In this document: one piece after another, positions 1-55,572 of the stretch
Layout: every line of letters starts with the position of its first letter
Position numbering within the stretch: the stretch's first letter is position 1
The notes under the pieces: generated by a model
Database searches by the model: none
What the model was told of the DNA's origin: nothing
What the model saw: the letters and a program-made list of their open reading frames with translations, nothing else
Source of the DNA: a virus
Taxonomy: Duplodnaviria > Caudoviricetes
DNA: 55,572 nucleotides
IMG/VR virus record: IMGVR_UViG_3300043413_000016
Location: 1-55,572 of that record
Reading direction: 5' to 3' (one strand)
Translations under genes and position numbers: made by a program

Positions 1-127
1 CCCTCAGCATTGCCGCATATCCGACAACCGTGCGATAGGCGGCTTCCCAAGTCCAACACACCACCACGCACCAGCCGCTTGCTTGCAGTGCATCCATGCG
101 CTGGCGCTGTTCCTTGCTGGGTGTTCC
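1..127. repeat. 127-bp terminal overlap identical to 55446-55572 (circular contig)
   Basis: Direct identity of the first and last 127 nt; 127 is a common assembler k-mer length. Confidence 0.95.
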
Positions 128-349
128 ATCGCCGTGCTTGAACTCGATGGCAAGGCCCATGAACCCGCCGCGCGGTTCTGGCCACAGCCAATCAGGTATG
201 CCTGGGCGCACGCCTTCGGCCTTTAGCTTGCCGGCCACGGCGGGGTGTCTTGCGCCACCGTTAGGCACCGCGAAGGACGATTCAATGCCATGGATGCCGG
301 CCAGTTCAAGCCGCTTGATGAACGCGGCTTGCGTTTCGTGTTCGCTCAT
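1..349 (-). CDS. VRR-NUC domain nuclease/resolvase, 120 aa; wraps the origin, stop at 55432-55434
   Basis: Hand translation from ATG 349: MSEHETQAAF...FAVPNGG...KAEGVRPGIPD...LAIEFK...SKEQ...VVVCW (PD-(D/E)xK VRR-NUC pattern). Absent from the ORF track because it crosses the edge. Confidence 0.9.
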   Translation of the reverse strand, partial: MSEHETQAAFIKRLELAGIHGIESSFAVPNGGARHPAVAGKLKAEGVRPGIPDWLWPEPRGGFMGLAIEFKHGDGTPSKEQRQRMDALQASGWCVVVCWTWEAAYRTVVGYAAMLR

Positions 350-558
350 TCGTCGTCCTTCGGTATCGCTCCGTGCAAGTACCTGCTTGGAAGCAGTTCG
401 CACAGCACGCGCGGTACGGTCTGAGTAGGCTTAAGCTGCCACGGACAAACGGTGTCGGGCACAAGAATCGAAAGCTGCAGCGCATCACGAGTGCTGCCGG
501 GCATTTCCAGAGCCTCGTGGCCTCCAGGCATGCGCCACCTGTTTCCGGCAGTGCTCAC
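346..558 (-). CDS. hypothetical protein
   Basis: GTG start overlaps the upstream stop; its stop overlaps the VRR-NUC ATG. Confidence 0.6.
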   Translation of the reverse strand: MSTAGNRWRMPGGHEALEMPGSTRDALQLSILVPDTVCPWQLKPTQTVPRVLCELLPSRYLHGAIPKDDE

Positions 559-830
559 AGTGGTCCCTTGATTGGCACTGCCGTCTGCGTTGCAGCGGTC
601 ACCTGAAAGTCGCTGTAAACGGTCTGCATGGCCTTCGTGGATTGCTGAACCCAGGCCAGCACACGCACCGGGTTGAAGGACACGTTTCGAGTGCCTTCGA
701 GGTTCACGCTCAGCAGTTCGCCGCGCGGAAACTTGTCCGGCCAGCGTGCGCCCTTTGGCAGTGACAGCGTGATGCCGGTTCCCGCGATCACGGCCCGGGC
801 GCAGTTGAAGCACAGTTCTTCAATGTTCAC
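555..830 (-). CDS. hypothetical protein
   Basis: ORF with 4-nt overlaps at both ends within the operon. Confidence 0.7.
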   Translation of the reverse strand: MNIEELCFNCARAVIAGTGITLSLPKGARWPDKFPRGELLSVNLEGTRNVSFNPVRVLAWVQQSTKAMQTVYSDFQVTAATQTAVPIKGPL

Positions 831-1057
831 GGCCGCATCCTTGTTTCAACGTGGTCAATGCCGCGTGTGGTCAGCACCCAGCCGCTGCCTCGGGTTGCGG
901 TCTGCACCAGGCCGGCAGTCATCAACCCGGCAAGGTGTGTTGCCGCGTCGGTGGGCTTCATGACCACGGCTTTGGCCACAGCGCAGGCCGACTGCGGCTT
1001 GCCACGGGGCTTGCTGGCTGCCATGTGGCGAAGAATCTGGCGGCGGTCTGGAGTCAT
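827..1057 (-). CDS. small winged-HTH protein
   Basis: AVAKAV...HLAGLMTAGLV...GWVLTTRG wHTH pattern; coupled overlaps. Confidence 0.6.
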   Translation of the reverse strand: MTPDRRQILRHMAASKPRGKPQSACAVAKAVVMKPTDAATHLAGLMTAGLVQTATRGSGWVLTTRGIDHVETRMRP

Positions 1058-1650
1058 GCAGCCACCTCTTGCGCCGCCGCCTTTGCCCGCTTCTTCCGCT
1101 CGTGCCGCACGGCTTCGCGCTCGGCCTGCACAAAGTCAAACGTCACGCCCAGTTCGGTTACGGCCAAGTCAATTACGCGGTCGATGTACTGGCTGTATTG
1201 CAGCAACGACAGGTCTTCGGTGCTGATGCGAACCCGGTGCGGCGTGGCGCGCTTGGCCTGCACCATCTTGCCGTCCACCGACTTGATGGCCTTGCGCAGC
1301 ACCCACTTGTCGCCCAGCAGCCGGGCGCGGAAGTGTTCTTTCCACACAGGCGCCGCGTACCGGGTTCCGTCAGGGAAAGTGAACTGCTCGGCGATCTGCG
1401 GCAGCACCACCCCATGCAGGAAAGCCCGCTGCTTGGTGCTTTTGTCTTCGTGCAGGTAGCCCACTACGATGCGCAGCCGCTGCGGGCCAGGAACTTCGCC
1501 GTCTTCGTCGGGCTGCTGGCCTGCGGCCGCAGCGCGGCTGCGCTCCACCAGAGCGCGGGCAATCTCATTGGCGCGCAACAGGGCAGCGTGCCGGGCTTCC
1601 TGCGTGGCGTCAAAGGCCAGCGCGATGTCAGTTTCTTGGTGCGTGTTCAT
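1054..1650 (-). CDS. NinB-like recombination protein
   Basis: KSTKQRAFLH...IAEQ...WKEHFR...STEDLS...YIDRV pattern. Confidence 0.7.
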   Translation of the reverse strand: MNTHQETDIALAFDATQEARHAALLRANEIARALVERSRAAAAGQQPDEDGEVPGPQRLRIVVGYLHEDKSTKQRAFLHGVVLPQIAEQFTFPDGTRYAAPVWKEHFRARLLGDKWVLRKAIKSVDGKMVQAKRATPHRVRISTEDLSLLQYSQYIDRVIDLAVTELGVTFDFVQAEREAVRHERKKRAKAAAQEVAA

Positions 1651-2107
1651 GCCGTCCGTTCCCCAAAGTCATCACCGTGCTCGCGCTGCTGCCGCTGGCC
1701 CACGTCCTCCGTGGCTTCGGCATCGCGCTGCTGGCGCTCCTGCTCGATCACCTTCGGGTCGCGGCATCCAGGCCTGCCGCAGTACCTAACTTTCATGCTT
1801 GGTGTGCATTCACACATTGCGAACCCCAATACCGCTGTGGACATCACCTTCCACCCAAACGCCCCCCTACCCCCACAGGGGCAAGAAGGGTTTGGACGCC
1901 ACCCCCTTGCGGGATACCCACCGTGCTCCTGATAGAGCCCCCGGCCGTGGGTCATGCGCCAGCCGCCAGAACGTTGAGGGAGTTGCACCCCGGCCTGCGG
2001 CCTCGTCTGGTGTTGCTTTTTAACGGGGCGGCAACTGCCCCCGGTGTTTCTTGCCATGCCAGCCCATCCAGGCCCATACGTTTCCCCGTGGCTCAGGGTT
2101 GCGGCGG

Positions 2108-3013
2108 TCATCCGGGGCGCTCCACGTAGCGGGCGCCAGCCAATATCAGCCGTTCAATACGCCGCGCGCCAGGCTGGCCCCATTGCTTCAGCGCATCGGC
2201 AGCATCGGTGCCTTCGATGCCCTCGAACCACATGACGCCAGCGCCGATTAGCTCGGCAGCGTTCTTGGCCTTGTCAATGCCCGGGTTGAACCCGCGCCGG
2301 GCCAGCGTGCCCTTGTCATTGTCGGCCACAAACACCACAGAGCCGGTGGGCCGTAGTTCGTTTGTCACGGGCTGCAGGTTGCCGGCGTCAAAGGCCACCA
2401 CCACGCGCGCATGGCGCATGCACTGGTACACCGCCAGCCCCGTGGAAAAACCCTCGCACAGCACCGTCACGGCAGCGCTGGGCCGGTCCAGCAGGTAGTA
2501 CCCACCCTTCACAGGTGCGCCCGGCCAGAACAGCTTTTCACCGGTTGCGCTGATGCGCTGCACGCTGATGACGCTGCCCCGAAACATCACCGGGATGACC
2601 AACCAGCCGTCACATGCCCGCAGGCCGGCCGTGCCCTGGGCAGCCAAGCCCTTGTTTGCCAAGTACGGATGCAGGCTGCGCACCGGCCGCGCCTTCATGT
2701 TCCAGAACTGCCGGGCGCCACGAATTGCCTGCACGCGGGCTGCGCGTTCGCGTTCGCGGTTCTTCGCCACCAGTGCCTGCTGGCGGGCCAGTGCCGCAGG
2801 GTCCACCGTTGTGCGGTCGTCGCGCCAGTGCCCAAGCGCTTCGCTTCCGCCCGTGGCCCAGTCGCCATAAGACCCGTGGCCATCAGGATTGAGAACGTAC
2901 CAACCGTTTCGCCGGCCCGGCTTCGATTCGGTATCGCAGCGCCGGATGCGACCATCGGCCACCACGTCCCGAGGGCGCAAGCCAGCCAGGCGCAGAGCTT
3001 GCTCGAAGGTCAT
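2108..3013 (-). CDS. DNA primase, Toprim domain
   Basis: HPYLANKG, SVQRI, LCEGFSTG, AFDAGNL and ADND motifs. Confidence 0.9.
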   Translation of the reverse strand: MTFEQALRLAGLRPRDVVADGRIRRCDTESKPGRRNGWYVLNPDGHGSYGDWATGGSEALGHWRDDRTTVDPAALARQQALVAKNRERERAARVQAIRGARQFWNMKARPVRSLHPYLANKGLAAQGTAGLRACDGWLVIPVMFRGSVISVQRISATGEKLFWPGAPVKGGYYLLDRPSAAVTVLCEGFSTGLAVYQCMRHARVVVAFDAGNLQPVTNELRPTGSVVFVADNDKGTLARRGFNPGIDKAKNAAELIGAGVMWFEGIEGTDAADALKQWGQPGARRIERLILAGARYVERPG

Positions 3014-4557
3014 GCCGCAGCACCACCGCGTGTCTCGCCCCAGTTGTCAGGCATGGGCCGGCTGGCGCTCTTTGCGCGGCCGTACCGCTGCCGAATCAGC
3101 CAGTTGTTGTGCTGCCCACGAATCTTGTCTGCAACTTCGCGTGAGCACTCTTTCGGCGTGGTGTTCTCGTAACGCGCCTTGGCGGGCTCGCCAACCAAAC
3201 TGGCGTAGATGCCCTGAGCCATCTTCTGCGCGTGCAGGTCGTCGCGGGGGTTGCATCTCTCTCGCACGTACCAGCAAACCTGGGGCCACAGTTCACGGCG
3301 CAGCATGCCCGCGTCTTTGGTGGCGATCAGTTCCTTTAGCGTGCCTGGAACGTGCTGTACCGTCACCCGCTTGGGGTATTCATGCCCGCAGGCCGGGCAG
3401 AATGGCATAGGCTTGTGCAAATGCCCGCAGGCTTGGCACTTGACAGGTTCTGCCTCAGGCTTCTTCTCTGGCTTCTTCTTGTCCTTGGCCTCCCCGTCGT
3501 CCAGTTCGTCCAGGCCGTTGTCGAAAAAGTCTTCGGTGTCAACCCAAAAGCGGGCCATGTTCCCTGAGTGGCAAAGAACGAGGCAATCATTCTTGCCTTC
3601 AGCGATGCGCAGGCCGCGACCTAAAAGCTGAATATGCTCGGCCAAGCTCTTGCGCAACGGCCGGGCCATGATGATGCAGGAAACGTCAGGAATATCGAAT
3701 CCACGCGATGCGGCCGTAACCGTGATGAGGCCCTTGATTGCGCTGTCGGCCTTGCGGAACTCCAACGTCACGTCGCAACGATCTTCCTCGCTATCGAGAT
3801 AGGTGTAGCTGGCGACGTTGATTCCAGCCGCCAAAAATTGGCGCTGCAGTTCCTGAACGTGCGCAGTGTCTACGGCGCTGCAAATGAATTTCCGGTTCTC
3901 GCCATGCTTCAGGTACTCGGCAACAACATCGCCCACCACTTCCAGCGCCTTCTTGCTGGCCTGGGTGTCGTCCCATTCGCCAGTGGACTTCACCGTCACG
4001 CCGCTCATGTCGGGCTCAACGCAAGAAAATACCCGGTAGCTTGAAAGCCAGTTCTGCTCGATCAGCGCGCGGGTCGTGGTCACGTTGATGACAGTATCGA
4101 ACCACTTGCCCAGGCCCTTTGTAAACGGCGTTGCGGTCAGCCCAATGACGATGGACGCGCCGCTTTCCAGCCGCTTTTTGTGTGTGGCGTGCAAAACGTG
4201 CGCCTCGTCAAACACGTCCACCTGGGTTTCAGGCCACATGCGCCGGCCCAGCGTTTGCACACTGCATAGTTGCAGCGGTAGCGATGGGCGAAATCGGAAG
4301 TGGCCACCCTGAATAACGCCATGATCCAGGCCGTAACGGTCAAAGGTGTCGCTGGTCTGTTGAACCAGCGATAACCGGTCCACCACGAAACTGGCGCGCT
4401 TACCCTTTTCCTTGACCATCTCCATGAGAGCTGACGCCAGCACCGTTTTGCCGCCACCTGTTGGCGCGACAATCAGGATGCGCCGCTTACCCTGGCGCAC
4501 TGCTTCGCGGGCCTGCTGGAACGCATAAGCTTGGTAGTCCCGAAGTTCGATCTTCAT
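3010..4557 (-). CDS. SF2 DEAH helicase with C-terminal zinc finger
   Basis: LRDYQ, PTGGGKT, DEAH, TATP, QLLGRGLR, CxxC...CPAC; ATG 4557 overlaps the upstream stop. Confidence 0.95.
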   Translation of the reverse strand: MKIELRDYQAYAFQQAREAVRQGKRRILIVAPTGGGKTVLASALMEMVKEKGKRASFVVDRLSLVQQTSDTFDRYGLDHGVIQGGHFRFRPSLPLQLCSVQTLGRRMWPETQVDVFDEAHVLHATHKKRLESGASIVIGLTATPFTKGLGKWFDTVINVTTTRALIEQNWLSSYRVFSCVEPDMSGVTVKSTGEWDDTQASKKALEVVGDVVAEYLKHGENRKFICSAVDTAHVQELQRQFLAAGINVASYTYLDSEEDRCDVTLEFRKADSAIKGLITVTAASRGFDIPDVSCIIMARPLRKSLAEHIQLLGRGLRIAEGKNDCLVLCHSGNMARFWVDTEDFFDNGLDELDDGEAKDKKKPEKKPEAEPVKCQACGHLHKPMPFCPACGHEYPKRVTVQHVPGTLKELIATKDAGMLRRELWPQVCWYVRERCNPRDDLHAQKMAQGIYASLVGEPAKARYENTTPKECSREVADKIRGQHNNWLIRQRYGRAKSASRPMPDNWGETRGGAAA

Positions 4558-5480
4558 GCCGCTACAGCCTTGTGCTCGCGTACAAACGCCTCGACGGCCG
4601 GGGCGATCTTGTCCGGGTCTTCCACGCCCAGCGGCTTGCCGCAGCGGCGCAGTTGTTTCATGGTTCTGGCCTCGCGGTCGCGCGCAGCTTTTGCCTTGCC
4701 CATTTCCTCCGACTGCTGACGGCATGCGTGGTCATAGGCGCGGCGCCACTTGACGGCCTCGGCCTTGAGGTCATCGGCCTCGGCCGCAGAGACCAGCGCC
4801 GTCAGTTCCTCGATCTGCTTTTGCATGCTCTCCAGCAGATCCAGCGGATCGGTGTCGCCGTAGGCATCCTCTGCTGCTTGTTCGCGCTCAAGCTCGGCAG
4901 CGCTCTTTGGCTTTGCTGGTGGCGCAGGAGTGATGGGCGGCTCAGCGCGGGCTTTGTTCGCCGCTCTGACGCCGGACGTGTCCTTGGTGAACTCTTTCCC
5001 AAGTTTGCTGGCGGACTTCCGCGCCGCAAAAGAATGGGGAATTTCCCCATTCTTTTCGGCCGGCGCAAGCTCCCGCCTGATGCCGCCCACGGTTTTGTGG
5101 TCAACATCGCAGCGCTTGGCAATCTCACGGTCTGACCACTGACCCCACTCAGCATCCTCCAGCAGCATGCGAACGGCGCGGCGCTTGTCGTCGCGGGTGC
5201 GGCGCAGGCCGTGCGTGCCGTTGGCGCCCACGGCGTACAGCACCGCATCGCGCCTAGTGCCACTGCGGCAATCGACGCTCACCGTAGCCCCGCTGGCCTT
5301 GTATGCGTGCCAGCGATGGAAACCATCAGCAAGCCAGTAGTCGGCACCGTCAAAAAACACGGTGAGCGGTGGAAACACAACGCCTGCGCGCATCGCATCG
5401 GCGTATTCGGCCACCACCTGCTCATTGATGGCGGTACGCGGCTGTGTGCCGCCGTCAAGGCGGATGTTCGTCAGATTCAC
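4554..5480 (-). CDS. ParB/Srx-like N-terminal domain plus HTH protein
   Basis: QPR...VAEYADAM...FPPLTV...LADGFHR, then WSDREIAKRCDVDHKTV HTH; GTG start at 5480. Confidence 0.85.
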   Translation of the reverse strand: MNLTNIRLDGGTQPRTAINEQVVAEYADAMRAGVVFPPLTVFFDGADYWLADGFHRWHAYKASGATVSVDCRSGTRRDAVLYAVGANGTHGLRRTRDDKRRAVRMLLEDAEWGQWSDREIAKRCDVDHKTVGGIRRELAPAEKNGEIPHSFAARKSASKLGKEFTKDTSGVRAANKARAEPPITPAPPAKPKSAAELEREQAAEDAYGDTDPLDLLESMQKQIEELTALVSAAEADDLKAEAVKWRRAYDHACRQQSEEMGKAKAARDREARTMKQLRRCGKPLGVEDPDKIAPAVEAFVREHKAVAA

Positions 5481-5896
5481 AGCTGCACCCCACGATTCCG
5501 GGCAATGCTTGCAACGACCAAAGCCCGCTGCATGCCGGTAGATGCCTGCGCCTTGCCAAACCGAGCGCAAAACGCGCGCATCGGCAATCGACGCGCAGAG
5601 CGCTCAGATGGGCCGCAACCCAAAGACTTCACAACGACATGCCCAAAAGCGGCGCTGCCGTCAAATGTCTCTGTATGCCCAGGTATGGCGCAGTCACGAT
5701 AGGCGCGCTTCACGGCAGTTTCCAAAGTGCGCGCCCGGTCTTCAGTGCGCGGACATGAAACCCAAAAGCCCCGAATCTGTCGGCCAAAGCGGGTAGCTGA
5801 CCGGACATACTCAGAAAGCCTTCGCGTTGGCTCCTTCGTGACGCCAACCTTGAATGTGTTGTTTGAGAAAAAGCAGACGTAGTTGAAGTGGTTCAT
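5477..5896 (-). CDS. GIY-YIG/T5orf172-like protein
   Basis: NYVCF...FKVGVTKEPTRRL...LET...ETF pattern. Confidence 0.65.
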   Translation of the reverse strand: MNHFNYVCFFSNNTFKVGVTKEPTRRLSEYVRSATRFGRQIRGFWVSCPRTEDRARTLETAVKRAYRDCAIPGHTETFDGSAAFGHVVVKSLGCGPSERSARRLPMRAFCARFGKAQASTGMQRALVVASIARNRGVQL

Positions 5897-6201
5897 GCAG
5901 GCGTCGAAAAAGTGAATGCCTCGCAGCGCTGAAGCAGCGTGCGAACAGGGGTGAACTGGCGCCAGTCGTCATGGCGCACGGTGTTTGGTATCCAGCCGCG
6001 TGGTGCCGCAAAGCAGGTGCCGCGTTCCTGAAGGTGCGCACACTCGGCGCACATGCGCCTGTCGTCGCGCTCGTGATCTCGGTCGGCCAAGCGGTCGGCC
6101 AGCGCTTCGGCCGCTGGCTCTGTCATGTCGCGGCGCATGAACAAGCCAATGCGGAACTGCATGCGCAGAATCTGCTTGTCGCTGAGGGCTGGCCGACTCA
6201 C
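5893..6201 (-). CDS. hypothetical protein with Cys cluster
   Basis: DDRRMCAECAHL; coupled to the next gene. Confidence 0.75.
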   Translation of the reverse strand: MSRPALSDKQILRMQFRIGLFMRRDMTEPAAEALADRLADRDHERDDRRMCAECAHLQERGTCFAAPRGWIPNTVRHDDWRQFTPVRTLLQRCEAFTFSTPA

Positions 6202-6798
6202 GCCAGCACCCCCTCATTCAAGGTGCTGGCGTTGCAATCACCCCCCCAAGGCTTGGGGTACGCGCACGCCAAAAAATAGCCATAGTTGAGGCATGAATTC
6301 ACAGCGCGCACCCATCATGCAGTTGCCGTTCGGCAACCAGGTGAGCGCCATAAACTGCAACATGGTCATGGCACACAGGAGCGTCGCCCCACTGGATGCG
6401 CGGCGCCCTGGTGTGCGGTCCAAGCGGGCCCCAGTCGGCGCAGCTGTAGCACTGGCCCAGCAACAAGCCCCGCTTCGTTTTGCCACCACCGCACGGGCCG
6501 GCAATGGGCACGGCCTGGATGCGTGCGTCGCGCATGCGCACGAGGGCGCGCTGTACGGTGTCCTCAATGCCGCGCTCAGGCGTGGGCACTGGGTCATGTG
6601 GAGCAGGGCTGGCGAATCGAACGCCAACCGCGCCTTCGCCACGATCAGCCGGCGTCGGCTGGCCCGGTCCTGGGCCCTGCGGTGTAAAAACGCCCGAGAC
6701 CGTAGCCTCGGGCAAACCGCCGCCACCTGCGGGAGTCGCGCAGGTGCCCAGATAGGCTGGGGCCAGTGCCGCGGGTTGTGCGGTCAACCGGGAAATCG

Positions 6799-7014
6799 TC
6801 ATTTGGCCCGCCGCGTCGTGCGCGCTGCCTGCAGCCCGGCCAGCTTGCTGTCTAAGATCCTCGCCAGGCGGATGCCCGCATCAGCCGACGCGGTTCCCTC
6901 TCCAGCCCCCCAGCGGCTGACTGTGCATTGTGTAATGCCGGCCTCTCGGGCAATATCGGCCTGCGACGATCCAAGCGCTCGCAGCTGCCGAATAGTGTCT
7001 GATGTATTGTGCAT
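6799..7014 (-). CDS. Cro-like HTH transcription regulator
   Basis: SQADIAREAGITQCTVSRW HTH; first gene of the leftward arm. Confidence 0.85.
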   Translation of the reverse strand: MHNTSDTIRQLRALGSSQADIAREAGITQCTVSRWGAGEGTASADAGIRLARILDSKLAGLQAARTTRRAK

Positions 7015-7020
7015 GTCGCT

Positions 7021-7050
7021 ATCCTATGCGATCCCGCGATCAATGCGCAA
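7021..7050 (-). promoter_or_regulatory. leftward sigma70-like promoter, probably leaderless
   Basis: TTGCGC-N18-TAGGAT-N6-ATG(7014). Confidence 0.6.
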
Positions 7051-7091
7051 GTGTGCTGTTGCACTGTTACATATTTGTTTGCGTTTACGCG

Positions 7092-7120
7092 TTGACAGCC
7101 GCATTGCATCGGTGCATAGT
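7092..7120 (+). promoter_or_regulatory. rightward sigma70-like promoter
   Basis: TTGACA-N17-CATAGT upstream of the rightward operon. Confidence 0.75.
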
Positions 7121-7186
7121 CCAGCCCATGCGCTACCCGAAGTGCCCAGCACAGTGCGGGGCCGGCAGCGCTAGGAGTCACACACG

Positions 7187-7597
7187 ATGAGCTACCGCGA
7201 AGCAAACGCGACAGAACGGCTGTTGATGGCCGAGATGCTTAAAGCGCTGGGGCAAGGCGACACCCGGGCAGTGTTGCAAACACCTGCCTTTGGCAAAAAA
7301 TCTCTCGCACTTGGTGACCTGCTGGCTGACGCTGCTGGGGGCGAACAGGGTCAGCATCTGATGGGCTGCCTGGTTCGCGCTGTAATGGCTGGCCTGACGT
7401 CTCCCGATTTGACCACACGCGTGCAGGTGATGGCCGAAGCCGCAAACATCGCCCGGCTGTACTCCGACACGCACGCCCAGGCCCTTGCCGACGCTGACGC
7501 GGCTGCCGGAAGGTGCGACGACTATCCAAGCGCGTTTGAGCGTGCAGCGGGCTTTGCTGGCGCATGCTTCCCTAAGCTGCGCAGAGGTGCGCTGTGA
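7187..7597 (+). CDS. hypothetical protein
   Basis: AGGAG RBS; first rightward ORF. Confidence 0.75.
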   Translation: MSYREANATERLLMAEMLKALGQGDTRAVLQTPAFGKKSLALGDLLADAAGGEQGQHLMGCLVRAVMAGLTSPDLTTRVQVMAEAANIARLYSDTHAQALADADAAAGRCDDYPSAFERAAGFAGACFPKLRRGAL

Positions 7598-7727
7598 GGG
7601 GCGGCTGGGAAATTGTGCAATCCATGATTCAGCCGCCAAAGCCAAAGCGCACGCCTTGGGAGCTGGATGTGGTGGTAATAGCCTGGCTGGCGGTGCTGGT
7701 AGCTGTACTCATCAGGCTGGGTGTCAT

Positions 7728-7937
7728 ATGAGCGACCGCCGCGAACAACGTGCAGCCGAAGCTGCTTGGCGTGAGTCCCAGCGCGGCGTGCTTCACGACG
7801 AGCACGACGCTGCAACAGACCCTGAAGGGCTGCCGCCGCTGACGAAGGCACTGGCAGCACTGGCCGCGTTGCTGGCTGGCGTGGCGGGGTTTGTCGGCTG
7901 GGTGCTGCCGGCCATTGCCGACAAGGTGTTCCTGTGA
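7728..7937 (+). CDS. small membrane protein
   Basis: MSDRREQRAA...; C-terminal hydrophobic helix. Confidence 0.55.
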   Translation: MSDRREQRAAEAAWRESQRGVLHDEHDAATDPEGLPPLTKALAALAALLAGVAGFVGWVLPAIADKVFL

Positions 7938-8249
7938 TGGGCCGCCACTCTGCTGCTGCCGTTGTCGTGGCGCTGCTCAACATGGTCATTCTGGCCCTGC
8001 TTCTGCGCGCAGGCTTGGCGCTGTGGGTTGACTGCGGCAAAGCCTGCGGCGCAAAGGCGCGCGCCAAGCAAACCCAAGAACGACCGAAGGATGCTCGATG
8101 AAGCAAGCCAACAACCTGGGCGCCATGCTGCTGGCCAGCGGCGCCGTCACCGGCCCATACCGGCGCACCAAGCCGCTGCCCGTGAGTGCTGCGCGGCGTG
8201 TTTGGCGCGCGGTGCGGGCGTACATCCGAAACATGACAAAGGAGATCCT

Positions 8250-8912
8250 GTGAACGATCAAGCAATGGCTGCGCTTTATTCCGCGCTGGCCCAGGCGCAA
8301 GCCGAGTTCCAGCCGATCACGAAGAACCGTGAAGTGATGATCACCATGAAGTCGGGCGGCAAATACAAGTTTCGCTACGCCGACCTTGATGAAATCAACC
8401 TGCGCACCAGGCCAGCACTGACCAAGTACGGACTGGGCCTGATGCAGATTGTCAGCAGCGAGCCTAGCGGGGCTACGTTCATCGAAACCCGCCTGACCCA
8501 CAAGGACGGCGGCAGCGTGTCGGCCCGCCTGGACATCAAGGGCCCGCGCGAGTACCCCGACCCCAAGGAGTTTGGCGCCGTGGTCAGCTATCTGCGCCGC
8601 TACCAAGTTACGCCGATGCTGGGCGTGGCCGCTGATGACGACATTGACCAGCGCCCGCGCCACCCGACCGGCGACCAAGACGACGGCGGCAGGCAAGACG
8701 ATGACGGCTCTGAAGTGAGCGCCATCGTCAACGAACTGATCGCCAAGGCCAGCGCAGTCACCACCGACGCCGAAGCCCTCAAGTTCTGGAAGGACAACAA
8801 CGGCAAGTTGGCGCGCTGGCCGAACGCGCACGCCGAGTTCAAGCAGGCCGTGGCCAACCAGCGCAGCCGCATTGCCGAAGCAGCCAAGACGACGGCAGGG
8901 GCCGCGTCATGA
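8250..8912 (+). CDS. erf: ERF-family single-strand annealing protein
   Basis: ALAQAQAEF...YKFRYADLDEI...GAVVSYLRRY...DDD; GGAG RBS before GTG 8250. Confidence 0.9.
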   Translation: MNDQAMAALYSALAQAQAEFQPITKNREVMITMKSGGKYKFRYADLDEINLRTRPALTKYGLGLMQIVSSEPSGATFIETRLTHKDGGSVSARLDIKGPREYPDPKEFGAVVSYLRRYQVTPMLGVAADDDIDQRPRHPTGDQDDGGRQDDDGSEVSAIVNELIAKASAVTTDAEALKFWKDNNGKLARWPNAHAEFKQAVANQRSRIAEAAKTTAGAAS

Positions 8913-9631
8913 CCATCATCTGGTGCAACGACCCCCAGGGCAGTGATGAATGGCTTGCCGCGCGCCGTGGCGCCATCACCGGCAGCCGCGCCAAGGATGC
9001 CCGCGACCGCCTGAAGAACGGCAGCCCGGGCAGCAAGATGCTGACCTATGCCATGGACACCGCCCGCGAGCGTGAAGGCGGCCAGCCGCTGGCCCAGGGC
9101 CAAAACACCGCCATGCGGATCGGCACAGAACAGGAGCCAATCGCGCGCATGAAGTACGAAGCCTTTACGGGCGAACTGGTGGAAGAAGTGGGTTTTGCGC
9201 ACACCCATGACGGCCGGTTTGGCTGCAGCCTGGACGGCAGAGTGGGCCCGAACGGTGCAATCGAGGTCAAAACGCTGGTGGGCAGCACAAGCCTGTTCGC
9301 TGCCCTGGTTGACGGCGACATCAGCGAGTACCGCGACCAGTGCCTGATGGCCATGTGGCTGCTGACGCTGGACTGGGTTGACGTGGTTCTGTGGGCCCCT
9401 GACCTTGACCTGTTGCGCGTGGTGCGCGTGAACCGCGACGAAGAAGAGATTGCAGCCTTCGAGGCTGACATGCTGCTCTTCGACCGGCTGGTTGAGAACT
9501 ACCGCGCCAAGTTGCGTGGCGTCATGGCGGTGCTGCGCGGCGAGGACGAACTGCCCGAGCCCGCCCAGGCACCAGCAGCACCCACCCCACAAGCCACCAC
9601 CCAACTTGCGCCGCTTGAGCCGGCATTCTGA
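8909..9631 (+). CDS. YqaJ/lambda-exonuclease family protein
   Basis: QGSDEWLAARRG.ITGS, G.EQEP.AR, GCSLDG, IEVK motifs. Confidence 0.92.
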   Translation: MTIIWCNDPQGSDEWLAARRGAITGSRAKDARDRLKNGSPGSKMLTYAMDTAREREGGQPLAQGQNTAMRIGTEQEPIARMKYEAFTGELVEEVGFAHTHDGRFGCSLDGRVGPNGAIEVKTLVGSTSLFAALVDGDISEYRDQCLMAMWLLTLDWVDVVLWAPDLDLLRVVRVNRDEEEIAAFEADMLLFDRLVENYRAKLRGVMAVLRGEDELPEPAQAPAAPTPQATTQLAPLEPAF

Positions 9632-9633
9632 CC

Positions 9634-10074
9634 GTGGACAACACCAAACCCAAAGCACCCCACACCCCGGGCCCGTGGCGCTGGGAAATCAGCATGAATA
9701 GCAAGCGCCTGCACTTGGTGGGCGGCAAGCCCATGTACGACCTGAGCATCATGGACTTTGACCGCTGGGGCATGAGCAGCGCCGTTGTGACCCTGCGCGA
9801 CACCGCGCACGACGGCATGAACATCATGCACCGCCTGCCTGACCGGCCTGATTGGATCGCGCCGTTTCCTGGCCGCGAGCATCACGCCAGTTGGTGCCAA
9901 GACATCACGCACCCCGACATGCGTTTGATGGCTGCTGCACCCGACCTGCTGGATGCGCTGATCGTGCTGGTGGAAAAAAATGCCGACTACATGCGCCGCA
10001 ACAACCTGGGCGACCCCGAGCGCGAAGACGCCACCAAGCAAGCCCGCGCTGCCATTGCCAAAGCCACCGCCTGA
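9634..10074 (+). CDS. phage hypothetical protein (HTPGPW...AAAPDLL type)
   Basis: HTPGPW N-terminus and AAAPDLLDAL...ARAAIAKA C-terminus. Confidence 0.8.
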   Translation: MDNTKPKAPHTPGPWRWEISMNSKRLHLVGGKPMYDLSIMDFDRWGMSSAVVTLRDTAHDGMNIMHRLPDRPDWIAPFPGREHHASWCQDITHPDMRLMAAAPDLLDALIVLVEKNADYMRRNNLGDPEREDATKQARAAIAKATA

Positions 10075-10085
10075 AAGACGCCACC

Positions 10086-11399
10086 ATGAACACCGAAGTG
10101 ATCGACCGGCCCACCGTGGCCGAACAAACCCCCAGCGCCATCGCCACCAGCATCACCACGGTGCAAGGCGAAGTTGCCAAGTTCGACCAGATTGCAGCCG
10201 GCCTGGCCGCCATCGAAGCTGCACACCCGAAGAACGTGATCGTTGCCGCCATCGACACCCCGGCCGGGATGAGGCTGGCCGAGGCATCTTGGCGCGCGTA
10301 CCGCAACCCGCGCCTGGAGGTGGAGAAAGCCCGCAAGGCAGCCAAGGCCCCGGTGCTGGCGCTGGGCAAAGCCATCGACAGCTTTGCCGCCGACCTGGAG
10401 GCGAAACTGCTGGCCGGTGAAGAGCACTACAAGGCCCAGATCACCGCCGAGGAAGCCCGCCGCGAAGCCGTGAAGGCCGAAGCCGCGCGCAAGGAGGCCG
10501 AGCGCCTGGCCGGCCTGCGCCAAGAGGTTGACGTTATCCTGGCCGGCTGGCTTGACCGATGCACGACCCAGGGCATGACCGCCGACCGCGTGGCTGCTGG
10601 CATCACAGCCCTGACCGCCGCCGCCATGCCTGCCGACCGTGGTTTTCAGGACGTGGCCGCCCACTGGGGCAGCGCAAAGCTGTTGACCTTGGGCAAGATG
10701 GAGCGCATCCGCCTTGACTTGGAACGCGCCGAACTGCAGGCCCAGCGCGAAGAACAGGCGCGTCAGGACGCCGAGCGCGCCGCACAGCAGGCTGCTGAAC
10801 TGAAGAAAGCCCGCGATGAAGCCGCCCGGCTCACAAGCCTGAGCCGGCGCATCAGCGAAATCCACGCTGCCGCCACTGGCCACGAACGGGCCAGCGCCTG
10901 GGACTTGTTCGAGGCCATCACCGCCGTGGAGGCCCTGGACGTGAGCGAAAGCACCTATCAGGAATTCGCAGCTGCTGCCCAGGCCGCGCAGGCATCGACC
11001 CTGGCGGCACTGCGGGCGAAGCACAGCGCCGCCATGGCGCGCGAGGACGAGCGGGCGAAAGCCTTGCAGCAAGTCAGCCAGGACGCCGACGCACAGGTGC
11101 AGGCCGCCTGTGGCATCCCCGCGCCGCTGCTGCAAGACGCATCACGGGGCCTGTTTGATGCCTTGGCCAGCAAGCCCGACGCCATGATGCACGCACGCGA
11201 GGCTGCGGCTGCCATCGCCGCATCGCAGCCCGAGCCCACTGCGCCAGTTGCCGATGACAACTACTCAGAGCGGCACACGCTGGCCCTGTGCCGCGAAGCC
11301 CTGGAGATGCTCGCCCCCGAAGGTGACTGCAGCCTCTGGAGCGATGCGCATACAGCAGCCTTGCGCACGGCCGTTGACTGCTTTGAAGCGACAATCTAG
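10086..11399 (+). CDS. coiled-coil phage protein
   Basis: Long Ala/Glu/Arg-rich helical ORF from ATG 10086. Confidence 0.8.
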   Translation: MNTEVIDRPTVAEQTPSAIATSITTVQGEVAKFDQIAAGLAAIEAAHPKNVIVAAIDTPAGMRLAEASWRAYRNPRLEVEKARKAAKAPVLALGKAIDSFAADLEAKLLAGEEHYKAQITAEEARREAVKAEAARKEAERLAGLRQEVDVILAGWLDRCTTQGMTADRVAAGITALTAAAMPADRGFQDVAAHWGSAKLLTLGKMERIRLDLERAELQAQREEQARQDAERAAQQAAELKKARDEAARLTSLSRRISEIHAAATGHERASAWDLFEAITAVEALDVSESTYQEFAAAAQAAQASTLAALRAKHSAAMAREDERAKALQQVSQDADAQVQAACGIPAPLLQDASRGLFDALASKPDAMMHAREAAAAIAASQPEPTAPVADDNYSERHTLALCREALEMLAPEGDCSLWSDAHTAALRTAVDCFEATI

Positions 11400-11406
11400 C
11401 CACAAC

Positions 11407-12117
11407 ATGACCCTGATTCGCAAACCAAAACCCGACGGCCGCAAGAGCGGCGCGTACATCGGATACGGCGCAATGGCCCAGCTGCTGGTTGTGCTGAAGG
11501 AACCGCAGACGGCAATCAGCGCAGCCGAAATCACTGGGGTCCACCCGTTGGCGCTGAAGCCGCTGTTCAAGCAGTTCATGGCCCTCAATCTGCTGGATAG
11601 AGTTGGATGGAACGGCTCAAAGCGCGGTTTCGCCTCCCCAATCTATCGCATTGGAACGGGCCAGCGCTACCCCGCGCCGATCATGCGCAACGGCCAGCCG
11701 CAGACGCACGCCGATCACATGCCGCCACTGCGCCCGCGCGTTGTGGCATTCGCCAGCATCGTGCACGCCTTGCAACAGGGCCCCTCGCCGATCTCCGAGA
11801 TATGCCATCAGTCAGGCGTGCAGGAGTCAAACCTGCGCCCGGCCATGCGAGCACTGCACAAGGGCCGGCTGATCTACAGGGCGGCATATGAGCGCCTGAC
11901 GCCTCGTGCATCAATATCGACCCTTTGGGCCTGGGGCTCTGGTCCAGACGCCAAGAGGCCGCCAAAAAAGGCCAGGGTCTACGTCACTGCCGCCACAACA
12001 AAAGCGCCACGGAGTTCGTGGACTGTGGCGGTGGCGGCCCTGAAGCGACAAGCCGGGATCGCGCGGCCTTCGTGCCGAGAGATCGCACAGCAACCTGGCG
12101 CAGAGATGCAGCCATGA
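11407..12117 (+). CDS. tandem winged-HTH protein
   Basis: Two wHTH-like segments (TAISAAEITGV...; PISEICHQSGV...LHKGRLI). Confidence 0.6.
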   Translation: MTLIRKPKPDGRKSGAYIGYGAMAQLLVVLKEPQTAISAAEITGVHPLALKPLFKQFMALNLLDRVGWNGSKRGFASPIYRIGTGQRYPAPIMRNGQPQTHADHMPPLRPRVVAFASIVHALQQGPSPISEICHQSGVQESNLRPAMRALHKGRLIYRAAYERLTPRASISTLWAWGSGPDAKRPPKKARVYVTAATTKAPRSSWTVAVAALKRQAGIARPSCREIAQQPGAEMQP

Positions 12118-12368
12118 GCAGAGACTGCGAACACGGACAGCTTGCCAGGAGCTGCGACCGCTGCGCAGACGCGGCAGAGATCGCAGATTTACACCAGCAA
12201 CTGGCCGCAGAGCGCAAGCGGTGCTCGAAGCTGCGCCGCCTGCTGCAAGAAGCCGACGTCTTGTTTACACCGCTGTGCAAAGACGCCACTGCGTGGAACT
12301 GGTTGGATGAGGCGCGGGCCTCTTGCAGAGATGTCGCGCGACAGCCTCACGTAGAGATGCAGCCATGA
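12114..12368 (+). CDS. hypothetical protein (CEHG..RSC..C motif)
   Basis: ATGA overlaps at both ends. Confidence 0.75.
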   Translation: MSRDCEHGQLARSCDRCADAAEIADLHQQLAAERKRCSKLRRLLQEADVLFTPLCKDATAWNWLDEARASCRDVARQPHVEMQP

Positions 12369-12613
12369 ACATGCAGCAGCTTCGGCGCCGACAGGCAGCA
12401 CGCCAGCTTGAACACTCGCGCATCTGGGCGCCTGACCGCTTCGACGTGCGCTACAGCGACCGAGACGAGGAAGACAACTACTTCCACGACGACGATGGCG
12501 AGGTGCGCAACGTGACTTGCAAGCACTGCCACGGTACGGGCGGCGACCCGTGGAACGACGGCATCTTGCCGTGCGAGCACTGCGACGGCGAAGGCTACGA
12601 GTGGTGGAAGTGA
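12365..12613 (+). CDS. DnaJ-type zinc-finger protein
   Basis: CKHCHGTG...CEHCDGEG. Confidence 0.75.
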   Translation: MNMQQLRRRQAARQLEHSRIWAPDRFDVRYSDRDEEDNYFHDDDGEVRNVTCKHCHGTGGDPWNDGILPCEHCDGEGYEWWK

Positions 12614-12620
12614 ACCTGAA

Positions 12621-12724
12621 GCCGAACGTGGTGGTAACGCGGGCCCAAAAGCGCGAGCCACTGCCGGAATGACCAGCGAGAGCGAGGCCCGCTTTTGGGG
12701 CTCGCGTTGACCAACCTGTTCGGC
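12621..12724 (-). mobile_element. attC-like recombination site 1
   Basis: GCCGAAC...GTTCGGC ends; arms GGT-AACGCG / CGCGTTGACC with the extra base in the right arm. Confidence 0.85.
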
Positions 12725-12746
12725 CTGGTGCCGAAGCGAAAGGGCG

Positions 12747-13022
12747 ATGAAAATGACGATGGAAGAAGCGCTTCAGATCATGAAAGGCCAGTCAAATGGG
12801 TTTATGGTCTCTTTTGAACGCAGAGATAGTTATGCTCTGGTGAGTGACCACTTTCCGGACGTGAAAAGCGGAGAGCCTGCAATTGAGACCGAGGAAGAAG
12901 CATGGCGGATGGCGAGGCAGTTTGCTGCCAAGACTCAGGGCCGCTGCTTAAACGTGCGCGTTATCCATAGCGATTACTCGCCAGTTTCCAGCAGCATCAA
13001 TCGGGTGATTAAGAACCGATAG
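12747..13022 (+). CDS. cassette hypothetical protein
   Basis: Single ORF between attC1 and attC2, lower GC by eye. Confidence 0.8.
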   Translation: MKMTMEEALQIMKGQSNGFMVSFERRDSYALVSDHFPDVKSGEPAIETEEEAWRMARQFAAKTQGRCLNVRVIHSDYSPVSSSINRVIKNR

Positions 13023-13024
13023 AT

Positions 13025-13093
13025 GCCGAACGCAGAGTTGTGCGGCTCGCCGAAGCGCAGCGTAGGCGAGTCCGAACGAACGCCGGGTTATGC
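13025..13093 (-). mobile_element. attC-like recombination site 2
   Basis: GCCGAAC...GTTATGC; the minus strand reads GCATAAC-CCGGC-GTTCGTTCGGACTCGCC with extra C and A. Confidence 0.85.
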
Positions 13094-13117
13094 CGCTGAT
13101 GGAAACGGAGAACGGGA

Positions 13118-13480
13118 ATGACGGAGGACTACAAGAGCATGTTTGAACAGGCCGTGCGCACGCTGGCCGCGATTGATGATGCACTCGGGATCGGTGGCGA
13201 CGGATGCGGCGACCCTGACCAGACGCTAACCGCGATTGAGGAATTGAAGGCGGCAAAAGTCGTCGCTGGCAGGACGGCGACAGTAACCCGAGAAATGATA
13301 GGCGCAGCGCATGACGTGATGCTGGCGAAAGGCGACTTTGTTCTTTCCGCCAACCTGCTTGAGCGCATTTACGTGGCGATGGATCAGGCAGCGCCGCCAC
13401 CACAAACGCCGTTTGATACTTGCCCGACGTGTGAGGCGCTGGCCCGCACGGTGATGATGGATCAGACGGGTGCGGCATAA
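13118..13480 (+). CDS. cassette hypothetical protein
   Basis: GGAG RBS; stop TAA lies inside GCATAAC. Confidence 0.8.
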   Translation: MTEDYKSMFEQAVRTLAAIDDALGIGGDGCGDPDQTLTAIEELKAAKVVAGRTATVTREMIGAAHDVMLAKGDFVLSANLLERIYVAMDQAAPPPQTPFDTCPTCEALARTVMMDQTGAA

Positions 13481-13568
13481 CGTAGAGGTAACCGGGTGAC
13501 GCCCGAAGAAAGGTTCGATATGCAGACGACGGATGCCAGCGGCACTCCGGTTGACCGCCATGTTAGGC
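13475..13568 (-). mobile_element. attC-like recombination site 3
   Basis: GCATAAC...GTTAGGC; GGT-AACCGG-GTG pairs with CACTCCGGTTGACC. Confidence 0.88.
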
Positions 13569-13879
13569 CACTGCGGCCATACATGTGCTGGTGTGGCGAC
13601 CCTGCAGACGGGGCCGTGCTGGCTTGGGCGCACACCGCGCAGGATGCCCGCAAGCTGGCGTATCCGGCCATTGCAGACTGGACGGATGCGGGCTTCACCG
13701 ACGTGCGCGCCAGGCTGCTGAAGGCCCACCCGGCGTACTACGAGACGCTGAAACTGAAGGACGGCCCGCACGTCAACGACTGCCCGCCGGTGTGCCCGCG
13801 CTGTGAGCAATGGGGCCAGCCGCTACTGCGTAATGGCTACGGCTGCATGCACTGCGGCGATGATGAACCTGTGGCCTAA
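13496..13879 (+). CDS. cassette zinc-finger protein; start lies inside attC3 (GTG 13496 or ATG 13520)
   Basis: CPRC...CMHC; stop TAA inside GCCTAAC. Confidence 0.8.
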   Translation: MTPEERFDMQTTDASGTPVDRHVRPLRPYMCWCGDPADGAVLAWAHTAQDARKLAYPAIADWTDAGFTDVRARLLKAHPAYYETLKLKDGPHVNDCPPVCPRCEQWGQPLLRNGYGCMHCGDDEPVA

Positions 13880-13977
13880 CGTGGGGGCTAAGGCGACCAC
13901 GGCGGCGCAGATAAACAACCCGGAGCGGCGCGCAACCTGTCCGCCGCTGTGGGTCGCCCTTGAGCGACAGGTTAGGC
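13874..13977 (-). mobile_element. attC-like recombination site 4
   Basis: GCCTAAC...GTTAGGC; GCT-AAGG-CGACC pairs with GGTCGCCCTTGAGC. Confidence 0.88.
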
Positions 13978-14003
13978 CACGCTGTGGCCGGAGCGAGAAA
14001 ACG

Positions 14004-14222
14004 ATGGAACACCCGACAACCGCTAAAAACGTGGCGTTCTGGGCACAACTGGTGCTTGCGAACGTGTGGCTGGCGTCGGAGGTCAGATGGTTGGCGCTGC
14101 CGTATATCTTGATGGCGCTGGCGATTCGCCTGCCGCACTGGCTGCGCGCATGGAAGCGGCGCCGCCCAAACCGAGGCTCCAAGACACGATTCTTACCTCC
14201 TTGGAGGCGGGGAAGACCGTGA
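14004..14222 (+). CDS. cassette small membrane protein
   Basis: Two hydrophobic segments after ATG 14004. Confidence 0.6.
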   Translation: MEHPTTAKNVAFWAQLVLANVWLASEVRWLALPYILMALAIRLPHWLRAWKRRRPNRGSKTRFLPPWRRGRP

Positions 14223-14404
14223 CTGTTGGGGAAGTCTGTTCGCTACTTGATGAGAAGGGAATCCACGCCAAACGGGATGTTGTGTACGCGACACTTTTCC
14301 GCCTAGCTGGTTTTGGTTTACTCACTAAGGTTAGCCCTGGTGTATACCTCAGACCGCACGAAAAGCAGCAGCCCATCTTGCCGCCAGATGAGACTGGGGA
14401 ATAG
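14150..14404 (+). CDS. winged-HTH protein or fragment
   Basis: TVGEVCSLL...VYATLFRL...LLTKVSPGVY; low-GC patch; start uncertain. Confidence 0.5.
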   Translation: MEAAPPKPRLQDTILTSLEAGKTVTVGEVCSLLDEKGIHAKRDVVYATLFRLAGFGLLTKVSPGVYLRPHEKQQPILPPDETGE

Positions 14405-14696
14405 CTTTGACTTCGAGAAAAGGCGAACGGCCCACAGGTTCGTACCCTGTGAGCCGTTCTTTTGTTCAACCAATGCCGCGAGAGCAGCGCAGGTCGAGCG
14501 CACCAATCGACCGGAAAGGAAGATCGAGTGCCTAGCAACCACCGCAGGTTCATAACGTAGCGGCGGCGCCAGTGCTCGCATAGTAACTTCGGCGGGCTTG
14601 CCTGTCGAGGAAAAAGTGCGCCGTACTGGTGCTGCCTTGCCACGTCTCAGCCCCTGGCCGAAACCGGCTGGGCCCTGGTGGCCGGAGAGGAAACCG

Positions 14697-14858
14697 ATGA
14701 CGATCACGTTTCAAGGACACGTCGAAGCGCTGGAGGCGGCGGCGCCGTCCCAGGTGGTGGTGAAGCTGCGCACGCCGATTGAACCGGCAGGCGGGCACCA
14801 GATGACGCTTCGCCTTCCGGCGCCTAACGACGAAGCTCAGCCGACAAGGAGGCCATGA
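14697..14858 (+). CDS. short hypothetical protein ending inside attC5
   Basis: GAGAGG RBS; stop overlaps the next ATG. Confidence 0.55.
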   Translation: MTITFQGHVEALEAAAPSQVVVKLRTPIEPAGGHQMTLRLPAPNDEAQPTRRP

Positions 14859-14921
14859 CCATGCACGAACACGAGACACCGCAGCTAGCCGACGCAGGTC
14901 GGCTGGAGCGCCCTGATGGGC
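14822..14921 (-). mobile_element. attC-like recombination site 5 (degenerate inverse core)
   Basis: GCCTAAC...GATGGGC; GCTC-AGCCGAC pairs with GTCGGCTGGAGC. Confidence 0.75.
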
Positions 14922-15196
14922 GGCTGATGGAACAGCGCGCAGCATTTGAGGCATGGCTGAACCCAGGCGGCCACGCGGGCAATGTCTCGCCGTGGGTCGA
15001 ACCCGGCCGCTACGAAAAGGACACGCACCAGCTTGCTTGGCTGGCGTGGCAGCGATGGGAAGATGCGCTGCGGCAGACGTGGCAGATGGTGGACCCGCTG
15101 AAGCCGGCCGGGCAGCCGGGCAGCTACTGGCGCGGCCAGGATGCAGGTATCACCGACGCCTTGACCGCGCTGCGGGCGAACCTCAAGACCGTGTAG
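14855..15196 (+). CDS. cassette hypothetical protein; RBS and ATG inside the attC5 loop
   Basis: AAGGAGG at 14846-14852; RAAFEAW...AWLAWQ motif. Confidence 0.8.
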   Translation: MTMHEHETPQLADAGRLERPDGRLMEQRAAFEAWLNPGGHAGNVSPWVEPGRYEKDTHQLAWLAWQRWEDALRQTWQMVDPLKPAGQPGSYWRGQDAGITDALTALRANLKTV

Positions 15197-15226
15197 AAAC
15201 CAAGTGATTTAACAATAGGATTTGAC

Positions 15227-15487
15227 ATGAACGAAACTCCAGTTCAAAAGGTCGCCCGCTACGTTGCTGAATTTGATTACGAAACAGCTAGGGCACTTCA
15301 GATCGTGGGCGACCGTGTTGCATGGCGTGGGCTTACGAAAGATGAGATCTTGGCAATCTGGAACTTTGGATTTGTTGCGACCATGGAGATGAGGGCGGAT
15401 GTTCGCTTGAAGATTGATTCGCTGCCGACTAAGACGCCTAACGTGGTGGTAACGCGGACCCAAAAGCGCGACGAGGCGCCCGAGTAA
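15227..15487 (+). CDS. hypothetical protein ending in the attC6 loop
   Basis: AGGA RBS; C-terminus PNVVVTRTQKR encoded by the attC arm. Confidence 0.75.
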   Translation: MNETPVQKVARYVAEFDYETARALQIVGDRVAWRGLTKDEILAIWNFGFVATMEMRADVRLKIDSLPTKTPNVVVTRTQKRDEAPE

Positions 15488-15538
15488 CGCCGCCAAAGCT
15501 GGCCCGCTTTTGGGGCTCGCGTTGACCTGATGTTGGGC
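15436..15538 (-). mobile_element. attC-like recombination site 6
   Basis: GCCTAAC...GTTGGGC; arms nearly identical to attC1. Confidence 0.88.
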
Positions 15539-15808
15539 CTGTTGGCAAAGGAGCAGAAATTGGAAAAGTTCGCAGCCTTGAAGAAGGCAAAACTGGATGA
15601 ACCGCACTTCCCGAACGACTATTGGGGCAACAAAAACCCGCGTTGCCCACACTGCGGCACTGAATGCGAAGTCAGCGACAACGACTGGTGGCAACTGTAC
15701 GAAGAAGGCGAGCACGAAGTTTCGTGCCCGCACTGCGACGGCGATTTCACAGTCAGCACGAAAGTTAGCTTCAGCTTCAGCACTGATGAGCAGGACGAAG
15801 ACGATTAG
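15530..15808 (+). CDS. cassette zinc-ribbon protein (start possibly TTG 15560)
   Basis: CPHCG...CPHCD; AAGGAG before 15560. Confidence 0.8.
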   Translation: MLGLLAKEQKLEKFAALKKAKLDEPHFPNDYWGNKNPRCPHCGTECEVSDNDWWQLYEEGEHEVSCPHCDGDFTVSTKVSFSFSTDEQDEDD

Positions 15809-15859
15809 GCCCAACGTGCTATAGGCGACTTGCCACGCTAATTTGCACAAAGTTTAAGC

Positions 15860-16270
15860 ATGCTGCGATTCGGACGGAAGAAACCACAGCGCGACCCCCG
15901 CGCGATGTCAAGAGCCCGCGATGCAACTGCGGCGGCGCTGACTGCTGCGGGTGTTGAGCAGCGCGAAGACGCGGACCAACGCACTGCCTGGCCAGTGATG
16001 TGCGACTTCCCGGGCGTGCGGATTTGCTGGACAGCAACGCCGCGCCGTCGCTACATCACGTATCGGGTGACAGATGACGAAACAGGCAAGCTGGTGATGG
16101 TTGGCACGCCAAAAGCGATCTATGCAGAGGTGGCAAAGCGGCTGCCAGAGGTGCGCCGGCCGCCCAGCAAAGACATGCAGCACTACAGCGCACGCGACGA
16201 AGCAGACGCCGCAGCGGCGCAGCTAGCGCCTGCGCAGCTGAATTATCCAGAAATATCCTGGAAACGATAA
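15860..16270 (+). CDS. hypothetical protein, last rightward gene
   Basis: ORF converging on the lysis genes. Confidence 0.6.
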   Translation: MLRFGRKKPQRDPRAMSRARDATAAALTAAGVEQREDADQRTAWPVMCDFPGVRICWTATPRRRYITYRVTDDETGKLVMVGTPKAIYAEVAKRLPEVRRPPSKDMQHYSARDEADAAAAQLAPAQLNYPEISWKR

Positions 16271-16330
16271 AACGATAACTCGCCAAATTTTTGTATATTT
16301 CTTTGGCGGTGCGGCATGCTGAGTAACTGT

Positions 16331-16669
16331 TTATGGCCTGCGCTCAAAGTGGGGTACATCTTTAAAAGACTTCCAGAAGCCGCCCCATGCGTTTTTTGGG
16401 TGCAAGCTCTGCCAATACTCGCCCAGCGGTGTCAGTGTCGGCACGTCGTAGCACAGCCGCCCGTCAACAAACACGTTGAGGTCAATCGCGCAGCGCCGTA
16501 GGTGGTTGCTGTGCAGGGTCTTGCTGCGGCCGGCCCGCACATGAATGGCCTGCTGCTCAGGGGTGCGGTAAAGCTCCCCGCCAGTGACCACGAAACCAAG
16601 TTCATCGGCCTTGTTGAGCAACAGGCACACATGGCGCAGGAATTCGGCTTGTTCTGTTACCAAGCTCAT
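16331..16669 (-). CDS. endolysin, peptidase M15 family
   Basis: RTPEQQ...SNH...AIDL...WGG.W...DVPHFE. Confidence 0.92.
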   Translation of the reverse strand: MSLVTEQAEFLRHVCLLLNKADELGFVVTGGELYRTPEQQAIHVRAGRSKTLHSNHLRRCAIDLNVFVDGRLCYDVPTLTPLGEYWQSLHPKNAWGGFWKSFKDVPHFERRP

Positions 16670-17214
16670 TGTTTGCCACCAAGGGCCGCGATAGTCGCGT
16701 CTTTGGACTGACTGCTGCGGCTGCTGCCCCGGTGCCATTGCAGCACGGTTCCACACAGGGCCATCAGCGCACCCCACACCGCAAAAGCCTGCTCACGGTT
16801 CTGTTCTGGAATGGCAGTAAACATGATCGCTGCGCTCATTGCCAAGGCTGCAAAAATGACGATGAAGTCAATCACATAGCCCGTGTTCTTTGCCAGCCAG
16901 GATGAATTCCCAGACTCTTGAATGCGCGCGTTTGCAGAACGAGAATCTGCAACGTCCGCCAGCTCCGCCTTTTTGGCGTCAAACCACTGCTGGCGCTTTG
17001 CAAGCACAAACGCGTGCAGGTCGTCTTCTCGCTCAGCCTGTAGCTGCTGAAGCCTAATTCTTCCCTCTTCGCTGCCCAGGCTCTGCTCAATATCAACGCC
17101 CAGCTTTTCTTCGATTGCCGCTTTGCCTTTTGCAAGCACCGCGCTGCCAAGCAGGCCCAAGCCTTCGGCCGCCAGCTTTGACGCCAGGCCCTTCAGTGCG
17201 ATGGCGGCAATCAT
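16666..17214 (-). CDS. holin-like membrane protein
   Basis: Two C-terminal TM helices and GSSRSSQSKD tail; adjacent to the endolysin. Confidence 0.7.
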   Translation of the reverse strand: MIAAIALKGLASKLAAEGLGLLGSAVLAKGKAAIEEKLGVDIEQSLGSEEGRIRLQQLQAEREDDLHAFVLAKRQQWFDAKKAELADVADSRSANARIQESGNSSWLAKNTGYVIDFIVIFAALAMSAAIMFTAIPEQNREQAFAVWGALMALCGTVLQWHRGSSRSSQSKDATIAALGGKQ

Positions 17215-17543
17215 GGTTTTGCCACCGCCGCAGGAACAGGGATGGCCGCCCGTACCGCGTGCAGCGTGATCGCCACCTCGTAGGCAAACGCCAGCACCGC
17301 GATGATAGCCAGCAGGCCAGACGCCGCCTTTGCCAGATTGCCGAGTTGCGTGGTGGGTTTCGCCGCGTGTATTCGCTCGTTGACAAGCCTCACTTGATCG
17401 TCAACATAGTCGCGCGTCGCAAGCCGCGCCACGGCCTGTTGCACACCTTCAACGTTACGGCTAAGTTGCTCAATTTGTGACATTACGTTGCCAAGGTGAA
17501 TGTCCAACTCACCGATGGTTGTTGCTTGCCGACGTTCGATCAT
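17211..17543 (-). CDS. coiled-coil plus single-TM lysis-cassette protein
   Basis: C-terminal TM helix; position in the lysis module. Confidence 0.65.
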   Translation of the reverse strand: MIERRQATTIGELDIHLGNVMSQIEQLSRNVEGVQQAVARLATRDYVDDQVRLVNERIHAAKPTTQLGNLAKAASGLLAIIAVLAFAYEVAITLHAVRAAIPVPAAVAKP

Positions 17544-17572
17544 ATTACCCTAACACTTTGTTACCACGAACA

Positions 17573-17956
17573 CTAAGCACTGGTGGTTTTGTTGGCCGCC
17601 AGCAACCGCCACAGCACAACCGCAACAAACATCACGCCCAAAGCGCCGAGGTCAAAGCCGGCTTTTGCGCTGCAGGTGGCCATGCCATCAGGCACAGGCC
17701 ATGGGTCTGCCAACATCCACGCGCTGCAAAGCGCAACCTGCAGTTCCTCAAACGCAAAGGCCGCGAACACCGGCCACCATCGTGCCTGCCACGCCAACGC
17801 CAGCAGGCCAAGCACACACAAAGCACTGGTCAGCTTCCATGTTTCTCCCTGCAGTTCTGGCGGAACCTTGTCCCAGACGTAGTGCCTGACCATCAGCAGC
17901 AGCGCCAGGACTGCGGGCAGGCTATGGGCGGATCTTTGGTCCACCGCCGCCGCCAC
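17573..17956 (-). CDS. multi-TM membrane protein
   Basis: About four hydrophobic segments. Confidence 0.65.
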   Translation of the reverse strand: MAAAVDQRSAHSLPAVLALLLMVRHYVWDKVPPELQGETWKLTSALCVLGLLALAWQARWWPVFAAFAFEELQVALCSAWMLADPWPVPDGMATCSAKAGFDLGALGVMFVAVVLWRLLAANKTTSA

Positions 17957-18020
17957 CGCGCACAGATTCCGCCATTCTCAGCAACATCTCAGCAATCCTG
18001 GCCCAAATTCGTGCAATCAT
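17922..18020 (-). CDS. 32-aa peptide MIARIWARIAEMLLRMAESVRGGGGGGPKIRP
   Basis: Hand translation; ATG overlaps the stop of 18017-18280. Confidence 0.45.
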   Translation of the reverse strand: MIARIWARIAEMLLRMAESVRGGGGGGPKIRP

Positions 18021-18280
18021 TTTTCCCCCCAAATGTCGGGTTTCTGCGCCTCACGCGCCGCCAGTCGCCAGATCAGGCCAGCCTCTTTGACTGCTGCCTC
18101 CAGCACCGCCTGGGTGCGCCCAGAGCCTGCCGCGCGGTCATTCATGCTGGCCATTGCCAGCTTGGCAATTTCGCACGTGACGTGCGTGCGCTCCTTCTCG
18201 GTCTCCGCGTCGCACAACGTCGCCTGCTGTTTCAGCAGCGCGACCTGCGCGTCGATGAACTCCTGCTGTGTAGCCATCAA
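18017..18280 (-). CDS. hypothetical protein
   Basis: Coupled ORF. Confidence 0.65.
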   Translation of the reverse strand: MMATQQEFIDAQVALLKQQATLCDAETEKERTHVTCEIAKLAMASMNDRAAGSGRTQAVLEAAVKEAGLIWRLAAREAQKPDIWGEK

Positions 18281-18735
18281 AGGCCCCTTCTCTGCAATCT
18301 GTCAAAAAGCCGCTTTCGGTGCCAGCGCCAGGTCTCGCCAGTAACGCCGTGAGCAGCCCCGGCTGCCACGTCTGTCTGACCGTCAATCCAGCGCTCGACA
18401 ATCTCTAGATCCCGGCCGCGCAGTGACTGCAAAATGCGCACGCGCTCTGCCGTGAGCGTCGATTCGACGGCCGTGCAGTCTGTGGTCGCGTGCCAGTCGT
18501 CCATTGGTACATGCATCGGCACGCGCTTAGCTTTGTACCCGTAGACTAGGCCCTGCACCGCGTCCAAGATTCGCCGCTGGAGAACGATCTGCAAGGCGTC
18601 GGGTTTCGCCAGCAGTGCCATCGCGGCTTCTTGTTCGGCGTCGTCCCGGTCGAATACCGCAGCAAGGCGCGCATTGCCTGGCTGCCGCGCCCAGTAGCTG
18701 GCGGCTGCTGTTACGCGCGGGTCAACAGCTTGCAT
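18277..18735 (-). CDS. ECF sigma-factor-like protein
   Basis: RDDAEQEAAMALL (region 2-like) and LRGRDLEIV...GQT...HGVTGETWRWHRKRLFDRL (region 4-like HTH). Confidence 0.6.
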   Translation of the reverse strand: MQAVDPRVTAAASYWARQPGNARLAAVFDRDDAEQEAAMALLAKPDALQIVLQRRILDAVQGLVYGYKAKRVPMHVPMDDWHATTDCTAVESTLTAERVRILQSLRGRDLEIVERWIDGQTDVAAGAAHGVTGETWRWHRKRLFDRLQRRGL

Positions 18736-19168
18736 GTGCGTAGCTCCATATCAGCAAGTGACGCACGCCGAATCTGTCCAAGCGTTCGCAGGTTGTCAGA
18801 CCGCCAGCCTCTAAAGCGCGTGCGATCAAACCGCTGCACACGTATCTGTCACGCCGCCCGGCATCGCGCCAAAGCAAAAAGCTGGCGATGTCCATTAAGT
18901 CGTAAGGCTCGCCCATGCGGTCAAGCAGCCAGTCTGCAGCCGCTCTTTCGTCAGGCAGCGGCACAGAGAGATCGGCAACCAATGTGCGCCCGTGCAGGAA
19001 CTGCTCCAGGCTGTGCGTGGCTACACCCTTGGGCCAACTGGCATCTACCACCGTCCCGTCACTGAGCACGGCCCCGCAGTGACTGGCCAAGCCGCCCTCA
19101 AAAGCACGGATAAGCCGGCTACCGACCTGCGCAAAGCCGGTGTCGGTGGCGGTGAACAGTATCCTCAT
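18722..19168 (-). CDS. permuted papain-like (NlpC/P60, YiiX-type) amidase
   Basis: SHCG precedes GEPYD...YVCSGL. Confidence 0.8.
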   Translation of the reverse strand: MRILFTATDTGFAQVGSRLIRAFEGGLASHCGAVLSDGTVVDASWPKGVATHSLEQFLHGRTLVADLSVPLPDERAAADWLLDRMGEPYDLMDIASFLLWRDAGRRDRYVCSGLIARALEAGGLTTCERLDRFGVRHLLIWSYAHASC

Positions 19169-19875
19169 CCCGCGCCTTCTTGGTACGTGGGCGGCCACTG
19201 CACCTGGCCTGGCGGTGTTCCCGCCTCAATGGCGGCCTGGGCCGCAGAGTCAATCGCGCCCTCTTGCCCCATTGCCGCGAGCAGCAGGTCGAACATCAGA
19301 CCGATGGTCAGGTTGACATCGCCGCCTGACATCATGCGCCACTTTTGCTGCAACCCCGTGCGGGGGTTGCGCATGGGCGCCGACGTGATGGCTGCCCATT
19401 GCTGGGCTGGCAAAATGGCCTTGAGAACGCCCACAACGCCGGCCATCATCAGGCCCATTTGCTGGTCGCGCGACTGGTAGTTGCTGTGCCACCAGACCGT
19501 CTGACCGTTGACCTGCAGCGGGAAACCGCCGTTGAGTTGCAGGCGCGTGCGGGTGTGGCGAATCAGGTCGGCACTAGTAGGGGCAGCGTAGCCAGGTACA
19601 CCCAACACCGATGCCACGGGGGCGCCGGTCCAGTAGTGCTGGCCAAGGGTCTGAATGAGCTGCTGCTGCCGGGCCTGGCCTTGCTCGTTGTTCGCCCAAT
19701 GGCCCATCCAAAACCAGCCCGATGCGACATTCGGCGCCTCTCCAGCGCTCCAATTCAACAACCCAATCTCACGCTGCAGCACGCCGCCCTGCAGCGACAA
19801 AATGCCATTGTCGTGCAGCAGTTGCGTCATTGCTGCCGGGGTGTCGGCGCGGATCACAATTGAGATTGTTGACAT
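19165..19875 (-). CDS. putative tail fibre accessory protein (DUF4376-like C-terminus)
   Basis: RTRLQLNGGF...WWHS...SRDQ...WRMMSG; follows the fibre gene. Confidence 0.55.
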   Translation of the reverse strand: MSTISIVIRADTPAAMTQLLHDNGILSLQGGVLQREIGLLNWSAGEAPNVASGWFWMGHWANNEQGQARQQQLIQTLGQHYWTGAPVASVLGVPGYAAPTSADLIRHTRTRLQLNGGFPLQVNGQTVWWHSNYQSRDQQMGLMMAGVVGVLKAILPAQQWAAITSAPMRNPRTGLQQKWRMMSGGDVNLTIGLMFDLLLAAMGQEGAIDSAAQAAIEAGTPPGQVQWPPTYQEGAG

Positions 19876-19884
19876 GATGCGTCC

Positions 19885-21579
19885 TTAGACTGTGAGAGCC
19901 TGCAGCGCGGCGCCGGTGATGTACTGGCCGGGGAGGACGCGCAGCTCGGCAATCTTGACCGCCTGGATCTGGTTGAGCCCGCCAGTGGTGAGCGCCCCTA
20001 GGATCAGATGCGTCGTACCGGCCCCCGTGAAGTCGAAATTGCTGATGCTTTGCACTGCCCCGCCGTTGACGCTCATCAGCAGATTGGTGCCGCTCCACGA
20101 GATCGCCACCCGATTGAGAGAGCCGTCTGTCAGCTCGGGCTGCGTGGCGACGGCCGCCCCGTTACCGCTGGCGAAAACCCCGGTCGGCGCGCAGGAGATG
20201 CGGGCGAAGTTGCCCGTTGCCAACGACGCCCCAGCGCTTAGGGCCAGGAGTGCTTCGTTGCCGTCCGATGCGTAGGGCTTGCAGTACTTGAGGATGATGG
20301 TGTTGGCGCCCCACCCCGCGGGGAACAGCGCAGCCAGCTCCGAGCCCGTTATCGCGTGGCCTGGAACATCAGCAGCGCGGGTGACCGTGCCGGTGCCGGG
20401 GTTGGGAATGTAGCTGGTGGGATAGGCGCCGGGTTCGGCGTTGCGGACGGACACCCTAATAGCCGTAGCCCCGGTTGCGCCGCTGTACGCCTCCGAGGTG
20501 CCGTCAGCGCTGGCGCCAAAAACAACAGTGTTAAACCCGTCAAGTGCGGCTGCAACCGTCACGATACAGCGCCACCAACCCGACTCTGCGGCCACGGTGC
20601 GACCGGAGAGGCCCGCCGACACCGACACCACCGCCCCGGCAGCAAGGTTAAAAAACGCAAACTGCAGCGCGCCGGCTGAGTCAATCAAACGCAAGTACAC
20701 GTAGTCCCTCGCTCCGGCTTGCGCCAAAAACTCGATCGTGTGAGCTGCGCCAGTCGTCGGCACCGTCTGGAAAAACCGGTGGAATCCCGAGCTGGCATCC
20801 TCAACAAGCGCCGCACCTGCAACGCCGTCTGGTGCGAGTACCGGGCTCAGGTCTACACCAGTGCGGGACCACACAGGGTTGGTTAGATCCGCTGGCGATG
20901 CAAACAGCTGCGTCCTCGCCCCCTCCAGCAGCAGCCCCGGAACGCCGTGCGTGTAGTCGGGGGTGCGCATGAGGAAGACGGGGGAGGTGGTGGTGGGGAC
21001 GTATTCCAGCGCGACGGGGCCAAAATTCAGCTGCACGTCGGTAACAGTAAATGTTTCCCCGTTGCTCGACAAATCAGATGCGTTGACAAACCCAAATATC
21101 TGGAGCCCTTCACCAGCAGCGCTAGCGTTTGTTACCGTAAAACTAAAAACTGTAGGTGTTGTCGTAGCCGTAAAATCGGCTGAAAAGTTGTCAACAACCC
21201 CACCGTGTGTGTTTTTTAATCTGAAACGCTTTGTGCCGGCCGCCACCGAAACCTTTGCTTGAACCGTAAATGTTTGCCCAGCGGTGGCAATAGACACGAA
21301 TTGTCTGACCTCTGAAGCTATTCCGGCTCCGATAGTGACGGTGCTTGCAGTGCTTGACGCACCAAGCGTACCGTTCCAGGACGCAGCTGCAAGGTTTTGA
21401 CTTTGCAGCAGCAGGTTATGCGCCCCATACACCACATCCCCGTCGCTCTCCTGCATCGTCCCCGCGCCTGTGCGGGTCCAGCCAAAGCGGGTGCGCAGGT
21501 CGGTGGCGGTCAACGCTGCAAAATTGAGCACGCGGGGGCCAAGGGCCGCACCGCGCAACAAGCTCAGCGGCAACGGCAT
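19885..21579 (-). CDS. fibre/spike protein with carbohydrate-binding-like domains
   Basis: NLLLQSQ, GLLLEGART and PTSYIP...VTRAAD motifs; ATG 21579. Confidence 0.75.
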   Translation of the reverse strand: MPLPLSLLRGAALGPRVLNFAALTATDLRTRFGWTRTGAGTMQESDGDVVYGAHNLLLQSQNLAAASWNGTLGASSTASTVTIGAGIASEVRQFVSIATAGQTFTVQAKVSVAAGTKRFRLKNTHGGVVDNFSADFTATTTPTVFSFTVTNASAAGEGLQIFGFVNASDLSSNGETFTVTDVQLNFGPVALEYVPTTTSPVFLMRTPDYTHGVPGLLLEGARTQLFASPADLTNPVWSRTGVDLSPVLAPDGVAGAALVEDASSGFHRFFQTVPTTGAAHTIEFLAQAGARDYVYLRLIDSAGALQFAFFNLAAGAVVSVSAGLSGRTVAAESGWWRCIVTVAAALDGFNTVVFGASADGTSEAYSGATGATAIRVSVRNAEPGAYPTSYIPNPGTGTVTRAADVPGHAITGSELAALFPAGWGANTIILKYCKPYASDGNEALLALSAGASLATGNFARISCAPTGVFASGNGAAVATQPELTDGSLNRVAISWSGTNLLMSVNGGAVQSISNFDFTGAGTTHLILGALTTGGLNQIQAVKIAELRVLPGQYITGAALQALTV

Positions 21580-23363
21580 TAGGCCCCCGACAAGCTGTAG
21601 GCAGCCGCGCCCGCAACGCGGTTGAGGACGACATAGCCAACGGGGTTTGATGCCAGCGTGCGCGTCAGCGTGCTGGTGCCGCCGTTGAGCGTGGGGCCAC
21701 CGGAAACTGCAAACGTCACCGAGCCCGTGGCCGGCAACCAAACTGCCTGGCCATCCGAAGGTGTCCACAAGGTCGATGCGTCAACCGTGTAGGCTGTCGA
21801 TGCCGCAGCGCGGGCCTGCGTGTTTGCGTGCTGCGGGCGCAGCGTCACGGCGCCTGAGTCGTCCCGCAGCGCCCCAGTCGCTGGCCGTCGCGTTTTGGTC
21901 AGCTTGGGCGCAGAGATCCCGACTTTGATATCGGGGCACGCCGTTGCAGCGTACACGCTCACCCGCGCTGCTGATGCAGTAAATCCGCCCTGCCCCATCG
22001 CCGCAACGTCAGGCGTTGCAAGGTGCAGCGTCACAGTGCTCGTGCCCGATGGCATGACCGTCGCGTCAATCGCCTGCTGGATGAGCACGGTGCCGCCAGC
22101 TGCGCCAGTTAGCGTAACTGTTACGTCCACAGTGTTGAATGCAACCGGCGCAGCGCCGAGCGACGTAATCGTGACATCACACTCAACCTGCACAAACTCG
22201 TCGGAGGTCAACGCCAGGTTGCCCGTCATGCCGGTGGCTGTAGAGGTCAAGTCGCACGGGATGGCCATAAAAACCGGCTGCCAGTCAACCAAGCCACGCA
22301 CCTCAATCGACTGCGTGGTGACGCCGTTTTGCGTGCTGACCACGCTGTTTGATTTTGTCCCGCTGGCTGCGGTGATCCCAAAGCCAACAGCCTGGGTGCC
22401 CCAGCTGTTTGCTTCTTGGTTCGCCAGGGTGGCGTTGCTGATCCAGTTGCCCTCGAACACGCCTTTTGCAGGCTGGCCGTACCACGCTGTAAGCTGGGCA
22501 GCCGTTGGGCGGGCAAGGGCAATTTTGCCGCCGCCGCCGAGGTGTATGCCGTCGTAGCTGATCCCAGGCAGGTACGCCCCGGTTGCGTCATGCGTGACGT
22601 TGAGCGGGTCGATAAATGCGTACCCTTGGGCGCCGAAAGTGGCTGTTAGCGTTGATCGGCACCAGGCATTCCACTCGACGACGGCTTGCCGAATCAGCGC
22701 CAAGTTTGCATTGGCCGCGCTGTATCCCGGGCAGCCGTAATCACACACGCGGGCATTGGATGCCAGGATGCGGGCAATCAGTGCAGTGGCTGACGTCTTG
22801 GCCGCGTCCAGTACGGCGGTATACGTGCCAGCCGTCACCGTGGCCAGGTTGTTTGTGGGCAAGTGCAGCAGCACCACGTCGGGCGACTGGGCCAGAATGT
22901 CGCCAGCTGAGTATCGCGTTGCCGATGCCGACAGCGTATCCCGAGCCAGCATTTGTGCCAGCGTCTGCCCGCCAATGCCGCCTTGAGCAACGACGCGCGC
23001 TTGGGGGTAAAACATCCCAAGGGCGAATCCCTCGGTTTGGTACTGATTGGTTGTGGCCCCCGCAGGCATGACGGCCTGGAACGGGCTCAGGCTGCTGTTT
23101 GCGTACGTTGGCGCGACAAGTGACAGCGAAGTGCCAAGCGTCGCCACACGCACGGGCAGGTCGCGCTCAGCTCTGCTGATCGTCGCCAGCGGGGCGCCGG
23201 CTGCGTCAAGGGCTACGCCGGCAGCGGTCAATGCTGCCACCCCGGTAGCGCCTGCGGTGGTCTGGGCGGTGGTCAGCGCGACGGCGCCGATTTGCTCCCG
23301 CACATCCGCTTGATCTTGCGCGGTCAGAGGTGATCCGCCTACGGCCAGTGGTTTCGTTGCCAT
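21579..23363 (-). CDS. SGNH/GDSL hydrolase-domain tail spike
   Basis: GTSLS, GIGGQT, TNN and DGIHL blocks. Confidence 0.8.
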   Translation of the reverse strand: MATKPLAVGGSPLTAQDQADVREQIGAVALTTAQTTAGATGVAALTAAGVALDAAGAPLATISRAERDLPVRVATLGTSLSLVAPTYANSSLSPFQAVMPAGATTNQYQTEGFALGMFYPQARVVAQGGIGGQTLAQMLARDTLSASATRYSAGDILAQSPDVVLLHLPTNNLATVTAGTYTAVLDAAKTSATALIARILASNARVCDYGCPGYSAANANLALIRQAVVEWNAWCRSTLTATFGAQGYAFIDPLNVTHDATGAYLPGISYDGIHLGGGGKIALARPTAAQLTAWYGQPAKGVFEGNWISNATLANQEANSWGTQAVGFGITAASGTKSNSVVSTQNGVTTQSIEVRGLVDWQPVFMAIPCDLTSTATGMTGNLALTSDEFVQVECDVTITSLGAAPVAFNTVDVTVTLTGAAGGTVLIQQAIDATVMPSGTSTVTLHLATPDVAAMGQGGFTASAARVSVYAATACPDIKVGISAPKLTKTRRPATGALRDDSGAVTLRPQHANTQARAAASTAYTVDASTLWTPSDGQAVWLPATGSVTFAVSGGPTLNGGTSTLTRTLASNPVGYVVLNRVAGAAAYSLSGA

Positions 23364-23369
23364 GTAGCG

Positions 23370-23513
23370 TTATCCAAGTGTGAGGTTTTGACCGCCCAGG
23401 GTGAGCGTTGATCCGCCCAAAGTCATGGTGTTGCCAGATGGAGGAGCGCCCCCCCCTGCATTGCCAGGCGCGGGCAAGCTCGGCAGCCGCAACGCAAGTG
23501 CCGGCGTGAACAT
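23370..23513 (-). CDS. short virion-associated peptide
   Basis: MFTPALALRL...TLGG repeats; coupled to the upstream gene. Confidence 0.5.
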   Translation of the reverse strand: MFTPALALRLPSLPAPGNAGGGAPPSGNTMTLGGSTLTLGGQNLTLG

Positions 23514-23788
23514 CAGTCGTAGGCGGCAACCACGCCGCTGGTCAGGGTGTAGGCCGTGAACGGGCCAAACAGCACCGTGCCTGCCGGGATCGTCACGCCA
23601 GTCAGTGAGCCGGTGGCCCAGGTGCGCGTCAGCGATGCAAACACCGTGTCGGTGATGCACTGGATTTGCTTGACGTTGATGCCCGTAACGGCCGTGGTGT
23701 TGGTGGTGTAGCGCACCGGGCCCGAGCCGTTCACGTCGGCCGTTCTGTTGCCGCCGTTTTCGTCAACGCGGCCATGAATCCTGTCCAT
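23513..23788 (-). CDS. small structural protein
   Basis: GAGGG RBS; beta-rich; first gene after a late promoter. Confidence 0.75.
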   Translation of the reverse strand: MDRIHGRVDENGGNRTADVNGSGPVRYTTNTTAVTGINVKQIQCITDTVFASLTRTWATGSLTGVTIPAGTVLFGPFTAYTLTSGVVAAYD

Positions 23789-23833
23789 ACTGTGCCCTCA
23801 CGCATGCGCCGTGGCGGCGCGTGTCTTGGCGCG

Positions 23834-23869
23834 AGGATATGGGCGGGGTCAGGGGCGTTTTGTGGGCGG
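23834..23869 (-). promoter_or_regulatory. putative late promoter
   Basis: CCGCCCACAAAAC-N17-TATCCT. Confidence 0.75.
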
Positions 23870-23987
23870 TGCTACAGGAGCCAGAAGTAGACCCACGCAG
23901 CAAGGGCAACTACAGCGGCGCCGATCATGAGCGTAGGGCCTCCGCTGGCAACCACGGCCAGCATGAAGACAAGCCAAACGGATGTCC

Positions 23988-26900
23988 TCACCCAACCTCC
24001 GCAAACCGCGCACGTTCGCGCAGGAAGTCTTTGCTGTCGGGCAGCGTGATGCCCTGCTCGGTGTTGGCGGTGTTGCGCCGCCTGTTCATCATCGACCGCG
24101 CGATGGTCGTGCTGGTGATCTGCATTTGCGGGTTGGCGCGGTTCCAGTTGGCGATGCGCTCGCGCAGCTCGTCCACCGCTTCCATGTCGCCATCAATGCG
24201 CGCCTTGGCCATCTGCGAAACCAAGCGCTGCCGGCGCTCGTCCAGCGCCGTCTTGGCGTTCATCACGGCGTTGCGGCCCTCGAACATTTCGCTGGCCCTA
24301 GCCGGTGCAAAGCCGCTGAAGCGCCCGATGATCTCGGCTGTGGTAAGTTCCATCAGAGGCTCGCCCGTGTAGCTGGTGATGCCCTCCTGGCCTTCGCGCA
24401 CAGCTTTCAGCGGATCGCGGATGAACTTGGGCACCACCGATTCCACAGCCTTGGAGTAGTCACCGCGCGCCATGTGGTCGGCTGCCGTGTACCAGCCCAG
24501 GATGGTGCCAGCCGTGGGGCCCAGGATGTTGCCCATGTCATTGGCGAAGGCTTCGCGCGGGTTCTCGCCTTCGCGCCCGCCATCGCGCCACCACAGGTCA
24601 CTCAGACTGACCCGGCCGCTGATGTCCCAGGCCGGCATCAGTGCCCGCGGCACACCCCTGGCCATGAACTCGCCCCACTCCTTGTCGGCCAGCATGTTGC
24701 GATACTCGGTCTTCCAGTCCCAGGGCTCTTCATCGTCGCCTTGCAGCGCGTTCACCAAGCCCTGCACTAGCCCGGCAAAGAACGACACCCCGGGCAAGCC
24801 CAAACTGCCAGCCATGGCGCCAGTTACCATGAACGTGGAAAGAAGCTGGTTCCTGGCAATGCGCCGCACTTCTGGGCTCTCGTCCTTCAGGGCTTGGTAC
24901 GCGGCGCGGCCCAGGAAGTAGGTCATGTTCTGACTGAACTGCTTGAACTGCGTCACCACCCGCGCGACGTTGCCCTGCATGTACCGGGCGCGGTTGCTGG
25001 CCGAGTAGTCGAACTGGCTGCGCTTGATGGCTTCGCGCGCCGCATCCATTGCCTTCTCTTCGTTCGCAGATTTGCCCATTTCCAGTCGGTACGCCATCAG
25101 TGCCGTCACTTGGCGATTCATAACCTCTGGAACGTGGAAGGTCCATCCCACGATTCGCATGGCCCGCGCGATGGCAAACGATGCCCTGCTGCGCGCCTGG
25201 TTGCCCACGTCGCGGCTGGTTGCTGATGCCAAGTCGTGCGCCTGGGTCAAGTCGATCACGCCCTCTTCTTGCAGGGTCGAGATGGCCCGGCGCTCGTCGG
25301 CAGAAAGTTTCGGGCTCTGCGCCGCGTTGAAGCCGCTCTTGGCGTTGGGCTTGGCCCCCATGATGTCGGCGTAGGCTTTACCCATGGCAGCCGTGGCCCG
25401 GGTGAAGCCGTATCGCGCGCCGATGTAGGGCAGCGCCACCATGGGGACCTGCAGCATGTTGATAAGGCCGGCCGCTGGCGACAGGCCCAGGTACATGACG
25501 AAGCCCACCTGCGTGGCAGCCGCAGACAACGGGTGCGTGTCTGGGTTCAGGGCCGCGTCATGGCGCTGCGCCAGTTCGCCCAGGATCTGCGAATGCTTGG
25601 TGAAATCGCCCTCGGGTGCGCTCTCAATCTGCTTGTAGGCATCCTCCAGCGCAAACGTCATCTTGTCGCCGTGATTCAACCGGGCGATGTGGCCAGCCGC
25701 GTGGAAGGCGCTCGACGCGAAGCCGCGCATCACGTCAGCAGAGAAGCCGGCTGTGTTCTTGCGGTGCGTGAAGTGCTTGCGGTAGCTCAGGTCAGGCAAC
25801 GCCTTGATGAACAACTGGTTCAGGTCGTCCAGCAACTGCTCCTTCATAGACGTGGGTGAAGCGCCAATGCGGGCCTCTTTCATGTCCATCTTGTCGATGA
25901 CCTGCAGCACGTCACCAATGAACTTGCCCGCTGAGCCATCCATGGCGCGGTTGTACTTCTTGGCCATCTGCAGCTTCACGCTGAAGCCGTCAGCCTCCAG
26001 CGCGCGGGCGGCGGCGGCCTGCTCCCCGGCGTTCTCGTAGGCGGCCACCACGCGCTCGCCGTCGCTGTCGCGGTTGGCGATGACAAGGAAGTCGCCAAAG
26101 CGGTGCAGCGGGAAGTACGGGCCGCCCTGCATGTACTGGTCAAAGCGCTTGCGGATGTCGGCCAGTGCCACGGCACGCTCAGCGCGGTTTTCGATCAGGC
26201 GCGCAATGCGACCCTCCAGCGCCTTGCGCAAGTCGGCAAGCGTACCCGCGTGGAAGTCGCGCACTTTGGCATACATGGCCTGGGCATCCTTGGGCAGCAT
26301 GCGGTACTTGGCGCGCAGCATTGCGTGCGCTTGGCGCTGCTCTTCGGTGGCCCTTGCTGGTGGGTCGTCCTTGTCGGGGTGCACTTGGGCAACCGTCGCA
26401 TCCAGCATCACCCTGGCGAGCCGGTCGTTCACCTCGGCGTCGATCTTGCTCCACTCTTCGTACAGTTCCTCGGCTTTCTGCGCGGCGCCCTGGCGCTCGT
26501 TTTCCATCTGACGGGTCAGGTTGTCGTAGTCCCTGACCGGTGGAATCTCGTCGCCGTACATATCCGCGATCTGGTCGCGGGTCATGGCTCCCAGCCAGAA
26601 CGGGCGGGCGCCTTCGCTGATGGCGCGCACGCGATCTGCTTTGGTCTCGCCGGCTTTGGAGAAGATGCCGCCCTTGGCGTTCAGGAGGTCTTGGGCGGTC
26701 AATTTGCCGGTCGCCCTGCTGATGTCAAAGAACCGCGCCTTCTGCGCATCAGTCAGCATCAAGTCGCTTTGCCGGCTGCCATCTGAGGCCATCACGGCTT
26801 CCAATCCCCGCAGTATCGGCGCATCGCTGCGCAGACCCAGAAGGCCTTTGAGCTTGCTGATGGCTTCGTCAAGCCACACGCCGATGCGCTGCCAAACGCT

Positions 26901-29900
26901 GTCCTTGGTGGCAAACCGGTTGCCCAGCAGGCGCGTAGCGTTCACGGCCCAGAACTCGCTGGGGTTGATAAGTTGGTAGTGCTGGTCGTAGTTCAGGGGG
27001 CCTTGCTGTATGGCCTTCACCAGCGCCTTGTAGGCTTCAAGGTCGCCAGCAATGGCTTTGGTCACGTTGCCCAGCGCTTCGCGTTGCTCTGGCGTTGCGT
27101 TCTTGATGGCCTTTGCCAGCGCCTTGGCCCACTCTCCGCGGATCGCGCTCTGCATCTCCGGCGTCATCATCCGCTCAGCATGGTGCAGGATTTCATGTAC
27201 CGCCGTGCCCACGTTGTCGGCACCTTTGAACAGTCGCACGATCTCGGCCGCTGGGTTGTAGTCGCCAGCAGTGCCGCCTTCGGTCGGCGTGCGAACACTT
27301 ATTGCCAGGCGCTCGGCCAGCGCAGGGTTTTTGTCCAGCGCCCACAAAGCAAAGTCCACAGCCTCGGGGTTGATGTCGCCTTGTCGTCGGGCTCGAATCA
27401 ACCGCTCGCGCACGATGTCAGCGCCACGCTCGCGGTCGCGCATCAGGCGGTTAGCTGCCTTGGTGTCGGAAACATCCTGCATCTGCAACGCAAGGTTGCG
27501 AACGGCCATGGCGAAGTAGGGCTCGCTGATTTCGCCTTGTTCAAGTCGGCGCACCAGCGCAGCCAGTTTGCGGGTGGCCTGCAGGTTTGGAACCTCTGCC
27601 GGCTCGTAGCCCTGGGCTGCCATCTTGGCGCCAATGCGGCTGAGATCTTGGACGGTGAGTTTGCCGGGCGGCTTGCCGGTCAGCGCTGCACCAAGGGCGC
27701 GGCTGTACTTGGCGCCGCCTGAATCCGGCACCGGTTGGTCAATCTCAAGGTCCATCAGGTCAGCAGCACGGGTGTCACCAGCTTCGCGCAGCAGGCTTGC
27801 AACCCTGTCGTCGCCCGATCCGATCACATCGTCAAAGGTTTGGTCGGATTCCTCAAGTGCGGCGCTGAACAAGTCGGCGTCAACGTAGACCACGGGCACA
27901 GCAATGTCCGCCTTCTTCGCTGCCGCCAGCCGATGCGAGCCTGTCAGCGCATAGGTTCCGTTGCCGTTGTCCCAGACAAGGATCGGCCTTCCCTCCCAAC
28001 CGCTTTCTTGCATGCCCGCAACAAGTGTTGCCAGTTTCGCGCGGTCACGCGGGGGATGAATCTCGATGATGCTGCGGGCCTCCAACTCGTCGTCGGGCTG
28101 CATGCTGCGGGTTGTATCACGGCTGAATGCAGGCGCCATGCCCTGGCCCATGCCCTGCCGCGCCATGGCCTGCAGCCCGTCGCGCGCCAACTTGCGCAGC
28201 GTTGCCGGGTCTGCAAGCAGCTTGGCCCGCAGCTTCATGCCAATGCCTGCGGCCTGCAGCGCTTTTGCAAGACCAGCACGCAAGGCAGCCATCAGGTCTT
28301 CAACCCAGCGGCGCAAAGTGCTGGGCACGCGCTCGCGGTCGGCTTGGTACTGCTCCACACTGTACGCGGCCAGCTCCTCAAGCCGCGCCTCGCCGGTCAC
28401 GTCGTCAGGGATGCGGCCGGCTGCCTGCTTGAAGAACCGATTCACCGCGCTGTCGGGTGACTTTGCCAAGGCGTCGATCTTCGCCAGGCGGTCCATCAGG
28501 GCGGTGTAGGTAGCCTCGCCAACCGTGGCGCGCAGCGTGGCATGCAGCGCTTCGTGGTATGCCACGGCAGTGCTGCCCTGGGTCGTGTTGGCTGCAAACA
28601 AGCCAATGGTCCCGTTCTGCGTGACACCAGCGGCATCGGCAGGCATGCCACGGCCTGGGCGGTCGGCAATCGTCAGCAGCCCGGCTTGCTCCAGGACGCC
28701 AATGGCCTCGGGGCTGAACTCGGCTTCAAGGGCGGTGCGAAGGTCGGCGGCGCTTCTTGGCAGGGCAAACAGTTCGTCGTTTTCGCTCAGCGCCTTGAGG
28801 GCGTTGGTTTCAGCTCTACTGCCCGTGCGGCTGTACAGCGCCACGTTGCCAGCGTCGTCGGTGCGGGTCTTCAGTTCGCCAACAAACTCGTCCAGGGCCT
28901 TGTTGATAGCGATGCGTTCTGCGCCCGTTGGGTATGGCCGTTTGAAGCCCCAGGGCGTCAGGATGCCGGCGTTCTCAGGGCCGTAGTTCAGGAACCGGCT
29001 GGTGCCGCCCTGAGTGGCGATCTTGTCTTTCACGTAGCCCTGAAAGGCTCGTGCCGCCATTTCGTGCGGTGTGGTCCAGTAGTCGCCGCCCCGGCCCTGG
29101 TCAAGCTCGCGGGCCTCGCGCGCAAACTCGGTGGGCACCATGCGCTGCTTCTCGGTGCCACTCTGCGCCTCGGCTAGCATCTTCAGGCGCTGGCTGTAGC
29201 GGTTCATGTTGCCACGCAGGCGGTCCATCAGGCCGTTCTGGTTGGTGCCATCGAAGCCGCTGCGCCCGCGCACCTGCTTGTAGATCGCGCTCAGGCGTTC
29301 CAGCGAGTCGTTTGTCCAGCGCGTCACTGCTTTGCTTCCGGTCGGCGTGCTGACGGATGGAACCTTGACAGTCGTCCAGTCGGTCGTGATCGCAAGCATG
29401 TCGCCGTCGATCATGGCCTTGGCAATGGCGTCGAACTCGGCCAGCAGTTCTGCGCTGGCCGGCTTGTTGTTGCGCTTCCAGTAGCGCACGTCCTTCTGTT
29501 CTGACAAGTCGCGGCGCAGGCTGTCCAGGGCTGATGCCAGTTCCTCGCGGGTGGCCCCGGTGAACTTGTCCACCTTGGCCATGTCCTCCACGTAGGTTTC
29601 GGCGCGCTTGGTCATCGTGGTCAGCAACTTCTCGTAAGCCGCGCGCACCTCCGGCCGCACACCAGACCGATTGCGGGTGAAGCCGCCGCTGGCCAAGTCA
29701 TCCGTGGCATCGCTGCTGGTCTTCAGCGAACGGGTGCCGTCCTTGTTGATGACCCAGGTTGCCGATGCTTTGCCGTCCTGCCGGCCAAAGTAGTGGTCCA
29801 GCGCGTGGAACCACTCATGCGCAAGACTGCCAGCGCCGCGCTCTTTGGTCAGGTTGATGACAGCCCGGTCCAGTTCGTAGTGAGCACGGGCGCTGTTCAA

Positions 29901-32900
29901 GCCGTGGCCGCGCGCACCAAACGCTAGCGCAAGGTCGCCGTTCAGGCCAATGGCCTTGGGCGGGATGCCCATCACGTCGGCCAAGTCCATCAGGCCATCC
30001 CAGGCGTCATTCATCAGGGCCTGGCGCTCGTCTTGGTTGTTCCAGTTCCCGAACTCCACGCCGCGCAGGCCAAATGTTTCCTTGAAGTCCTCGCCGCGCA
30101 CGTCGCCATTGCGGCGCGCGGGGCCGGTGCGTTTGCGGTCAGGCGGAAGCGGCAAATCCGCCTCACCAAACGTGGTGTTCGTTTCCACGATGGCTACCGC
30201 GTTCTGCGCCATGTAGGCCATAGCCTCCTCGCGGGTGTCGAACTGCTGTTCAACCACCTTCACGCGCTTGCGGTCGCTGATGTCGCGCCAGATTTCGTAC
30301 TTGCCGTCGCTGGTGGGGACAGGCCTGTGCTTCAAGCCCACGGCTGCTATGGGCACAAAGGCGTCGGCTTCTTCTTTGGTGGCAAAGGTGGTGCGGCCAA
30401 CCTGCTTGGCCTGCCCGCTCCAGTCCAGTGACTTGGTATCGCGGATGATCCACCGGCCGGCGTCTTTCACCTCGCCAAGCATGCCGCCTGGGGTGACGAT
30501 TTCGCTGACCTGGAAGCGCCGCGCCCAGGCCGGGCGGTCGTCGTCAGACTTGCGCCGCGTGGTGCCGGTGCTGACTGCAGTGTCCTTGCGGGCACCGCCG
30601 ATCTTCTCGCCCACGTCCTGAATGGTGGCCTGCACCCCTGCCGCTGGCTTGTCTGCTGCGGCCTGGTGGGTGGGTGCGGCCGGCGCATCAAACAGCCCAC
30701 CCTGCCCCGCAGCCGCGCCAACATCAACAGCCCTGTCACTGCCAGTCAGCGTGAACTCGTCGCGCTCGGCGTCGGCCTTGGCTTTGTCGGCCAGCCGGCG
30801 CTGCTCTTTGGCGTCATCTGCTGCTGCGCGGGCTTCGCGGTCGGCGCGGGCGCGCAGGCCTTCGGCGTCCTGGGCTTCGAGGGTCAGCCCTTCGGCTTGG
30901 GTGTCAGCCCGCGCCGCAGCGCCTCGATCTTCAGCAGCCGCTGCCGCTTCTTCGGGTCCATTCGCGCCAGCTTCAGCAGCGCTTGCTTTCGCAGTCCCTC
31001 GGGCTTCTTCTTTGGCAAGTTCATCAGCAATCTCCTGTTCCGTGAAGCCCATGGCGCGCATGCCTTCTTCCATGCTGACCACGGCGCCCAGCGGCGCGTC
31101 GAAGTCCGTCAGGTCGTCATCTGTGAAGGCGGCAATCTCTGCCCTGCTGAAGCCCTCTTCGTTCATGATGGCTTCGCGCTCGGCCTCCAACTCGGCGGCG
31201 GCCTGGCCTGCTGTTCCTGCAGTTGCTGGCGCCGGGCTCGCTTCTGGTCGCGCGGCTTCAGGGGCTTGCTGTGGTGGTGCTGCATTGGCTGCCTTCTTGG
31301 CATCGACTCGCTGGCGCAGGGTTGGTGCAACCTGTTCAGTTTTGGCCGTTTTCTGTACAGGTTGCGCTGACGTGCCTACGGCAGGGCCTGTTTCTATACC
31401 TGTCAGCGCTTTTTGAACCTTCGGCCAGCGGTCGTCTCTGCTCAGAACAACTTGGGCATTGCCCTCTGGGCCACGAATGGCGACAAAGCCATCGCCAGCC
31501 GACACCACGGTGTAGGGCTTGCCGTCCATGGTGAATGTGCGGCCAGGGGTCACTTTCTCACTGGAAGATTTACCAGTGAGCGCCGGTTCTGCCGGCTGCG
31601 GGGCTGCGGTCGGCTTGACCACATCAGCCGCCGTGGTGCCGCGCGTGTTGTTGGGCTGCACTTGCTGCCCGGCTGGGCCCAGGGTCGTGGGTTGCGGGCG
31701 CACCACCCAGCCGCCTGCCACCTTGACGATGTTCTCGATGCCTAGGCCTTCGCGCTTGGCGCGCACCACCGCCCCCGACTGCGCGCCATATGGCATGCCG
31801 TCCTGCGTTGTGAGGTCTTGAGGCTCGATGACTTCGGCATCAATCGCGGCGGCCTGGCCGGCGGGAATGCCTTTAAACTCAGTTGCTTCGCCAACGGGTG
31901 CCATTTCCGTGGCCTCACCCGCTGGAACCGCATCAAACTCTGTGGCGTCCGCTGTTGGCACGCGACGCACAGGCGCCGGCATGGCGTCCAGTTGATTTTG
32001 AGCCGAGCGCCTGACGTGCGCCGGTGCAGTCTGGCTGGTTCCGAGCGATGCAAGGCGGATGGCTTCGCTTTGCTGCTCAGGGTCAAGTTGCCTGATTTCG
32101 CTCAGGATGGGCGCGTTGGCGCGTCGCGCGTCTTGGGCCGATGCAACGGCATCAGGCGCCGGCCGCAATGCGTCCTGCGCGCGCTGCATCAAGGGCACGC
32201 TGGTTGCCTTCATGGCGGCGGCCACGGCTTCGTCGGGCGTAGTGGCAGTTTGCAGTTCCTGCATGCCCTGGTCGGCCTGAGCTGCCTGCTCGACCTGCGT
32301 ACGTGGCTTGGCAATGCCCAGGGCGCCGCCCATCAGGCCACCGGCCATGCCTTCCATCGTGGCGCTGGAGTAGACCCCGGCCATCGGGTCCACGTTGAAG
32401 CCTTCATTGGCCAGCGCGGTGTTGGTGGCGAATTTCTCCTGCCCGCCCTGCAGCGCCTCGGGCCCGGCTTCAGCCGCCGCGCCGCCAATGATGCGCCGCG
32501 CTGCGCCTGGCGCTGCGTTGCGGGCGCCCTGCATCAGCGACTGGGCCACTCGCTCAACACCTGAACCACCAGCCAGCGCGCCGAGTGCGCCGCCAAGGGC
32601 AATCTGCCCGGTGTTGGGGCCGGTGTAGCTCTGCGCCTGGGCGGCCACCTGGGCGGCTTCTTCGGGCGTGGCGCCGGCTTCGGTCAGGCCTCGGCCCACT
32701 TCCTCGTAGATGTTGCCCTTGATGTTGCCCACGCCCTGGGCTGCACCAACAGCAGCCGGGGCCAGCCGGCCAGCCAGCAGCGCTTGGCCACCGGGGACCA
32801 TCGCGGCGGCCACGGTCGGGGCCATGGTGCCGGCCGCCTGGGCAATCATCTGCCCGGGTGCAACGCCGAAGGCCCGCACACCGGCAATGACCTGATTCAG

Positions 32901-33260
32901 CACGCCAGCGCCTTCGGCCTCCTGCAGGATGCGGCTGATTTCGGCGCGGTCACGCTTGGCGCCAGCGCTCTGCAGGCCGCCGATGAACTCTTCCACCGTG
33001 CGCAGGCCGCCTGACACCGGGTTGTCGGCGCCTGCCACGTCGGTCAGCATGCGCACGCCTTGGACGGCGCCCTGGCCAAACCCCAGCGCCAGATTGCCGG
33101 CTTGGGGCAGCCAGCCTTCTTTTGGGGGCTTGTAGCCCATGTGGGCTATCACGTCTTGCGGGTCAACGCCCTGCACTTCAGCGACTCGCTGAATCAGCGC
33201 GTCGTCATCCAGGGCCCGCAGGCTGGGGAACTTGTTGCGGTAGTCGTTGATGCTTGGCAT
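23988..33260 (-). CDS. large polyvalent (DarB-like, ejected) protein, 3090 aa
   Basis: DVGEKIGGARKD (LPD5-like), AHEWFHALD...HEMAARAF...PYP (LPD1-like), HEALH, HEILH, TGSHRLAA (ParB-like), YFPLHRFG (PLxRFG). Confidence 0.9.
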   Translation of the reverse strand: MPSINDYRNKFPSLRALDDDALIQRVAEVQGVDPQDVIAHMGYKPPKEGWLPQAGNLALGFGQGAVQGVRMLTDVAGADNPVSGGLRTVEEFIGGLQSAGAKRDRAEISRILQEAEGAGVLNQVIAGVRAFGVAPGQMIAQAAGTMAPTVAAAMVPGGQALLAGRLAPAAVGAAQGVGNIKGNIYEEVGRGLTEAGATPEEAAQVAAQAQSYTGPNTGQIALGGALGALAGGSGVERVAQSLMQGARNAAPGAARRIIGGAAAEAGPEALQGGQEKFATNTALANEGFNVDPMAGVYSSATMEGMAGGLMGGALGIAKPRTQVEQAAQADQGMQELQTATTPDEAVAAAMKATSVPLMQRAQDALRPAPDAVASAQDARRANAPILSEIRQLDPEQQSEAIRLASLGTSQTAPAHVRRSAQNQLDAMPAPVRRVPTADATEFDAVPAGEATEMAPVGEATEFKGIPAGQAAAIDAEVIEPQDLTTQDGMPYGAQSGAVVRAKREGLGIENIVKVAGGWVVRPQPTTLGPAGQQVQPNNTRGTTAADVVKPTAAPQPAEPALTGKSSSEKVTPGRTFTMDGKPYTVVSAGDGFVAIRGPEGNAQVVLSRDDRWPKVQKALTGIETGPAVGTSAQPVQKTAKTEQVAPTLRQRVDAKKAANAAPPQQAPEAARPEASPAPATAGTAGQAAAELEAEREAIMNEEGFSRAEIAAFTDDDLTDFDAPLGAVVSMEEGMRAMGFTEQEIADELAKEEARGTAKASAAEAGANGPEEAAAAAEDRGAAARADTQAEGLTLEAQDAEGLRARADREARAAADDAKEQRRLADKAKADAERDEFTLTGSDRAVDVGAAAGQGGLFDAPAAPTHQAAADKPAAGVQATIQDVGEKIGGARKDTAVSTGTTRRKSDDDRPAWARRFQVSEIVTPGGMLGEVKDAGRWIIRDTKSLDWSGQAKQVGRTTFATKEEADAFVPIAAVGLKHRPVPTSDGKYEIWRDISDRKRVKVVEQQFDTREEAMAYMAQNAVAIVETNTTFGEADLPLPPDRKRTGPARRNGDVRGEDFKETFGLRGVEFGNWNNQDERQALMNDAWDGLMDLADVMGIPPKAIGLNGDLALAFGARGHGLNSARAHYELDRAVINLTKERGAGSLAHEWFHALDHYFGRQDGKASATWVINKDGTRSLKTSSDATDDLASGGFTRNRSGVRPEVRAAYEKLLTTMTKRAETYVEDMAKVDKFTGATREELASALDSLRRDLSEQKDVRYWKRNNKPASAELLAEFDAIAKAMIDGDMLAITTDWTTVKVPSVSTPTGSKAVTRWTNDSLERLSAIYKQVRGRSGFDGTNQNGLMDRLRGNMNRYSQRLKMLAEAQSGTEKQRMVPTEFAREARELDQGRGGDYWTTPHEMAARAFQGYVKDKIATQGGTSRFLNYGPENAGILTPWGFKRPYPTGAERIAINKALDEFVGELKTRTDDAGNVALYSRTGSRAETNALKALSENDELFALPRSAADLRTALEAEFSPEAIGVLEQAGLLTIADRPGRGMPADAAGVTQNGTIGLFAANTTQGSTAVAYHEALHATLRATVGEATYTALMDRLAKIDALAKSPDSAVNRFFKQAAGRIPDDVTGEARLEELAAYSVEQYQADRERVPSTLRRWVEDLMAALRAGLAKALQAAGIGMKLRAKLLADPATLRKLARDGLQAMARQGMGQGMAPAFSRDTTRSMQPDDELEARSIIEIHPPRDRAKLATLVAGMQESGWEGRPILVWDNGNGTYALTGSHRLAAAKKADIAVPVVYVDADLFSAALEESDQTFDDVIGSGDDRVASLLREAGDTRAADLMDLEIDQPVPDSGGAKYSRALGAALTGKPPGKLTVQDLSRIGAKMAAQGYEPAEVPNLQATRKLAALVRRLEQGEISEPYFAMAVRNLALQMQDVSDTKAANRLMRDRERGADIVRERLIRARRQGDINPEAVDFALWALDKNPALAERLAISVRTPTEGGTAGDYNPAAEIVRLFKGADNVGTAVHEILHHAERMMTPEMQSAIRGEWAKALAKAIKNATPEQREALGNVTKAIAGDLEAYKALVKAIQQGPLNYDQHYQLINPSEFWAVNATRLLGNRFATKDSVWQRIGVWLDEAISKLKGLLGLRSDAPILRGLEAVMASDGSRQSDLMLTDAQKARFFDISRATGKLTAQDLLNAKGGIFSKAGETKADRVRAISEGARPFWLGAMTRDQIADMYGDEIPPVRDYDNLTRQMENERQGAAQKAEELYEEWSKIDAEVNDRLARVMLDATVAQVHPDKDDPPARATEEQRQAHAMLRAKYRMLPKDAQAMYAKVRDFHAGTLADLRKALEGRIARLIENRAERAVALADIRKRFDQYMQGGPYFPLHRFGDFLVIANRDSDGERVVAAYENAGEQAAAARALEADGFSVKLQMAKKYNRAMDGSAGKFIGDVLQVIDKMDMKEARIGASPTSMKEQLLDDLNQLFIKALPDLSYRKHFTHRKNTAGFSADVMRGFASSAFHAAGHIARLNHGDKMTFALEDAYKQIESAPEGDFTKHSQILGELAQRHDAALNPDTHPLSAAATQVGFVMYLGLSPAAGLINMLQVPMVALPYIGARYGFTRATAAMGKAYADIMGAKPNAKSGFNAAQSPKLSADERRAISTLQEEGVIDLTQAHDLASATSRDVGNQARSRASFAIARAMRIVGWTFHVPEVMNRQVTALMAYRLEMGKSANEEKAMDAAREAIKRSQFDYSASNRARYMQGNVARVVTQFKQFSQNMTYFLGRAAYQALKDESPEVRRIARNQLLSTFMVTGAMAGSLGLPGVSFFAGLVQGLVNALQGDDEEPWDWKTEYRNMLADKEWGEFMARGVPRALMPAWDISGRVSLSDLWWRDGGREGENPREAFANDMGNILGPTAGTILGWYTAADHMARGDYSKAVESVVPKFIRDPLKAVREGQEGITSYTGEPLMELTTAEIIGRFSGFAPARASEMFEGRNAVMNAKTALDERRQRLVSQMAKARIDGDMEAVDELRERIANWNRANPQMQITSTTIARSMMNRRRNTANTEQGITLPDSKDFLRERARFAEVG
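31557..31580. repeat. 24-bp palindrome copy 1
   Basis: CTCACTGG-AAGATTTA-CCAGTGAG. Confidence 0.85.
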
Positions 33261-33262
33261 GC

Positions 33263-34267
33263 TTACCTCCCGCCGTAGCCAATGCCCGACGTGTCGATTT
33301 CAGGTTGCGCGGCTGCGCGGCGTGCAAGTTCTGCTTTGGCTGCAGCCTGCTTGGCGTGGCCGTCAATGGCCGCCAGTTGGCGAAGCGTTGAAGTGCTGGC
33401 CGTTTCCATTTCGCCCTTTGGCTCTGCCTGGGCAGCCTTGCGCCTTGCCAGTTCCATCAGCGTGTTTTGCGGCTTGGCTGCCTCGGCTGGCCGGGCGTAT
33501 GGGTCTTTCACGTTCGGTTGCGAACGCGGCTTCACCGCATAGGGGTCTTCGGCCTCGCCAGCTGCACCGGCCTTGCGCTTCTCTGTGCGCTCTGTCGTGC
33601 GGGTGCCGCCACCGGGCAGCATTTCCTCTTCCTTGATCTTCACCAAGTCGTATTCGGCGTTGCCGCCCTTGCCGGCCAGCCCCAGCACGCCCAGCTTTTC
33701 GGGCTCGGTCAGCGGGCGCCCCAGGGTCTTCTCAATGGCCGAGACCTTGCTCATCAGGTCAGAGCCTGCTGACTGGCGGTTGCGTGCATTTGCCCGGCCT
33801 TGTGCGTCGGCCACGGCATAGGCGCGCTTGACCTCCAGCGGCAGCATCTTGGCGGCGCGCTCGATGCTGGCGTCGGTTTCCACGCCGGCCAGCAGTTTGG
33901 CGCGTTCGGCTTCCACGGGCATCAGGGCACGGGTAGAGTCTGCCTTGCGCTTCGTGTCGGCTGCAGCTTCTTCGTCTGCCGCTGCGCGCTTGGCACCGCG
34001 GTAGGTCTGGTCGTTCAGCCCGGCCAGTTCAGCTTGGCGCGCGGCCTCGGCCCTGGAAAGCACATCGGCCTTGGCCTGCTCGCGCAACACCGGGGCGCGC
34101 TGGTCGCTGAAGGCTGCTTCGTCCTGGCGCATCAGGCCTGCGTTCTTGCGCTGCAGGTCGGCCAGCATCTGCGCCCGCTTGGCTGCCAAGTCCTCGTCAA
34201 TGTACTTGGTCAGGATCTGGTCGCCGGCCTGGGCTGCCCCGGCCAAGGCCGCTTTGAACAGGCTCAT
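33263..34267 (-). CDS. putative ejection/internal virion protein
   Basis: Helical Ala-rich ORF just upstream of the giant gene. Confidence 0.7.
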   Translation of the reverse strand: MSLFKAALAGAAQAGDQILTKYIDEDLAAKRAQMLADLQRKNAGLMRQDEAAFSDQRAPVLREQAKADVLSRAEAARQAELAGLNDQTYRGAKRAAADEEAAADTKRKADSTRALMPVEAERAKLLAGVETDASIERAAKMLPLEVKRAYAVADAQGRANARNRQSAGSDLMSKVSAIEKTLGRPLTEPEKLGVLGLAGKGGNAEYDLVKIKEEEMLPGGGTRTTERTEKRKAGAAGEAEDPYAVKPRSQPNVKDPYARPAEAAKPQNTLMELARRKAAQAEPKGEMETASTSTLRQLAAIDGHAKQAAAKAELARRAAAQPEIDTSGIGYGGR

Positions 34268-34830
34268 CAGTCGTCCTCCGCTTCAGGCGGTTCGTCATCT
34301 TCTGCATCTTCTTCTGGCTGTCCGGGCAGTTCCTCGCCGGGTTCTTCTTCCGCAGGCATGCCATCACCCACGGACTGACCACCCACGCGCTTCTGCGCCT
34401 CTTGCATGATCTGCTCATCCGTGGCGCCCATCTTCTTGGCAAGGATGGTCAGCGCCACCCGCATGCCTTCGTCAAAGTCTTCCTGCGTCACCTTGATGCC
34501 GGCCGCTTGCAGCGTGTCGGCCGACTCGATCAGCAGGCCACCAGCTGCGGGGAACAGGGCTTCCACCGGGATGCCGTTGGGGGCCTGCTGGTCCAGCGTC
34601 AGCACCAAGCCGGCCACGTTCTGGCCCAGCTTCATACCTACCGGCTGGTCAGCCTGCACGGCGGCCATGACCTCTTCTCGCATTTCGGGGCTGTACATCA
34701 CCTTCATCCCAGCAGCCACCACGCGCGCAACCGCGTCCTCCTGGCCCTTGGGGATGAAGGCCTTGACGTTGGGCCGCTTGAACGATGGCGCGGCGGTCTT
34801 GGCCGCCTGCATCAAGGAGGGTTGTTCCAC
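34267..34830 (-). CDS. hypothetical protein with acidic tail
   Basis: Coupled ORF. Confidence 0.75.
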   Translation of the reverse strand: MEQPSLMQAAKTAAPSFKRPNVKAFIPKGQEDAVARVVAAGMKVMYSPEMREEVMAAVQADQPVGMKLGQNVAGLVLTLDQQAPNGIPVEALFPAAGGLLIESADTLQAAGIKVTQEDFDEGMRVALTILAKKMGATDEQIMQEAQKRVGGQSVGDGMPAEEEPGEELPGQPEEDAEDDEPPEAEDD

Positions 34831-34833
34831 TGG

Positions 34834-35679
34834 TCATCTCCCGGCAGGCTGTTGGTACTTCAGGCGAATGGGTGAATTGGCGTTCTGCCGTGCGCGCTCC
34901 ATCAGGCTCTTCTGGTAGTCAATTGCCTGCTGCTGCGGGCCGTATGCGCCCTGGATGGCGCCCATGGCAATCTTGGTCAGTTCCGGGTTCTTCTGCACGA
35001 AGTTGCCCGCCTTGCCCAGTAGGCTGCCCGCGCCGTCCCAGGCTTGGCCCATCAGGCTGCTGCCTTTCTTGATGGCGCTGTCCATCCACTGCGCCAGATC
35101 TTGCTGGGTCATCGTGGACGCGGCCTGATTCAGCGGTCCCTGTGTCGGTTGCACCGGCTGCGTGCTGAACTGCTCCAGCAGGCTCGGCTGGTTGCCTGTC
35201 AGGGTCTCGGCAATGCCTGCACTCGGACTGGCCTGCTGCGCGGCCGCTGCCCGCTCAATGGCTTGCGGCCCCATGCGCGGCGGTTGCACTGCTTCAGATG
35301 CACCAAGTGTCGGTTGCCCCAGGTCTGTGCCCACGGAACCAATGGGACGGCCGGCCGCTTCCAGTGCGGTGGCCTCGCTCACAGCGCTGGCCGAGTCACT
35401 GGCAAGGTCCATCTGGTTGGTGTAGTCGCCTGCCGTGGCGGCAGTGTCGATGCCCGCTGTGCTGGACCAGAAGCCAAGCGCACTAGACAGGCCACCAAGC
35501 GCTCCAAGCGTAGAACCTAGCTTCTGCGCATCCTTGTCGTTTGCCAGCAGGCCAACAGCGGCAAACATTCCGCCCATGGCCGTGAGTGCGCCAGCAACGG
35601 TGAACGTGCCGGCTGCAATGGCGGCGCTGACCGCGACTGCGCCGCTGTAGGCGGCAATTACGGGAATTACGACGGCCAT
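34834..35679 (-). CDS. putative ejection protein
   Basis: Hydrophobic Gly/Ala N-terminus MAVVIPVIAA... Confidence 0.7.
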   Translation of the reverse strand: MAVVIPVIAAYSGAVAVSAAIAAGTFTVAGALTAMGGMFAAVGLLANDKDAQKLGSTLGALGGLSSALGFWSSTAGIDTAATAGDYTNQMDLASDSASAVSEATALEAAGRPIGSVGTDLGQPTLGASEAVQPPRMGPQAIERAAAAQQASPSAGIAETLTGNQPSLLEQFSTQPVQPTQGPLNQAASTMTQQDLAQWMDSAIKKGSSLMGQAWDGAGSLLGKAGNFVQKNPELTKIAMGAIQGAYGPQQQAIDYQKSLMERARQNANSPIRLKYQQPAGR

Positions 35680-35689
35680 GTGATGCTTT

Positions 35690-36142
35690 CTAGGCGTACG
35701 TGGCGCCCTTGTTGTAGACACAGGTGGTGACCTGCTGCGTGAACCCGTACCGCGCCAGCAGGCGCAGCGCGCGCGGGTCGGCATGGAATTCCTGCGGAAA
35801 CTGCACCCGCCGAATGCGCATGTCGCCTTCAGCCCAGGCCCGCAGAGCTGCAATCAGCTTGCGGCCAACCCCAGGCGCCACCGATCTGCACATCACCACA
35901 TGGGCCTCAAAGCGCTCGAAAAACAGCATGTCCGACACGGCCGCAGCCAGCGCCGCAACAACCCGGCCGCCTTCAACGGCAATCTGGTGGAAGTCGGTCT
36001 GCGATGCGCCAAAATGCTGCACCACATGCTCGACCTTTGCGCGCTGCAGCCGAAGGCTCGGGTACAGGTCGCAGCGCATGCCTTCAATGGCAAAGTCTGC
36101 AACCTGCTGGTAGTCGTCGGGAGTCATGCGCCGCAGTTCCAC
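35690..36142 (-). CDS. GNAT-like acetyltransferase
   Basis: LRRMTPDD...GVGRKLI...LLARYGF. Confidence 0.75.
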   Translation of the reverse strand: MELRRMTPDDYQQVADFAIEGMRCDLYPSLRLQRAKVEHVVQHFGASQTDFHQIAVEGGRVVAALAAAVSDMLFFERFEAHVVMCRSVAPGVGRKLIAALRAWAEGDMRIRRVQFPQEFHADPRALRLLARYGFTQQVTTCVYNKGATYA

Positions 36143-36182
36143 TCGGGTATTGTCCGAGGCGGCGTTCAGCCAAATGTGGGCG

Positions 36183-37040
36183 CTATGTGCCGTTCACCTG
36201 CCAATCTGGCGGGCCGCCAGGAGTGCCCGGGGCGGGCTCCTGGCTTGGCGGCGCGGCATCAGCGCCCGGAGTCTGCGGCGCCGGTTGAACGCCAAACGAA
36301 AGCAAGTCGCTCACGTCAATGGCACCGCCCGTCAGCTTCTTCCAGAAGTTGCTGTAGCTCTGGAACGACTGCAGGTTGTTGTTGATGAGTGCCGCCTTGG
36401 TGGTTTCGTCAAGGTTCGGGTCCGTCTGGATGGCCGCAATGCCCTGCATCGTCGTGCCCCAGGCGTTGCTGATGTTGGCGCTGTCCTGGATCTCGTTCTT
36501 GTACTTGGCCTCAATCTCGGCCAGCTTGATCCTGCTGTCCACGTCCATCTTGGCCAGGGCGGCCTTCTGGCCCAGCTCGGCGTCAAACATACGCGCGTTG
36601 TCTGCGCGCGTGGCATCGAACTGTCGCGCCTGCTCGGCCAGGTTCTGGCTGAACTGGCCCTGGTTCACGTCCAATTCCAGCCCGCGGGTGTTGGCCGCGA
36701 TGTTGTTGTTGGCGTTCTGGATGTTGGCCGTGTTCTTGGCTTGCTGGTTGGCCAGGTTCTGCTGCTGGAACAACTGAGCATCGGCCGACGCGATAGGCGT
36801 TGCCGTCTCAATCACGGCCTGCTCGCCGGCTTGCACGCCCAGGCTGGAGTTGAGCAACCCACGGTTTGACGATGCCTGCGCGGCCTTGGTGCGCGCGGTC
36901 TGCATCAGCGGTGATGCACTGTTGGTGATGCTGTTCACGCGGCCAGCAACGCCCTTCGACTCGTCAAACTGCTGAACGTCGGGCTGGATGGTGTTCTTCT
37001 TGGCAACGTCATCAAGCGCGTTTTGGAACAAGGTGGCCAT
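36183..37040 (-). CDS. putative ejection/pilot protein
   Basis: NRGLLNSS motif; Gln/Asn-rich. Confidence 0.7.
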   Translation of the reverse strand: MATLFQNALDDVAKKNTIQPDVQQFDESKGVAGRVNSITNSASPLMQTARTKAAQASSNRGLLNSSLGVQAGEQAVIETATPIASADAQLFQQQNLANQQAKNTANIQNANNNIAANTRGLELDVNQGQFSQNLAEQARQFDATRADNARMFDAELGQKAALAKMDVDSRIKLAEIEAKYKNEIQDSANISNAWGTTMQGIAAIQTDPNLDETTKAALINNNLQSFQSYSNFWKKLTGGAIDVSDLLSFGVQPAPQTPGADAAPPSQEPAPGTPGGPPDWQVNGT

Positions 37041-37061
37041 GGTGGTCTTTCGGTGGGTTGG

Positions 37062-39098
37062 TCAGGCGACCATGATGTCGTCAAGGCCGATCACATCGCG
37101 CGGCGAAACCACGTGGCTCACCGGGTTGGTGTAGGAGTTTTCTGTCAAGTCTGTGTAGTAGACCGGCTGTATCACAACACTGGTGAACGGCAATTCGTTG
37201 GTCACGCCCCAGAATCGCAGCAGGCTATCTGGCGATGGCAGCGCGGTTGCTTTCGGCAGGTAGTACGACACACCGGAGCCATCAGCACGCCGCAGCGTCA
37301 CCCGCAGCGTGGCGTTCTGGTTGCCAAGGTCTGTGACATAGAAGCCCAGGTTCGTGCGCGCGGCCGGCAGCACAATGGTCAACTCGTCGTTCAACTCGTA
37401 CCACTTGGAACCGCCTGCAGTCGTGTTCCAGCGAAGCGACCCAGCGCTGTTGTCGATGGTGTCAATGCTCACGTCCGCCGCGTGCGTCACCGTGTACTGA
37501 ACAGGCAGGAACGTTGCGTTGAAACTGGTTGCGCCGTTCGAGAATGCCATCGGCGTGCTGAGAGTCACCAGTCCAAGCGATGCCGCCTCGAAGTCGCACA
37601 CAAACGGCGTACCTGCCGTTGCAACCCAGGAATTGCGCGCTGTCTGTGCCGCGCCGGTCACCGTCTTGGCTGCATCGCCAGCAGTGTTGGCGCCGTAGAA
37701 CACGGTCGGGCTTGCTGACGGCGTGCAGGTCACAACCTCGCCCACTACAAAATCGTCGAAGCCCACAAAGTCCCGCTGTGACGGGTTGGTGCTGTACTGC
37801 CTGACGTGGGCCTCAATGCGGTTGAATGGCAGGTTGCCGTTGGCGTACCCCATCCACATGGCCTCTGACGTGCGTGGCTTGTCCGCTGAAATGGTCGGCG
37901 GCGCAACAACTCGCACCAGCGACGATCCGTTGAACAGGCGAAACTCCACTTCGCCTTCTCGCACGTCGCCCAGGTCCATGATGTAGCAACCAAAGGCCGT
38001 GCGCGCGGCAGTGAGGGTGATAGCCCATCCGCTTGACGTTTCCAGCCAGTTGCCAGACACGTTGGCCGATGCGTTGAAGCGCCCGTTGCCGGGCTGCGTC
38101 AAGTTGTTTGCGAAATACAGCGTCGAACTCGCGCCCAGGCCGAAGCGCTCTATGGTGCCGAAGCCTGACCACATAGATACCGTCGTCGTAATGTTGGACG
38201 TTGAGGCCGCAACATGGTCCATGTTTGCAGCAAGCGACGACTGCAATCCAGACACAAACGTGGTCTTTGCAGTCACTGCCGGGCCGCTTTGTGGCATGCC
38301 ATCGTCCAGTGGCGTGCCGCCAAAGCTCTGCGCCTGCTTGACCATGACCACAAGCTCGCCGCAGTTGGGCTGCGCGGTTGGCGACGGGGTGCACACCTCA
38401 TGCGTGCCAATGGTGAAATCGTCAAAGCCTACGTAGTCGTAGTCCGCGGAATCAGCAGCTGACTGCGTGATGATGAAGCGAACCAAGTTGAATGGAACAG
38501 CGGTGTTCTCGTAGCCCACCCACATGGCTTCATCTGAACTGGGCGAATCAGGTGGATTGTGTGGAACCGTCACCCGCTCAAGAAGCGTAGCCCCGCTGTA
38601 ATACTCAATCGTTAGGGTAGCCCCTTCGTCAAACGTTCCGTGGTCTCCAAGATCCATGACGTAGAAGCCAAACGCCGTCTTTGGTGGGCTCAACGTAACG
38701 TCAAATGAAGAATCTGACTCCAGCCAGTTTCCTGCGCCTGCAGAGCTCGTGTTGAATCGTCCATTCAGCCCGGACGTGGTGATGGTTGCGTCCACCACCT
38801 GAGTAACAGCAAACGGGTCAAGCGCAACAAGAGAACCCGCCCCACCAAACAGCGGGAGCGGGGTCCCGCCGCTGTAGTAGACGCTCGTGGACGGCGCTAC
38901 ACCCTGCAAGTTGTCTGTTTGACTTGAAAGCAGGCCAGCCAGCCATTCGTTTCGAGCGACGGCTGCGGCACCAGCCTGAAACATCCCCGAAGGCCCTGGC
39001 GGGTTGCCTTTCGGCTGCTGGACCATGACCACGCGCTCATAGCAAAAGAACGGCGCGGCAGCAACGGCCCCATACATCGGCTGCATGCTCGCACTCAT
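37062..39098 (-). CDS. virion protein with three tandem ~200-aa beta-rich repeats
   Basis: Repeated GRFN/WLE/FGFYVMDLGD/PFN/VGFDD motifs. Confidence 0.8.
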   Translation of the reverse strand: MSASMQPMYGAVAAAPFFCYERVVMVQQPKGNPPGPSGMFQAGAAAVARNEWLAGLLSSQTDNLQGVAPSTSVYYSGGTPLPLFGGAGSLVALDPFAVTQVVDATITTSGLNGRFNTSSAGAGNWLESDSSFDVTLSPPKTAFGFYVMDLGDHGTFDEGATLTIEYYSGATLLERVTVPHNPPDSPSSDEAMWVGYENTAVPFNLVRFIITQSAADSADYDYVGFDDFTIGTHEVCTPSPTAQPNCGELVVMVKQAQSFGGTPLDDGMPQSGPAVTAKTTFVSGLQSSLAANMDHVAASTSNITTTVSMWSGFGTIERFGLGASSTLYFANNLTQPGNGRFNASANVSGNWLETSSGWAITLTAARTAFGCYIMDLGDVREGEVEFRLFNGSSLVRVVAPPTISADKPRTSEAMWMGYANGNLPFNRIEAHVRQYSTNPSQRDFVGFDDFVVGEVVTCTPSASPTVFYGANTAGDAAKTVTGAAQTARNSWVATAGTPFVCDFEAASLGLVTLSTPMAFSNGATSFNATFLPVQYTVTHAADVSIDTIDNSAGSLRWNTTAGGSKWYELNDELTIVLPAARTNLGFYVTDLGNQNATLRVTLRRADGSGVSYYLPKATALPSPDSLLRFWGVTNELPFTSVVIQPVYYTDLTENSYTNPVSHVVSPRDVIGLDDIMVA

Positions 39099-39739
39099 GT
39101 GCCGGTGATCCCCGCACCTGAAACAGACCAGCGGTTGGTGCCAGGGATGCGAATCACCGTGCATCCGCCGCCTGCCGCGATGGTGATGCTGGAAACCGTG
39201 CCTGTGCCCAGCAGTAGGAAGTTGCCACTGGTGGCGGTCAGCGTGATGGCGCCTGCGCCCACCTCGTTGATGAAGGTGATGGCTGCGCCCATGCGGTAGC
39301 TCAGGTTGCCAAGCACCCAGGCCCGCGCCGTGGTGTCGCTTGCCGGGTGCACTTTGCTGCGGTTGGCGTCACCCAGCACCGTGGTGTAGGCGCTGCTGAT
39401 GGTGGCCTGCTCGATGTTCATGAAGCCAACCGGCTCGCCAGTCGAATACTCAGCAGTGCCTGGAAGCACCAGCGTGCTCGACAGGCTGACCGTGGCCACG
39501 TCACGCGCGCCGGCCGTGTTCGTGCTGACGTTGATCTGGTTGGCCGTGCCAGCCACATCCAGGGGGTCATGGAACGCCGCCGCTTGCAGGTCCGTGATGT
39601 TGGTCTCGATCACGTCCAAGTCGTCGCGGATGCGGTCGAAGCCGTCTTCAATGGCTGCGAACTGGGTTTCCAGCATGCGCGCCCGCGCCAGGTTGCCGGC
39701 AATGCTGGTGAAGGTCTCGTTGTAGTAGATGTTGGGCAT
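39095..39739 (-). CDS. tail fibre/needle-like protein
   Basis: N-terminal ETQFAAIEDGF anchor-like segment; follows the nozzle gene. Confidence 0.65.
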   Translation of the reverse strand: MPNIYYNETFTSIAGNLARARMLETQFAAIEDGFDRIRDDLDVIETNITDLQAAAFHDPLDVAGTANQINVSTNTAGARDVATVSLSSTLVLPGTAEYSTGEPVGFMNIEQATISSAYTTVLGDANRSKVHPASDTTARAWVLGNLSYRMGAAITFINEVGAGAITLTATSGNFLLLGTGTVSSITIAAGGGCTVIRIPGTNRWSVSGAGITGT

Positions 39740-39740
39740 G

Positions 39741-41810
39741 TCAGCGTCCCAGTCGGCGGGGAGTGAAGAACAGCGTAACTGAGCGAATCGTGTGCGGCAG
39801 TTCGGTCTTGGAGCGGGACACAAAGATGGGCGACACATGGGTGCCGAAGCCCTCGAACGTGAAGCGCTTGCGGGCAATGCCGGTCACGTCGTAGTAGGCC
39901 TCGTCAAAGTTCCTGGTGTCGTAGTACAGGCCCGCGCCGCCGTGGCTGGTCTGCACCGCCTCAAGCGGGTCTGACTCTTCCTCGCCGTCGTCAAACTCGG
40001 CGCCCACGCTGAAGCGGCAGGCGCTCTTGGTGTGCGCCTCAAGCTCCACGCGGCGGTATTGCTTGATCGTCACAGGCGACTTTTGGAGCAACTCGGTCAG
40101 CCGCATGGCGCGGTCAGCCTCAACGCCATCAAACGACCGGCCCACGTCCGCCTCGTACACAAAGCCGTTGTCAGCCGCGTAGAACGTGCGTGGCACGCCA
40201 TCAATTTCCGCATGCTCGGCCAGAACGATGTTGATGCCGTAGTCAATGGTGGTCCACTCAAACTGGCCGCGGCCAACAGCGTTGCCCGACACTGCGGTGC
40301 CGTCGCCAAAGAAGACGCGCCACTTGCTGCGGTTGGCCACAAACACGCTGCACTGCGGTTCCTGGCCGCGCGCAATGGGCTCAATCTGCTGGCTCACCGT
40401 GTCCCACACGAAGTTGCCGAAGCTCTGCGCGGCGGGATAGCGCACAAAGCCGGGCTGGTCGATGGCCACCGTGCCGCCGATGTCGTGGCCGCTGTAGGGC
40501 CGTGCGCCTTGCACGCGACTCAGGTTGACCAGATTCCAATCGGCCGCGCTGTTGCCGTACAGGGTCCACACCGCGTTTTGGCACAGGATCATCAGCGCCG
40601 CGGCGTTCTCCGAACCGCCCACAGACACAAGGTTGGTCACCACGTCGCCTGTGCCCAGTTCGGCCGCGCCAAAGATCACGCTCCACTTGTAGGGCTCACC
40701 AATGCCGCTGTGCTGCAGGCTGCCGCGATACCCGAAGAACAGATGGTTCTTGTGGCACTTCACAGCCAGGGCCCGCACGCTGCCCATGCCGGTATTCAGC
40801 GGCACATATACGTCATCGGGCCCCAGCTCAAACTCGGGGTTCACGCCGTCGCAGCCATACAGGCGCTGGTCTTCCAGGCGTGCGGTGAAGCTGTAGCGGT
40901 CGGTCTGCACCCGGCCAGCCACGGCCAGGGCAATCTGCGCCGATGCGCCGGCCAGTGTCAGCGTGCCGCCTGAAGTCAGTGCGCCGGCTGCAAACGCCCC
41001 ACCCGTGGGTGCCGTGACGATCAGCCGGCCGGCCGCGTTGCTGGTGGTCCAGTCGCCTGACTCAAGCACTACGCGCTTGACCGTGGCACTCACACCAGAC
41101 TGCGCAATGGTGGCGCCCTCGGTTGGCGCCACAGAACCACCAGTGAAGCTCACCTGATGATGCAGCGTCACTTGTTGCCAGCCGGTCGGCGTGCTCTTGA
41201 ACAGGTTCATCGCCGTGATGGCCACGTTGTCTCGCCAAGCGTAGACCGTGGTGCCCAGGATGGCCAGCCCACGGATGCGGCTGAATCCAGGCACGGCAGT
41301 GATGTCGGCGCGGTACACGTCAGCAGCTCCGGCCGCCAGTTCGTTGTCGCGGAAGCCGTCAATCTCAGGCTCCAGCGTTGCTACGGTGCCCACCGGGGAA
41401 CCGCTGACGTTCAACACCTCGGCAGCGGCAAAGGTGCCTGTCACCTTCGTGACGGCCAGCTTTTTGCCTTCAACAAAGAAGCACCGGCCCGTTGCGCCGC
41501 TGGTGGCGCCCGTGATCGTGTTGCCGACGGCCGCCGTGGTGTTGGCCGTGCACTCGATGTACACGTAGTCGGCCTCGCTGGGGCTGAATCTACCGTCGAA
41601 GCGCTCAATGCCGCCCAGGCCCTCATACCCGCCACCAATGGCCGCCTCGTAGTTCACAGCCATGCGCAGGGTTCCCGGCTTGGCCATCAGCGGTGGGGAA
41701 ACGATGTCAAGGCCGCCCGTCAGCCCAACTGCGGAAACCTCGACCTTAGCGCTGGCAGCGGTGGCATGCGGTTTAAGCAAGCGGTCCACCCAGGGTGATG
41801 GGGCGCGCAT
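39741..41810 (-). CDS. podovirus tail nozzle / DNA stabilisation protein
   Basis: Size, beta-rich composition, HKNHLF...HSGIGEP.KW; position after the adaptor. Confidence 0.75.
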   Translation of the reverse strand: MRAPSPWVDRLLKPHATAASAKVEVSAVGLTGGLDIVSPPLMAKPGTLRMAVNYEAAIGGGYEGLGGIERFDGRFSPSEADYVYIECTANTTAAVGNTITGATSGATGRCFFVEGKKLAVTKVTGTFAAAEVLNVSGSPVGTVATLEPEIDGFRDNELAAGAADVYRADITAVPGFSRIRGLAILGTTVYAWRDNVAITAMNLFKSTPTGWQQVTLHHQVSFTGGSVAPTEGATIAQSGVSATVKRVVLESGDWTTSNAAGRLIVTAPTGGAFAAGALTSGGTLTLAGASAQIALAVAGRVQTDRYSFTARLEDQRLYGCDGVNPEFELGPDDVYVPLNTGMGSVRALAVKCHKNHLFFGYRGSLQHSGIGEPYKWSVIFGAAELGTGDVVTNLVSVGGSENAAALMILCQNAVWTLYGNSAADWNLVNLSRVQGARPYSGHDIGGTVAIDQPGFVRYPAAQSFGNFVWDTVSQQIEPIARGQEPQCSVFVANRSKWRVFFGDGTAVSGNAVGRGQFEWTTIDYGINIVLAEHAEIDGVPRTFYAADNGFVYEADVGRSFDGVEADRAMRLTELLQKSPVTIKQYRRVELEAHTKSACRFSVGAEFDDGEEESDPLEAVQTSHGGAGLYYDTRNFDEAYYDVTGIARKRFTFEGFGTHVSPIFVSRSKTELPHTIRSVTLFFTPRRLGR

Positions 41811-42456
41811 ACTCCGACATCAGACTGGCTTCATCGCGCCCGTAGTTCGCGGCTGCGCGGGCCAGCACGTCGGGCGCGTTGTCAAACTTGCCCGCCTCGA
41901 TCAAGGCCCGCCACACCAGCATCATGTGGTGCCGTGGCGCAAACTCAGGCACGTCGGCGTCGTCGGTCAGTTCGCTGGGCTCTTGCTTGTACTCAAAGCG
42001 GATGGTGTACGTTGCGCCATCGGGCTTGGGGCCGATCAGCAGTGCGCCGTCGTCATCCTCGGACCAAGCCAGCGGCCGTCCTGCGGGCTGCACTTGATCC
42101 ATGTAGTGCCGCCTGAAGTCGTCCAGCGGCATGAATGCCACGTCCCAGGTGTGCACGGGTTCGGCCGTCACGTAGGCCTTGAGCTTGTAGTCGTAGGACT
42201 CTTGACGCAGCGCCCAGAAGTCAGCAACGCCCAGGTCGGTGGCCGTGTACTTCATCTGGTTGGCGATGGTGGGCGAGTCCTTGCGCTTGCGCATCCAGCG
42301 CCAGTCAATCGGGCGCGTCTGCAGTTCGCGCCAGGCGTCTCCGATCCAGTCAAACAGGCGCTGATGCTCCTTGATGGCGCCTGTGACCGATGCGGGGCCT
42401 ACACCGCTGCGGCCCGTTTCGCGGTGTAGCCGCTGCGCGAGCTGCAGCAGGTTCAT
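41773..42456 (-). CDS. head-tail adaptor (tail tubular A-like)
   Basis: MNLLQLAQRL...WRWM...GPKPD...HMMLVW. Confidence 0.75.
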   Translation of the reverse strand: MNLLQLAQRLHRETGRSGVGPASVTGAIKEHQRLFDWIGDAWRELQTRPIDWRWMRKRKDSPTIANQMKYTATDLGVADFWALRQESYDYKLKAYVTAEPVHTWDVAFMPLDDFRRHYMDQVQPAGRPLAWSEDDDGALLIGPKPDGATYTIRFEYKQEPSELTDDADVPEFAPRHHMMLVWRALIEAGKFDNAPDVLARAAANYGRDEASLMSEYARPITLGGPLA

Positions 42457-42935
42457 CAGCTACCTTCGCGGGTCACCCGGGCCAGCCACTGGGCGCCCTT
42501 GGGGTTGGGGTCGTGGATCACGCTGAACCCGTAGTCGCTGGACGTGGTGCGCAGGGTCTGCATCTGCTCGTCCTCGTTCGGGTTGCGCACTTGCTGGGTG
42601 CGGTAGGTGGTGCTCTGCGAGCGGGCCATCACCTCGACCATGCGGCGCGGCACGCCCTTGATGCGGGTGCCACGGCGGAACCAGGCCTGCTGGCCGTTCA
42701 CGCCCACGAACACGGCCGGTGGCGCGTTCTTGTCGCTGCTGGTGTGGATGCTGATGGTCAGCGGTTCGGACATGAATTTCTCCATCTCCACCGCGTCCTG
42801 AAACTCGCGCACGCTCACGATCGGGATGTTGGCAGTCAGGGCGCCTTGCATGCAATGGGCGAAGTCCACCGCGCCATCGTCTGTGTCGTCCACAAAGTCG
42901 GGTGAGTGCAGTTCGCGGGCTTGACCTCGGGCCAT
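42456..42935 (-). CDS. virion morphogenesis hypothetical protein
   Basis: VGVNG...RG...VP..VEV motif; AGGAG RBS. Confidence 0.7.
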   Translation of the reverse strand: MARGQARELHSPDFVDDTDDGAVDFAHCMQGALTANIPIVSVREFQDAVEMEKFMSEPLTISIHTSSDKNAPPAVFVGVNGQQAWFRRGTRIKGVPRRMVEVMARSQSTTYRTQQVRNPNEDEQMQTLRTTSSDYGFSVIHDPNPKGAQWLARVTREGS

Positions 42936-42953
42936 GGGTTCTCCTGTTGAAGT

Positions 42954-42982
42954 GGGCGCGCTACCACCACGGCAGCGCGCCC
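42954..42982 (-). terminator. GC hairpin after the decoration gene
   Basis: GGGCGCGCT...AGCGCGCCC; no strong U tract. Confidence 0.4.
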
Positions 42983-42991
42983 GGGTCGCCA

Positions 42992-43453
42992 TCAGTAGGC
43001 GATGGGTCGTGACGTGACGCTGCCCACGGCGTCGATGTGGGTGTCAACCACGTCGCTGGCGCCCAGGTCGGTCGAGCCGGCCGTGAACGTGGCCGTGCCA
43101 TCGGTGCGGATGACGGTGGCGCCAATGCACACGAAGCCTTCACGGTCGGGCCACTCCCAAACGCCGGGCTGGTAGGAGGCGCTCAGGGTGCTCGGCTTGA
43201 TGGAGCTTTGGATCGCCGTGATGGCGCCGGCTGCGTTCATCATGTAGAAAAAGGCGCAGGTCTGCCGTGCGGCCAAGGCCGTGATGCTGGTGCCGGTGAA
43301 GGCGGCATAGGCGATGTTGTCGGTGGGCGCCTTGTAGACGGCGCGGCCTTCAATCTCGGCCGTGATGGCGTAGGTCGTCTTGAAGGTGTTGGCGTTCGTG
43401 CCTTCGGCAATGCCGCCTGCAGTCAGCGCGTAGTTGTCGCGGGTAGTGTTCAT
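42992..43453 (-). CDS. capsid decoration/cement-like protein
   Basis: Small beta-rich ORF directly after the major capsid gene. Confidence 0.6.
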   Translation of the reverse strand: MNTTRDNYALTAGGIAEGTNANTFKTTYAITAEIEGRAVYKAPTDNIAYAAFTGTSITALAARQTCAFFYMMNAAGAITAIQSSIKPSTLSASYQPGVWEWPDREGFVCIGATVIRTDGTATFTAGSTDLGASDVVDTHIDAVGSVTSRPIAY

Positions 43454-43486
43454 CGTGGTCTTTCAAGTTGGGTTGTGACCGGGGCG

Positions 43487-43510
43487 CTCACTGGAAGATT
43501 TACCAGTGAG
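43487..43510. repeat. 24-bp palindrome copy 2
   Basis: Identical to copy 1; intergenic after the capsid gene. Confidence 0.85.
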
Positions 43511-43523
43511 CACCGTTTCAGGC

Positions 43524-44597
43524 TCAGGACACCAGGGCCGAGGCGGCAACCTCGTAGATCGCCATGTGACCTTCGTTCAGCCGCACAGCGGCGAAGTAGG
43601 TCTGGGCACCGACGTAGCCGCGCTGGCCGTGCGGGTCGTCCTTGGTCTTCTCGTTGGCCGGGATGTGGGTCACGTTGATCGCTTCGCGGCCACGCAGCAT
43701 CACGTCACCGAAGCACTTCTCGGACATGACCAGCATCGGGTACACGTCCACGGCTTCGCTGCCGGCGCTGTTGGGCACGCCGTTGGCCAAGCGGGTGTTG
43801 GCCGTGGTGGTGCCGCCAGCGCTCAGGTACGGGGCCAGGTGCGGGCTCGGGATGAAGCGGAAGTTCTCAAACTTGCCCGATTCGTTCTCGTGCACACGGC
43901 TGGTAGTGCCGTACTCGGCAGCCGGGGTGAAGTCGGCGCCGAACACCGCCCGCAGGTCGCTGGTCAGGTTGGTGTGGTGCACTACCACGTAGCCCGGTTC
44001 GACCGGAACCGTGCCCACCTTGACGCTGCCCGAGAGCATCTCGGTCACGTTGGTGGCAAGGTTGTTGTGCATGCTGCGCGCGATGTTGCGGAAGCCAGCG
44101 GCCGACAACAGGCCCACCACGCTGGAACGACCCGCCACTCCACCGGCATAGAAGCGGTTGGTGCCTGCCTTCAGCACGCCCCAGCGGATCATCTCCATCA
44201 GCAGACCCATGCGCTCGCCGGTCAGCATCTTCATTTCCGTGGGCACGTCGTCTTCGTACAGGTCGGCCACCCGGTTGCTGTAGCGGTAGAGCACGCCGTA
44301 CTCTTCCAGCGTGACGCTGATGTCCTGCGCCACGATGCTTTCGGCGTTGGGGGTCTCGCCTTCGTTCAGGCGGTGCGTGGCCGGATCCACGTTCCAGGTA
44401 TTCGGCGATGCACTGGTGGCGCCCTTCGGCAGCCAGCGGCGAAAGATTTGCGTCTCCGACACGTTCTTGGGCATGGGCTTCTTCAAGCCCACGCCGACGC
44501 GGCCGATGACTTCCTGGGGCAAGACATGCTTGAGGATCTCGCCCTTGAACTTGGCAATGCGCGCTTCTTGGGGCGTTGCCATCTGTTGAGTGCTCAT
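43524..44597 (-). CDS. major capsid protein (N4-gp56-like family)
   Basis: MPKN...FRR...LNEGETP...EYG...ESG...RF...DPHGQRG. Confidence 0.9.
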   Translation of the reverse strand: MSTQQMATPQEARIAKFKGEILKHVLPQEVIGRVGVGLKKPMPKNVSETQIFRRWLPKGATSASPNTWNVDPATHRLNEGETPNAESIVAQDISVTLEEYGVLYRYSNRVADLYEDDVPTEMKMLTGERMGLLMEMIRWGVLKAGTNRFYAGGVAGRSSVVGLLSAAGFRNIARSMHNNLATNVTEMLSGSVKVGTVPVEPGYVVVHHTNLTSDLRAVFGADFTPAAEYGTTSRVHENESGKFENFRFIPSPHLAPYLSAGGTTTANTRLANGVPNSAGSEAVDVYPMLVMSEKCFGDVMLRGREAINVTHIPANEKTKDDPHGQRGYVGAQTYFAAVRLNEGHMAIYEVAASALVS

Positions 44598-44617
44598 TTC
44601 AATTCCTTGGTTGGGAC

Positions 44618-45421
44618 TTATCTGGCGCCTGCGCGCTCAAAGATGTCGTCCAGTGTTTCGGCTGGTTGCGGTGCGCGCCTGCCAGCCCCGGCTGGGGCGA
44701 CTGCGGCGGCTGCCCGCGTGGTGCGTGTCTGTGCGAGCTTCTGGGCCTGTGCTTGCCGTTCAGCTTCCAGGCGTGCGCGCTCGGCCTGCAGTTCCTTGTG
44801 CGCGTCGAACCGGGTCAGCGCGCCCAAAAGCACGGCCTCGCTAGTGGTTGATTCGACTTTGCTTCGGTAGCCTGCGTCCTGGCGTGCCAGCCATTGCTGA
44901 AACTCGGACCCGATGACTTCCTCCTGCCAGCCTGGGCGCTCGGCCTCCAGCACCGGGGCCGTGGGGGCTTTGGTGTCGGTGTCGGGCTCCTGCTTGGCGT
45001 GCCGTGCGGCAAGAAACTCTTCAATGCCTTCGGCCACCTCGGGCAGTTCCTGGCGCAAGCGCTCGAACTTCTCCAGCTTCGGCGGTGCGGGCGGCGTTGG
45101 CGCCGGCAGTCGCGTGTTCAGGTCACCCAGTCGGCCCTCGGTCTTGCGGAGTCGCTGCTCCAGACCTTGAACCGCGGCGGCGGCCTGCTTGATCTGCTGA
45201 AACTCTTCGAGCATGGCCCGTACCTTGGGAGGCAGGCCAGCCAGTTCGTCGTCGGGCGTCTGTTGTTCTGCGGGTTGTGCGGCGGCTTCGACTGCTGCGG
45301 GCGCTGCATCTGCTTTCGCAGGCTCGGCCGCAACGGGCTCAGGTGCTGCCTTTGCGGGCGGCGCCTGATCGTCGGAAGCACCAGCTTCAAACATCGCATC
45401 CAACTCGGCTTCAGTGCTCAT
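44618..45421 (-). CDS. scaffolding protein
   Basis: Ala/Glu-rich with EFQQWL; directly upstream of the capsid gene. Confidence 0.75.
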   Translation of the reverse strand: MSTEAELDAMFEAGASDDQAPPAKAAPEPVAAEPAKADAAPAAVEAAAQPAEQQTPDDELAGLPPKVRAMLEEFQQIKQAAAAVQGLEQRLRKTEGRLGDLNTRLPAPTPPAPPKLEKFERLRQELPEVAEGIEEFLAARHAKQEPDTDTKAPTAPVLEAERPGWQEEVIGSEFQQWLARQDAGYRSKVESTTSEAVLLGALTRFDAHKELQAERARLEAERQAQAQKLAQTRTTRAAAAVAPAGAGRRAPQPAETLDDIFERAGAR

Positions 45422-45460
45422 TCACTCTCTCAAACACGTTGAACTCTCTTTGACAGTCGC

Positions 45461-45694
45461 CTATTCGGGGGCTGCCGCTTGTGCTGGGCCCGGCTTGGCC
45501 AGGTCAAGCAATTCCTTCAACTTGGAAATCTTTCCGCGCAGTGTGGCGGTGTCCAACTCGGTGTTTTGTGGGCGGTCGTTGACTTCGCGCGTGTACTGCA
45601 GTTGGGCTGTCATGTACGCGGCCAGCTTCTCCCAGGTGCGCGATTCAAAGTCGGCGCGGCCCAGGTCAAAGTCCTTGGGGTCGGGCTTGTTCAT
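45461..45694 (-). CDS. small conserved post-portal protein
   Basis: TWEKL...TATLRGKI..LKELL. Confidence 0.75.
   Translation of the reverse strand: MNKPDPKDFDLGRADFESRTWEKLAAYMTAQLQYTREVNDRPQNTELDTATLRGKISKLKELLDLAKPGPAQAAAPE
45540..45575 (-). promoter_or_regulatory. putative late promoter for scaffold/capsid
   Basis: CCGCCCACAAAAC-N17-CACACT. Confidence 0.7.
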
Positions 45695-47883
45695 ACGCCC
45701 TGGTTCGTCGGGTTGCCCGGGTCCATCTTCAGCGCGCGTTCAGCCAGGAACAGTTCGCGCTTGTCCCGGCTGTCGATGGTCTTGGTTGCCAGCATCGCCT
45801 TGAGCTGAGCGAAGGAGATTTCCTTCTGGCCGGCAAACTCCATCGCCTGAATCTGGAACTCAAGGTTTTTCACGTAGGACTGAAGGGCGCGATCCTTCTC
45901 TGCCTCGGCTGCCTCGAACTGCATGCGCTGCTGGGCCTCGGCGGCGCGGGCTTCAACCTGCTGGGCTGCCGACTGGGCGCGGATGTTGGCTGCCTCAATG
46001 CGCGGGTCTTGCGGCGGCGGTTGCTGCTGCTTGGCCTTCTGCATCTGCTCCCAGGTGGCCTTGTCGTATTCGATGCTGCTGAATGACATGCCATGCGCCT
46101 TGAACAACTCGGCATCCAGCTTGTCTGGGTCAATCCGGCTGTTCGGGCGCTGCGCCAGGCCGTGCGCTTGAATCAGGAACTCGCGGGCGATCTCGCGCTG
46201 CACCAGGGCTGATGAGCCACGGGCCACTACCTGCATGTCACCCTTGCCGCCCTCGGGGCCGGACTGCATGCCCCAGTCGTAGTACCGGCGAAGGTGCGGG
46301 ATGATGAGGCAATCGTCGAACTGCTTGGCGATGACACGCAGCGGGGCGCTGGCGTTGTTCATCAGCATCTGCATGCCGCCCAGCAATTCGGGTGCGCTGC
46401 CCTGCTGGCCCTGCATCAGCATCGGCAGGTTGGTCAGTTCGTCCGCCATCTGCAGGGCAAACGTGATGATGTTGGACAGTTCGACCTGTGCGCTGGGGAT
46501 GTTCCAGACCTGCATGGCCTTGGTGATGTCGCTCACCATTTCGTTGGGCACGAACTTCCACAGCTTGCGGCCGGTGATTGCGTAGTTGCCATCCACCGGC
46601 AGCAGCGCGCCTTCGGTGATGGCAATCTGAGGCCCGGCCGACAACCCCGCGTTCTCTAGCAGCGCACGCACGCCACCGTTCAGCACGCGCTGCGGCACTG
46701 CCATCTTGCGCGGCACGCCGCGGCCCCACGGCTGGCCTTCCACCGGCTCCCAGGGGAAGAAGTCAAACGGAAATTCGCCAGTCTCCAGCGGGTTGATCGC
46801 CACCTTGATGGGCTTGTCGTTCAGCATCGTGACGATGCTGGGCACGCTGGACAGGTACAGGTCTTCTTCCCGCAGCGCCGCCTGATCAACGCCCATTTCC
46901 AGCAGGGTTTCGGGCTCTACCTCGCCGTAGTAGTAGTACAGCTCGAACACGTCCGAGTCGCCCACTGTGTCGCCGTCTTGAGTGCGGTTGCGCCCGTCGT
47001 GGCGGCTGCGGCTGTTCGGGCCCTCCTTCAGCGCCTGGGCGATGGCCTCGGTGTCGTAGGCCGGGCTGCCGTCCTCGTTCATTACCTTGGCCAGCCGGCG
47101 CAGTTGCCTTGGCGTGATGTAGTCGCGCTCGACGAAATAGCTGCCGTTGTGGATGTCGTCACCGCAGGCTGGGTCGGGAAAGCAGTCGCGCGGATCTTTG
47201 CGCTTGCTGGTCGGCACGGTCTTGTCGCGCATCTGAAGCACGGCAACGCCGCTGGCCACGTCCCAGCGCTTTTCCTGCTTTGCCACAGGAAACGGGCCCT
47301 TCAGGATGCCCGTGCCCAGCCTGCCCGCATCGCGGATCACGTTGCGCAGTTCGGCGTAGACATCGCCTTCTGCCAGCCGATCCTCGATCCAGTCGGCCAT
47401 CTTCTTGCAGGCATTGGTGGCGCGCTGCATGGCCACCTGTGCAACCTGCTCGGCCGGGGCTTGTGTGCCGTCTGCCAGGGTCACCGGTTCCTGGCTGTTG
47501 GCATCTACCGCGTCAAGGAACTCAGGGATTGGCGTCGGCTCGATGCCCCAGGGCTTGTCATCGTGCGGCACCAGCATTTCCTGAATGCGGGCGACGGCGA
47601 TGTCCGTCTTGGGCTTTGTGATGTTGAGGTAGACCCTGCTGCGCGTGCTCTTCTGGTCAGTCTTGGCGCGGTTGTTCGCGTCCTTCACACCGCCCCGGGC
47701 CCGCGCGCTCAGTTCATCAATGCCGTCGTACTGGTCGGCGTCCTCATCCCAGATTTCCTCGATGCCGCTGGCCTGGCGCGCGTCCTTGGCTTCCTTGATG
47801 CGGCGGCACACCGTCGCGGTCAGCAGCGCCTTCAGGGGTGAGGCTTCGTCGTCGGCGGGGTCGCGGCTGCTGGGTTCTTGCAT
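45691..47883 (-). CDS. portal protein (podovirus type)
   Basis: GTGILKGP, FPDP, WGRGVP motifs and C-terminal coiled coil; ATG 47883. Confidence 0.9.
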   Translation of the reverse strand: MQEPSSRDPADDEASPLKALLTATVCRRIKEAKDARQASGIEEIWDEDADQYDGIDELSARARGGVKDANNRAKTDQKSTRSRVYLNITKPKTDIAVARIQEMLVPHDDKPWGIEPTPIPEFLDAVDANSQEPVTLADGTQAPAEQVAQVAMQRATNACKKMADWIEDRLAEGDVYAELRNVIRDAGRLGTGILKGPFPVAKQEKRWDVASGVAVLQMRDKTVPTSKRKDPRDCFPDPACGDDIHNGSYFVERDYITPRQLRRLAKVMNEDGSPAYDTEAIAQALKEGPNSRSRHDGRNRTQDGDTVGDSDVFELYYYYGEVEPETLLEMGVDQAALREEDLYLSSVPSIVTMLNDKPIKVAINPLETGEFPFDFFPWEPVEGQPWGRGVPRKMAVPQRVLNGGVRALLENAGLSAGPQIAITEGALLPVDGNYAITGRKLWKFVPNEMVSDITKAMQVWNIPSAQVELSNIITFALQMADELTNLPMLMQGQQGSAPELLGGMQMLMNNASAPLRVIAKQFDDCLIIPHLRRYYDWGMQSGPEGGKGDMQVVARGSSALVQREIAREFLIQAHGLAQRPNSRIDPDKLDAELFKAHGMSFSSIEYDKATWEQMQKAKQQQPPPQDPRIEAANIRAQSAAQQVEARAAEAQQRMQFEAAEAEKDRALQSYVKNLEFQIQAMEFAGQKEISFAQLKAMLATKTIDSRDKRELFLAERALKMDPGNPTNQGV

Positions 47884-47889
47884 CCCGGC

Positions 47890-47925
47890 ATGGTGCGGCG
47901 GTGCTCTGCAGCGTTTTGTGGGCGG
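47890..47925 (-). promoter_or_regulatory. putative late promoter, leaderless portal mRNA
   Basis: CCGCCCACAAAAC-N17-CACCAT-N6-ATG. Confidence 0.75.
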
Positions 47926-48299
47926 CTTTCGATGGTGGAGGCTGGACGATCGGGCAAAAACCTGCCTAAGTCCACCGTGGCGGCGAACTTGGCGGCTTTG
48001 CTTTCGACGGAGCCAGGCCGGCGCGTCCCGAGCATGCGGTGCGTTTCCAGGGCACACCACACATGGCAGGCTTTCCGCTCGCTGGAGCGTTCTGCACGGA
48101 CCCGCCAGCGTTGCCAGCACTCCGCAAGCCTTCGCGCTCACGGACCAGCAACACAAGACCCCCGCTGCGCCTGCATCTTCTGTGCGCAGCCACGAGTGCA
48201 GTCAGAACGTCGTTGACAGTTCCCGTGCGGTCCTACAGCGCACTCTGCGCCTTCCTACCCCCGGCCACCTATCTCAACCCGATAGACCCTGCAGCACCG

Positions 48300-48417
48300 G
48301 AAACGACAAAGCCCTGAAGGCATACCGTTCCGTGGGTGCGACACGGCCCCCTTTCGGGGCAAGACGGTATGGCTTCAGGGCTCACACGGATTGTCTGCCA
48401 AGGTCGCACCCAATGGC
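48300..48417 (-). ncRNA. candidate structured ncRNA (three-way junction plus U-rich tail)
   Basis: Long stem 48310-48328/48364-48382 enclosing CCCC-GAAA-GGGG and CCGTG/CACGG hairpins, followed by TTTGTCGTTT. Confidence 0.5.
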
Positions 48418-48423
48418 AAGCAC

Positions 48424-48459
48424 ATCCTATGGGTGTGTGTTGTGCTGTTTTGTGGGCGG
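48424..48459 (-). promoter_or_regulatory. putative late promoter upstream of the ncRNA candidate
   Basis: CCGCCCACAAAAC-N17-TAGGAT. Confidence 0.75.
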
Positions 48460-49989
48460 CTACATGCCCAGCTCGGCGTCAATCTCATGCACTGCGATGC
48501 GGCCTGCGGGGATGACGTTCTTGGGCTTGGGCCCGCCAGGGATGGCAAACGTCAACGCCAGCGAGTCGCCACGGTCGGGCGACTTCAGGCCGCGCTTCTT
48601 GGCGTCGTCCTTCGACTCCAGCAGCAGCAGGCCACCACGGTAGCTGTACCGCAGGCCGGTCAGGTCTGTGCGCAGTTCTTGGTCGTTGGGCAGCGCGGCG
48701 GTCGGCAGCCACTCCTTCATGCTGGCCCACATCGCAGCCCGCAGGTTGTAGTTTGCCCCGTCGTCCAGCCGGATGGACACGTTCACATCACGCACCACGT
48801 CCTCTCCGAACCAAGCGCGCAGGGCGTCAGCCACACCAGCGCCCACGCCGATCACGTCAACCGCGATCTGCTCAATGTGCATGCCGCGCGCCCTGTAGGC
48901 CACCACTTCCTGCTTGACTCGGCCGGCCGTGCTCATCAGGTCAGTCTTGCCCCACACCCACTGTTTGATGACCAGCCGGCCACGTCGCGCGGTCAGCACG
49001 CACTTGTCATCACCAAACCGGGCCACGTCCAGGCCAAACCGCAGGCCACCCATGCCGGGCACGTCAGCCGGGCCGCGACTCATGGCATCGGTCACAAGGT
49101 CGCCGCTGATGAACGCATTGCCGATGGATGCGCTGTAGTCCCGGTCGATTTCCTGGGCGATGACCACGGGGTCCAGGGCCTGAACCTGCTTGGCGTACCA
49201 CTCAGGGCCCTTGCGCGGGTCGTCGCGCCAGTCGAACACAAACACTCTGGTCTTTCCGCCAAAGCGCTTTTTCCAGAACGGATTGCCTTCGCCGTTGGGC
49301 GTGCTCACGTCAATCTTGCAGTTCGACGTTTGGCTCAAGGCTGCGTCGATGCTTTCAGGCTGCTCGTAGAAGGCGGATTCGTCTTTGAAGTAGATTGAGG
49401 TGCGAGCACCGCGGCCGATGTTCGAGCCTGCCTCGCCAATGATGCTGCTCTCGTTCTCAGGGTTCAGCACCCGCATGAATGGGGCGTGCTTGTCCTCTTT
49501 GTAGCCCTCGGGCCGGAACTGCGCCGGCAGCAGGCGGATGAATGCGCGGATCTTCCAGAACAGGCTTGACGGGTCGCCCAGCCGGTCTACGTAGTCCTCT
49601 TTGCGCGATCCGAAGCCCACCACCACGCCCTTGTTGAAAGTCCACATCCAGACAGCCACGGCAACGCACAGCCAGGACACGCCCATGTCGCGCGACTTCT
49701 CGACCAGGCCGTCTTCGCGCGCCTTCCAGCGAGCCACCAGCCAGTCCACGGCCTCGGCTTGCTTCGGGAACAAGATGAACGGGGCGAGGGCCGGTATGCC
49801 GCGCTCAGGGTTGCGCGGGTCAAACGTCATGCCCCAGTCGGTGATCCACTGAGCCGGGTGATCGGCGTAGTACGCCTTCAGTGCCGCCAGGTCAGCCGGT
49901 GACGCCTTGTTGAGTCGGTCCAGCCTGTCCAGCCGGTCAGCCCAAACGCCGTCGTAGTTCGGCGCCTTCCAGTCGATTTCAGGTGCCAC
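48460..49989 (-). CDS. terL: terminase large subunit
   Basis: EKSRDMGVSW, FKDESAF, VSTPNG, GLDVARFGDD, SPDRGDSLALTF. Confidence 0.95.
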   Translation of the reverse strand: MAPEIDWKAPNYDGVWADRLDRLDRLNKASPADLAALKAYYADHPAQWITDWGMTFDPRNPERGIPALAPFILFPKQAEAVDWLVARWKAREDGLVEKSRDMGVSWLCVAVAVWMWTFNKGVVVGFGSRKEDYVDRLGDPSSLFWKIRAFIRLLPAQFRPEGYKEDKHAPFMRVLNPENESSIIGEAGSNIGRGARTSIYFKDESAFYEQPESIDAALSQTSNCKIDVSTPNGEGNPFWKKRFGGKTRVFVFDWRDDPRKGPEWYAKQVQALDPVVIAQEIDRDYSASIGNAFISGDLVTDAMSRGPADVPGMGGLRFGLDVARFGDDKCVLTARRGRLVIKQWVWGKTDLMSTAGRVKQEVVAYRARGMHIEQIAVDVIGVGAGVADALRAWFGEDVVRDVNVSIRLDDGANYNLRAAMWASMKEWLPTAALPNDQELRTDLTGLRYSYRGGLLLLESKDDAKKRGLKSPDRGDSLALTFAIPGGPKPKNVIPAGRIAVHEIDAELGM

Positions 49990-50647
49990 TGACCAGCTTC
50001 AGGTAGGCGGCCTGGCGCTCGGCGGGCGGAATGGCGCTCAGGTCAAACACCACGGTTTTGGTTGCAGGCTCTTCGAGCGGGCGGATGCCGTAGGCCTCAC
50101 GCTCCAGGCCGATCAGCACTTTCAGGGCCTCGGCCAGTTCCTTCACGCCCTTGATGCGCTGGGGCAGGCTGATGGTCTTCATGTAGACCTCATTCAGCTT
50201 GTCAACGCCCCTCTCGTCGGGCTTCTTCATCAGCTCGCCCAGGTCAGCGAACAGCAACGGGTCAGCGCTTTCGGCTTCGCACTCGGCCAGCAGGCGGATG
50301 ACCAGCACGCGCATCCGGGTGATGTCGGAGCGATGGGCAATGCGGATGCGCGCCTCGACCTGTGCCCCAATCTCTACCGACTCCCGCTCAGTCGGCGTCT
50401 CAGTGCGTACTTCGTTGCGTACCAGTTCCTTGCGTACCAACGCATCGGCCTTGGCGCGTACCTTGGCGCTCAGGTCTCGCTCCCAGCCGTCCCTCTTGGC
50501 GCGCTTGCGGATTGCGCCCTCGGTGATGCCGTGGGCCACTGCGATTTCGCGCACCGACTGCGAGGCCGTCCTGAACTCGGACTCGATACGCTCCCAGTCA
50601 GTGCGCTTTGGTGCCTGGGCTGCTGGCTCCTTGGCTTTTGCCGCCAT
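49979..50647 (-). CDS. terS: terminase small subunit
   Basis: DWERIE..FR...SVREIA..HGITEGAIRKRAKRDGW; overlaps terL. Confidence 0.85.
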   Translation of the reverse strand: MAAKAKEPAAQAPKRTDWERIESEFRTASQSVREIAVAHGITEGAIRKRAKRDGWERDLSAKVRAKADALVRKELVRNEVRTETPTERESVEIGAQVEARIRIAHRSDITRMRVLVIRLLAECEAESADPLLFADLGELMKKPDERGVDKLNEVYMKTISLPQRIKGVKELAEALKVLIGLEREAYGIRPLEEPATKTVVFDLSAIPPAERQAAYLKLVSGT

Positions 50648-50816
50648 CAGTTCACTTCCACTGCCCGCCCTTGCTGGGCATCGGTGCCTTCTTGCTGGCC
50701 GGGGGCGTCATGGGCTTGGCCATGCACTTGCCAGCCTTGGCGCAGGCTTGGGGGGTCTTGCAGGATGCGCAGGGCTTCATCTGGGTGTCCTTTGGGGTGG
50801 GTGAGGGTCAGCCGTC

Positions 50817-50852
50817 ATTGTTCTGGCGCGGTCAGCGTCAGTTTGTGGGCGC
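50817..50852 (-). promoter_or_regulatory. degenerate late promoter upstream of terminase
   Basis: GCGCCCACAAACT-N17-AACAAT. Confidence 0.55.
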
Positions 50853-51047
50853 TGGCTGCGCCCTCCACTCCCCATCAGGCCCCACCTGGCGCATGCCGCA
50901 GGCGGCGCACTGCTCGGTGTTGCCAGCGGCGTCGGGCTCGTTCAGGGGCTTGACGCGGGTGTGCGGGCAACCGGTGGGCTCGGACGGCTGTGCTGCTGGT
51001 GCCGGCGCGGTCTTGCGCGCTGCGGTTTTTTTGGCTGCTGGTTTCAT
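50838..51047 (-). CDS. small hypothetical protein
   Basis: GGAGG-like RBS; MKPAAKK...CPH...CAAC. Confidence 0.6.
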   Translation of the reverse strand: MKPAAKKTAARKTAPAPAAQPSEPTGCPHTRVKPLNEPDAAGNTEQCAACGMRQVGPDGEWRAQPAPTN

Positions 51048-51394
51048 CGGCTGGCCACCTCGATCAGTTTGTCCACGGCTTTCTGGGCTGCAGCTTGGCT
51101 GGCGGCGTACTTCACGCGCTCGGCCGCTTCCTCGGGCGTCAGGGTCTCGCCGTTCTGAGCTGCGATCTGCTCCCAGACTGCACCGGCCAGCACGTCCAGG
51201 GCGGCGTTGATGCTTTCGTCGGTCGCGGTTTCGCACTCGGCGCGGGTGAAGGCTTGCCCCACTTCATACGTCTTGTCGCCGTGCTCCCAGGCAATCATGA
51301 TTGCCATGCCTTTGGTGGCCGGCAGGAAGGCCAGTTGCGGATTGGTGGTGGCGGTCTTCAGTTGCGCCATCAGGTCAAACAGTCGTTTCAGCAT
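51044..51394 (-). CDS. hypothetical protein
   Basis: ATG 51394 after GAAAGG. Confidence 0.65.
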   Translation of the reverse strand: MLKRLFDLMAQLKTATTNPQLAFLPATKGMAIMIAWEHGDKTYEVGQAFTRAECETATDESINAALDVLAGAVWEQIAAQNGETLTPEEAAERVKYAASQAAAQKAVDKLIEVASR

Positions 51395-51396
51395 CT

Positions 51397-51807
51397 TCAG
51401 CCTTTCGTGTGGTTGCTGGGGGTGTCGATCTGGGTTGCTGGCAGGATGCAGCGGCCGGCTTTCTGCTTGGCCTGTTGCACTTTGCCGCCGATGTCGCAGT
51501 CGGCGCAGTAGTCCACTCTGGCAAATACCGTGGTCACTGTGCGCCTGCCAGCCCATTTGCCCAAGTCTTGGCGCCTGGTAATCGGCGTTCCGCTTGCGTG
51601 GACGTACAGCAAGTACTCTTGCCAGTCGCGCAGGGAGTCGAAGCACAGCGGCTTGGGCGGCGGCGCGTTTTGCACCATCCAATAGATCTTCGTTCGCGCG
51701 ATTGGCGGCGCGTCAGGCATTGCGCGTGGCGAGATTCGCGGGGCTGTGAGCTGAAGACACGTCACACCTAGCCTTTCGGTTTTGCCGTTCGGCAATTGTA
51801 TTTGCAC
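51397..51807 (-). CDS. hypothetical protein with CxDC...GRC motif (start uncertain)
   Basis: PLCFDS...W...YCADC...AGRC. Confidence 0.65.
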   Translation of the reverse strand: MQIQLPNGKTERLGVTCLQLTAPRISPRAMPDAPPIARTKIYWMVQNAPPPKPLCFDSLRDWQEYLLYVHASGTPITRRQDLGKWAGRRTVTTVFARVDYCADCDIGGKVQQAKQKAGRCILPATQIDTPSNHTKG

Positions 51808-51826
51808 GCCGGTAACGTCATTGAAC

Positions 51827-52324
51827 TTACTTTCTCACTGGTAAGTTTTCCAGTGAGCATTTGCGTAACGCTTGCTCGGCTTCCCATTTGGCTCTGGTGC
51901 GCTGCGCGTAGTCGCGCTCCATCGCGCGGCGCGTTTCCTTTGGCCACAGCCCAGAGGAACCTATGCGTGCGTGGCAGCCTTGGTCTCCCGGTGTCGGCGC
52001 GCAAGCCGGGTACGCGGTCGAATCACAGGCCTTGATGCCCATGCCTTTGCCCGCCGCACCGTTGTCGTCGCTGTGCGCGGCTTGGCTGCGGCCTTCAATG
52101 CCGCAGTGGGCGCAAGGTAACGAGGCTACCCAGCGCAGGTAGTCTTTGTCGCGCACGTACTGGCGCTTTGGCACAGGCACCACCATGCGCGCCTTCCCGT
52201 CGCTGATGGCTACGGCAGCAGCCCGGGGCCTGGGGGTGTATTCGATGGTCTTCACCGGGCGCAGCTCAAACGGCCAGCCCTTGGGCTTGAAGCCGGTGCG
52301 CTTGAGGGGCGTGCTGCGCTTCAT
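51827..52324 (-). CDS. HNH-like/DUF968-type nuclease
   Basis: YLRWVASLPCAHCG...AAH...PAC...CH. Confidence 0.75.
   Translation of the reverse strand: MKRSTPLKRTGFKPKGWPFELRPVKTIEYTPRPRAAAVAISDGKARMVVPVPKRQYVRDKDYLRWVASLPCAHCGIEGRSQAAHSDDNGAAGKGMGIKACDSTAYPACAPTPGDQGCHARIGSSGLWPKETRRAMERDYAQRTRAKWEAEQALRKCSLENLPVRK
51834..51857. repeat. 24-bp palindrome copy 3
   Basis: CTCACTGG-TAAGTTTT-CCAGTGAG. Confidence 0.85.
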
Positions 52325-52554
52325 GCGGCCACCTCTTCAACCCAATCCACTTGCAGCGGATCAGCCTGCACACTGCGGCGCCTGCTCACGATTGCTGGTG
52401 GCGCGCTGCTGGCTGGCGGTTTGGTCTTTGGCCCGAACGTGAGCGCTGCGCACTTCGGACCCCACCCGCGTGCAAGCGGTGCACCGTATGCCACTGGCCC
52501 GGGGATGGCCTTTGCGTACCGTGTCACAGGCTTGTTGCAGCGGATGCAGCGCAT
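52321..52554 (-). CDS. small zinc-finger protein
   Basis: MRCIRC...GPKCA. Confidence 0.7.
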   Translation of the reverse strand: MRCIRCNKPVTRYAKAIPGPVAYGAPLARGWGPKCAALTFGPKTKPPASSAPPAIVSRRRSVQADPLQVDWVEEVAA

Positions 52555-53066
52555 GCCGCCTCCTTTTGTGCGCCAACACCACCAACGATCACCACGGCAT
52601 CGGCTGGCGCGTTGCCTGCGCGAGCCTGGGCTATCCGGTTGCAGGTAGTCTGGTAGGCCCGCTCAAACTCGCCGTAGTCGCATTCGGCCAGTTGTGTTGT
52701 GTGCAGGCGCAGCATCCAGTGCAGGGTGTCCAGTTCCGTGGCGTACATCGTCCACGTACCGCGCTCGGCGTGCCGGCTGTGCACGGCCGCCAGTGCTTGC
52801 TGGGCAGCGTGAATGATGGTTTGCGCCTGCAGCCCAGTGCAGATACCCATGCCGGCCAGCGTCTCGGTCATGTTGGCTGCATCAGCAAGGCTGCGCCAGT
52901 GGTACGCACAGTCCCTGCCAGCCGCAAACTCTTGCAGCGCCGTGGCCATGATGCTGCGCTGGCGCCGCTGGTCTTCGGCAGAGAGTTTGCGCACCTTGTT
53001 CAGAACGATGGCCAGCGCGTTGCAGTGCACAGGGCCTGGGCGGTACTTCTTGCGCGGCTTCTTCAT
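52524..53066 (-). CDS. phage hypothetical protein
   Basis: MKKPRKKYRP...WRSLADAANM; ATG overlaps the VRR-NUC-type stop. Confidence 0.75.
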   Translation of the reverse strand: MKKPRKKYRPGPVHCNALAIVLNKVRKLSAEDQRRQRSIMATALQEFAAGRDCAYHWRSLADAANMTETLAGMGICTGLQAQTIIHAAQQALAAVHSRHAERGTWTMYATELDTLHWMLRLHTTQLAECDYGEFERAYQTTCNRIAQARAGNAPADAVVIVGGVGAQKEAACAASAATSL

Positions 53067-53203
53067 GGCACCTGCACCCTCAGCATTGCCGCATATCCGA
53101 CAACCGTGCGATAGGCGGCTTCCCAAGTCCAACACACCACCACGCACCAGCCGCTTGCTTGCAGTGCATCCATGCGCTGGCGCTGTTCCTTGCTGGGTGT
53201 TCC
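53063..53203. repeat. 141-bp direct repeat of 55432-55572 (3' part of VRR-NUC)
   Basis: Base-by-base identity. Confidence 0.95.
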
Positions 53204-53287
53204 GGGCAACCGGAATAACGTGTTGAAAGCACGATGATGAAGCATAATGCTGGAACGGAATTTCGTGTTGATTCAGCATGGAGAAGT

Positions 53288-54118
53288 ATGAATGAGTTGG
53301 CTCTTTTCGCGGGCGCTGGTGGAGGCATACTCGGCGGCAAGCTCCTCGGATGGCGAACGGTCTGCGCCGTCGAGAGAGAACCCTACGCAGCAAGCGTTCT
53401 TGCCGCCCGGCAGAACGACGGACTTCTCCCGCCCTTCCCGATTTGGGATGACGTTCGGACCTTTGACGGACACCCTTGGCGCGGACGTGTTGACGTGGTT
53501 TCTGGCGGCTTCCCATGCCAAGACATCAGCGTTGCGGGCAAAGGGGCCGGCATCAGTGGTGAGCGTTCCGGCCTCTGGTCTGAAATGGCGCGCATCGTTA
53601 GCGAGGTTCGACCCAGCTTCGTCTTCGTGGAGAACAGCCCAGCTCTCATTACTCGGGGGCTCGGAGTCGTCCTCGGTGACTTGGCCGCTCTCGGGTATGA
53701 CTGCCGATGGACAGTGCTGGGAGCTGCTGATGTCGGTGCGCTCCACCAGCGGGACCGCTTCTGGCTTGTGGCCCACTCCAACATGCCCGAATGGGGGGAG
53801 GTCGGTCGCGCATGTGACGGATTGGCGGAGCCCGAGGACCGCGTACTCAGCATCTGGGAAGAAGGTGCAGGTGGACCTGGCACAGGCGGTGAAGCGCTGG
53901 TCCACGCCGGCGGCGGACGACACTGGGCATCGAGCATCCAAGTACAACCAAGGCGGGACGGCGCTGAGCACGCAAGTTGGTGGAGCGCTGAACCCGACGT
54001 GGGTCGAATGGCTGATGGGGTGGCCGCTCGGGTGGACAGACTTAGAGCCCTTGGAAACGGCCAAGTGCCACAGTGCGCGGCAGCCGCATGGACGTTGCTC
54101 GTTGGAGCTCAACCATGA
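53288..54118 (+). CDS. DNA cytosine-5 methyltransferase, catalytic (alpha) chain
   Basis: FAGAGG (I), GGFPCQ (IV), ENS (VI), QRDR (VIII), LGNG (X); GGAG RBS. Confidence 0.93.
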   Translation: MNELALFAGAGGGILGGKLLGWRTVCAVEREPYAASVLAARQNDGLLPPFPIWDDVRTFDGHPWRGRVDVVSGGFPCQDISVAGKGAGISGERSGLWSEMARIVSEVRPSFVFVENSPALITRGLGVVLGDLAALGYDCRWTVLGAADVGALHQRDRFWLVAHSNMPEWGEVGRACDGLAEPEDRVLSIWEEGAGGPGTGGEALVHAGGGRHWASSIQVQPRRDGAEHASWWSAEPDVGRMADGVAARVDRLRALGNGQVPQCAAAAWTLLVGAQP

Positions 54119-54152
54119 AAACCCGGATTTCCACACGACAATCCGGGAATGA
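53292..54152 (+). CDS. overlapping +1-frame methyltransferase partner (beta-like) chain
   Basis: 286-codon open frame with WPTP/WSTP and LNPTWVEWLMGWPLGWT (motif IX-like). Confidence 0.7.
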   Translation: MSWLFSRALVEAYSAASSSDGERSAPSRENPTQQAFLPPGRTTDFSRPSRFGMTFGPLTDTLGADVLTWFLAASHAKTSALRAKGPASVVSVPASGLKWRASLARFDPASSSWRTAQLSLLGGSESSSVTWPLSGMTADGQCWELLMSVRSTSGTASGLWPTPTCPNGGRSVAHVTDWRSPRTAYSASGKKVQVDLAQAVKRWSTPAADDTGHRASKYNQGGTALSTQVGGALNPTWVEWLMGWPLGWTDLEPLETAKCHSARQPHGRCSLELNHENPDFHTTIRE

Positions 54153-55483
54153 GAGACATTTTGGACATGGAAGGCTGGAAACTGACCGCCAGCCGGGTCG
54201 AAGACTCGGTGGAAACCTTCGTCGCGGAATACCTGCACGAGCCCAGGGCTTGCTCCAAATGCGGTGGCCTGAGCCTGTACCGACACGGCACCAAGAAGAC
54301 CACCTACGCCGACAGCCCGACGCGCGACAAGCCGACGAAGCTGGAGGCGACGGTGCGCCGCTACCGGTGCCGGGACTGCGGGGAGACGTTCCTCCAGCCG
54401 CTGGGCGGGGTACTGGACGAGCGCCGGATGACGGAGCGGTGCGCGGACTTCATCGCCCGCAAGGCCCTGATTCACACCTTCGCCCTGGTGGCCAACGAGG
54501 TCGGGGTGGACGAGAAGACCGTCCGGGCGGTGGCTGCCGAGCGCATGGAGGCGCTGACGGCCAGCCACCGGCCCAAGCTGCCCAGGGTGCTGGGAATCGA
54601 CGAGACGCAGATTGCAGGCGAGATGCGCCTGGTGCTGACGGACGTGGAGCGGCGCAAGCTGCTGGACATGCTGCCCGCCCGGGACAAGGACACCCTGGCG
54701 ACCTGGCTGGGGCACTTCAGGGACCGCAGCATCGTCCAGGTGGTCACCATCGACATGTGGCGCCCGTACCAGCGGATTGTGGCGGAGCTGCTGCCGGACG
54801 CCGTGGTGGTGGTGGACAAGTTCCACATCCTGCGGATGGCCAGCGAGGCCATGGACCAGGTGCGCATCCGGCTGGGCAAGGTCAAGGAGGTCGAGGTGCG
54901 CCGGCACTGGGTCCGGTCCAAGGTCATGCTCCAGAAGCGGCCCGCCAACCTGACCGCGAAGCAGCGCTTCAACCTGGACATGTGGCTGGACAACGAGCCG
55001 GAGATTGCCGCCGCCTACCGGGCCAAGGAGGCGTTCTACAGCCTCTTCGACCTGCCCAAGGCCGAGGCCATCCAGGCCTTCGACGACTTCGCCGCCTCGG
55101 TGCCGACCAGCGTCAAGCCCGAGTTCCGGAGGCTGCTGACGGCCATGCGGAACTGGCGCGCGGAGATTCTGGCCGTCTTCGACCACCCGTACACCAACGC
55201 CTACACCGAATCCCTGAACAGCCTGACCAAGCACATCGTCAAGGCCGGCCGGGGCTACAGCTTCGAGGTGCTGCGCGCCCGAATCCTGGCCAACTACGCC
55301 GACGCGCCCAAGAAGCCGCTGCGCATCGAGTTCCTGCTGAAGGACAACGGGAACCCTTGCGGCAACTGTGGGCTGCCATGCCGGGCCGAGGACATGCACC
55401 TGGTGACACTGCCCCCAATGGTCCGAGGACATCATGGCACCTGCACCCTCAGCATTGCCGCATATCCGACAACCGTGCGATAG
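54149..55483 (+). CDS. ISL3-family transposase
   Basis: CSKC...CRDC zinc finger, LGIDE, IDMWRPY, DKFH, TNAYTESLN. Confidence 0.93.
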   Translation: MRDILDMEGWKLTASRVEDSVETFVAEYLHEPRACSKCGGLSLYRHGTKKTTYADSPTRDKPTKLEATVRRYRCRDCGETFLQPLGGVLDERRMTERCADFIARKALIHTFALVANEVGVDEKTVRAVAAERMEALTASHRPKLPRVLGIDETQIAGEMRLVLTDVERRKLLDMLPARDKDTLATWLGHFRDRSIVQVVTIDMWRPYQRIVAELLPDAVVVVDKFHILRMASEAMDQVRIRLGKVKEVEVRRHWVRSKVMLQKRPANLTAKQRFNLDMWLDNEPEIAAAYRAKEAFYSLFDLPKAEAIQAFDDFAASVPTSVKPEFRRLLTAMRNWRAEILAVFDHPYTNAYTESLNSLTKHIVKAGRGYSFEVLRARILANYADAPKKPLRIEFLLKDNGNPCGNCGLPCRAEDMHLVTLPPMVRGHHGTCTLSIAAYPTTVR

Positions 55484-55572
55484 GCGGCTTCCCAAGTCCA
55501 ACACACCACCACGCACCAGCCGCTTGCTTGCAGTGCATCCATGCGCTGGCGCTGTTCCTTGCTGGGTGTTCC

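Follow-up and report, generated by a model that had tools for sequence, protein, structure and literature searches.

Results

A phage cassette array with attC sites in front of its genes

The window analyzed here, a 55,572-nt record with direct terminal repeats from a freshwater phage, contains a series of small genes split by integron recombination hairpins (attC sites). At the level of sequence, we could confirm that these hairpins are genuine attC sites and that their polarity is reversed relative to bacteria, each hairpin lying in front of its gene. The array (12621-15538) comprises five intact attC sites and one degenerate site, s5. All of its genes are on the + strand, and a lone half-site follows at 15809-15815. 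We regard it as probably an integrase-less integron cassette array, embedded in an early + strand operon of a tailed phage and carrying its genes in reversed polarity. As in a CALIN, two or more attC sites share a strand, spaced by less than 4 kb and without an integrase. The intI gene that a complete integron has beside its array is absent, and the ORFs lie on the attC bottom strand, whereas a canonical gene cassette has its ORF on the top strand and the site downstream of the ORF.

An Rfam search of the window returned no family and no attC match, and we therefore built our own covariance models. Model R1 describes the window's own sites; model R2 describes 150 bacterial integron sites, which were first collected with R1, so that R2 is not fully independent. 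The features of the array are listed below, with attC coordinates running from R′ to R″ and scores given in bits.

12621-12724, + strand: attC s1, 104 nt, R′ GCCGAAC, R″ GTTCGGC; R1 108.5 (training site), R2 58.7 on + and 11.2 on −
12747-13022, + strand: cassette ORF c1, 91 aa, no family match
13025-13093, + strand: attC s2, 69 nt, R′ GCCGAAC, R″ GTTATGC, clean extrahelical T and G; R2 46.0 on +
13118-13480, + strand: cassette ORF c2, 120 aa, stop TAA in the s3 R′ box; first third shared with viral locus L056
13475-13568, + strand: attC s3, 94 nt, R′ GCATAAC, R″ GTTAGGC, start codon of c3 in the loop; R2 64.5 on +, 17.9 on −
13520-13879, + strand: cassette ORF c3, 119 aa, starting in the s3 loop, running through the s3 3′ arm and stopping at the TAA in the s4 R′ box
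13874-13977, + strand: attC s4, 104 nt, R′ GCCTAAC, R″ GTTAGGC, three right-arm bulges (G, C, G); R2 57.7 on +, 12.1 on −
14004-14459, + strand: content of cassette 4, overlapping ORFs at 14004-14222 and 14066-14404, then a terminator-like hairpin at 14425-14459
14822-14921, + strand: degenerate attC s5, R′ GCCTAAC, right box GATGGGC, loop with the c5b ribosome-binding site and ATG; R1 21.5, R2 28.3
14855-15196, + strand: ORF c5b, 113 aa, 3′ part also found in viral locus L061, directly followed there by an attC
15227-15487, + strand: ORF c5c, 86 aa, running through the s6 R′ box and left arm, stop in the s6 loop
15436-15538, + strand: attC s6, 103 nt, R′ GCCTAAC, R″ GTTGGGC; R2 51.2 on +, 13.0 on −; natural variants diverge at 15436 and 15446
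15530-15808, + strand: last cassette ORF c6, a zinc ribbon (phrog_6504, E 2.6e-7), with a weak Lar-like Pfam match (E 0.037)
15809-15826, + strand: array end, a lone R′-type box GCCCAAC, then GTGC TATAGGC; candidate attI-like junction

A blastn search of 11500-16500 against 50,697 phage records gave no match. Consensus scans for promoters and terminators stayed at chance level, and the hairpins carry no T-tracts. A related-locus search with the 515-aa upstream protein recovered only two loci, neither covering an array, and the window's large terminase subunit had no match in five other array-bearing viral records, in a search run without a positive control.

The coding strand is the recombinogenic strand

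On the six sites, R2 scored 28.3-64.5 bits on the + strand versus 11.2-17.9 on the − strand, and at E≤1 it retrieved from the + strand of the 55.6 kb exactly these sites and nothing else. R1 gave 21-108 bits on +; across both models, the − strand reached 11-26 bits. The same models were applied to loci of known orientation. The aadA1 attC of plasmid R100 was matched only on the strand opposite aadA1 (R2 44.6, R1 23.4 bits), and in phage TJE1, the R2 hits to the three published attC sites lay opposite the gene strand. Around eight intI genes in five genomes, 67 of 67 R1 rows (51 distinct sites) lay upstream of intI on the intI-sense strand; seven of these eight chromosomal integrons gave hits. 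Because of these strand calls on the window, R100, TJE1 and the intI loci, we assign the phage coding strand to the canonical bottom, recombinogenic strand. A reading made from the sequence alone had anticipated this assignment, and neither R1 nor R2 scored the + strand as top. Its premise that a canonical attC, downstream of its gene, has its extra bases in the left arm also holds for the aadA1 site of R100 when viewed on the coding strand.

The geometry of the sites is consistent with this call. The core of an attC on its bottom strand is formed by the inverted boxes 5′-RYYYAAC-3′ (R′) and 5′-GTTRRRY-3′ (R″). AAC and GTT are present in five of the six sites (s5 has GAT), and one or two positions depart from the strict R/Y consensus. 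Spacers of 5 nt and lengths of 69-104 nt fall within the attC range (5-6 unpaired nt and 57-141 bp in total). As the sequence-only reading had noted, all six hairpins, including the degenerate s5, have unpaired extra bases in the right (3′) arm of the + strand, in the arm pairs GGTAAC/GTTGACC (s1, s3, s6), GTTGT/ACGAAC (s2), GCTAAG/CTTGAGC (s4) and GCTCAG/CTGGAGC (s5). The same reading credited s2 and s3 with a second extra base. It is indeed present in both, but as a count this was too low, since the model alignments place both bases in four of six sites (s1, s2, s3, s6): the extrahelical G occurs in all six and the T, at 6-bp spacing, in these four, always in the 3′ arm of the + strand. Sites s2 and s3 read as a bulged T, six paired bases, a bulged G, three paired bases, a 5-nt spacer and GTTRRRY, while s1 and s6 have the same bulged T and G beside one mismatch. 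Folding both strands, a check suggested at the outset, showed the + strand to be stabler than the − strand in all six sites, by a mean of 2.2 kcal/mol. Taken alone, the fold z-scores of s1-s6 are modest (-4.95, -0.18, -2.01, -2.27, -1.21 and -3.52). The motif GCCNAACGTG occurs in four copies in the window versus 0.92 expected, and none of 100 shuffles reached at least four. According to the available text of PMC5027507, the extrahelical bases of the bottom strand face the AAC triplet, and the window's sites agree with that description: their extrahelical G and T face this triplet at a spacing of 6 bp, the spacer is 5 nt long and the bottom strand is the stabler one.

Reversed polarity recurs in viral arrays

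The mirror-image layout is not a one-off, and related arrays occur in about 20 viral contigs. A first, loose motif scan of viral contigs had returned 105 stretches, roughly chance level by estimate, so these were filtered with a covariance model. Because one attC family provided the motif that led to all of these viral arrays, they may share a single origin rather than represent independent cases. Judged by their sequence, the window's hairpins belong to an attC family often found in the chromosomal integrons of freshwater Proteobacteria.

Since GC3, skew and longest-ORF heuristics were noisy, we used family matches to determine the coding strand. In the viral arrays, 87 ORFs on the model (bottom-like) strand yielded 55 PHROG families at E≤1e-4, and 59 opposite-strand ORFs yielded none. 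Bacterial arrays of the same attC family showed the reverse, with no Pfam family from 53 model-strand ORFs and 29 from 74 opposite-strand ORFs. The longest-ORF rule assigned 66 viral cassettes to the model strand versus 22 to the opposite strand (n=91), and 8 versus 61 bacterial cassettes (n=70); it was weak in the intI-linked (Blastocatellia) arrays (17 versus 24, n=41).

The viral cassette products include DNA methylases/methyltransferases, Mom-like and Lar-like proteins, exonucleases and HNH nucleases, a pool that points to a shufflable set of counter-defense and accessory genes. When the viral cassette ORFs were compared with bacterial loci, the only matches, besides those of about 15-35 residues over the attC itself, were to four loci (L125, L169, L121 and L166), which look like phage-type arrays in metagenome-assembled genomes; typical chromosomal arrays gave no match. 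One viral site is almost identical to an aadA-type attC.

Exchange points and alternative explanations

The lone box GCCCAAC at 15809 is the exact complement of the s6 R″ box. A lone RYYYAAC followed by N4-5 and TATAG stands at the end of five viral arrays, and this end junction resembles regions 140-200 nt upstream of intI in R100, L191, L186 and L188; alternatively, the box could serve a conserved gene downstream as promoter or leader. Searching the array ends for partner boxes, we found a downstream RYYYAAC partner in 8 of 18 arrays and an upstream GTTRRRY partner in 6 of 19. When the upstream cases were folded, five or six of seven lay inside complete weak hairpins (L098 shows none), which leaves the lone boxes at the downstream ends as the informative ones.

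Being symmetric, the R-box partner test reads left-box and right-box crossover alike. Across 74 viral pairs it favored the next site's left box in 34 and the site's own box in 9, with 5 ties and 26 uninformative pairs, compared with 14 versus 27 in a wrong-neighbor control. In the window, all three informative cases fit next-site pairing, including that of s6 with the lone box at 15809. Natural variants come from short metagenome contigs of one study, read only where they cover the stretch: contigs of sets X6 and X8 are identical over s6 and the start of c6 and differ upstream of 15436, and one X8 contig keeps c5c and then carries a different site after 15446. Among the loose ends listed there, 0 of 7 fell at the right-hand GTT (15532-15538). 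Because of the R-box partners, the terminal half-site and the contigs diverging at 15436 and 15446, the exchange points appear, on indirect evidence, to lie in the left-hand box. The initial proposal that each attC lies upstream of its own gene, with crossover at RYYYAA↓C, thereby gains indirect support from the lone left-type box and the contig divergence. Related phages or the assembly can also produce breakpoints beside a conserved repeat.

Other loose ends fall inside genes (13249/13280 and 15120) or inside the s4 loop (13921), and an inserted gene without any attC distinguishes the near-identical contigs L013 and L082, so that much of the gene flux here is independent of attC. Different viral arrays resemble each other mainly in their sites of about 100 nt; with so few cassettes in common, turnover by site-specific exchange is not traceable. 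Loci L024 and L104 share one ORF body behind two different attC leaders, ending near the next R′ box, a case that decides nothing. An apparent break between L011 and L072 proved to be only the end of a locus.

Could the hairpins be attC-derived fossils that no longer recombine and are kept for a role in the mRNA, providing stops, ribosome-binding sites, starts, stability or processing? Several observations speak for such co-option. At 41 of the 113 viral sites analyzed, an ORF of 50 aa or more has its ribosome-binding site and start codon in the attC loop and continues across the 3′ arm; 30 of these 41 use one frame, with N-termini such as ..PLERQVRP.., and 30 upstream ORFs end at the TAA of the R′ box. 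Moreover, s5 has become part of a gene and no longer has its GTT, and the phage has no integrase. Yet the viral sites keep features that have no role in a plain RNA hairpin, namely AAC and GTT (117/117), the bulged G (110/117) and the bulged T (112/117), figures biased upward by the model-based selection of sites. R-box partners across the ORF (34 versus 9) are unexpected of hairpins that stay in place, and the variants break at the left box of s6. We therefore consider purely fossil hairpins unlikely; an mRNA role and a recombination role are not mutually exclusive.

T4-type phages have promoter-stem-loop cassettes, analogous hot spots of shuffling. Similarly, an enzyme other than IntI, phage-encoded or not, such as an ERF annealing protein or an HNH/homing nuclease, might shuffle genes at the hairpins. 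An ERF-family protein is encoded at 7962-8912, the cassette ORFs include HNH nucleases and exonucleases, the site-confined similarity between arrays would favor homologous exchange between sites, and the loose end at 13921 lies within the s4 loop. Nevertheless, the sites keep the exact IntI recognition geometry seen beside bacterial intI, the box-partner signature and lone junction fit cleavage in the core triplet, and no result here requires a phage enzyme, which leaves this explanation quite improbable.

That the + strand is instead the top strand of an ordinary array, with each attC behind its gene, is hardly credible: each site does directly follow an ORF, with stops within or close to the left box, as ordinary cassettes have, and the symmetric partner test fits both readings, but the bit scores (R1 21-108 and R2 28-65 on + versus 11-26 on −), the gene-opposite calls of the same models at aadA1, TJE1 and intI-linked sites, the extrahelical bases opposite the AAC triplet, the left-type box at the array end and the variants that separate c5c from s6 while keeping s6 and c6 together all speak against it. 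Weak points of a reversed-polarity cassette array are the nine viral pairs that favor their own box and the degenerate s5.

A possible host integrase and a proposed mechanism

None of six viral records, the window included, reached the TIGR02249 cut-off for IntI, and a search of the 55.6-kb record with TIGR02249 and PF00589 (tyrosine recombinase) found nothing; PF00589 matched one of five viral records, not the window. In bacterial genomes with the same attC family, IntI was present in 5/5 and 4/5 tested. As no examined phage encodes IntI, we infer that the integrase would be supplied in trans by the host during infection.

IntI cleaves 5′-RYYYAA↓C-3′ of the folded bottom strand. If it does so on the bottom (coding) strand of the phage, the attC comes to stand in front of its own gene, and the mobile unit would consist of the rest of the attC, the downstream ORF and the next RYYYAA. 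An attC often gives the previous gene its stop codon (the TAA of GCCTAAC), and some supply their own gene with its ribosome-binding site, start codon and first 15 or so codons. The downstream lone RYYYAAC junction may correspond to the attI end of bacterial integrons, which it resembles. Reversed polarity would also keep the phage and host cassette pools apart in expression, as captured cassettes would be antisense either way.

More tentatively, phages whose hosts are integron-bearing freshwater bacteria may keep a mirror-image integron of their own, with an attI-like recruitment site and reverse-polarity cassettes shuffled by the host's SOS-induced IntI, in which the reversal is itself functional. 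The attC would precede the gene and often supply its translation start, and an expression firewall would leave host defense or toxin cassettes caught by the phage antisense. If the genes follow the replication fork, the bottom strands would lie on the lagging-strand template, the hyper-recombinogenic configuration that bacteria avoid, and anti-restriction genes could turn over fast.

Discussion

The integron model has a fixed polarity, in which a promoterless gene with its attC behind it is read from Pc. The window and its relatives represent a whole cassette pool with the opposite polarity, in phages without an integrase. If host IntI moves the units, cassette surveys that assume canonical polarity would mis-assign genes to attC sites in such arrays, which would also form a catalog of candidate counter-defense genes and a natural test case for how attC orientation relative to transcription and replication tunes recombination. 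Under the same condition, integron integrases would work for phages as well as for bacteria in their arms race. The near-aadA-type viral attC ties this environmental pool to the sites of clinical integrons.

The phage array resembles bacterial integrons in its attC family and geometry (R′, 5-nt spacer, L′, variable loop, L″ with bulged G and T, R″) and in the lone junction at one end. It differs in that it has no intI and carries its genes on the bottom rather than the top strand, in that transcription would run toward the attI-like end, and in that genes start inside attC loops.

Clusters of attC sites in phages have already been published. The consulted portion of Qi et al. 2023 (PMC9892861) reports CALINs in virulent phages, e.g., Tetrasphaera phage TJE1, and states that IntI1 recombined attI1 with five of six published phage sites. 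Like the CALINs described there, our arrays are integrase-less attC arrays in tailed phages with DNA methyltransferases among the cassettes. Unlike the three sites of TJE1, which lie opposite the gene strand as in canonical cassettes, those of the window and the related viral contigs lie on the gene strand. The words "opposite", "antisense" and "upstream" are absent from the main text of PMC9892861, and we found no report of reversed-polarity phage arrays in the literature searched, so that this polarity appears unreported; the supplements of PMC9892861 (17 CALINs), which lay outside that search, may bear on the question.

Exceptions to the polarity rule are known from sedentary chromosomal integrons, where, according to excerpts of PMC13108822 and PMC5027507, some cassettes (e.g., toxin-antitoxin) have their own promoters. 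Like them, our cassettes would be expressed independently of Pc. As far as those excerpts go, they are scattered within canonical arrays, whereas here all genes of the array are reversed, across the set of phage arrays, and would be read from phage transcription. The sections of PMC13108822 and PMC8946536 at hand describe an experimentally inverted Vibrio cholerae superintegron, a bias of attC bottom strands to the leading-strand template, and bottom-strand orientation as a determinant of the recombination rate. That work, like ours, concerns the strand on which the attC bottom strand lies with respect to a cellular process. In the V. cholerae inversion, as these sections present it, the whole array and its genes were flipped relative to replication, whereas in the phage arrays the sites are flipped relative to the genes.

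A phage cassette array with attC bottom strands on the coding strand

The 55,572-bp IMG/VR window record carries direct terminal repeats, and its proteins include a large terminase subunit, a portal, a major head protein, an ERF-family protein and a helicase. Between 12.6 and 15.8 kb, every plausible gene lies on the plus strand, with six hairpins in between.

Features of the window (attC hairpins from left core box, R', to right core box, R'')
12621-12724, plus strand, s1, attC hairpin
13025-13093, plus strand, s2, attC hairpin
13475-13568, plus strand, s3, attC hairpin
13874-13977, plus strand, s4, attC hairpin
14822-14921, plus strand, s5, degenerate attC with right box GATGGGC and low model scores
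15436-15538, plus strand, s6, attC hairpin
23988-33260, minus strand, 3090-aa ORF, polyvalent protein with domains LPD39 and LPD1

The 5' heptamer of every site is of the ..AAC type (GCCGAAC, GCATAAC or GCCTAAC), and all sites but s5 have GTT... at the 3' end. The 3' arm of s1, s2, s3 and s6 reads, in order, a bulged T, 6 bp, a bulged G, 3 bp, a 5-nt spacer and GTTRRRY. A sequence-only reading had placed the extra unpaired bases in the right arm of the plus strand, and all window sites agree with its listing. PMC5027507 describes the attC bottom strand as having the AAC triplet in R' and, set 6 bp apart on the opposite arm, extrahelical G and T, and as folding more stably by ~2 kcal/mol; the window plus strand shows all three bottom-strand features of that account. 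When both strands were folded, the plus strand was the more stable in 6/6 sites, by 2.2 kcal/mol on average.

We built a covariance model, R1, from five window sites in the plus-strand reading. On plasmid R100, where aadA1 lies on the minus strand of the locus, R1 matched the aadA1 attC solely on the plus strand (23.4 bits, E 1.2e-5; runner-up 7.9 bits), with the T and G bulges aligned. Scanning genome contigs with a specific motif yielded 65 stretches, from Methylococcales, Rhodocyclaceae, Thiobacillus, Burkholderiales, Pseudomonadales, Blastocatellia and others, which held 274 R1 sites; in 5/5 tested genomes with R1-matched stretches, a protein passed the curated cut-off for an integron integrase. 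In the flanks of eight intI genes, 67/67 R1 rows (51 distinct sites by our count, since overlapping stretches list some sites twice) were on the intI-sense strand and upstream of the gene, a placement that corresponds to the bottom strand in a standard divergent integron. Matches occurred at 7/8 of these loci, and at none of the eight did R1 match the opposite strand or the far side of intI.

A second model, R2, drew on bacterial sites alone, namely the 150 best. It scored the six window sites at 64.5, 58.7, 57.7, 51.2, 46.0 and 28.3 bits on the plus strand, compared with 11.2-17.9 bits on the minus strand at the same sites; its sole further match in the window at E<=1 was at 25705-25739 on the minus strand (10.2 bits). 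R2 also matched the aadA1 attC of R100 (44.6 bits) and the three published attC sites of the Tetrasphaera phage TJE1, in each case on the strand opposite the genes. Because R1 and R2 score the window plus strand as bottom and match aadA1 and TJE1 opposite their genes, the outcome that would have overturned the earlier reading, a covariance model scoring plus as the top strand, did not arise. The window sites belong to an integron attC family, and the phage coding strand is the attC bottom strand; the claim that the coding strand is the recombinogenic one is thereby borne out.

Several other elements were observed in the window. At 14548-14650, after a terminator-like hairpin (14425-14459) and within the content following s4, lies what may be another decayed site: TCATAAC GTAGC, then a 12-bp stem that includes two G-T pairs; its right box and bulges are absent, and neither R1 nor R2 reported it. 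Far from the array, 1959-2062 (plus strand) gave a weak R1 match (18.7 bits, E 0.0026) that is probably due to chance, since R2 has no match there at E<=1. Just upstream of the array, a 60-nt direct repeat (12061-12120 and 12312-12371, 77% identity) spans two consecutive points where small Cys-rich ORFs overlap stop to start (..AGAGATGCAGCCATGA..).

Reversed polarity in viral arrays

Viral contigs were scanned with a loose motif and the results filtered with R1, which left 126 R1 sites across the 47 viral sources searched. About 20 viral contigs had arrays of 3-11 sites, on one strand only per array; one of them, with 11 sites, is a genome complete at 35.9 kb and bounded by direct terminal repeats. 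For each cassette and strand, we selected the longest ORF (minimum 60 aa) and searched it for family matches at E<=1e-4.

Family matches by strand of the attC model match
Viral arrays, model-match (bottom) strand: 87 ORFs, 55 PHROG families
Viral arrays, opposite strand: 59 ORFs, 0 PHROG families
Bacterial arrays, model-match (bottom) strand: 53 ORFs, 0 Pfam families
Bacterial arrays, opposite strand: 74 ORFs, 29 Pfam families

The viral families (best E of 9e-106) include DNA methyltransferases, a Mom-like protein, Lar-like restriction alleviation proteins, a DHH phosphoesterase, exonucleases and an HNH nuclease, and the bacterial ones HicA, GNAT, cupin, ABM and MAPEG. The window cassette proteins themselves gave no informative family match, except for the zinc-ribbon protein of the last cassette ORF, c6. 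Taking simply the longest ORF per cassette, the model strand was favored over the opposite strand by 66 vs 22 in viral cassettes (n=91) and disfavored by 8 vs 61 in bacterial ones (n=70); for intI-linked arrays this rule was weak (17 vs 24, n=41). The reversed layout recurs among phage contigs, and the bacterial arrays lack it. The chief caveat is that these viral arrays could descend from a single origin, so that their recurrence is no proof of repeated selection.

Two viral contigs, L072 (5702-8080) and L011 (119-2505), overlap at 95.5% identity and represent one phage lineage; combined, they place a DNA-methyltransferase-like gene between two attC arrays. The highest model scores came from three contigs of bacterial metagenome-assembled genomes (MAGs), namely L125 (155 kb, from a Burkholderiales MAG), L169 and L121, which have cassette proteins in common with viral arrays, at up to 95% identity and with identical polarity. 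Each could be a prophage or a phage contig binned wrongly; the L125 genome has two intI genes, both on other contigs.

Sites interwoven with genes

In 41 of 113 viral sites, a ribosome-binding site and start codon lie in the loop and an ORF of at least 50 aa runs through the 3' arm, in 30 of these 41 in the frame that reads GTT as valine. The previous ORF ends at the TAA of the R' box in 30 of the 113. In the window, the R' box of s3 carries the stop codon of ORF c2 and that of s4 the stop codon of c3; c3 (13520) and c5b (14855) start in the loops of s3 and s5, and c5c ends in the s6 loop. The translated 3' arm yields a recurring N-terminal peptide in viral sites, ..G.P(L/V)(E/D)R.VR(P/R).., and loci L024 and L104 have one protein body (HLLRYGYAPGNYMNTCQRCG...) behind two different attC-encoded leaders.

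Signatures of site-specific exchange

Cleavage in the core triplet would make R'' match the R' across the ORF, not the R' of its own site. In a box-partner test, which is symmetric and thus blind to which box is cut (array ends and natural variants can tell), 34 viral pairs favored the next site and 9 their own, with 5 ties and 26 uninformative (n=74); a wrong-neighbor control gave 14 vs 27, and bacterial arrays 19 vs 8. The window fits in 3/3 informative cases: s2 R'' with s3 R', s3 R'' with s4 R', and s6 R'' (GTTGGGC) with a lone GCCCAAC at 15809-15815, immediately following the last ORF's stop codon. The decamer class GCCNAACGTG has four window copies (s1, s4, s6 and the lone box) vs 0.92 expected.

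We also compared contigs of four metagenome runs with window 11500-16800, a source of breakpoints that amounts to one study with short contigs. Loose ends flank the predicted cut 15441|15442 on both sides. Contigs from runs X6 and X8 are identical to the window from 15436 on (s6 and the start of c6) and unrelated before it, and one X8 contig tracks c5c to 15446 and then enters an apparent different attC. Given these divergences at 15436 and 15446, s6 travels with the gene behind it, not the gene in front. A crossover at the right-hand GTT would have contradicted the earlier reading, and 0/7 listed loose ends fall there. Others lie within genes (13249/13280 and 15120) and in the s4 loop (13921). 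Contigs can also break next to a conserved repeat for other reasons, and two near-identical viral contigs differ by a gene insertion without attC. Both the box-partner signature and the left-box breakpoints are present in these data.

The gene c2 is a mosaic, of which the first third alone is common to L056 (window 13105-13251, 84% nucleotide identity), and X8 contigs break inside it at 13249 and 13280. This partial sharing and these breaks indicate intragenic exchange independent of attC.

The downstream end of five viral arrays consists of a lone left-type box, then N4-5, then TATAG.

Lone RYYYAAC-N4-5-TATAG(R/C)C motifs
Window, 15809-15826
L011, 3854
L022, 7406, minus strand
L052, 4183
L108, 336

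TATAGRC occurs once in the whole window. Seven upstream right-type partners were folded, and five or six are parts of complete weak hairpins; L098 shows none. The lone junction resembles junction regions 140-200 nt upstream of intI in R100, L191, L186 and L188 (bottom-strand sense), and from this sequence likeness we infer that it may be attI-like. The junction might just as well be a leader for a conserved gene downstream: the ORF at 15860-16270 has a 39% identical relative in L075.

Possible mechanism and relation to known systems

IntI was absent from the 6 viral records searched and a tyrosine recombinase from the window. IntI is present in the tested genomes carrying this attC family, including the Burkholderiales genome whose 155-kb contig has cassettes common to viral arrays. 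Host IntI would act in trans on the phage cassettes, presumably cutting at RYYYAA|C. In the window, the mobile units on this reading would span 12627-13030, 13031-13480, 13481-13879, 13880-15441 (or two units, divided at 14827|14828, if s5 was once active) and 15442-15814. More speculatively, the reversal could form a firewall that separates the expression of host and phage cassette pools, and it might also put bottom strands on the lagging-strand template, an arrangement reported in PMC8946536 and PMC13108822 to raise recombination.

At locus L061, before the first detected site, a stretch of ~60 nt with its end at oriented position 4513 is a near-copy of the bottom strand of the R100 aadA1 attC, with its stem, loop and T/G bulges. 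This site ties the environmental phage pool to an attC type found in clinical class 1 integrons.

Phage attC clusters and their recombination by IntI1 have already been published, as parts of PMC9892861 describe. The main text of that paper contains nothing on reversed polarity, and the literature searched contained no report of it for phage attC arrays. One published example in a phage, TJE1, shows canonical polarity, unlike the window array, and the reversal is therefore a trait of this array family rather than of phage arrays generally.

Follow-up and report, generated by a model that had tools for sequence, protein, structure and literature searches.

Integrase-less clusters of attC sites are already known from phages (PMC9892861). 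Qi, Rajabal, Ghaly, Tetu and Gillings (Front Microbiol 2023) report there that 10,705 phage genomes yielded 17 CALINs and 3 complete integrons, with IntI1 recombining five of the six phage attCs tested. The arrays of TJE1 and PH101 are described as structured like typical bacterial arrays, and those of Vibrio and Shewanella phages as pieces of a host integron. Outside integrons, Loot et al. (bioRxiv 10.1101/2022.09.11.507474) describe attG cassette insertion, with single cassettes entering bacterial chromosomes. The array analyzed here lies in a 55.6 kb phage record with direct terminal repeats (55,572 nt, the whole of which we call the window). It shares with the phage CALINs of PMC9892861 a row of attC sites between small genes in a phage without intI. 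Unlike the arrays as described in that paper, it has all of its genes on the attC bottom strand and cassettes that are common to many uncultivated phage contigs, and those relatives that encode intI carry it at the downstream end of the operon. We found no description in the literature of this inverted, operon-embedded layout or of a shared phage cassette pool.

Class 1 integrons have the same site architecture. Their cassette genes, however, are carried by the attC top strand, with Pc as the driving promoter, whereas here the genes occupy the opposite strand and neither intI nor attI was found in the window. The class 1 sites used for comparison were of the aadA type (Escherichia phage P1 isolate MH445380, locus L010). 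Two phage sites, L022:4930-4989 and L103:1184-1239, agree as reverse complements with the aadA-type consensus across the R boxes, spacers, and L boxes. Sedentary chromosomal integrons and the Vibrio and Shewanella phage fragments MK672802 and MZ568829 resemble the array in their many small genes of unknown function and in having families of similar attCs common to different cassettes. Arrays of this type keep the canonical gene orientation, in contrast to the present one, whose cargo recurs in phage contigs. Insertion of the attG kind described by Loot et al. offers a possible IntI route by which a first cassette could have entered a GWT site of the phage in either orientation; the likeness lies in the end of the array as a lone half-core beside unrelated DNA. 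Reconstruction of an empty target site for this phage did not succeed.

The record encodes a helicase, primase, Erf, exonuclease, endolysin, portal protein, large terminase, and major head protein. At 12621-15815, within the replication and recombination gene block, it carries six attC sites (A to F) and one terminal half-core, in line with a preliminary description of this DNA that had placed an integron-type array without intI inside a phage early block. CALINs are recognized by at least two attCs in a row with no intI nearby; here there are six, and the 55,572-nt record is free of intI. The locus is not a complete integron (intI, attI, and Pc), as it has no intI and no attI-like region, and the canonical cassette, a gene on the attC top strand followed by its attC, does not occur in it. 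We consider it highly probable that the region is a true integron cassette array (CALIN) in the replication and recombination block, with each unit made up of an attC followed by one or more small genes.

The palindromes of 69–104 bp noted in the preliminary description were all recovered at their positions, each on the minus strand as an attC. Site A (12621-12724, 104 nt), the last site of the array in the minus (top) strand reading, has the plus-strand cores GCCGAAC...GTTCGGC and folds end to end (z −5.4), with single-base bulges at 15 and 22 of the minus-strand 5′ arm. Site F (15436-15538, 103 nt; GCCTAAC...GTTGGGC; z −3.1) belongs to the same sequence family. Site B (13025-13093, 69 nt; GCCGAAC...GTTATGC) travels with cassette c2. 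Site C (13475-13568, 94 nt; GCATAAC...GTTAGGC) has bulges at 15 and 22, and its loop contains the ribosome-binding site and ATG of c3. Site D (13874-13977, 104 nt; GCCTAAC...GTTAGGC) corresponds to inverted repeat I8, and site E (14822-14921, 100 nt; GCCTAAC...GATGGGC) holds the c4c stop and the c4d start in its loop. The array closes with the half-core GCCCAAC (15809-15815; GTTGGGC on the minus strand), which is complementary to the 3′ core of site F, has neither a hairpin (z +1.2) nor a match to the covariance model R2 introduced below, and forms the top-strand start junction of the array; c5-like genes in L133 and L134 end in a half-core in the same way.

Known attCs are imperfect hairpins of 57 to 141 nt, with L boxes, a spacer left unpaired at the center, and a loop that varies. 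Sites A to F, at 69–104 nt, have paired L boxes and a spacer of 5 nt on either side, and five of the six show the inverted xxxxAAC...GTTxxxx cores. The proposed RYYYAAC/GTTRRRY-like form was only partly borne out: AAC and GTT close five sites, but site E has GAT in place of GTT, and GCCGAAC and GCATAAC deviate from RYYY, leaving AAC/GTT alone as strictly kept. A strict RYYYAAC/GTTRRRY scan returned only D and F, and GTT-anchored scans pass over site E. Folding by itself is unconvincing as proof of the sites, with z-scores of −1.5 and −1.4 for C and D and +0.85 for B beside those of A and F.

Site identity was examined with a covariance model, R2, for which 40 sites were taken from other contigs and none from the window. 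Its training sites were picked by our own structural detector; they are paired in 82.1% of cells, compared with 27–45% in slid controls, and covary strongly, including at the L-box pairs. Run on all 55,572 nt, both strands, with filters off, R2 returned exactly sites A to F, all on the minus strand, at E values from 4e-11 to 0.005: A at 30.0 bits (E 3.7e-5), B at 54.6, C at 49.6, D at 33.1, E at 39.0 (E 2.5e-7), and F at 21.3 (E 0.005). One additional weak, partial match fell at 3698-3741 (E 0.57), and the same six stretches read as plus strand scored at most 10.6 bits. On the coding strand of class 1 attCs the model gave 57.4, 57.4, 55.5, and 48.4 bits, and Shewanella attCs were matched too. 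An attC covariance-model search of both strands had been suggested with the preliminary description; with R2 as a surrogate made from phage-family sites, it recovers all six sites at E ≤ 0.005. A second model, R1, made from 4 class 1 attCs, is too narrow, recovering a single real attC at E < 0.01 across two real integrons; its top match and only find in the window was site B (16.4 bits, E 0.04). A MAFFT alignment of mixed real attCs was dropped because it is not structure-aware. Sites A to F are confirmed as genuine integron attC sites.

These sites also have a clear polarity. On their coding strand, the real attCs of three complete integrons have an internal loop after the 7-bp R box and, in the 5′ arm, single-base bulges at 15 and 19–23. 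On the minus strand, sites A, B, and C show bulges at exactly (15,1,0) and (22,1,0), and extrahelical bases at 15/16 and 20–23, as in 14 of 14 real attCs, mark the minus strand as the top strand. A strict detector, which made 1 call in ~107 kb of other phage DNA, scored A, B, C, D, and F as inverted and 14 of 14 real attCs as canonical. The preliminary description had set the crossover at G|TT of the plus-strand 3′ core; this placement does not hold, as the bulges, the terminal half-core, and the homology breakpoints of relatives all put the attC top strand on minus. Each unit therefore reads attC then ORF, with the ORFs antisense to the canonical orientation. The genes share a strand with the attC bottom strand, which folds and is cut, so the units would have been built by IntI-type recombination with the crossover at AA|C in the 5′ cores of the plus strand, equivalent to G|TT on minus. 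R2 matches lay opposite to the strand of the query gene in 245 of 247 cases over 80 metagenome loci and in 68 of 68 over 44 viral loci (313 of 315 overall), and there were none in 23 weakly related viral loci (~205 kb).

Every gene of the array is encoded on the plus strand, in the direction of the phage operon, and carries a coding signature. Unit 1 (12627-13030) joins the site A body to ORF c1 (12747-13022, 91 aa, GC 0.50), which has a plus-strand coding signature and no match in Pfam or PHROG; its cores, GTTCGGC/GCCGAA, are complementary. Unit 2 (13031-13480) consists of the site B body and c2 (13118-13480, 120 aa), and unit 3 (13481-13879) of the site C body and the zinc-ribbon-like c3 (13520-13879), a relative of which in L137 (74% amino acid identity) has the same layout, between two sites of equal polarity. 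Unit 4 (13880-14827), with complementary cores GTTAGGC/GCCTAA, holds the site D body, c4a/c4b (14004-14404), a terminator-like hairpin (14425-14459), and the start of c4c. The site E body, c4d (14855-15196), and c4e (15227-15487) make up unit 5 (14828-15441), the cores of which are not complementary. Unit 6 (15442-15814) pairs the site F body with c5 (15530-15808), a double zinc ribbon that matches phrog_6504 (E 2.6e-7) and has cassette-like relatives in L132–L134. A scan for promoters and terminators gave counts no higher than the shuffled-sequence level. The cassette genes would be expressed by read-through from phage promoters and not from an integron Pc. A comparison of ORF lengths between strands (19 versus 7) was set aside as uninformative in GC-rich DNA, and a GC3−GC2 test used in its place gave 46 of 52.

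The five core pairs listed in the preliminary description are exact 7-nt complements, as read directly from the sequence. The 3′ core of one site and the 5′ core of the following site complement each other exactly in four of the five adjacent-site units, and in five of six units when the terminal half-core is counted; the exception is the unit between E and F (GATGGGC versus GCCTAAC). Across the viral relatives and the window, unit ends are complementary in 32 of 52 units, compared with 16 of 89 within single sites. These counts support the earlier reading of the complementary cores as a footprint of IntI-type recombination. Together with breakpoints at the cores and IntI beside related arrays, they predict IntI recombination at the cores of this array.

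Cassette boundaries can also be seen in the relatives of c2, which number 104 in metagenome contigs and 38 in viral contigs (324 c2 protein clusters at E ≤ 1e-10). Homology runs from 13025/13082 through 13478-13495, and in 118 related loci the homology to the window is restricted to the c2 unit and ends at GCATAAC, with none extending to 13562. The site B body precedes c2 in five further contigs, identical in L047, L049, and L051 and with a one-base change in L026 and L027, and the outer 5′ core differs each time. In 26 distinct contexts, the site bodies upstream of c2 form 13 clusters and those downstream form 25. On the evidence of the c2 relatives, attC sites travel with the gene 3′ of them. 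Since c2 has at least 13 upstream bodies, this linkage is not absolute, and some exchange at 3′ cores or homologous recombination must occur too; homologous exchange may operate alongside IntI. No joints indicating excision or variant arrays were listed for the assembled contigs of 4 runs, contigs being unable to reveal rare forms. Loose contig ends, in single short contigs only, agree with the c2 boundary (13482 in X12).

The absence of intI noted earlier was upheld by a TIGR02249 profile search of the record (0 IntI candidates) and by tblastn with a related IntI as query (no match in the window). Integrases were found beside such arrays only in related phage contigs. That of viral record G008 scores 450 bits against TIGR02249 (cut-off 265) and is 54% identical to IntI1, and IntI homologues at 57% and 64% are encoded directly downstream of c2-bearing arrays in L012 and L064. 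The IntI-bearing contigs also encode phage primase, terminase, integrase, and RecT, and in three related phage contigs intI lies 3′ of the array in the same direction as the cassette genes. An integron type with intI and cassette genes in one transcriptional direction is exemplified by Treponema. The likeness to this type, as mentioned in the Methods of PMC13323075, ends with that direction: in G008, L012, and L064 intI and the attC top strands are opposite and face outwards, as in the regular type. The reversed part in these contigs is the genes within the cassettes, and intI is downstream of the genes, not upstream.

In the present phage, an integrase would be supplied in trans, either by the IntI of a related temperate phage or by a host integron. 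The preliminary description had favored the host; a co-resident phage is no less likely to provide it than a chromosomal integron of the host. An exact 20-mer of sites A/F revealed no host integron in 185,579 species genomes, which is a weak test, and the lone 20-mer match lay inside a coding gene and was taken as chance. The exact 21-mer and 23-mer of sites A/F had 0 occurrences in viral contigs, and megablast of window positions 9000-20000 against 50,697 phage records gave no match. No relatives were obtained with the flanking genes at 11407-12117 and 15860-16270 as queries; a flanking 437-aa protein has 2 related loci, the better of which stops at the gene. A candidate attI remnant after the array was rejected for now (z ≤ 1.3 against the attI regions of G008, L012, and L064). 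The post-array region resembles that of L133 (z 4.0).

An integron piece captured once, by illegitimate or homologous recombination, could by now be inert, with no recombination in the lineage. Such a history would fit a window with neither intI nor attI, and runs X4 and X5, from studies that also include a possible source sample, carry the same array without joints. The GAT core of site E and the non-complementary cores of unit 5 fit it as well, and suggest that part of the array may be decaying. Yet five of the six sites retain full attC geometry, core complementarity is exact in most units, and the genes keep a coding signature and the direction of the phage operon. The GC content of the cassettes, which spans 0.50–0.67, suggests separate acquisitions. 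In addition, complete phage genomes without intI hold up to 14 such sites (L102/G005), so integrase-less arrays are a regular state in these phages. We regard an inert remnant as unlikely; the array may be active in this phage today.

More improbable still is a shuffling of modules by the Erf and exonuclease of the phage, with the palindromes as portable homology and no site-specific integrase, because homologous exchange neither makes nor keeps complementary unit ends. The sites have true attC geometry, some being near-identical to true attCs, and a true IntI adjoins three such arrays, features that this explanation does not account for, although it would accommodate the position of Erf and exonuclease upstream of the array in the same gene block, the 13 upstream bodies of c2, and the occurrence of one site body beside different genes (L038, L047, L051, and L064). 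That the palindromes are ordinary intergenic terminators or REP-like repeats, attC-like by chance, is barely credible. They are intergenic GC-rich hairpins, had no Rfam match at gathering thresholds, and in B, C, and D have unremarkable fold z-scores, but no T-run follows any of the six, R2 finds real attCs and the array sites alike, the L-box pairs covary, the cores are hybrid as recombination predicts, and relatives encode IntI. A cassette array assembled by IntI-type recombination remains the reading we prefer.

Integrons are usually seen as bacterial devices that are occasionally taken up by phages, and this array suggests a broader role. In many uncultivated phages the attC machinery appears to organize accessory genes, and it does so in a layout that suits a phage operon read in one direction; the c2 cassette is spread over more than 100 contigs, and some of these phages encode true integron integrases. 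We give even weight, for and against, to a wider proposal in which freshwater- and wastewater-type phages, probably infecting Betaproteobacteria, have an integron design of their own: a shared pool of bottom-strand cassettes, early-operon arrays read from phage promoters, and an IntI that some temperate members encode at the distal end of the operon and that integrase-less members, this phage included, borrow in trans. If true, the integron architecture of these phages would be a distinct one, and it would give them a major, site-specific means of exchanging genes. Some phage sites are near-identical to aadA-type attCs, which is relevant to the origin of class 1 cassettes. If the sites are active, they would represent a site-specific, measurable component of phage mosaicism in this group, with cassette boundaries predictable to the base, and the small early-operon proteins would form a defined set to screen for host-takeover or anti-defense activity.

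The cassette array at 12621-15815 is a real feature of the phage genome. All six imperfect palindromes noted in the preliminary description are present, as sites A (12621-12724), B (13025-13093), C (13475-13568), D (13874-13977), E (14822-14921) and F (15436-15538), followed by a terminal lone core, GCCCAAC, at 15809-15815. Its five complementary core pairs are likewise exact; the exception among the units is E-to-F, where GATGGGC faces GCCTAAC. Thermodynamic folding backs sites A (z -5.4) and F (z -3.1) alone, with B, C and D inside the shuffle range, so attC identity is argued here from architecture and comparison instead of stability.

For the architecture, the reference attCs were those of three complete integrons that Qi et al. 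2023 name: a Vibrio phage integron (MK672802), a Shewanella phage integron plus CALIN, an attC cluster without integrase (MZ568829), and the class 1 array of a P1 isolate (MH445380). When folded under forced core pairing and read along the strand that encodes the cassettes, real attCs share an internal loop just past the 7-bp R box, then two single-base bulges in the 5' arm, one at position 15 and one at 19-23. In the window the signature falls on the minus strand: the bulges of sites A, B and C are at precisely 15 and 22, and those of D and F are close to these positions. A strict signature detector called all 14 of 14 real attCs canonical, returned one call in about 107 kb of other phage DNA, and scored A, B, C, D and F as inverted, along with one unrelated canonical call in the window at 52580-52644.

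Covariance models gave the same polarity. R1, built from four class 1 attCs, was too narrow, reaching E <0.01 for only one Shewanella attC across two real integrons; within the window it scored site B best, on the minus strand (16.4 bits, E 0.04). The second model, R2, derives from 40 distinct sites of other contigs, with the window left out, and its alignment shows strong L-box covariation (82.1% of cells paired versus 27-45% in slid controls; covariation score 0.413 versus <=0.137). In the window R2 picked out the six sites, each on the minus strand (54.6, 49.6, 39.0, 33.1, 30.0 and 21.3 bits), and nothing more than one weak partial match elsewhere; the plus-strand reading of the six stretches scored <=10.6 bits. 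The same model recovers class 1 attCs on the aadA/cmlA coding strand (57.4, 57.4, 55.5, 48.4, 30.8 and 18.9 bits) and Shewanella attCs, also on the coding strand. From this comparison of sequences, we conclude that sites A-F are true attC sites whose canonical top strand is the minus strand of the window.

The genes of the array lie on the other strand. Plus-strand ORFs fit between the sites, with stops at or within the 5' cores, and carry the GC2-low, GC3-high signature of the phage's genes, whereas long minus-strand ORFs are without it; in addition, c5, the ORF of unit 6, matches a PHROG family. Together these place the array genes on the plus strand, opposite the attC top strand. Cassette GC is 0.50-0.67, compared with about 0.63 for the backbone. 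The start codons of c3 (unit 3) and c4d (unit 5) fall inside attC variable loops (site C, 13496-13568, and site E, 14855-14921, respectively), as does the c3 ribosome-binding site, and a c3 relative in locus L137 has the same start-in-loop arrangement.

This polarity bears on where the cassettes are joined. The crossover had been placed at G|TT of the plus-strand 3' cores, a reading that would leave the core at 15809 as an unexplained half-site at the 3' end of the array; on the minus strand the same core reads G|TTGGGC and fits as the junction at the array start. Placing the crossover at AA|C in the 5' cores of the plus strand yields six units, 12627-13030, 13031-13480, 13481-13879, 13880-14827, 14828-15441 and 15442-15814 (units 1 to 6), each beginning with its own attC body. 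Relatives of c2, the ORF of unit 2, allowed the boundaries to be compared. When the whole window was aligned by blastn with 118 loci that hold such relatives, homology was limited to the c2 unit, its right edge falling at 13478-13495 and its left edge at 13082 or 13025-13029; none of the 118 reached 13562, the crossover position proposed earlier.

The c2 cassette is shared widely. Relatives with up to 94% amino acid identity occur in metagenome contigs (104, 80 of them kept) and viral contigs (38); protein clusters related to c2 number 324 at E<=1e-10, and two clusters bear source names, a Betaproteobacteria MAG and an Afipia MAG. On the 3' side, relatives have a common ...GCATAAC and then diverge immediately into differing sites and genes; on the 5' side there is always a site ending GTTATGC. 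Loci with the window's site-B body have differing outer core letters (e.g., GCCG, GCCC, GCAT or CTTC before AAC), preceded by unrelated DNA. Across 26 distinct c2 contexts, the upstream site bodies form 13 clusters (largest n=9) and the downstream ones 25, indicating that an attC site is linked, if not strictly, to the gene after it. The layout of the window is also seen around relatives of c5 and c3 in other viral contigs.

Several further observations concern c2. Around PFDTCPTCEALARTVMMDQ, its last 17-25 residues have 77-100% matches in some 20 viral contigs (L106-L128) that are unrelated elsewhere and give no attC matches, and this C-terminal stretch looks like a small conserved zinc-binding motif. 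A copy in loci L091 (6001-6355) and L011, 94% identical in amino acids, ends in GCATAAC with no hairpin sites around it and may be a domesticated cassette that has lost its attC. In X12, one freshwater sequencing run from another study, c2-like contigs (window 13127-13417) have a summed depth of about 411 against about 2 for the rest of the phage, so the cassette is far more abundant there than the window phage.

The recombination footprint extends beyond this genome. Of 52 distinct units drawn from the window and its viral relatives, 32 have a 3' core exactly complementary to the 5' core of the following site, and in 46 the coding signature favours the attC bottom strand; the two cores within one site are exactly complementary in 16 of 89 distinct sites. 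At E<=0.001, R2 gave 247 matches in 80 metagenome loci, 245 of them opposite the query gene's strand by manual table reading, and 68 in 44 viral loci, all 68 opposite, in locus sets that overlap and retain duplicates. R2 matched nothing in 23 viral loci that are only weakly related (about 205 kb). Large arrays occur in complete phage genomes that lack intI, such as the 56-kb record behind L102 (100% complete by CheckV), with 14 R2 matches.

The 55,572 nt of the window are the entire IMG/VR virus record, which has direct terminal repeats. Among its products are a helicase, primase, Erf-like annealing protein, exonuclease, endolysin, portal, large terminase and major head protein. The array, preceded by a gene that ends at 12613, lies at the end of a plus-strand block (about 5,000-16,300) with the Erf and exonuclease genes, directly before the minus-strand lysis genes. 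No match was obtained in Rfam or by megablast against 50,697 phage records, and a search through the array-flanking genes found no close relatives. Upstream of the array, two consecutive genes have near-identical 17-nt ends (12101-12117 and 12352-12368; ...AGAGATGCAGCCATGA, peptide ...EMQP), each with a stop that overlaps the next ATG, which may represent another kind of repeated junction. Distant from the array, 53289-54091, part of a 747-aa minus-strand ORF, has 74-82% DNA identity to the ORF directly upstream of arrays in L028, L030, L037, L064 and L096. A single 3,090-aa ORF (23988-33260, minus strand) lies among the structural genes.

Searches of the window with the IntI profile TIGR02249 found no IntI, and tblastn found no homologue of the IntI of G008, the one of 13 related viral records that the profile matched (18,048 nt, classed as provirus; 450 bits, cut-off 265). 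G008 IntI shares 54% identity with IntI1, 44% with Shewanella IntI and 43% with Vibrio IntIA, and its record also encodes a primase, small and large terminases and a phage-type integrase. Eleven metagenome loci were searched for IntI by tblastn on DNA; homologues are present in L012 (57%), which has a phage integrase, and L064 (64%, partial), which has RecT. In all three, intI is directly downstream of the array and co-directional with the cassette genes, and the attC top strands point away from it, the regular integron geometry. Their attI regions (2455-2520 for the attI of G008) are mutually alike, two of the pairwise comparisons giving z 6.1 and 7.9, and the region after the array in the window shows no such similarity to them (z <=1.3). 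Just after the terminal half-core, 15816-15860 is similar to 2846-2900 of L133 and to L134 (local alignment z 4.0, common ...AATTTGCACAAA).

The interpretation offered in the preliminary description is supported in part: the observed array stands, the crossover moves to the other strand, and the IntI could come from either of two sources. The IntI of a co-resident G008-like phage or of a host integron would fold and cut the plus strand of the sites, excise units as circles and reinsert them. Among four runs compared as assembled contigs, which cannot show rare forms, two contain the array of the window and none has joints. Expression would probably occur by read-through from phage promoters; with the genes oriented this way, a Pc would transcribe the antisense strand. 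Within unit 4, after c4b, 14425-14459 can form a strong hairpin of 14 bp that has T-runs on either strand and looks terminator-like in both directions; no clear gene occupies the next 240 nt or so, and a terminator amid a read-through array is unexpected.

In the survey of Qi et al. 2023 (PMC9892861), 21 of 10,705 phage genomes carry CALINs or complete integrons, and phage attCs were shown to recombine through IntI1, making an integrase-less array in a phage an already known kind of element; the 17 phage CALINs of that study may include inverted cases among their attC orientations. In full-text literature that covers few subscription journals, we have so far found no account of phage cassette genes systematically on the attC bottom strand, of an intI placed last in a phage operon, or of a cassette pool common to phages. 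Some sites of the phage family are almost identical in sequence to the aadA-type attC of class 1 integrons: L022:4930-4989 and L103:1184-1239 (reverse complement) are near-identical to its consensus over the R, spacer and L boxes. This near-identity may be relevant to where those clinical cassettes came from.
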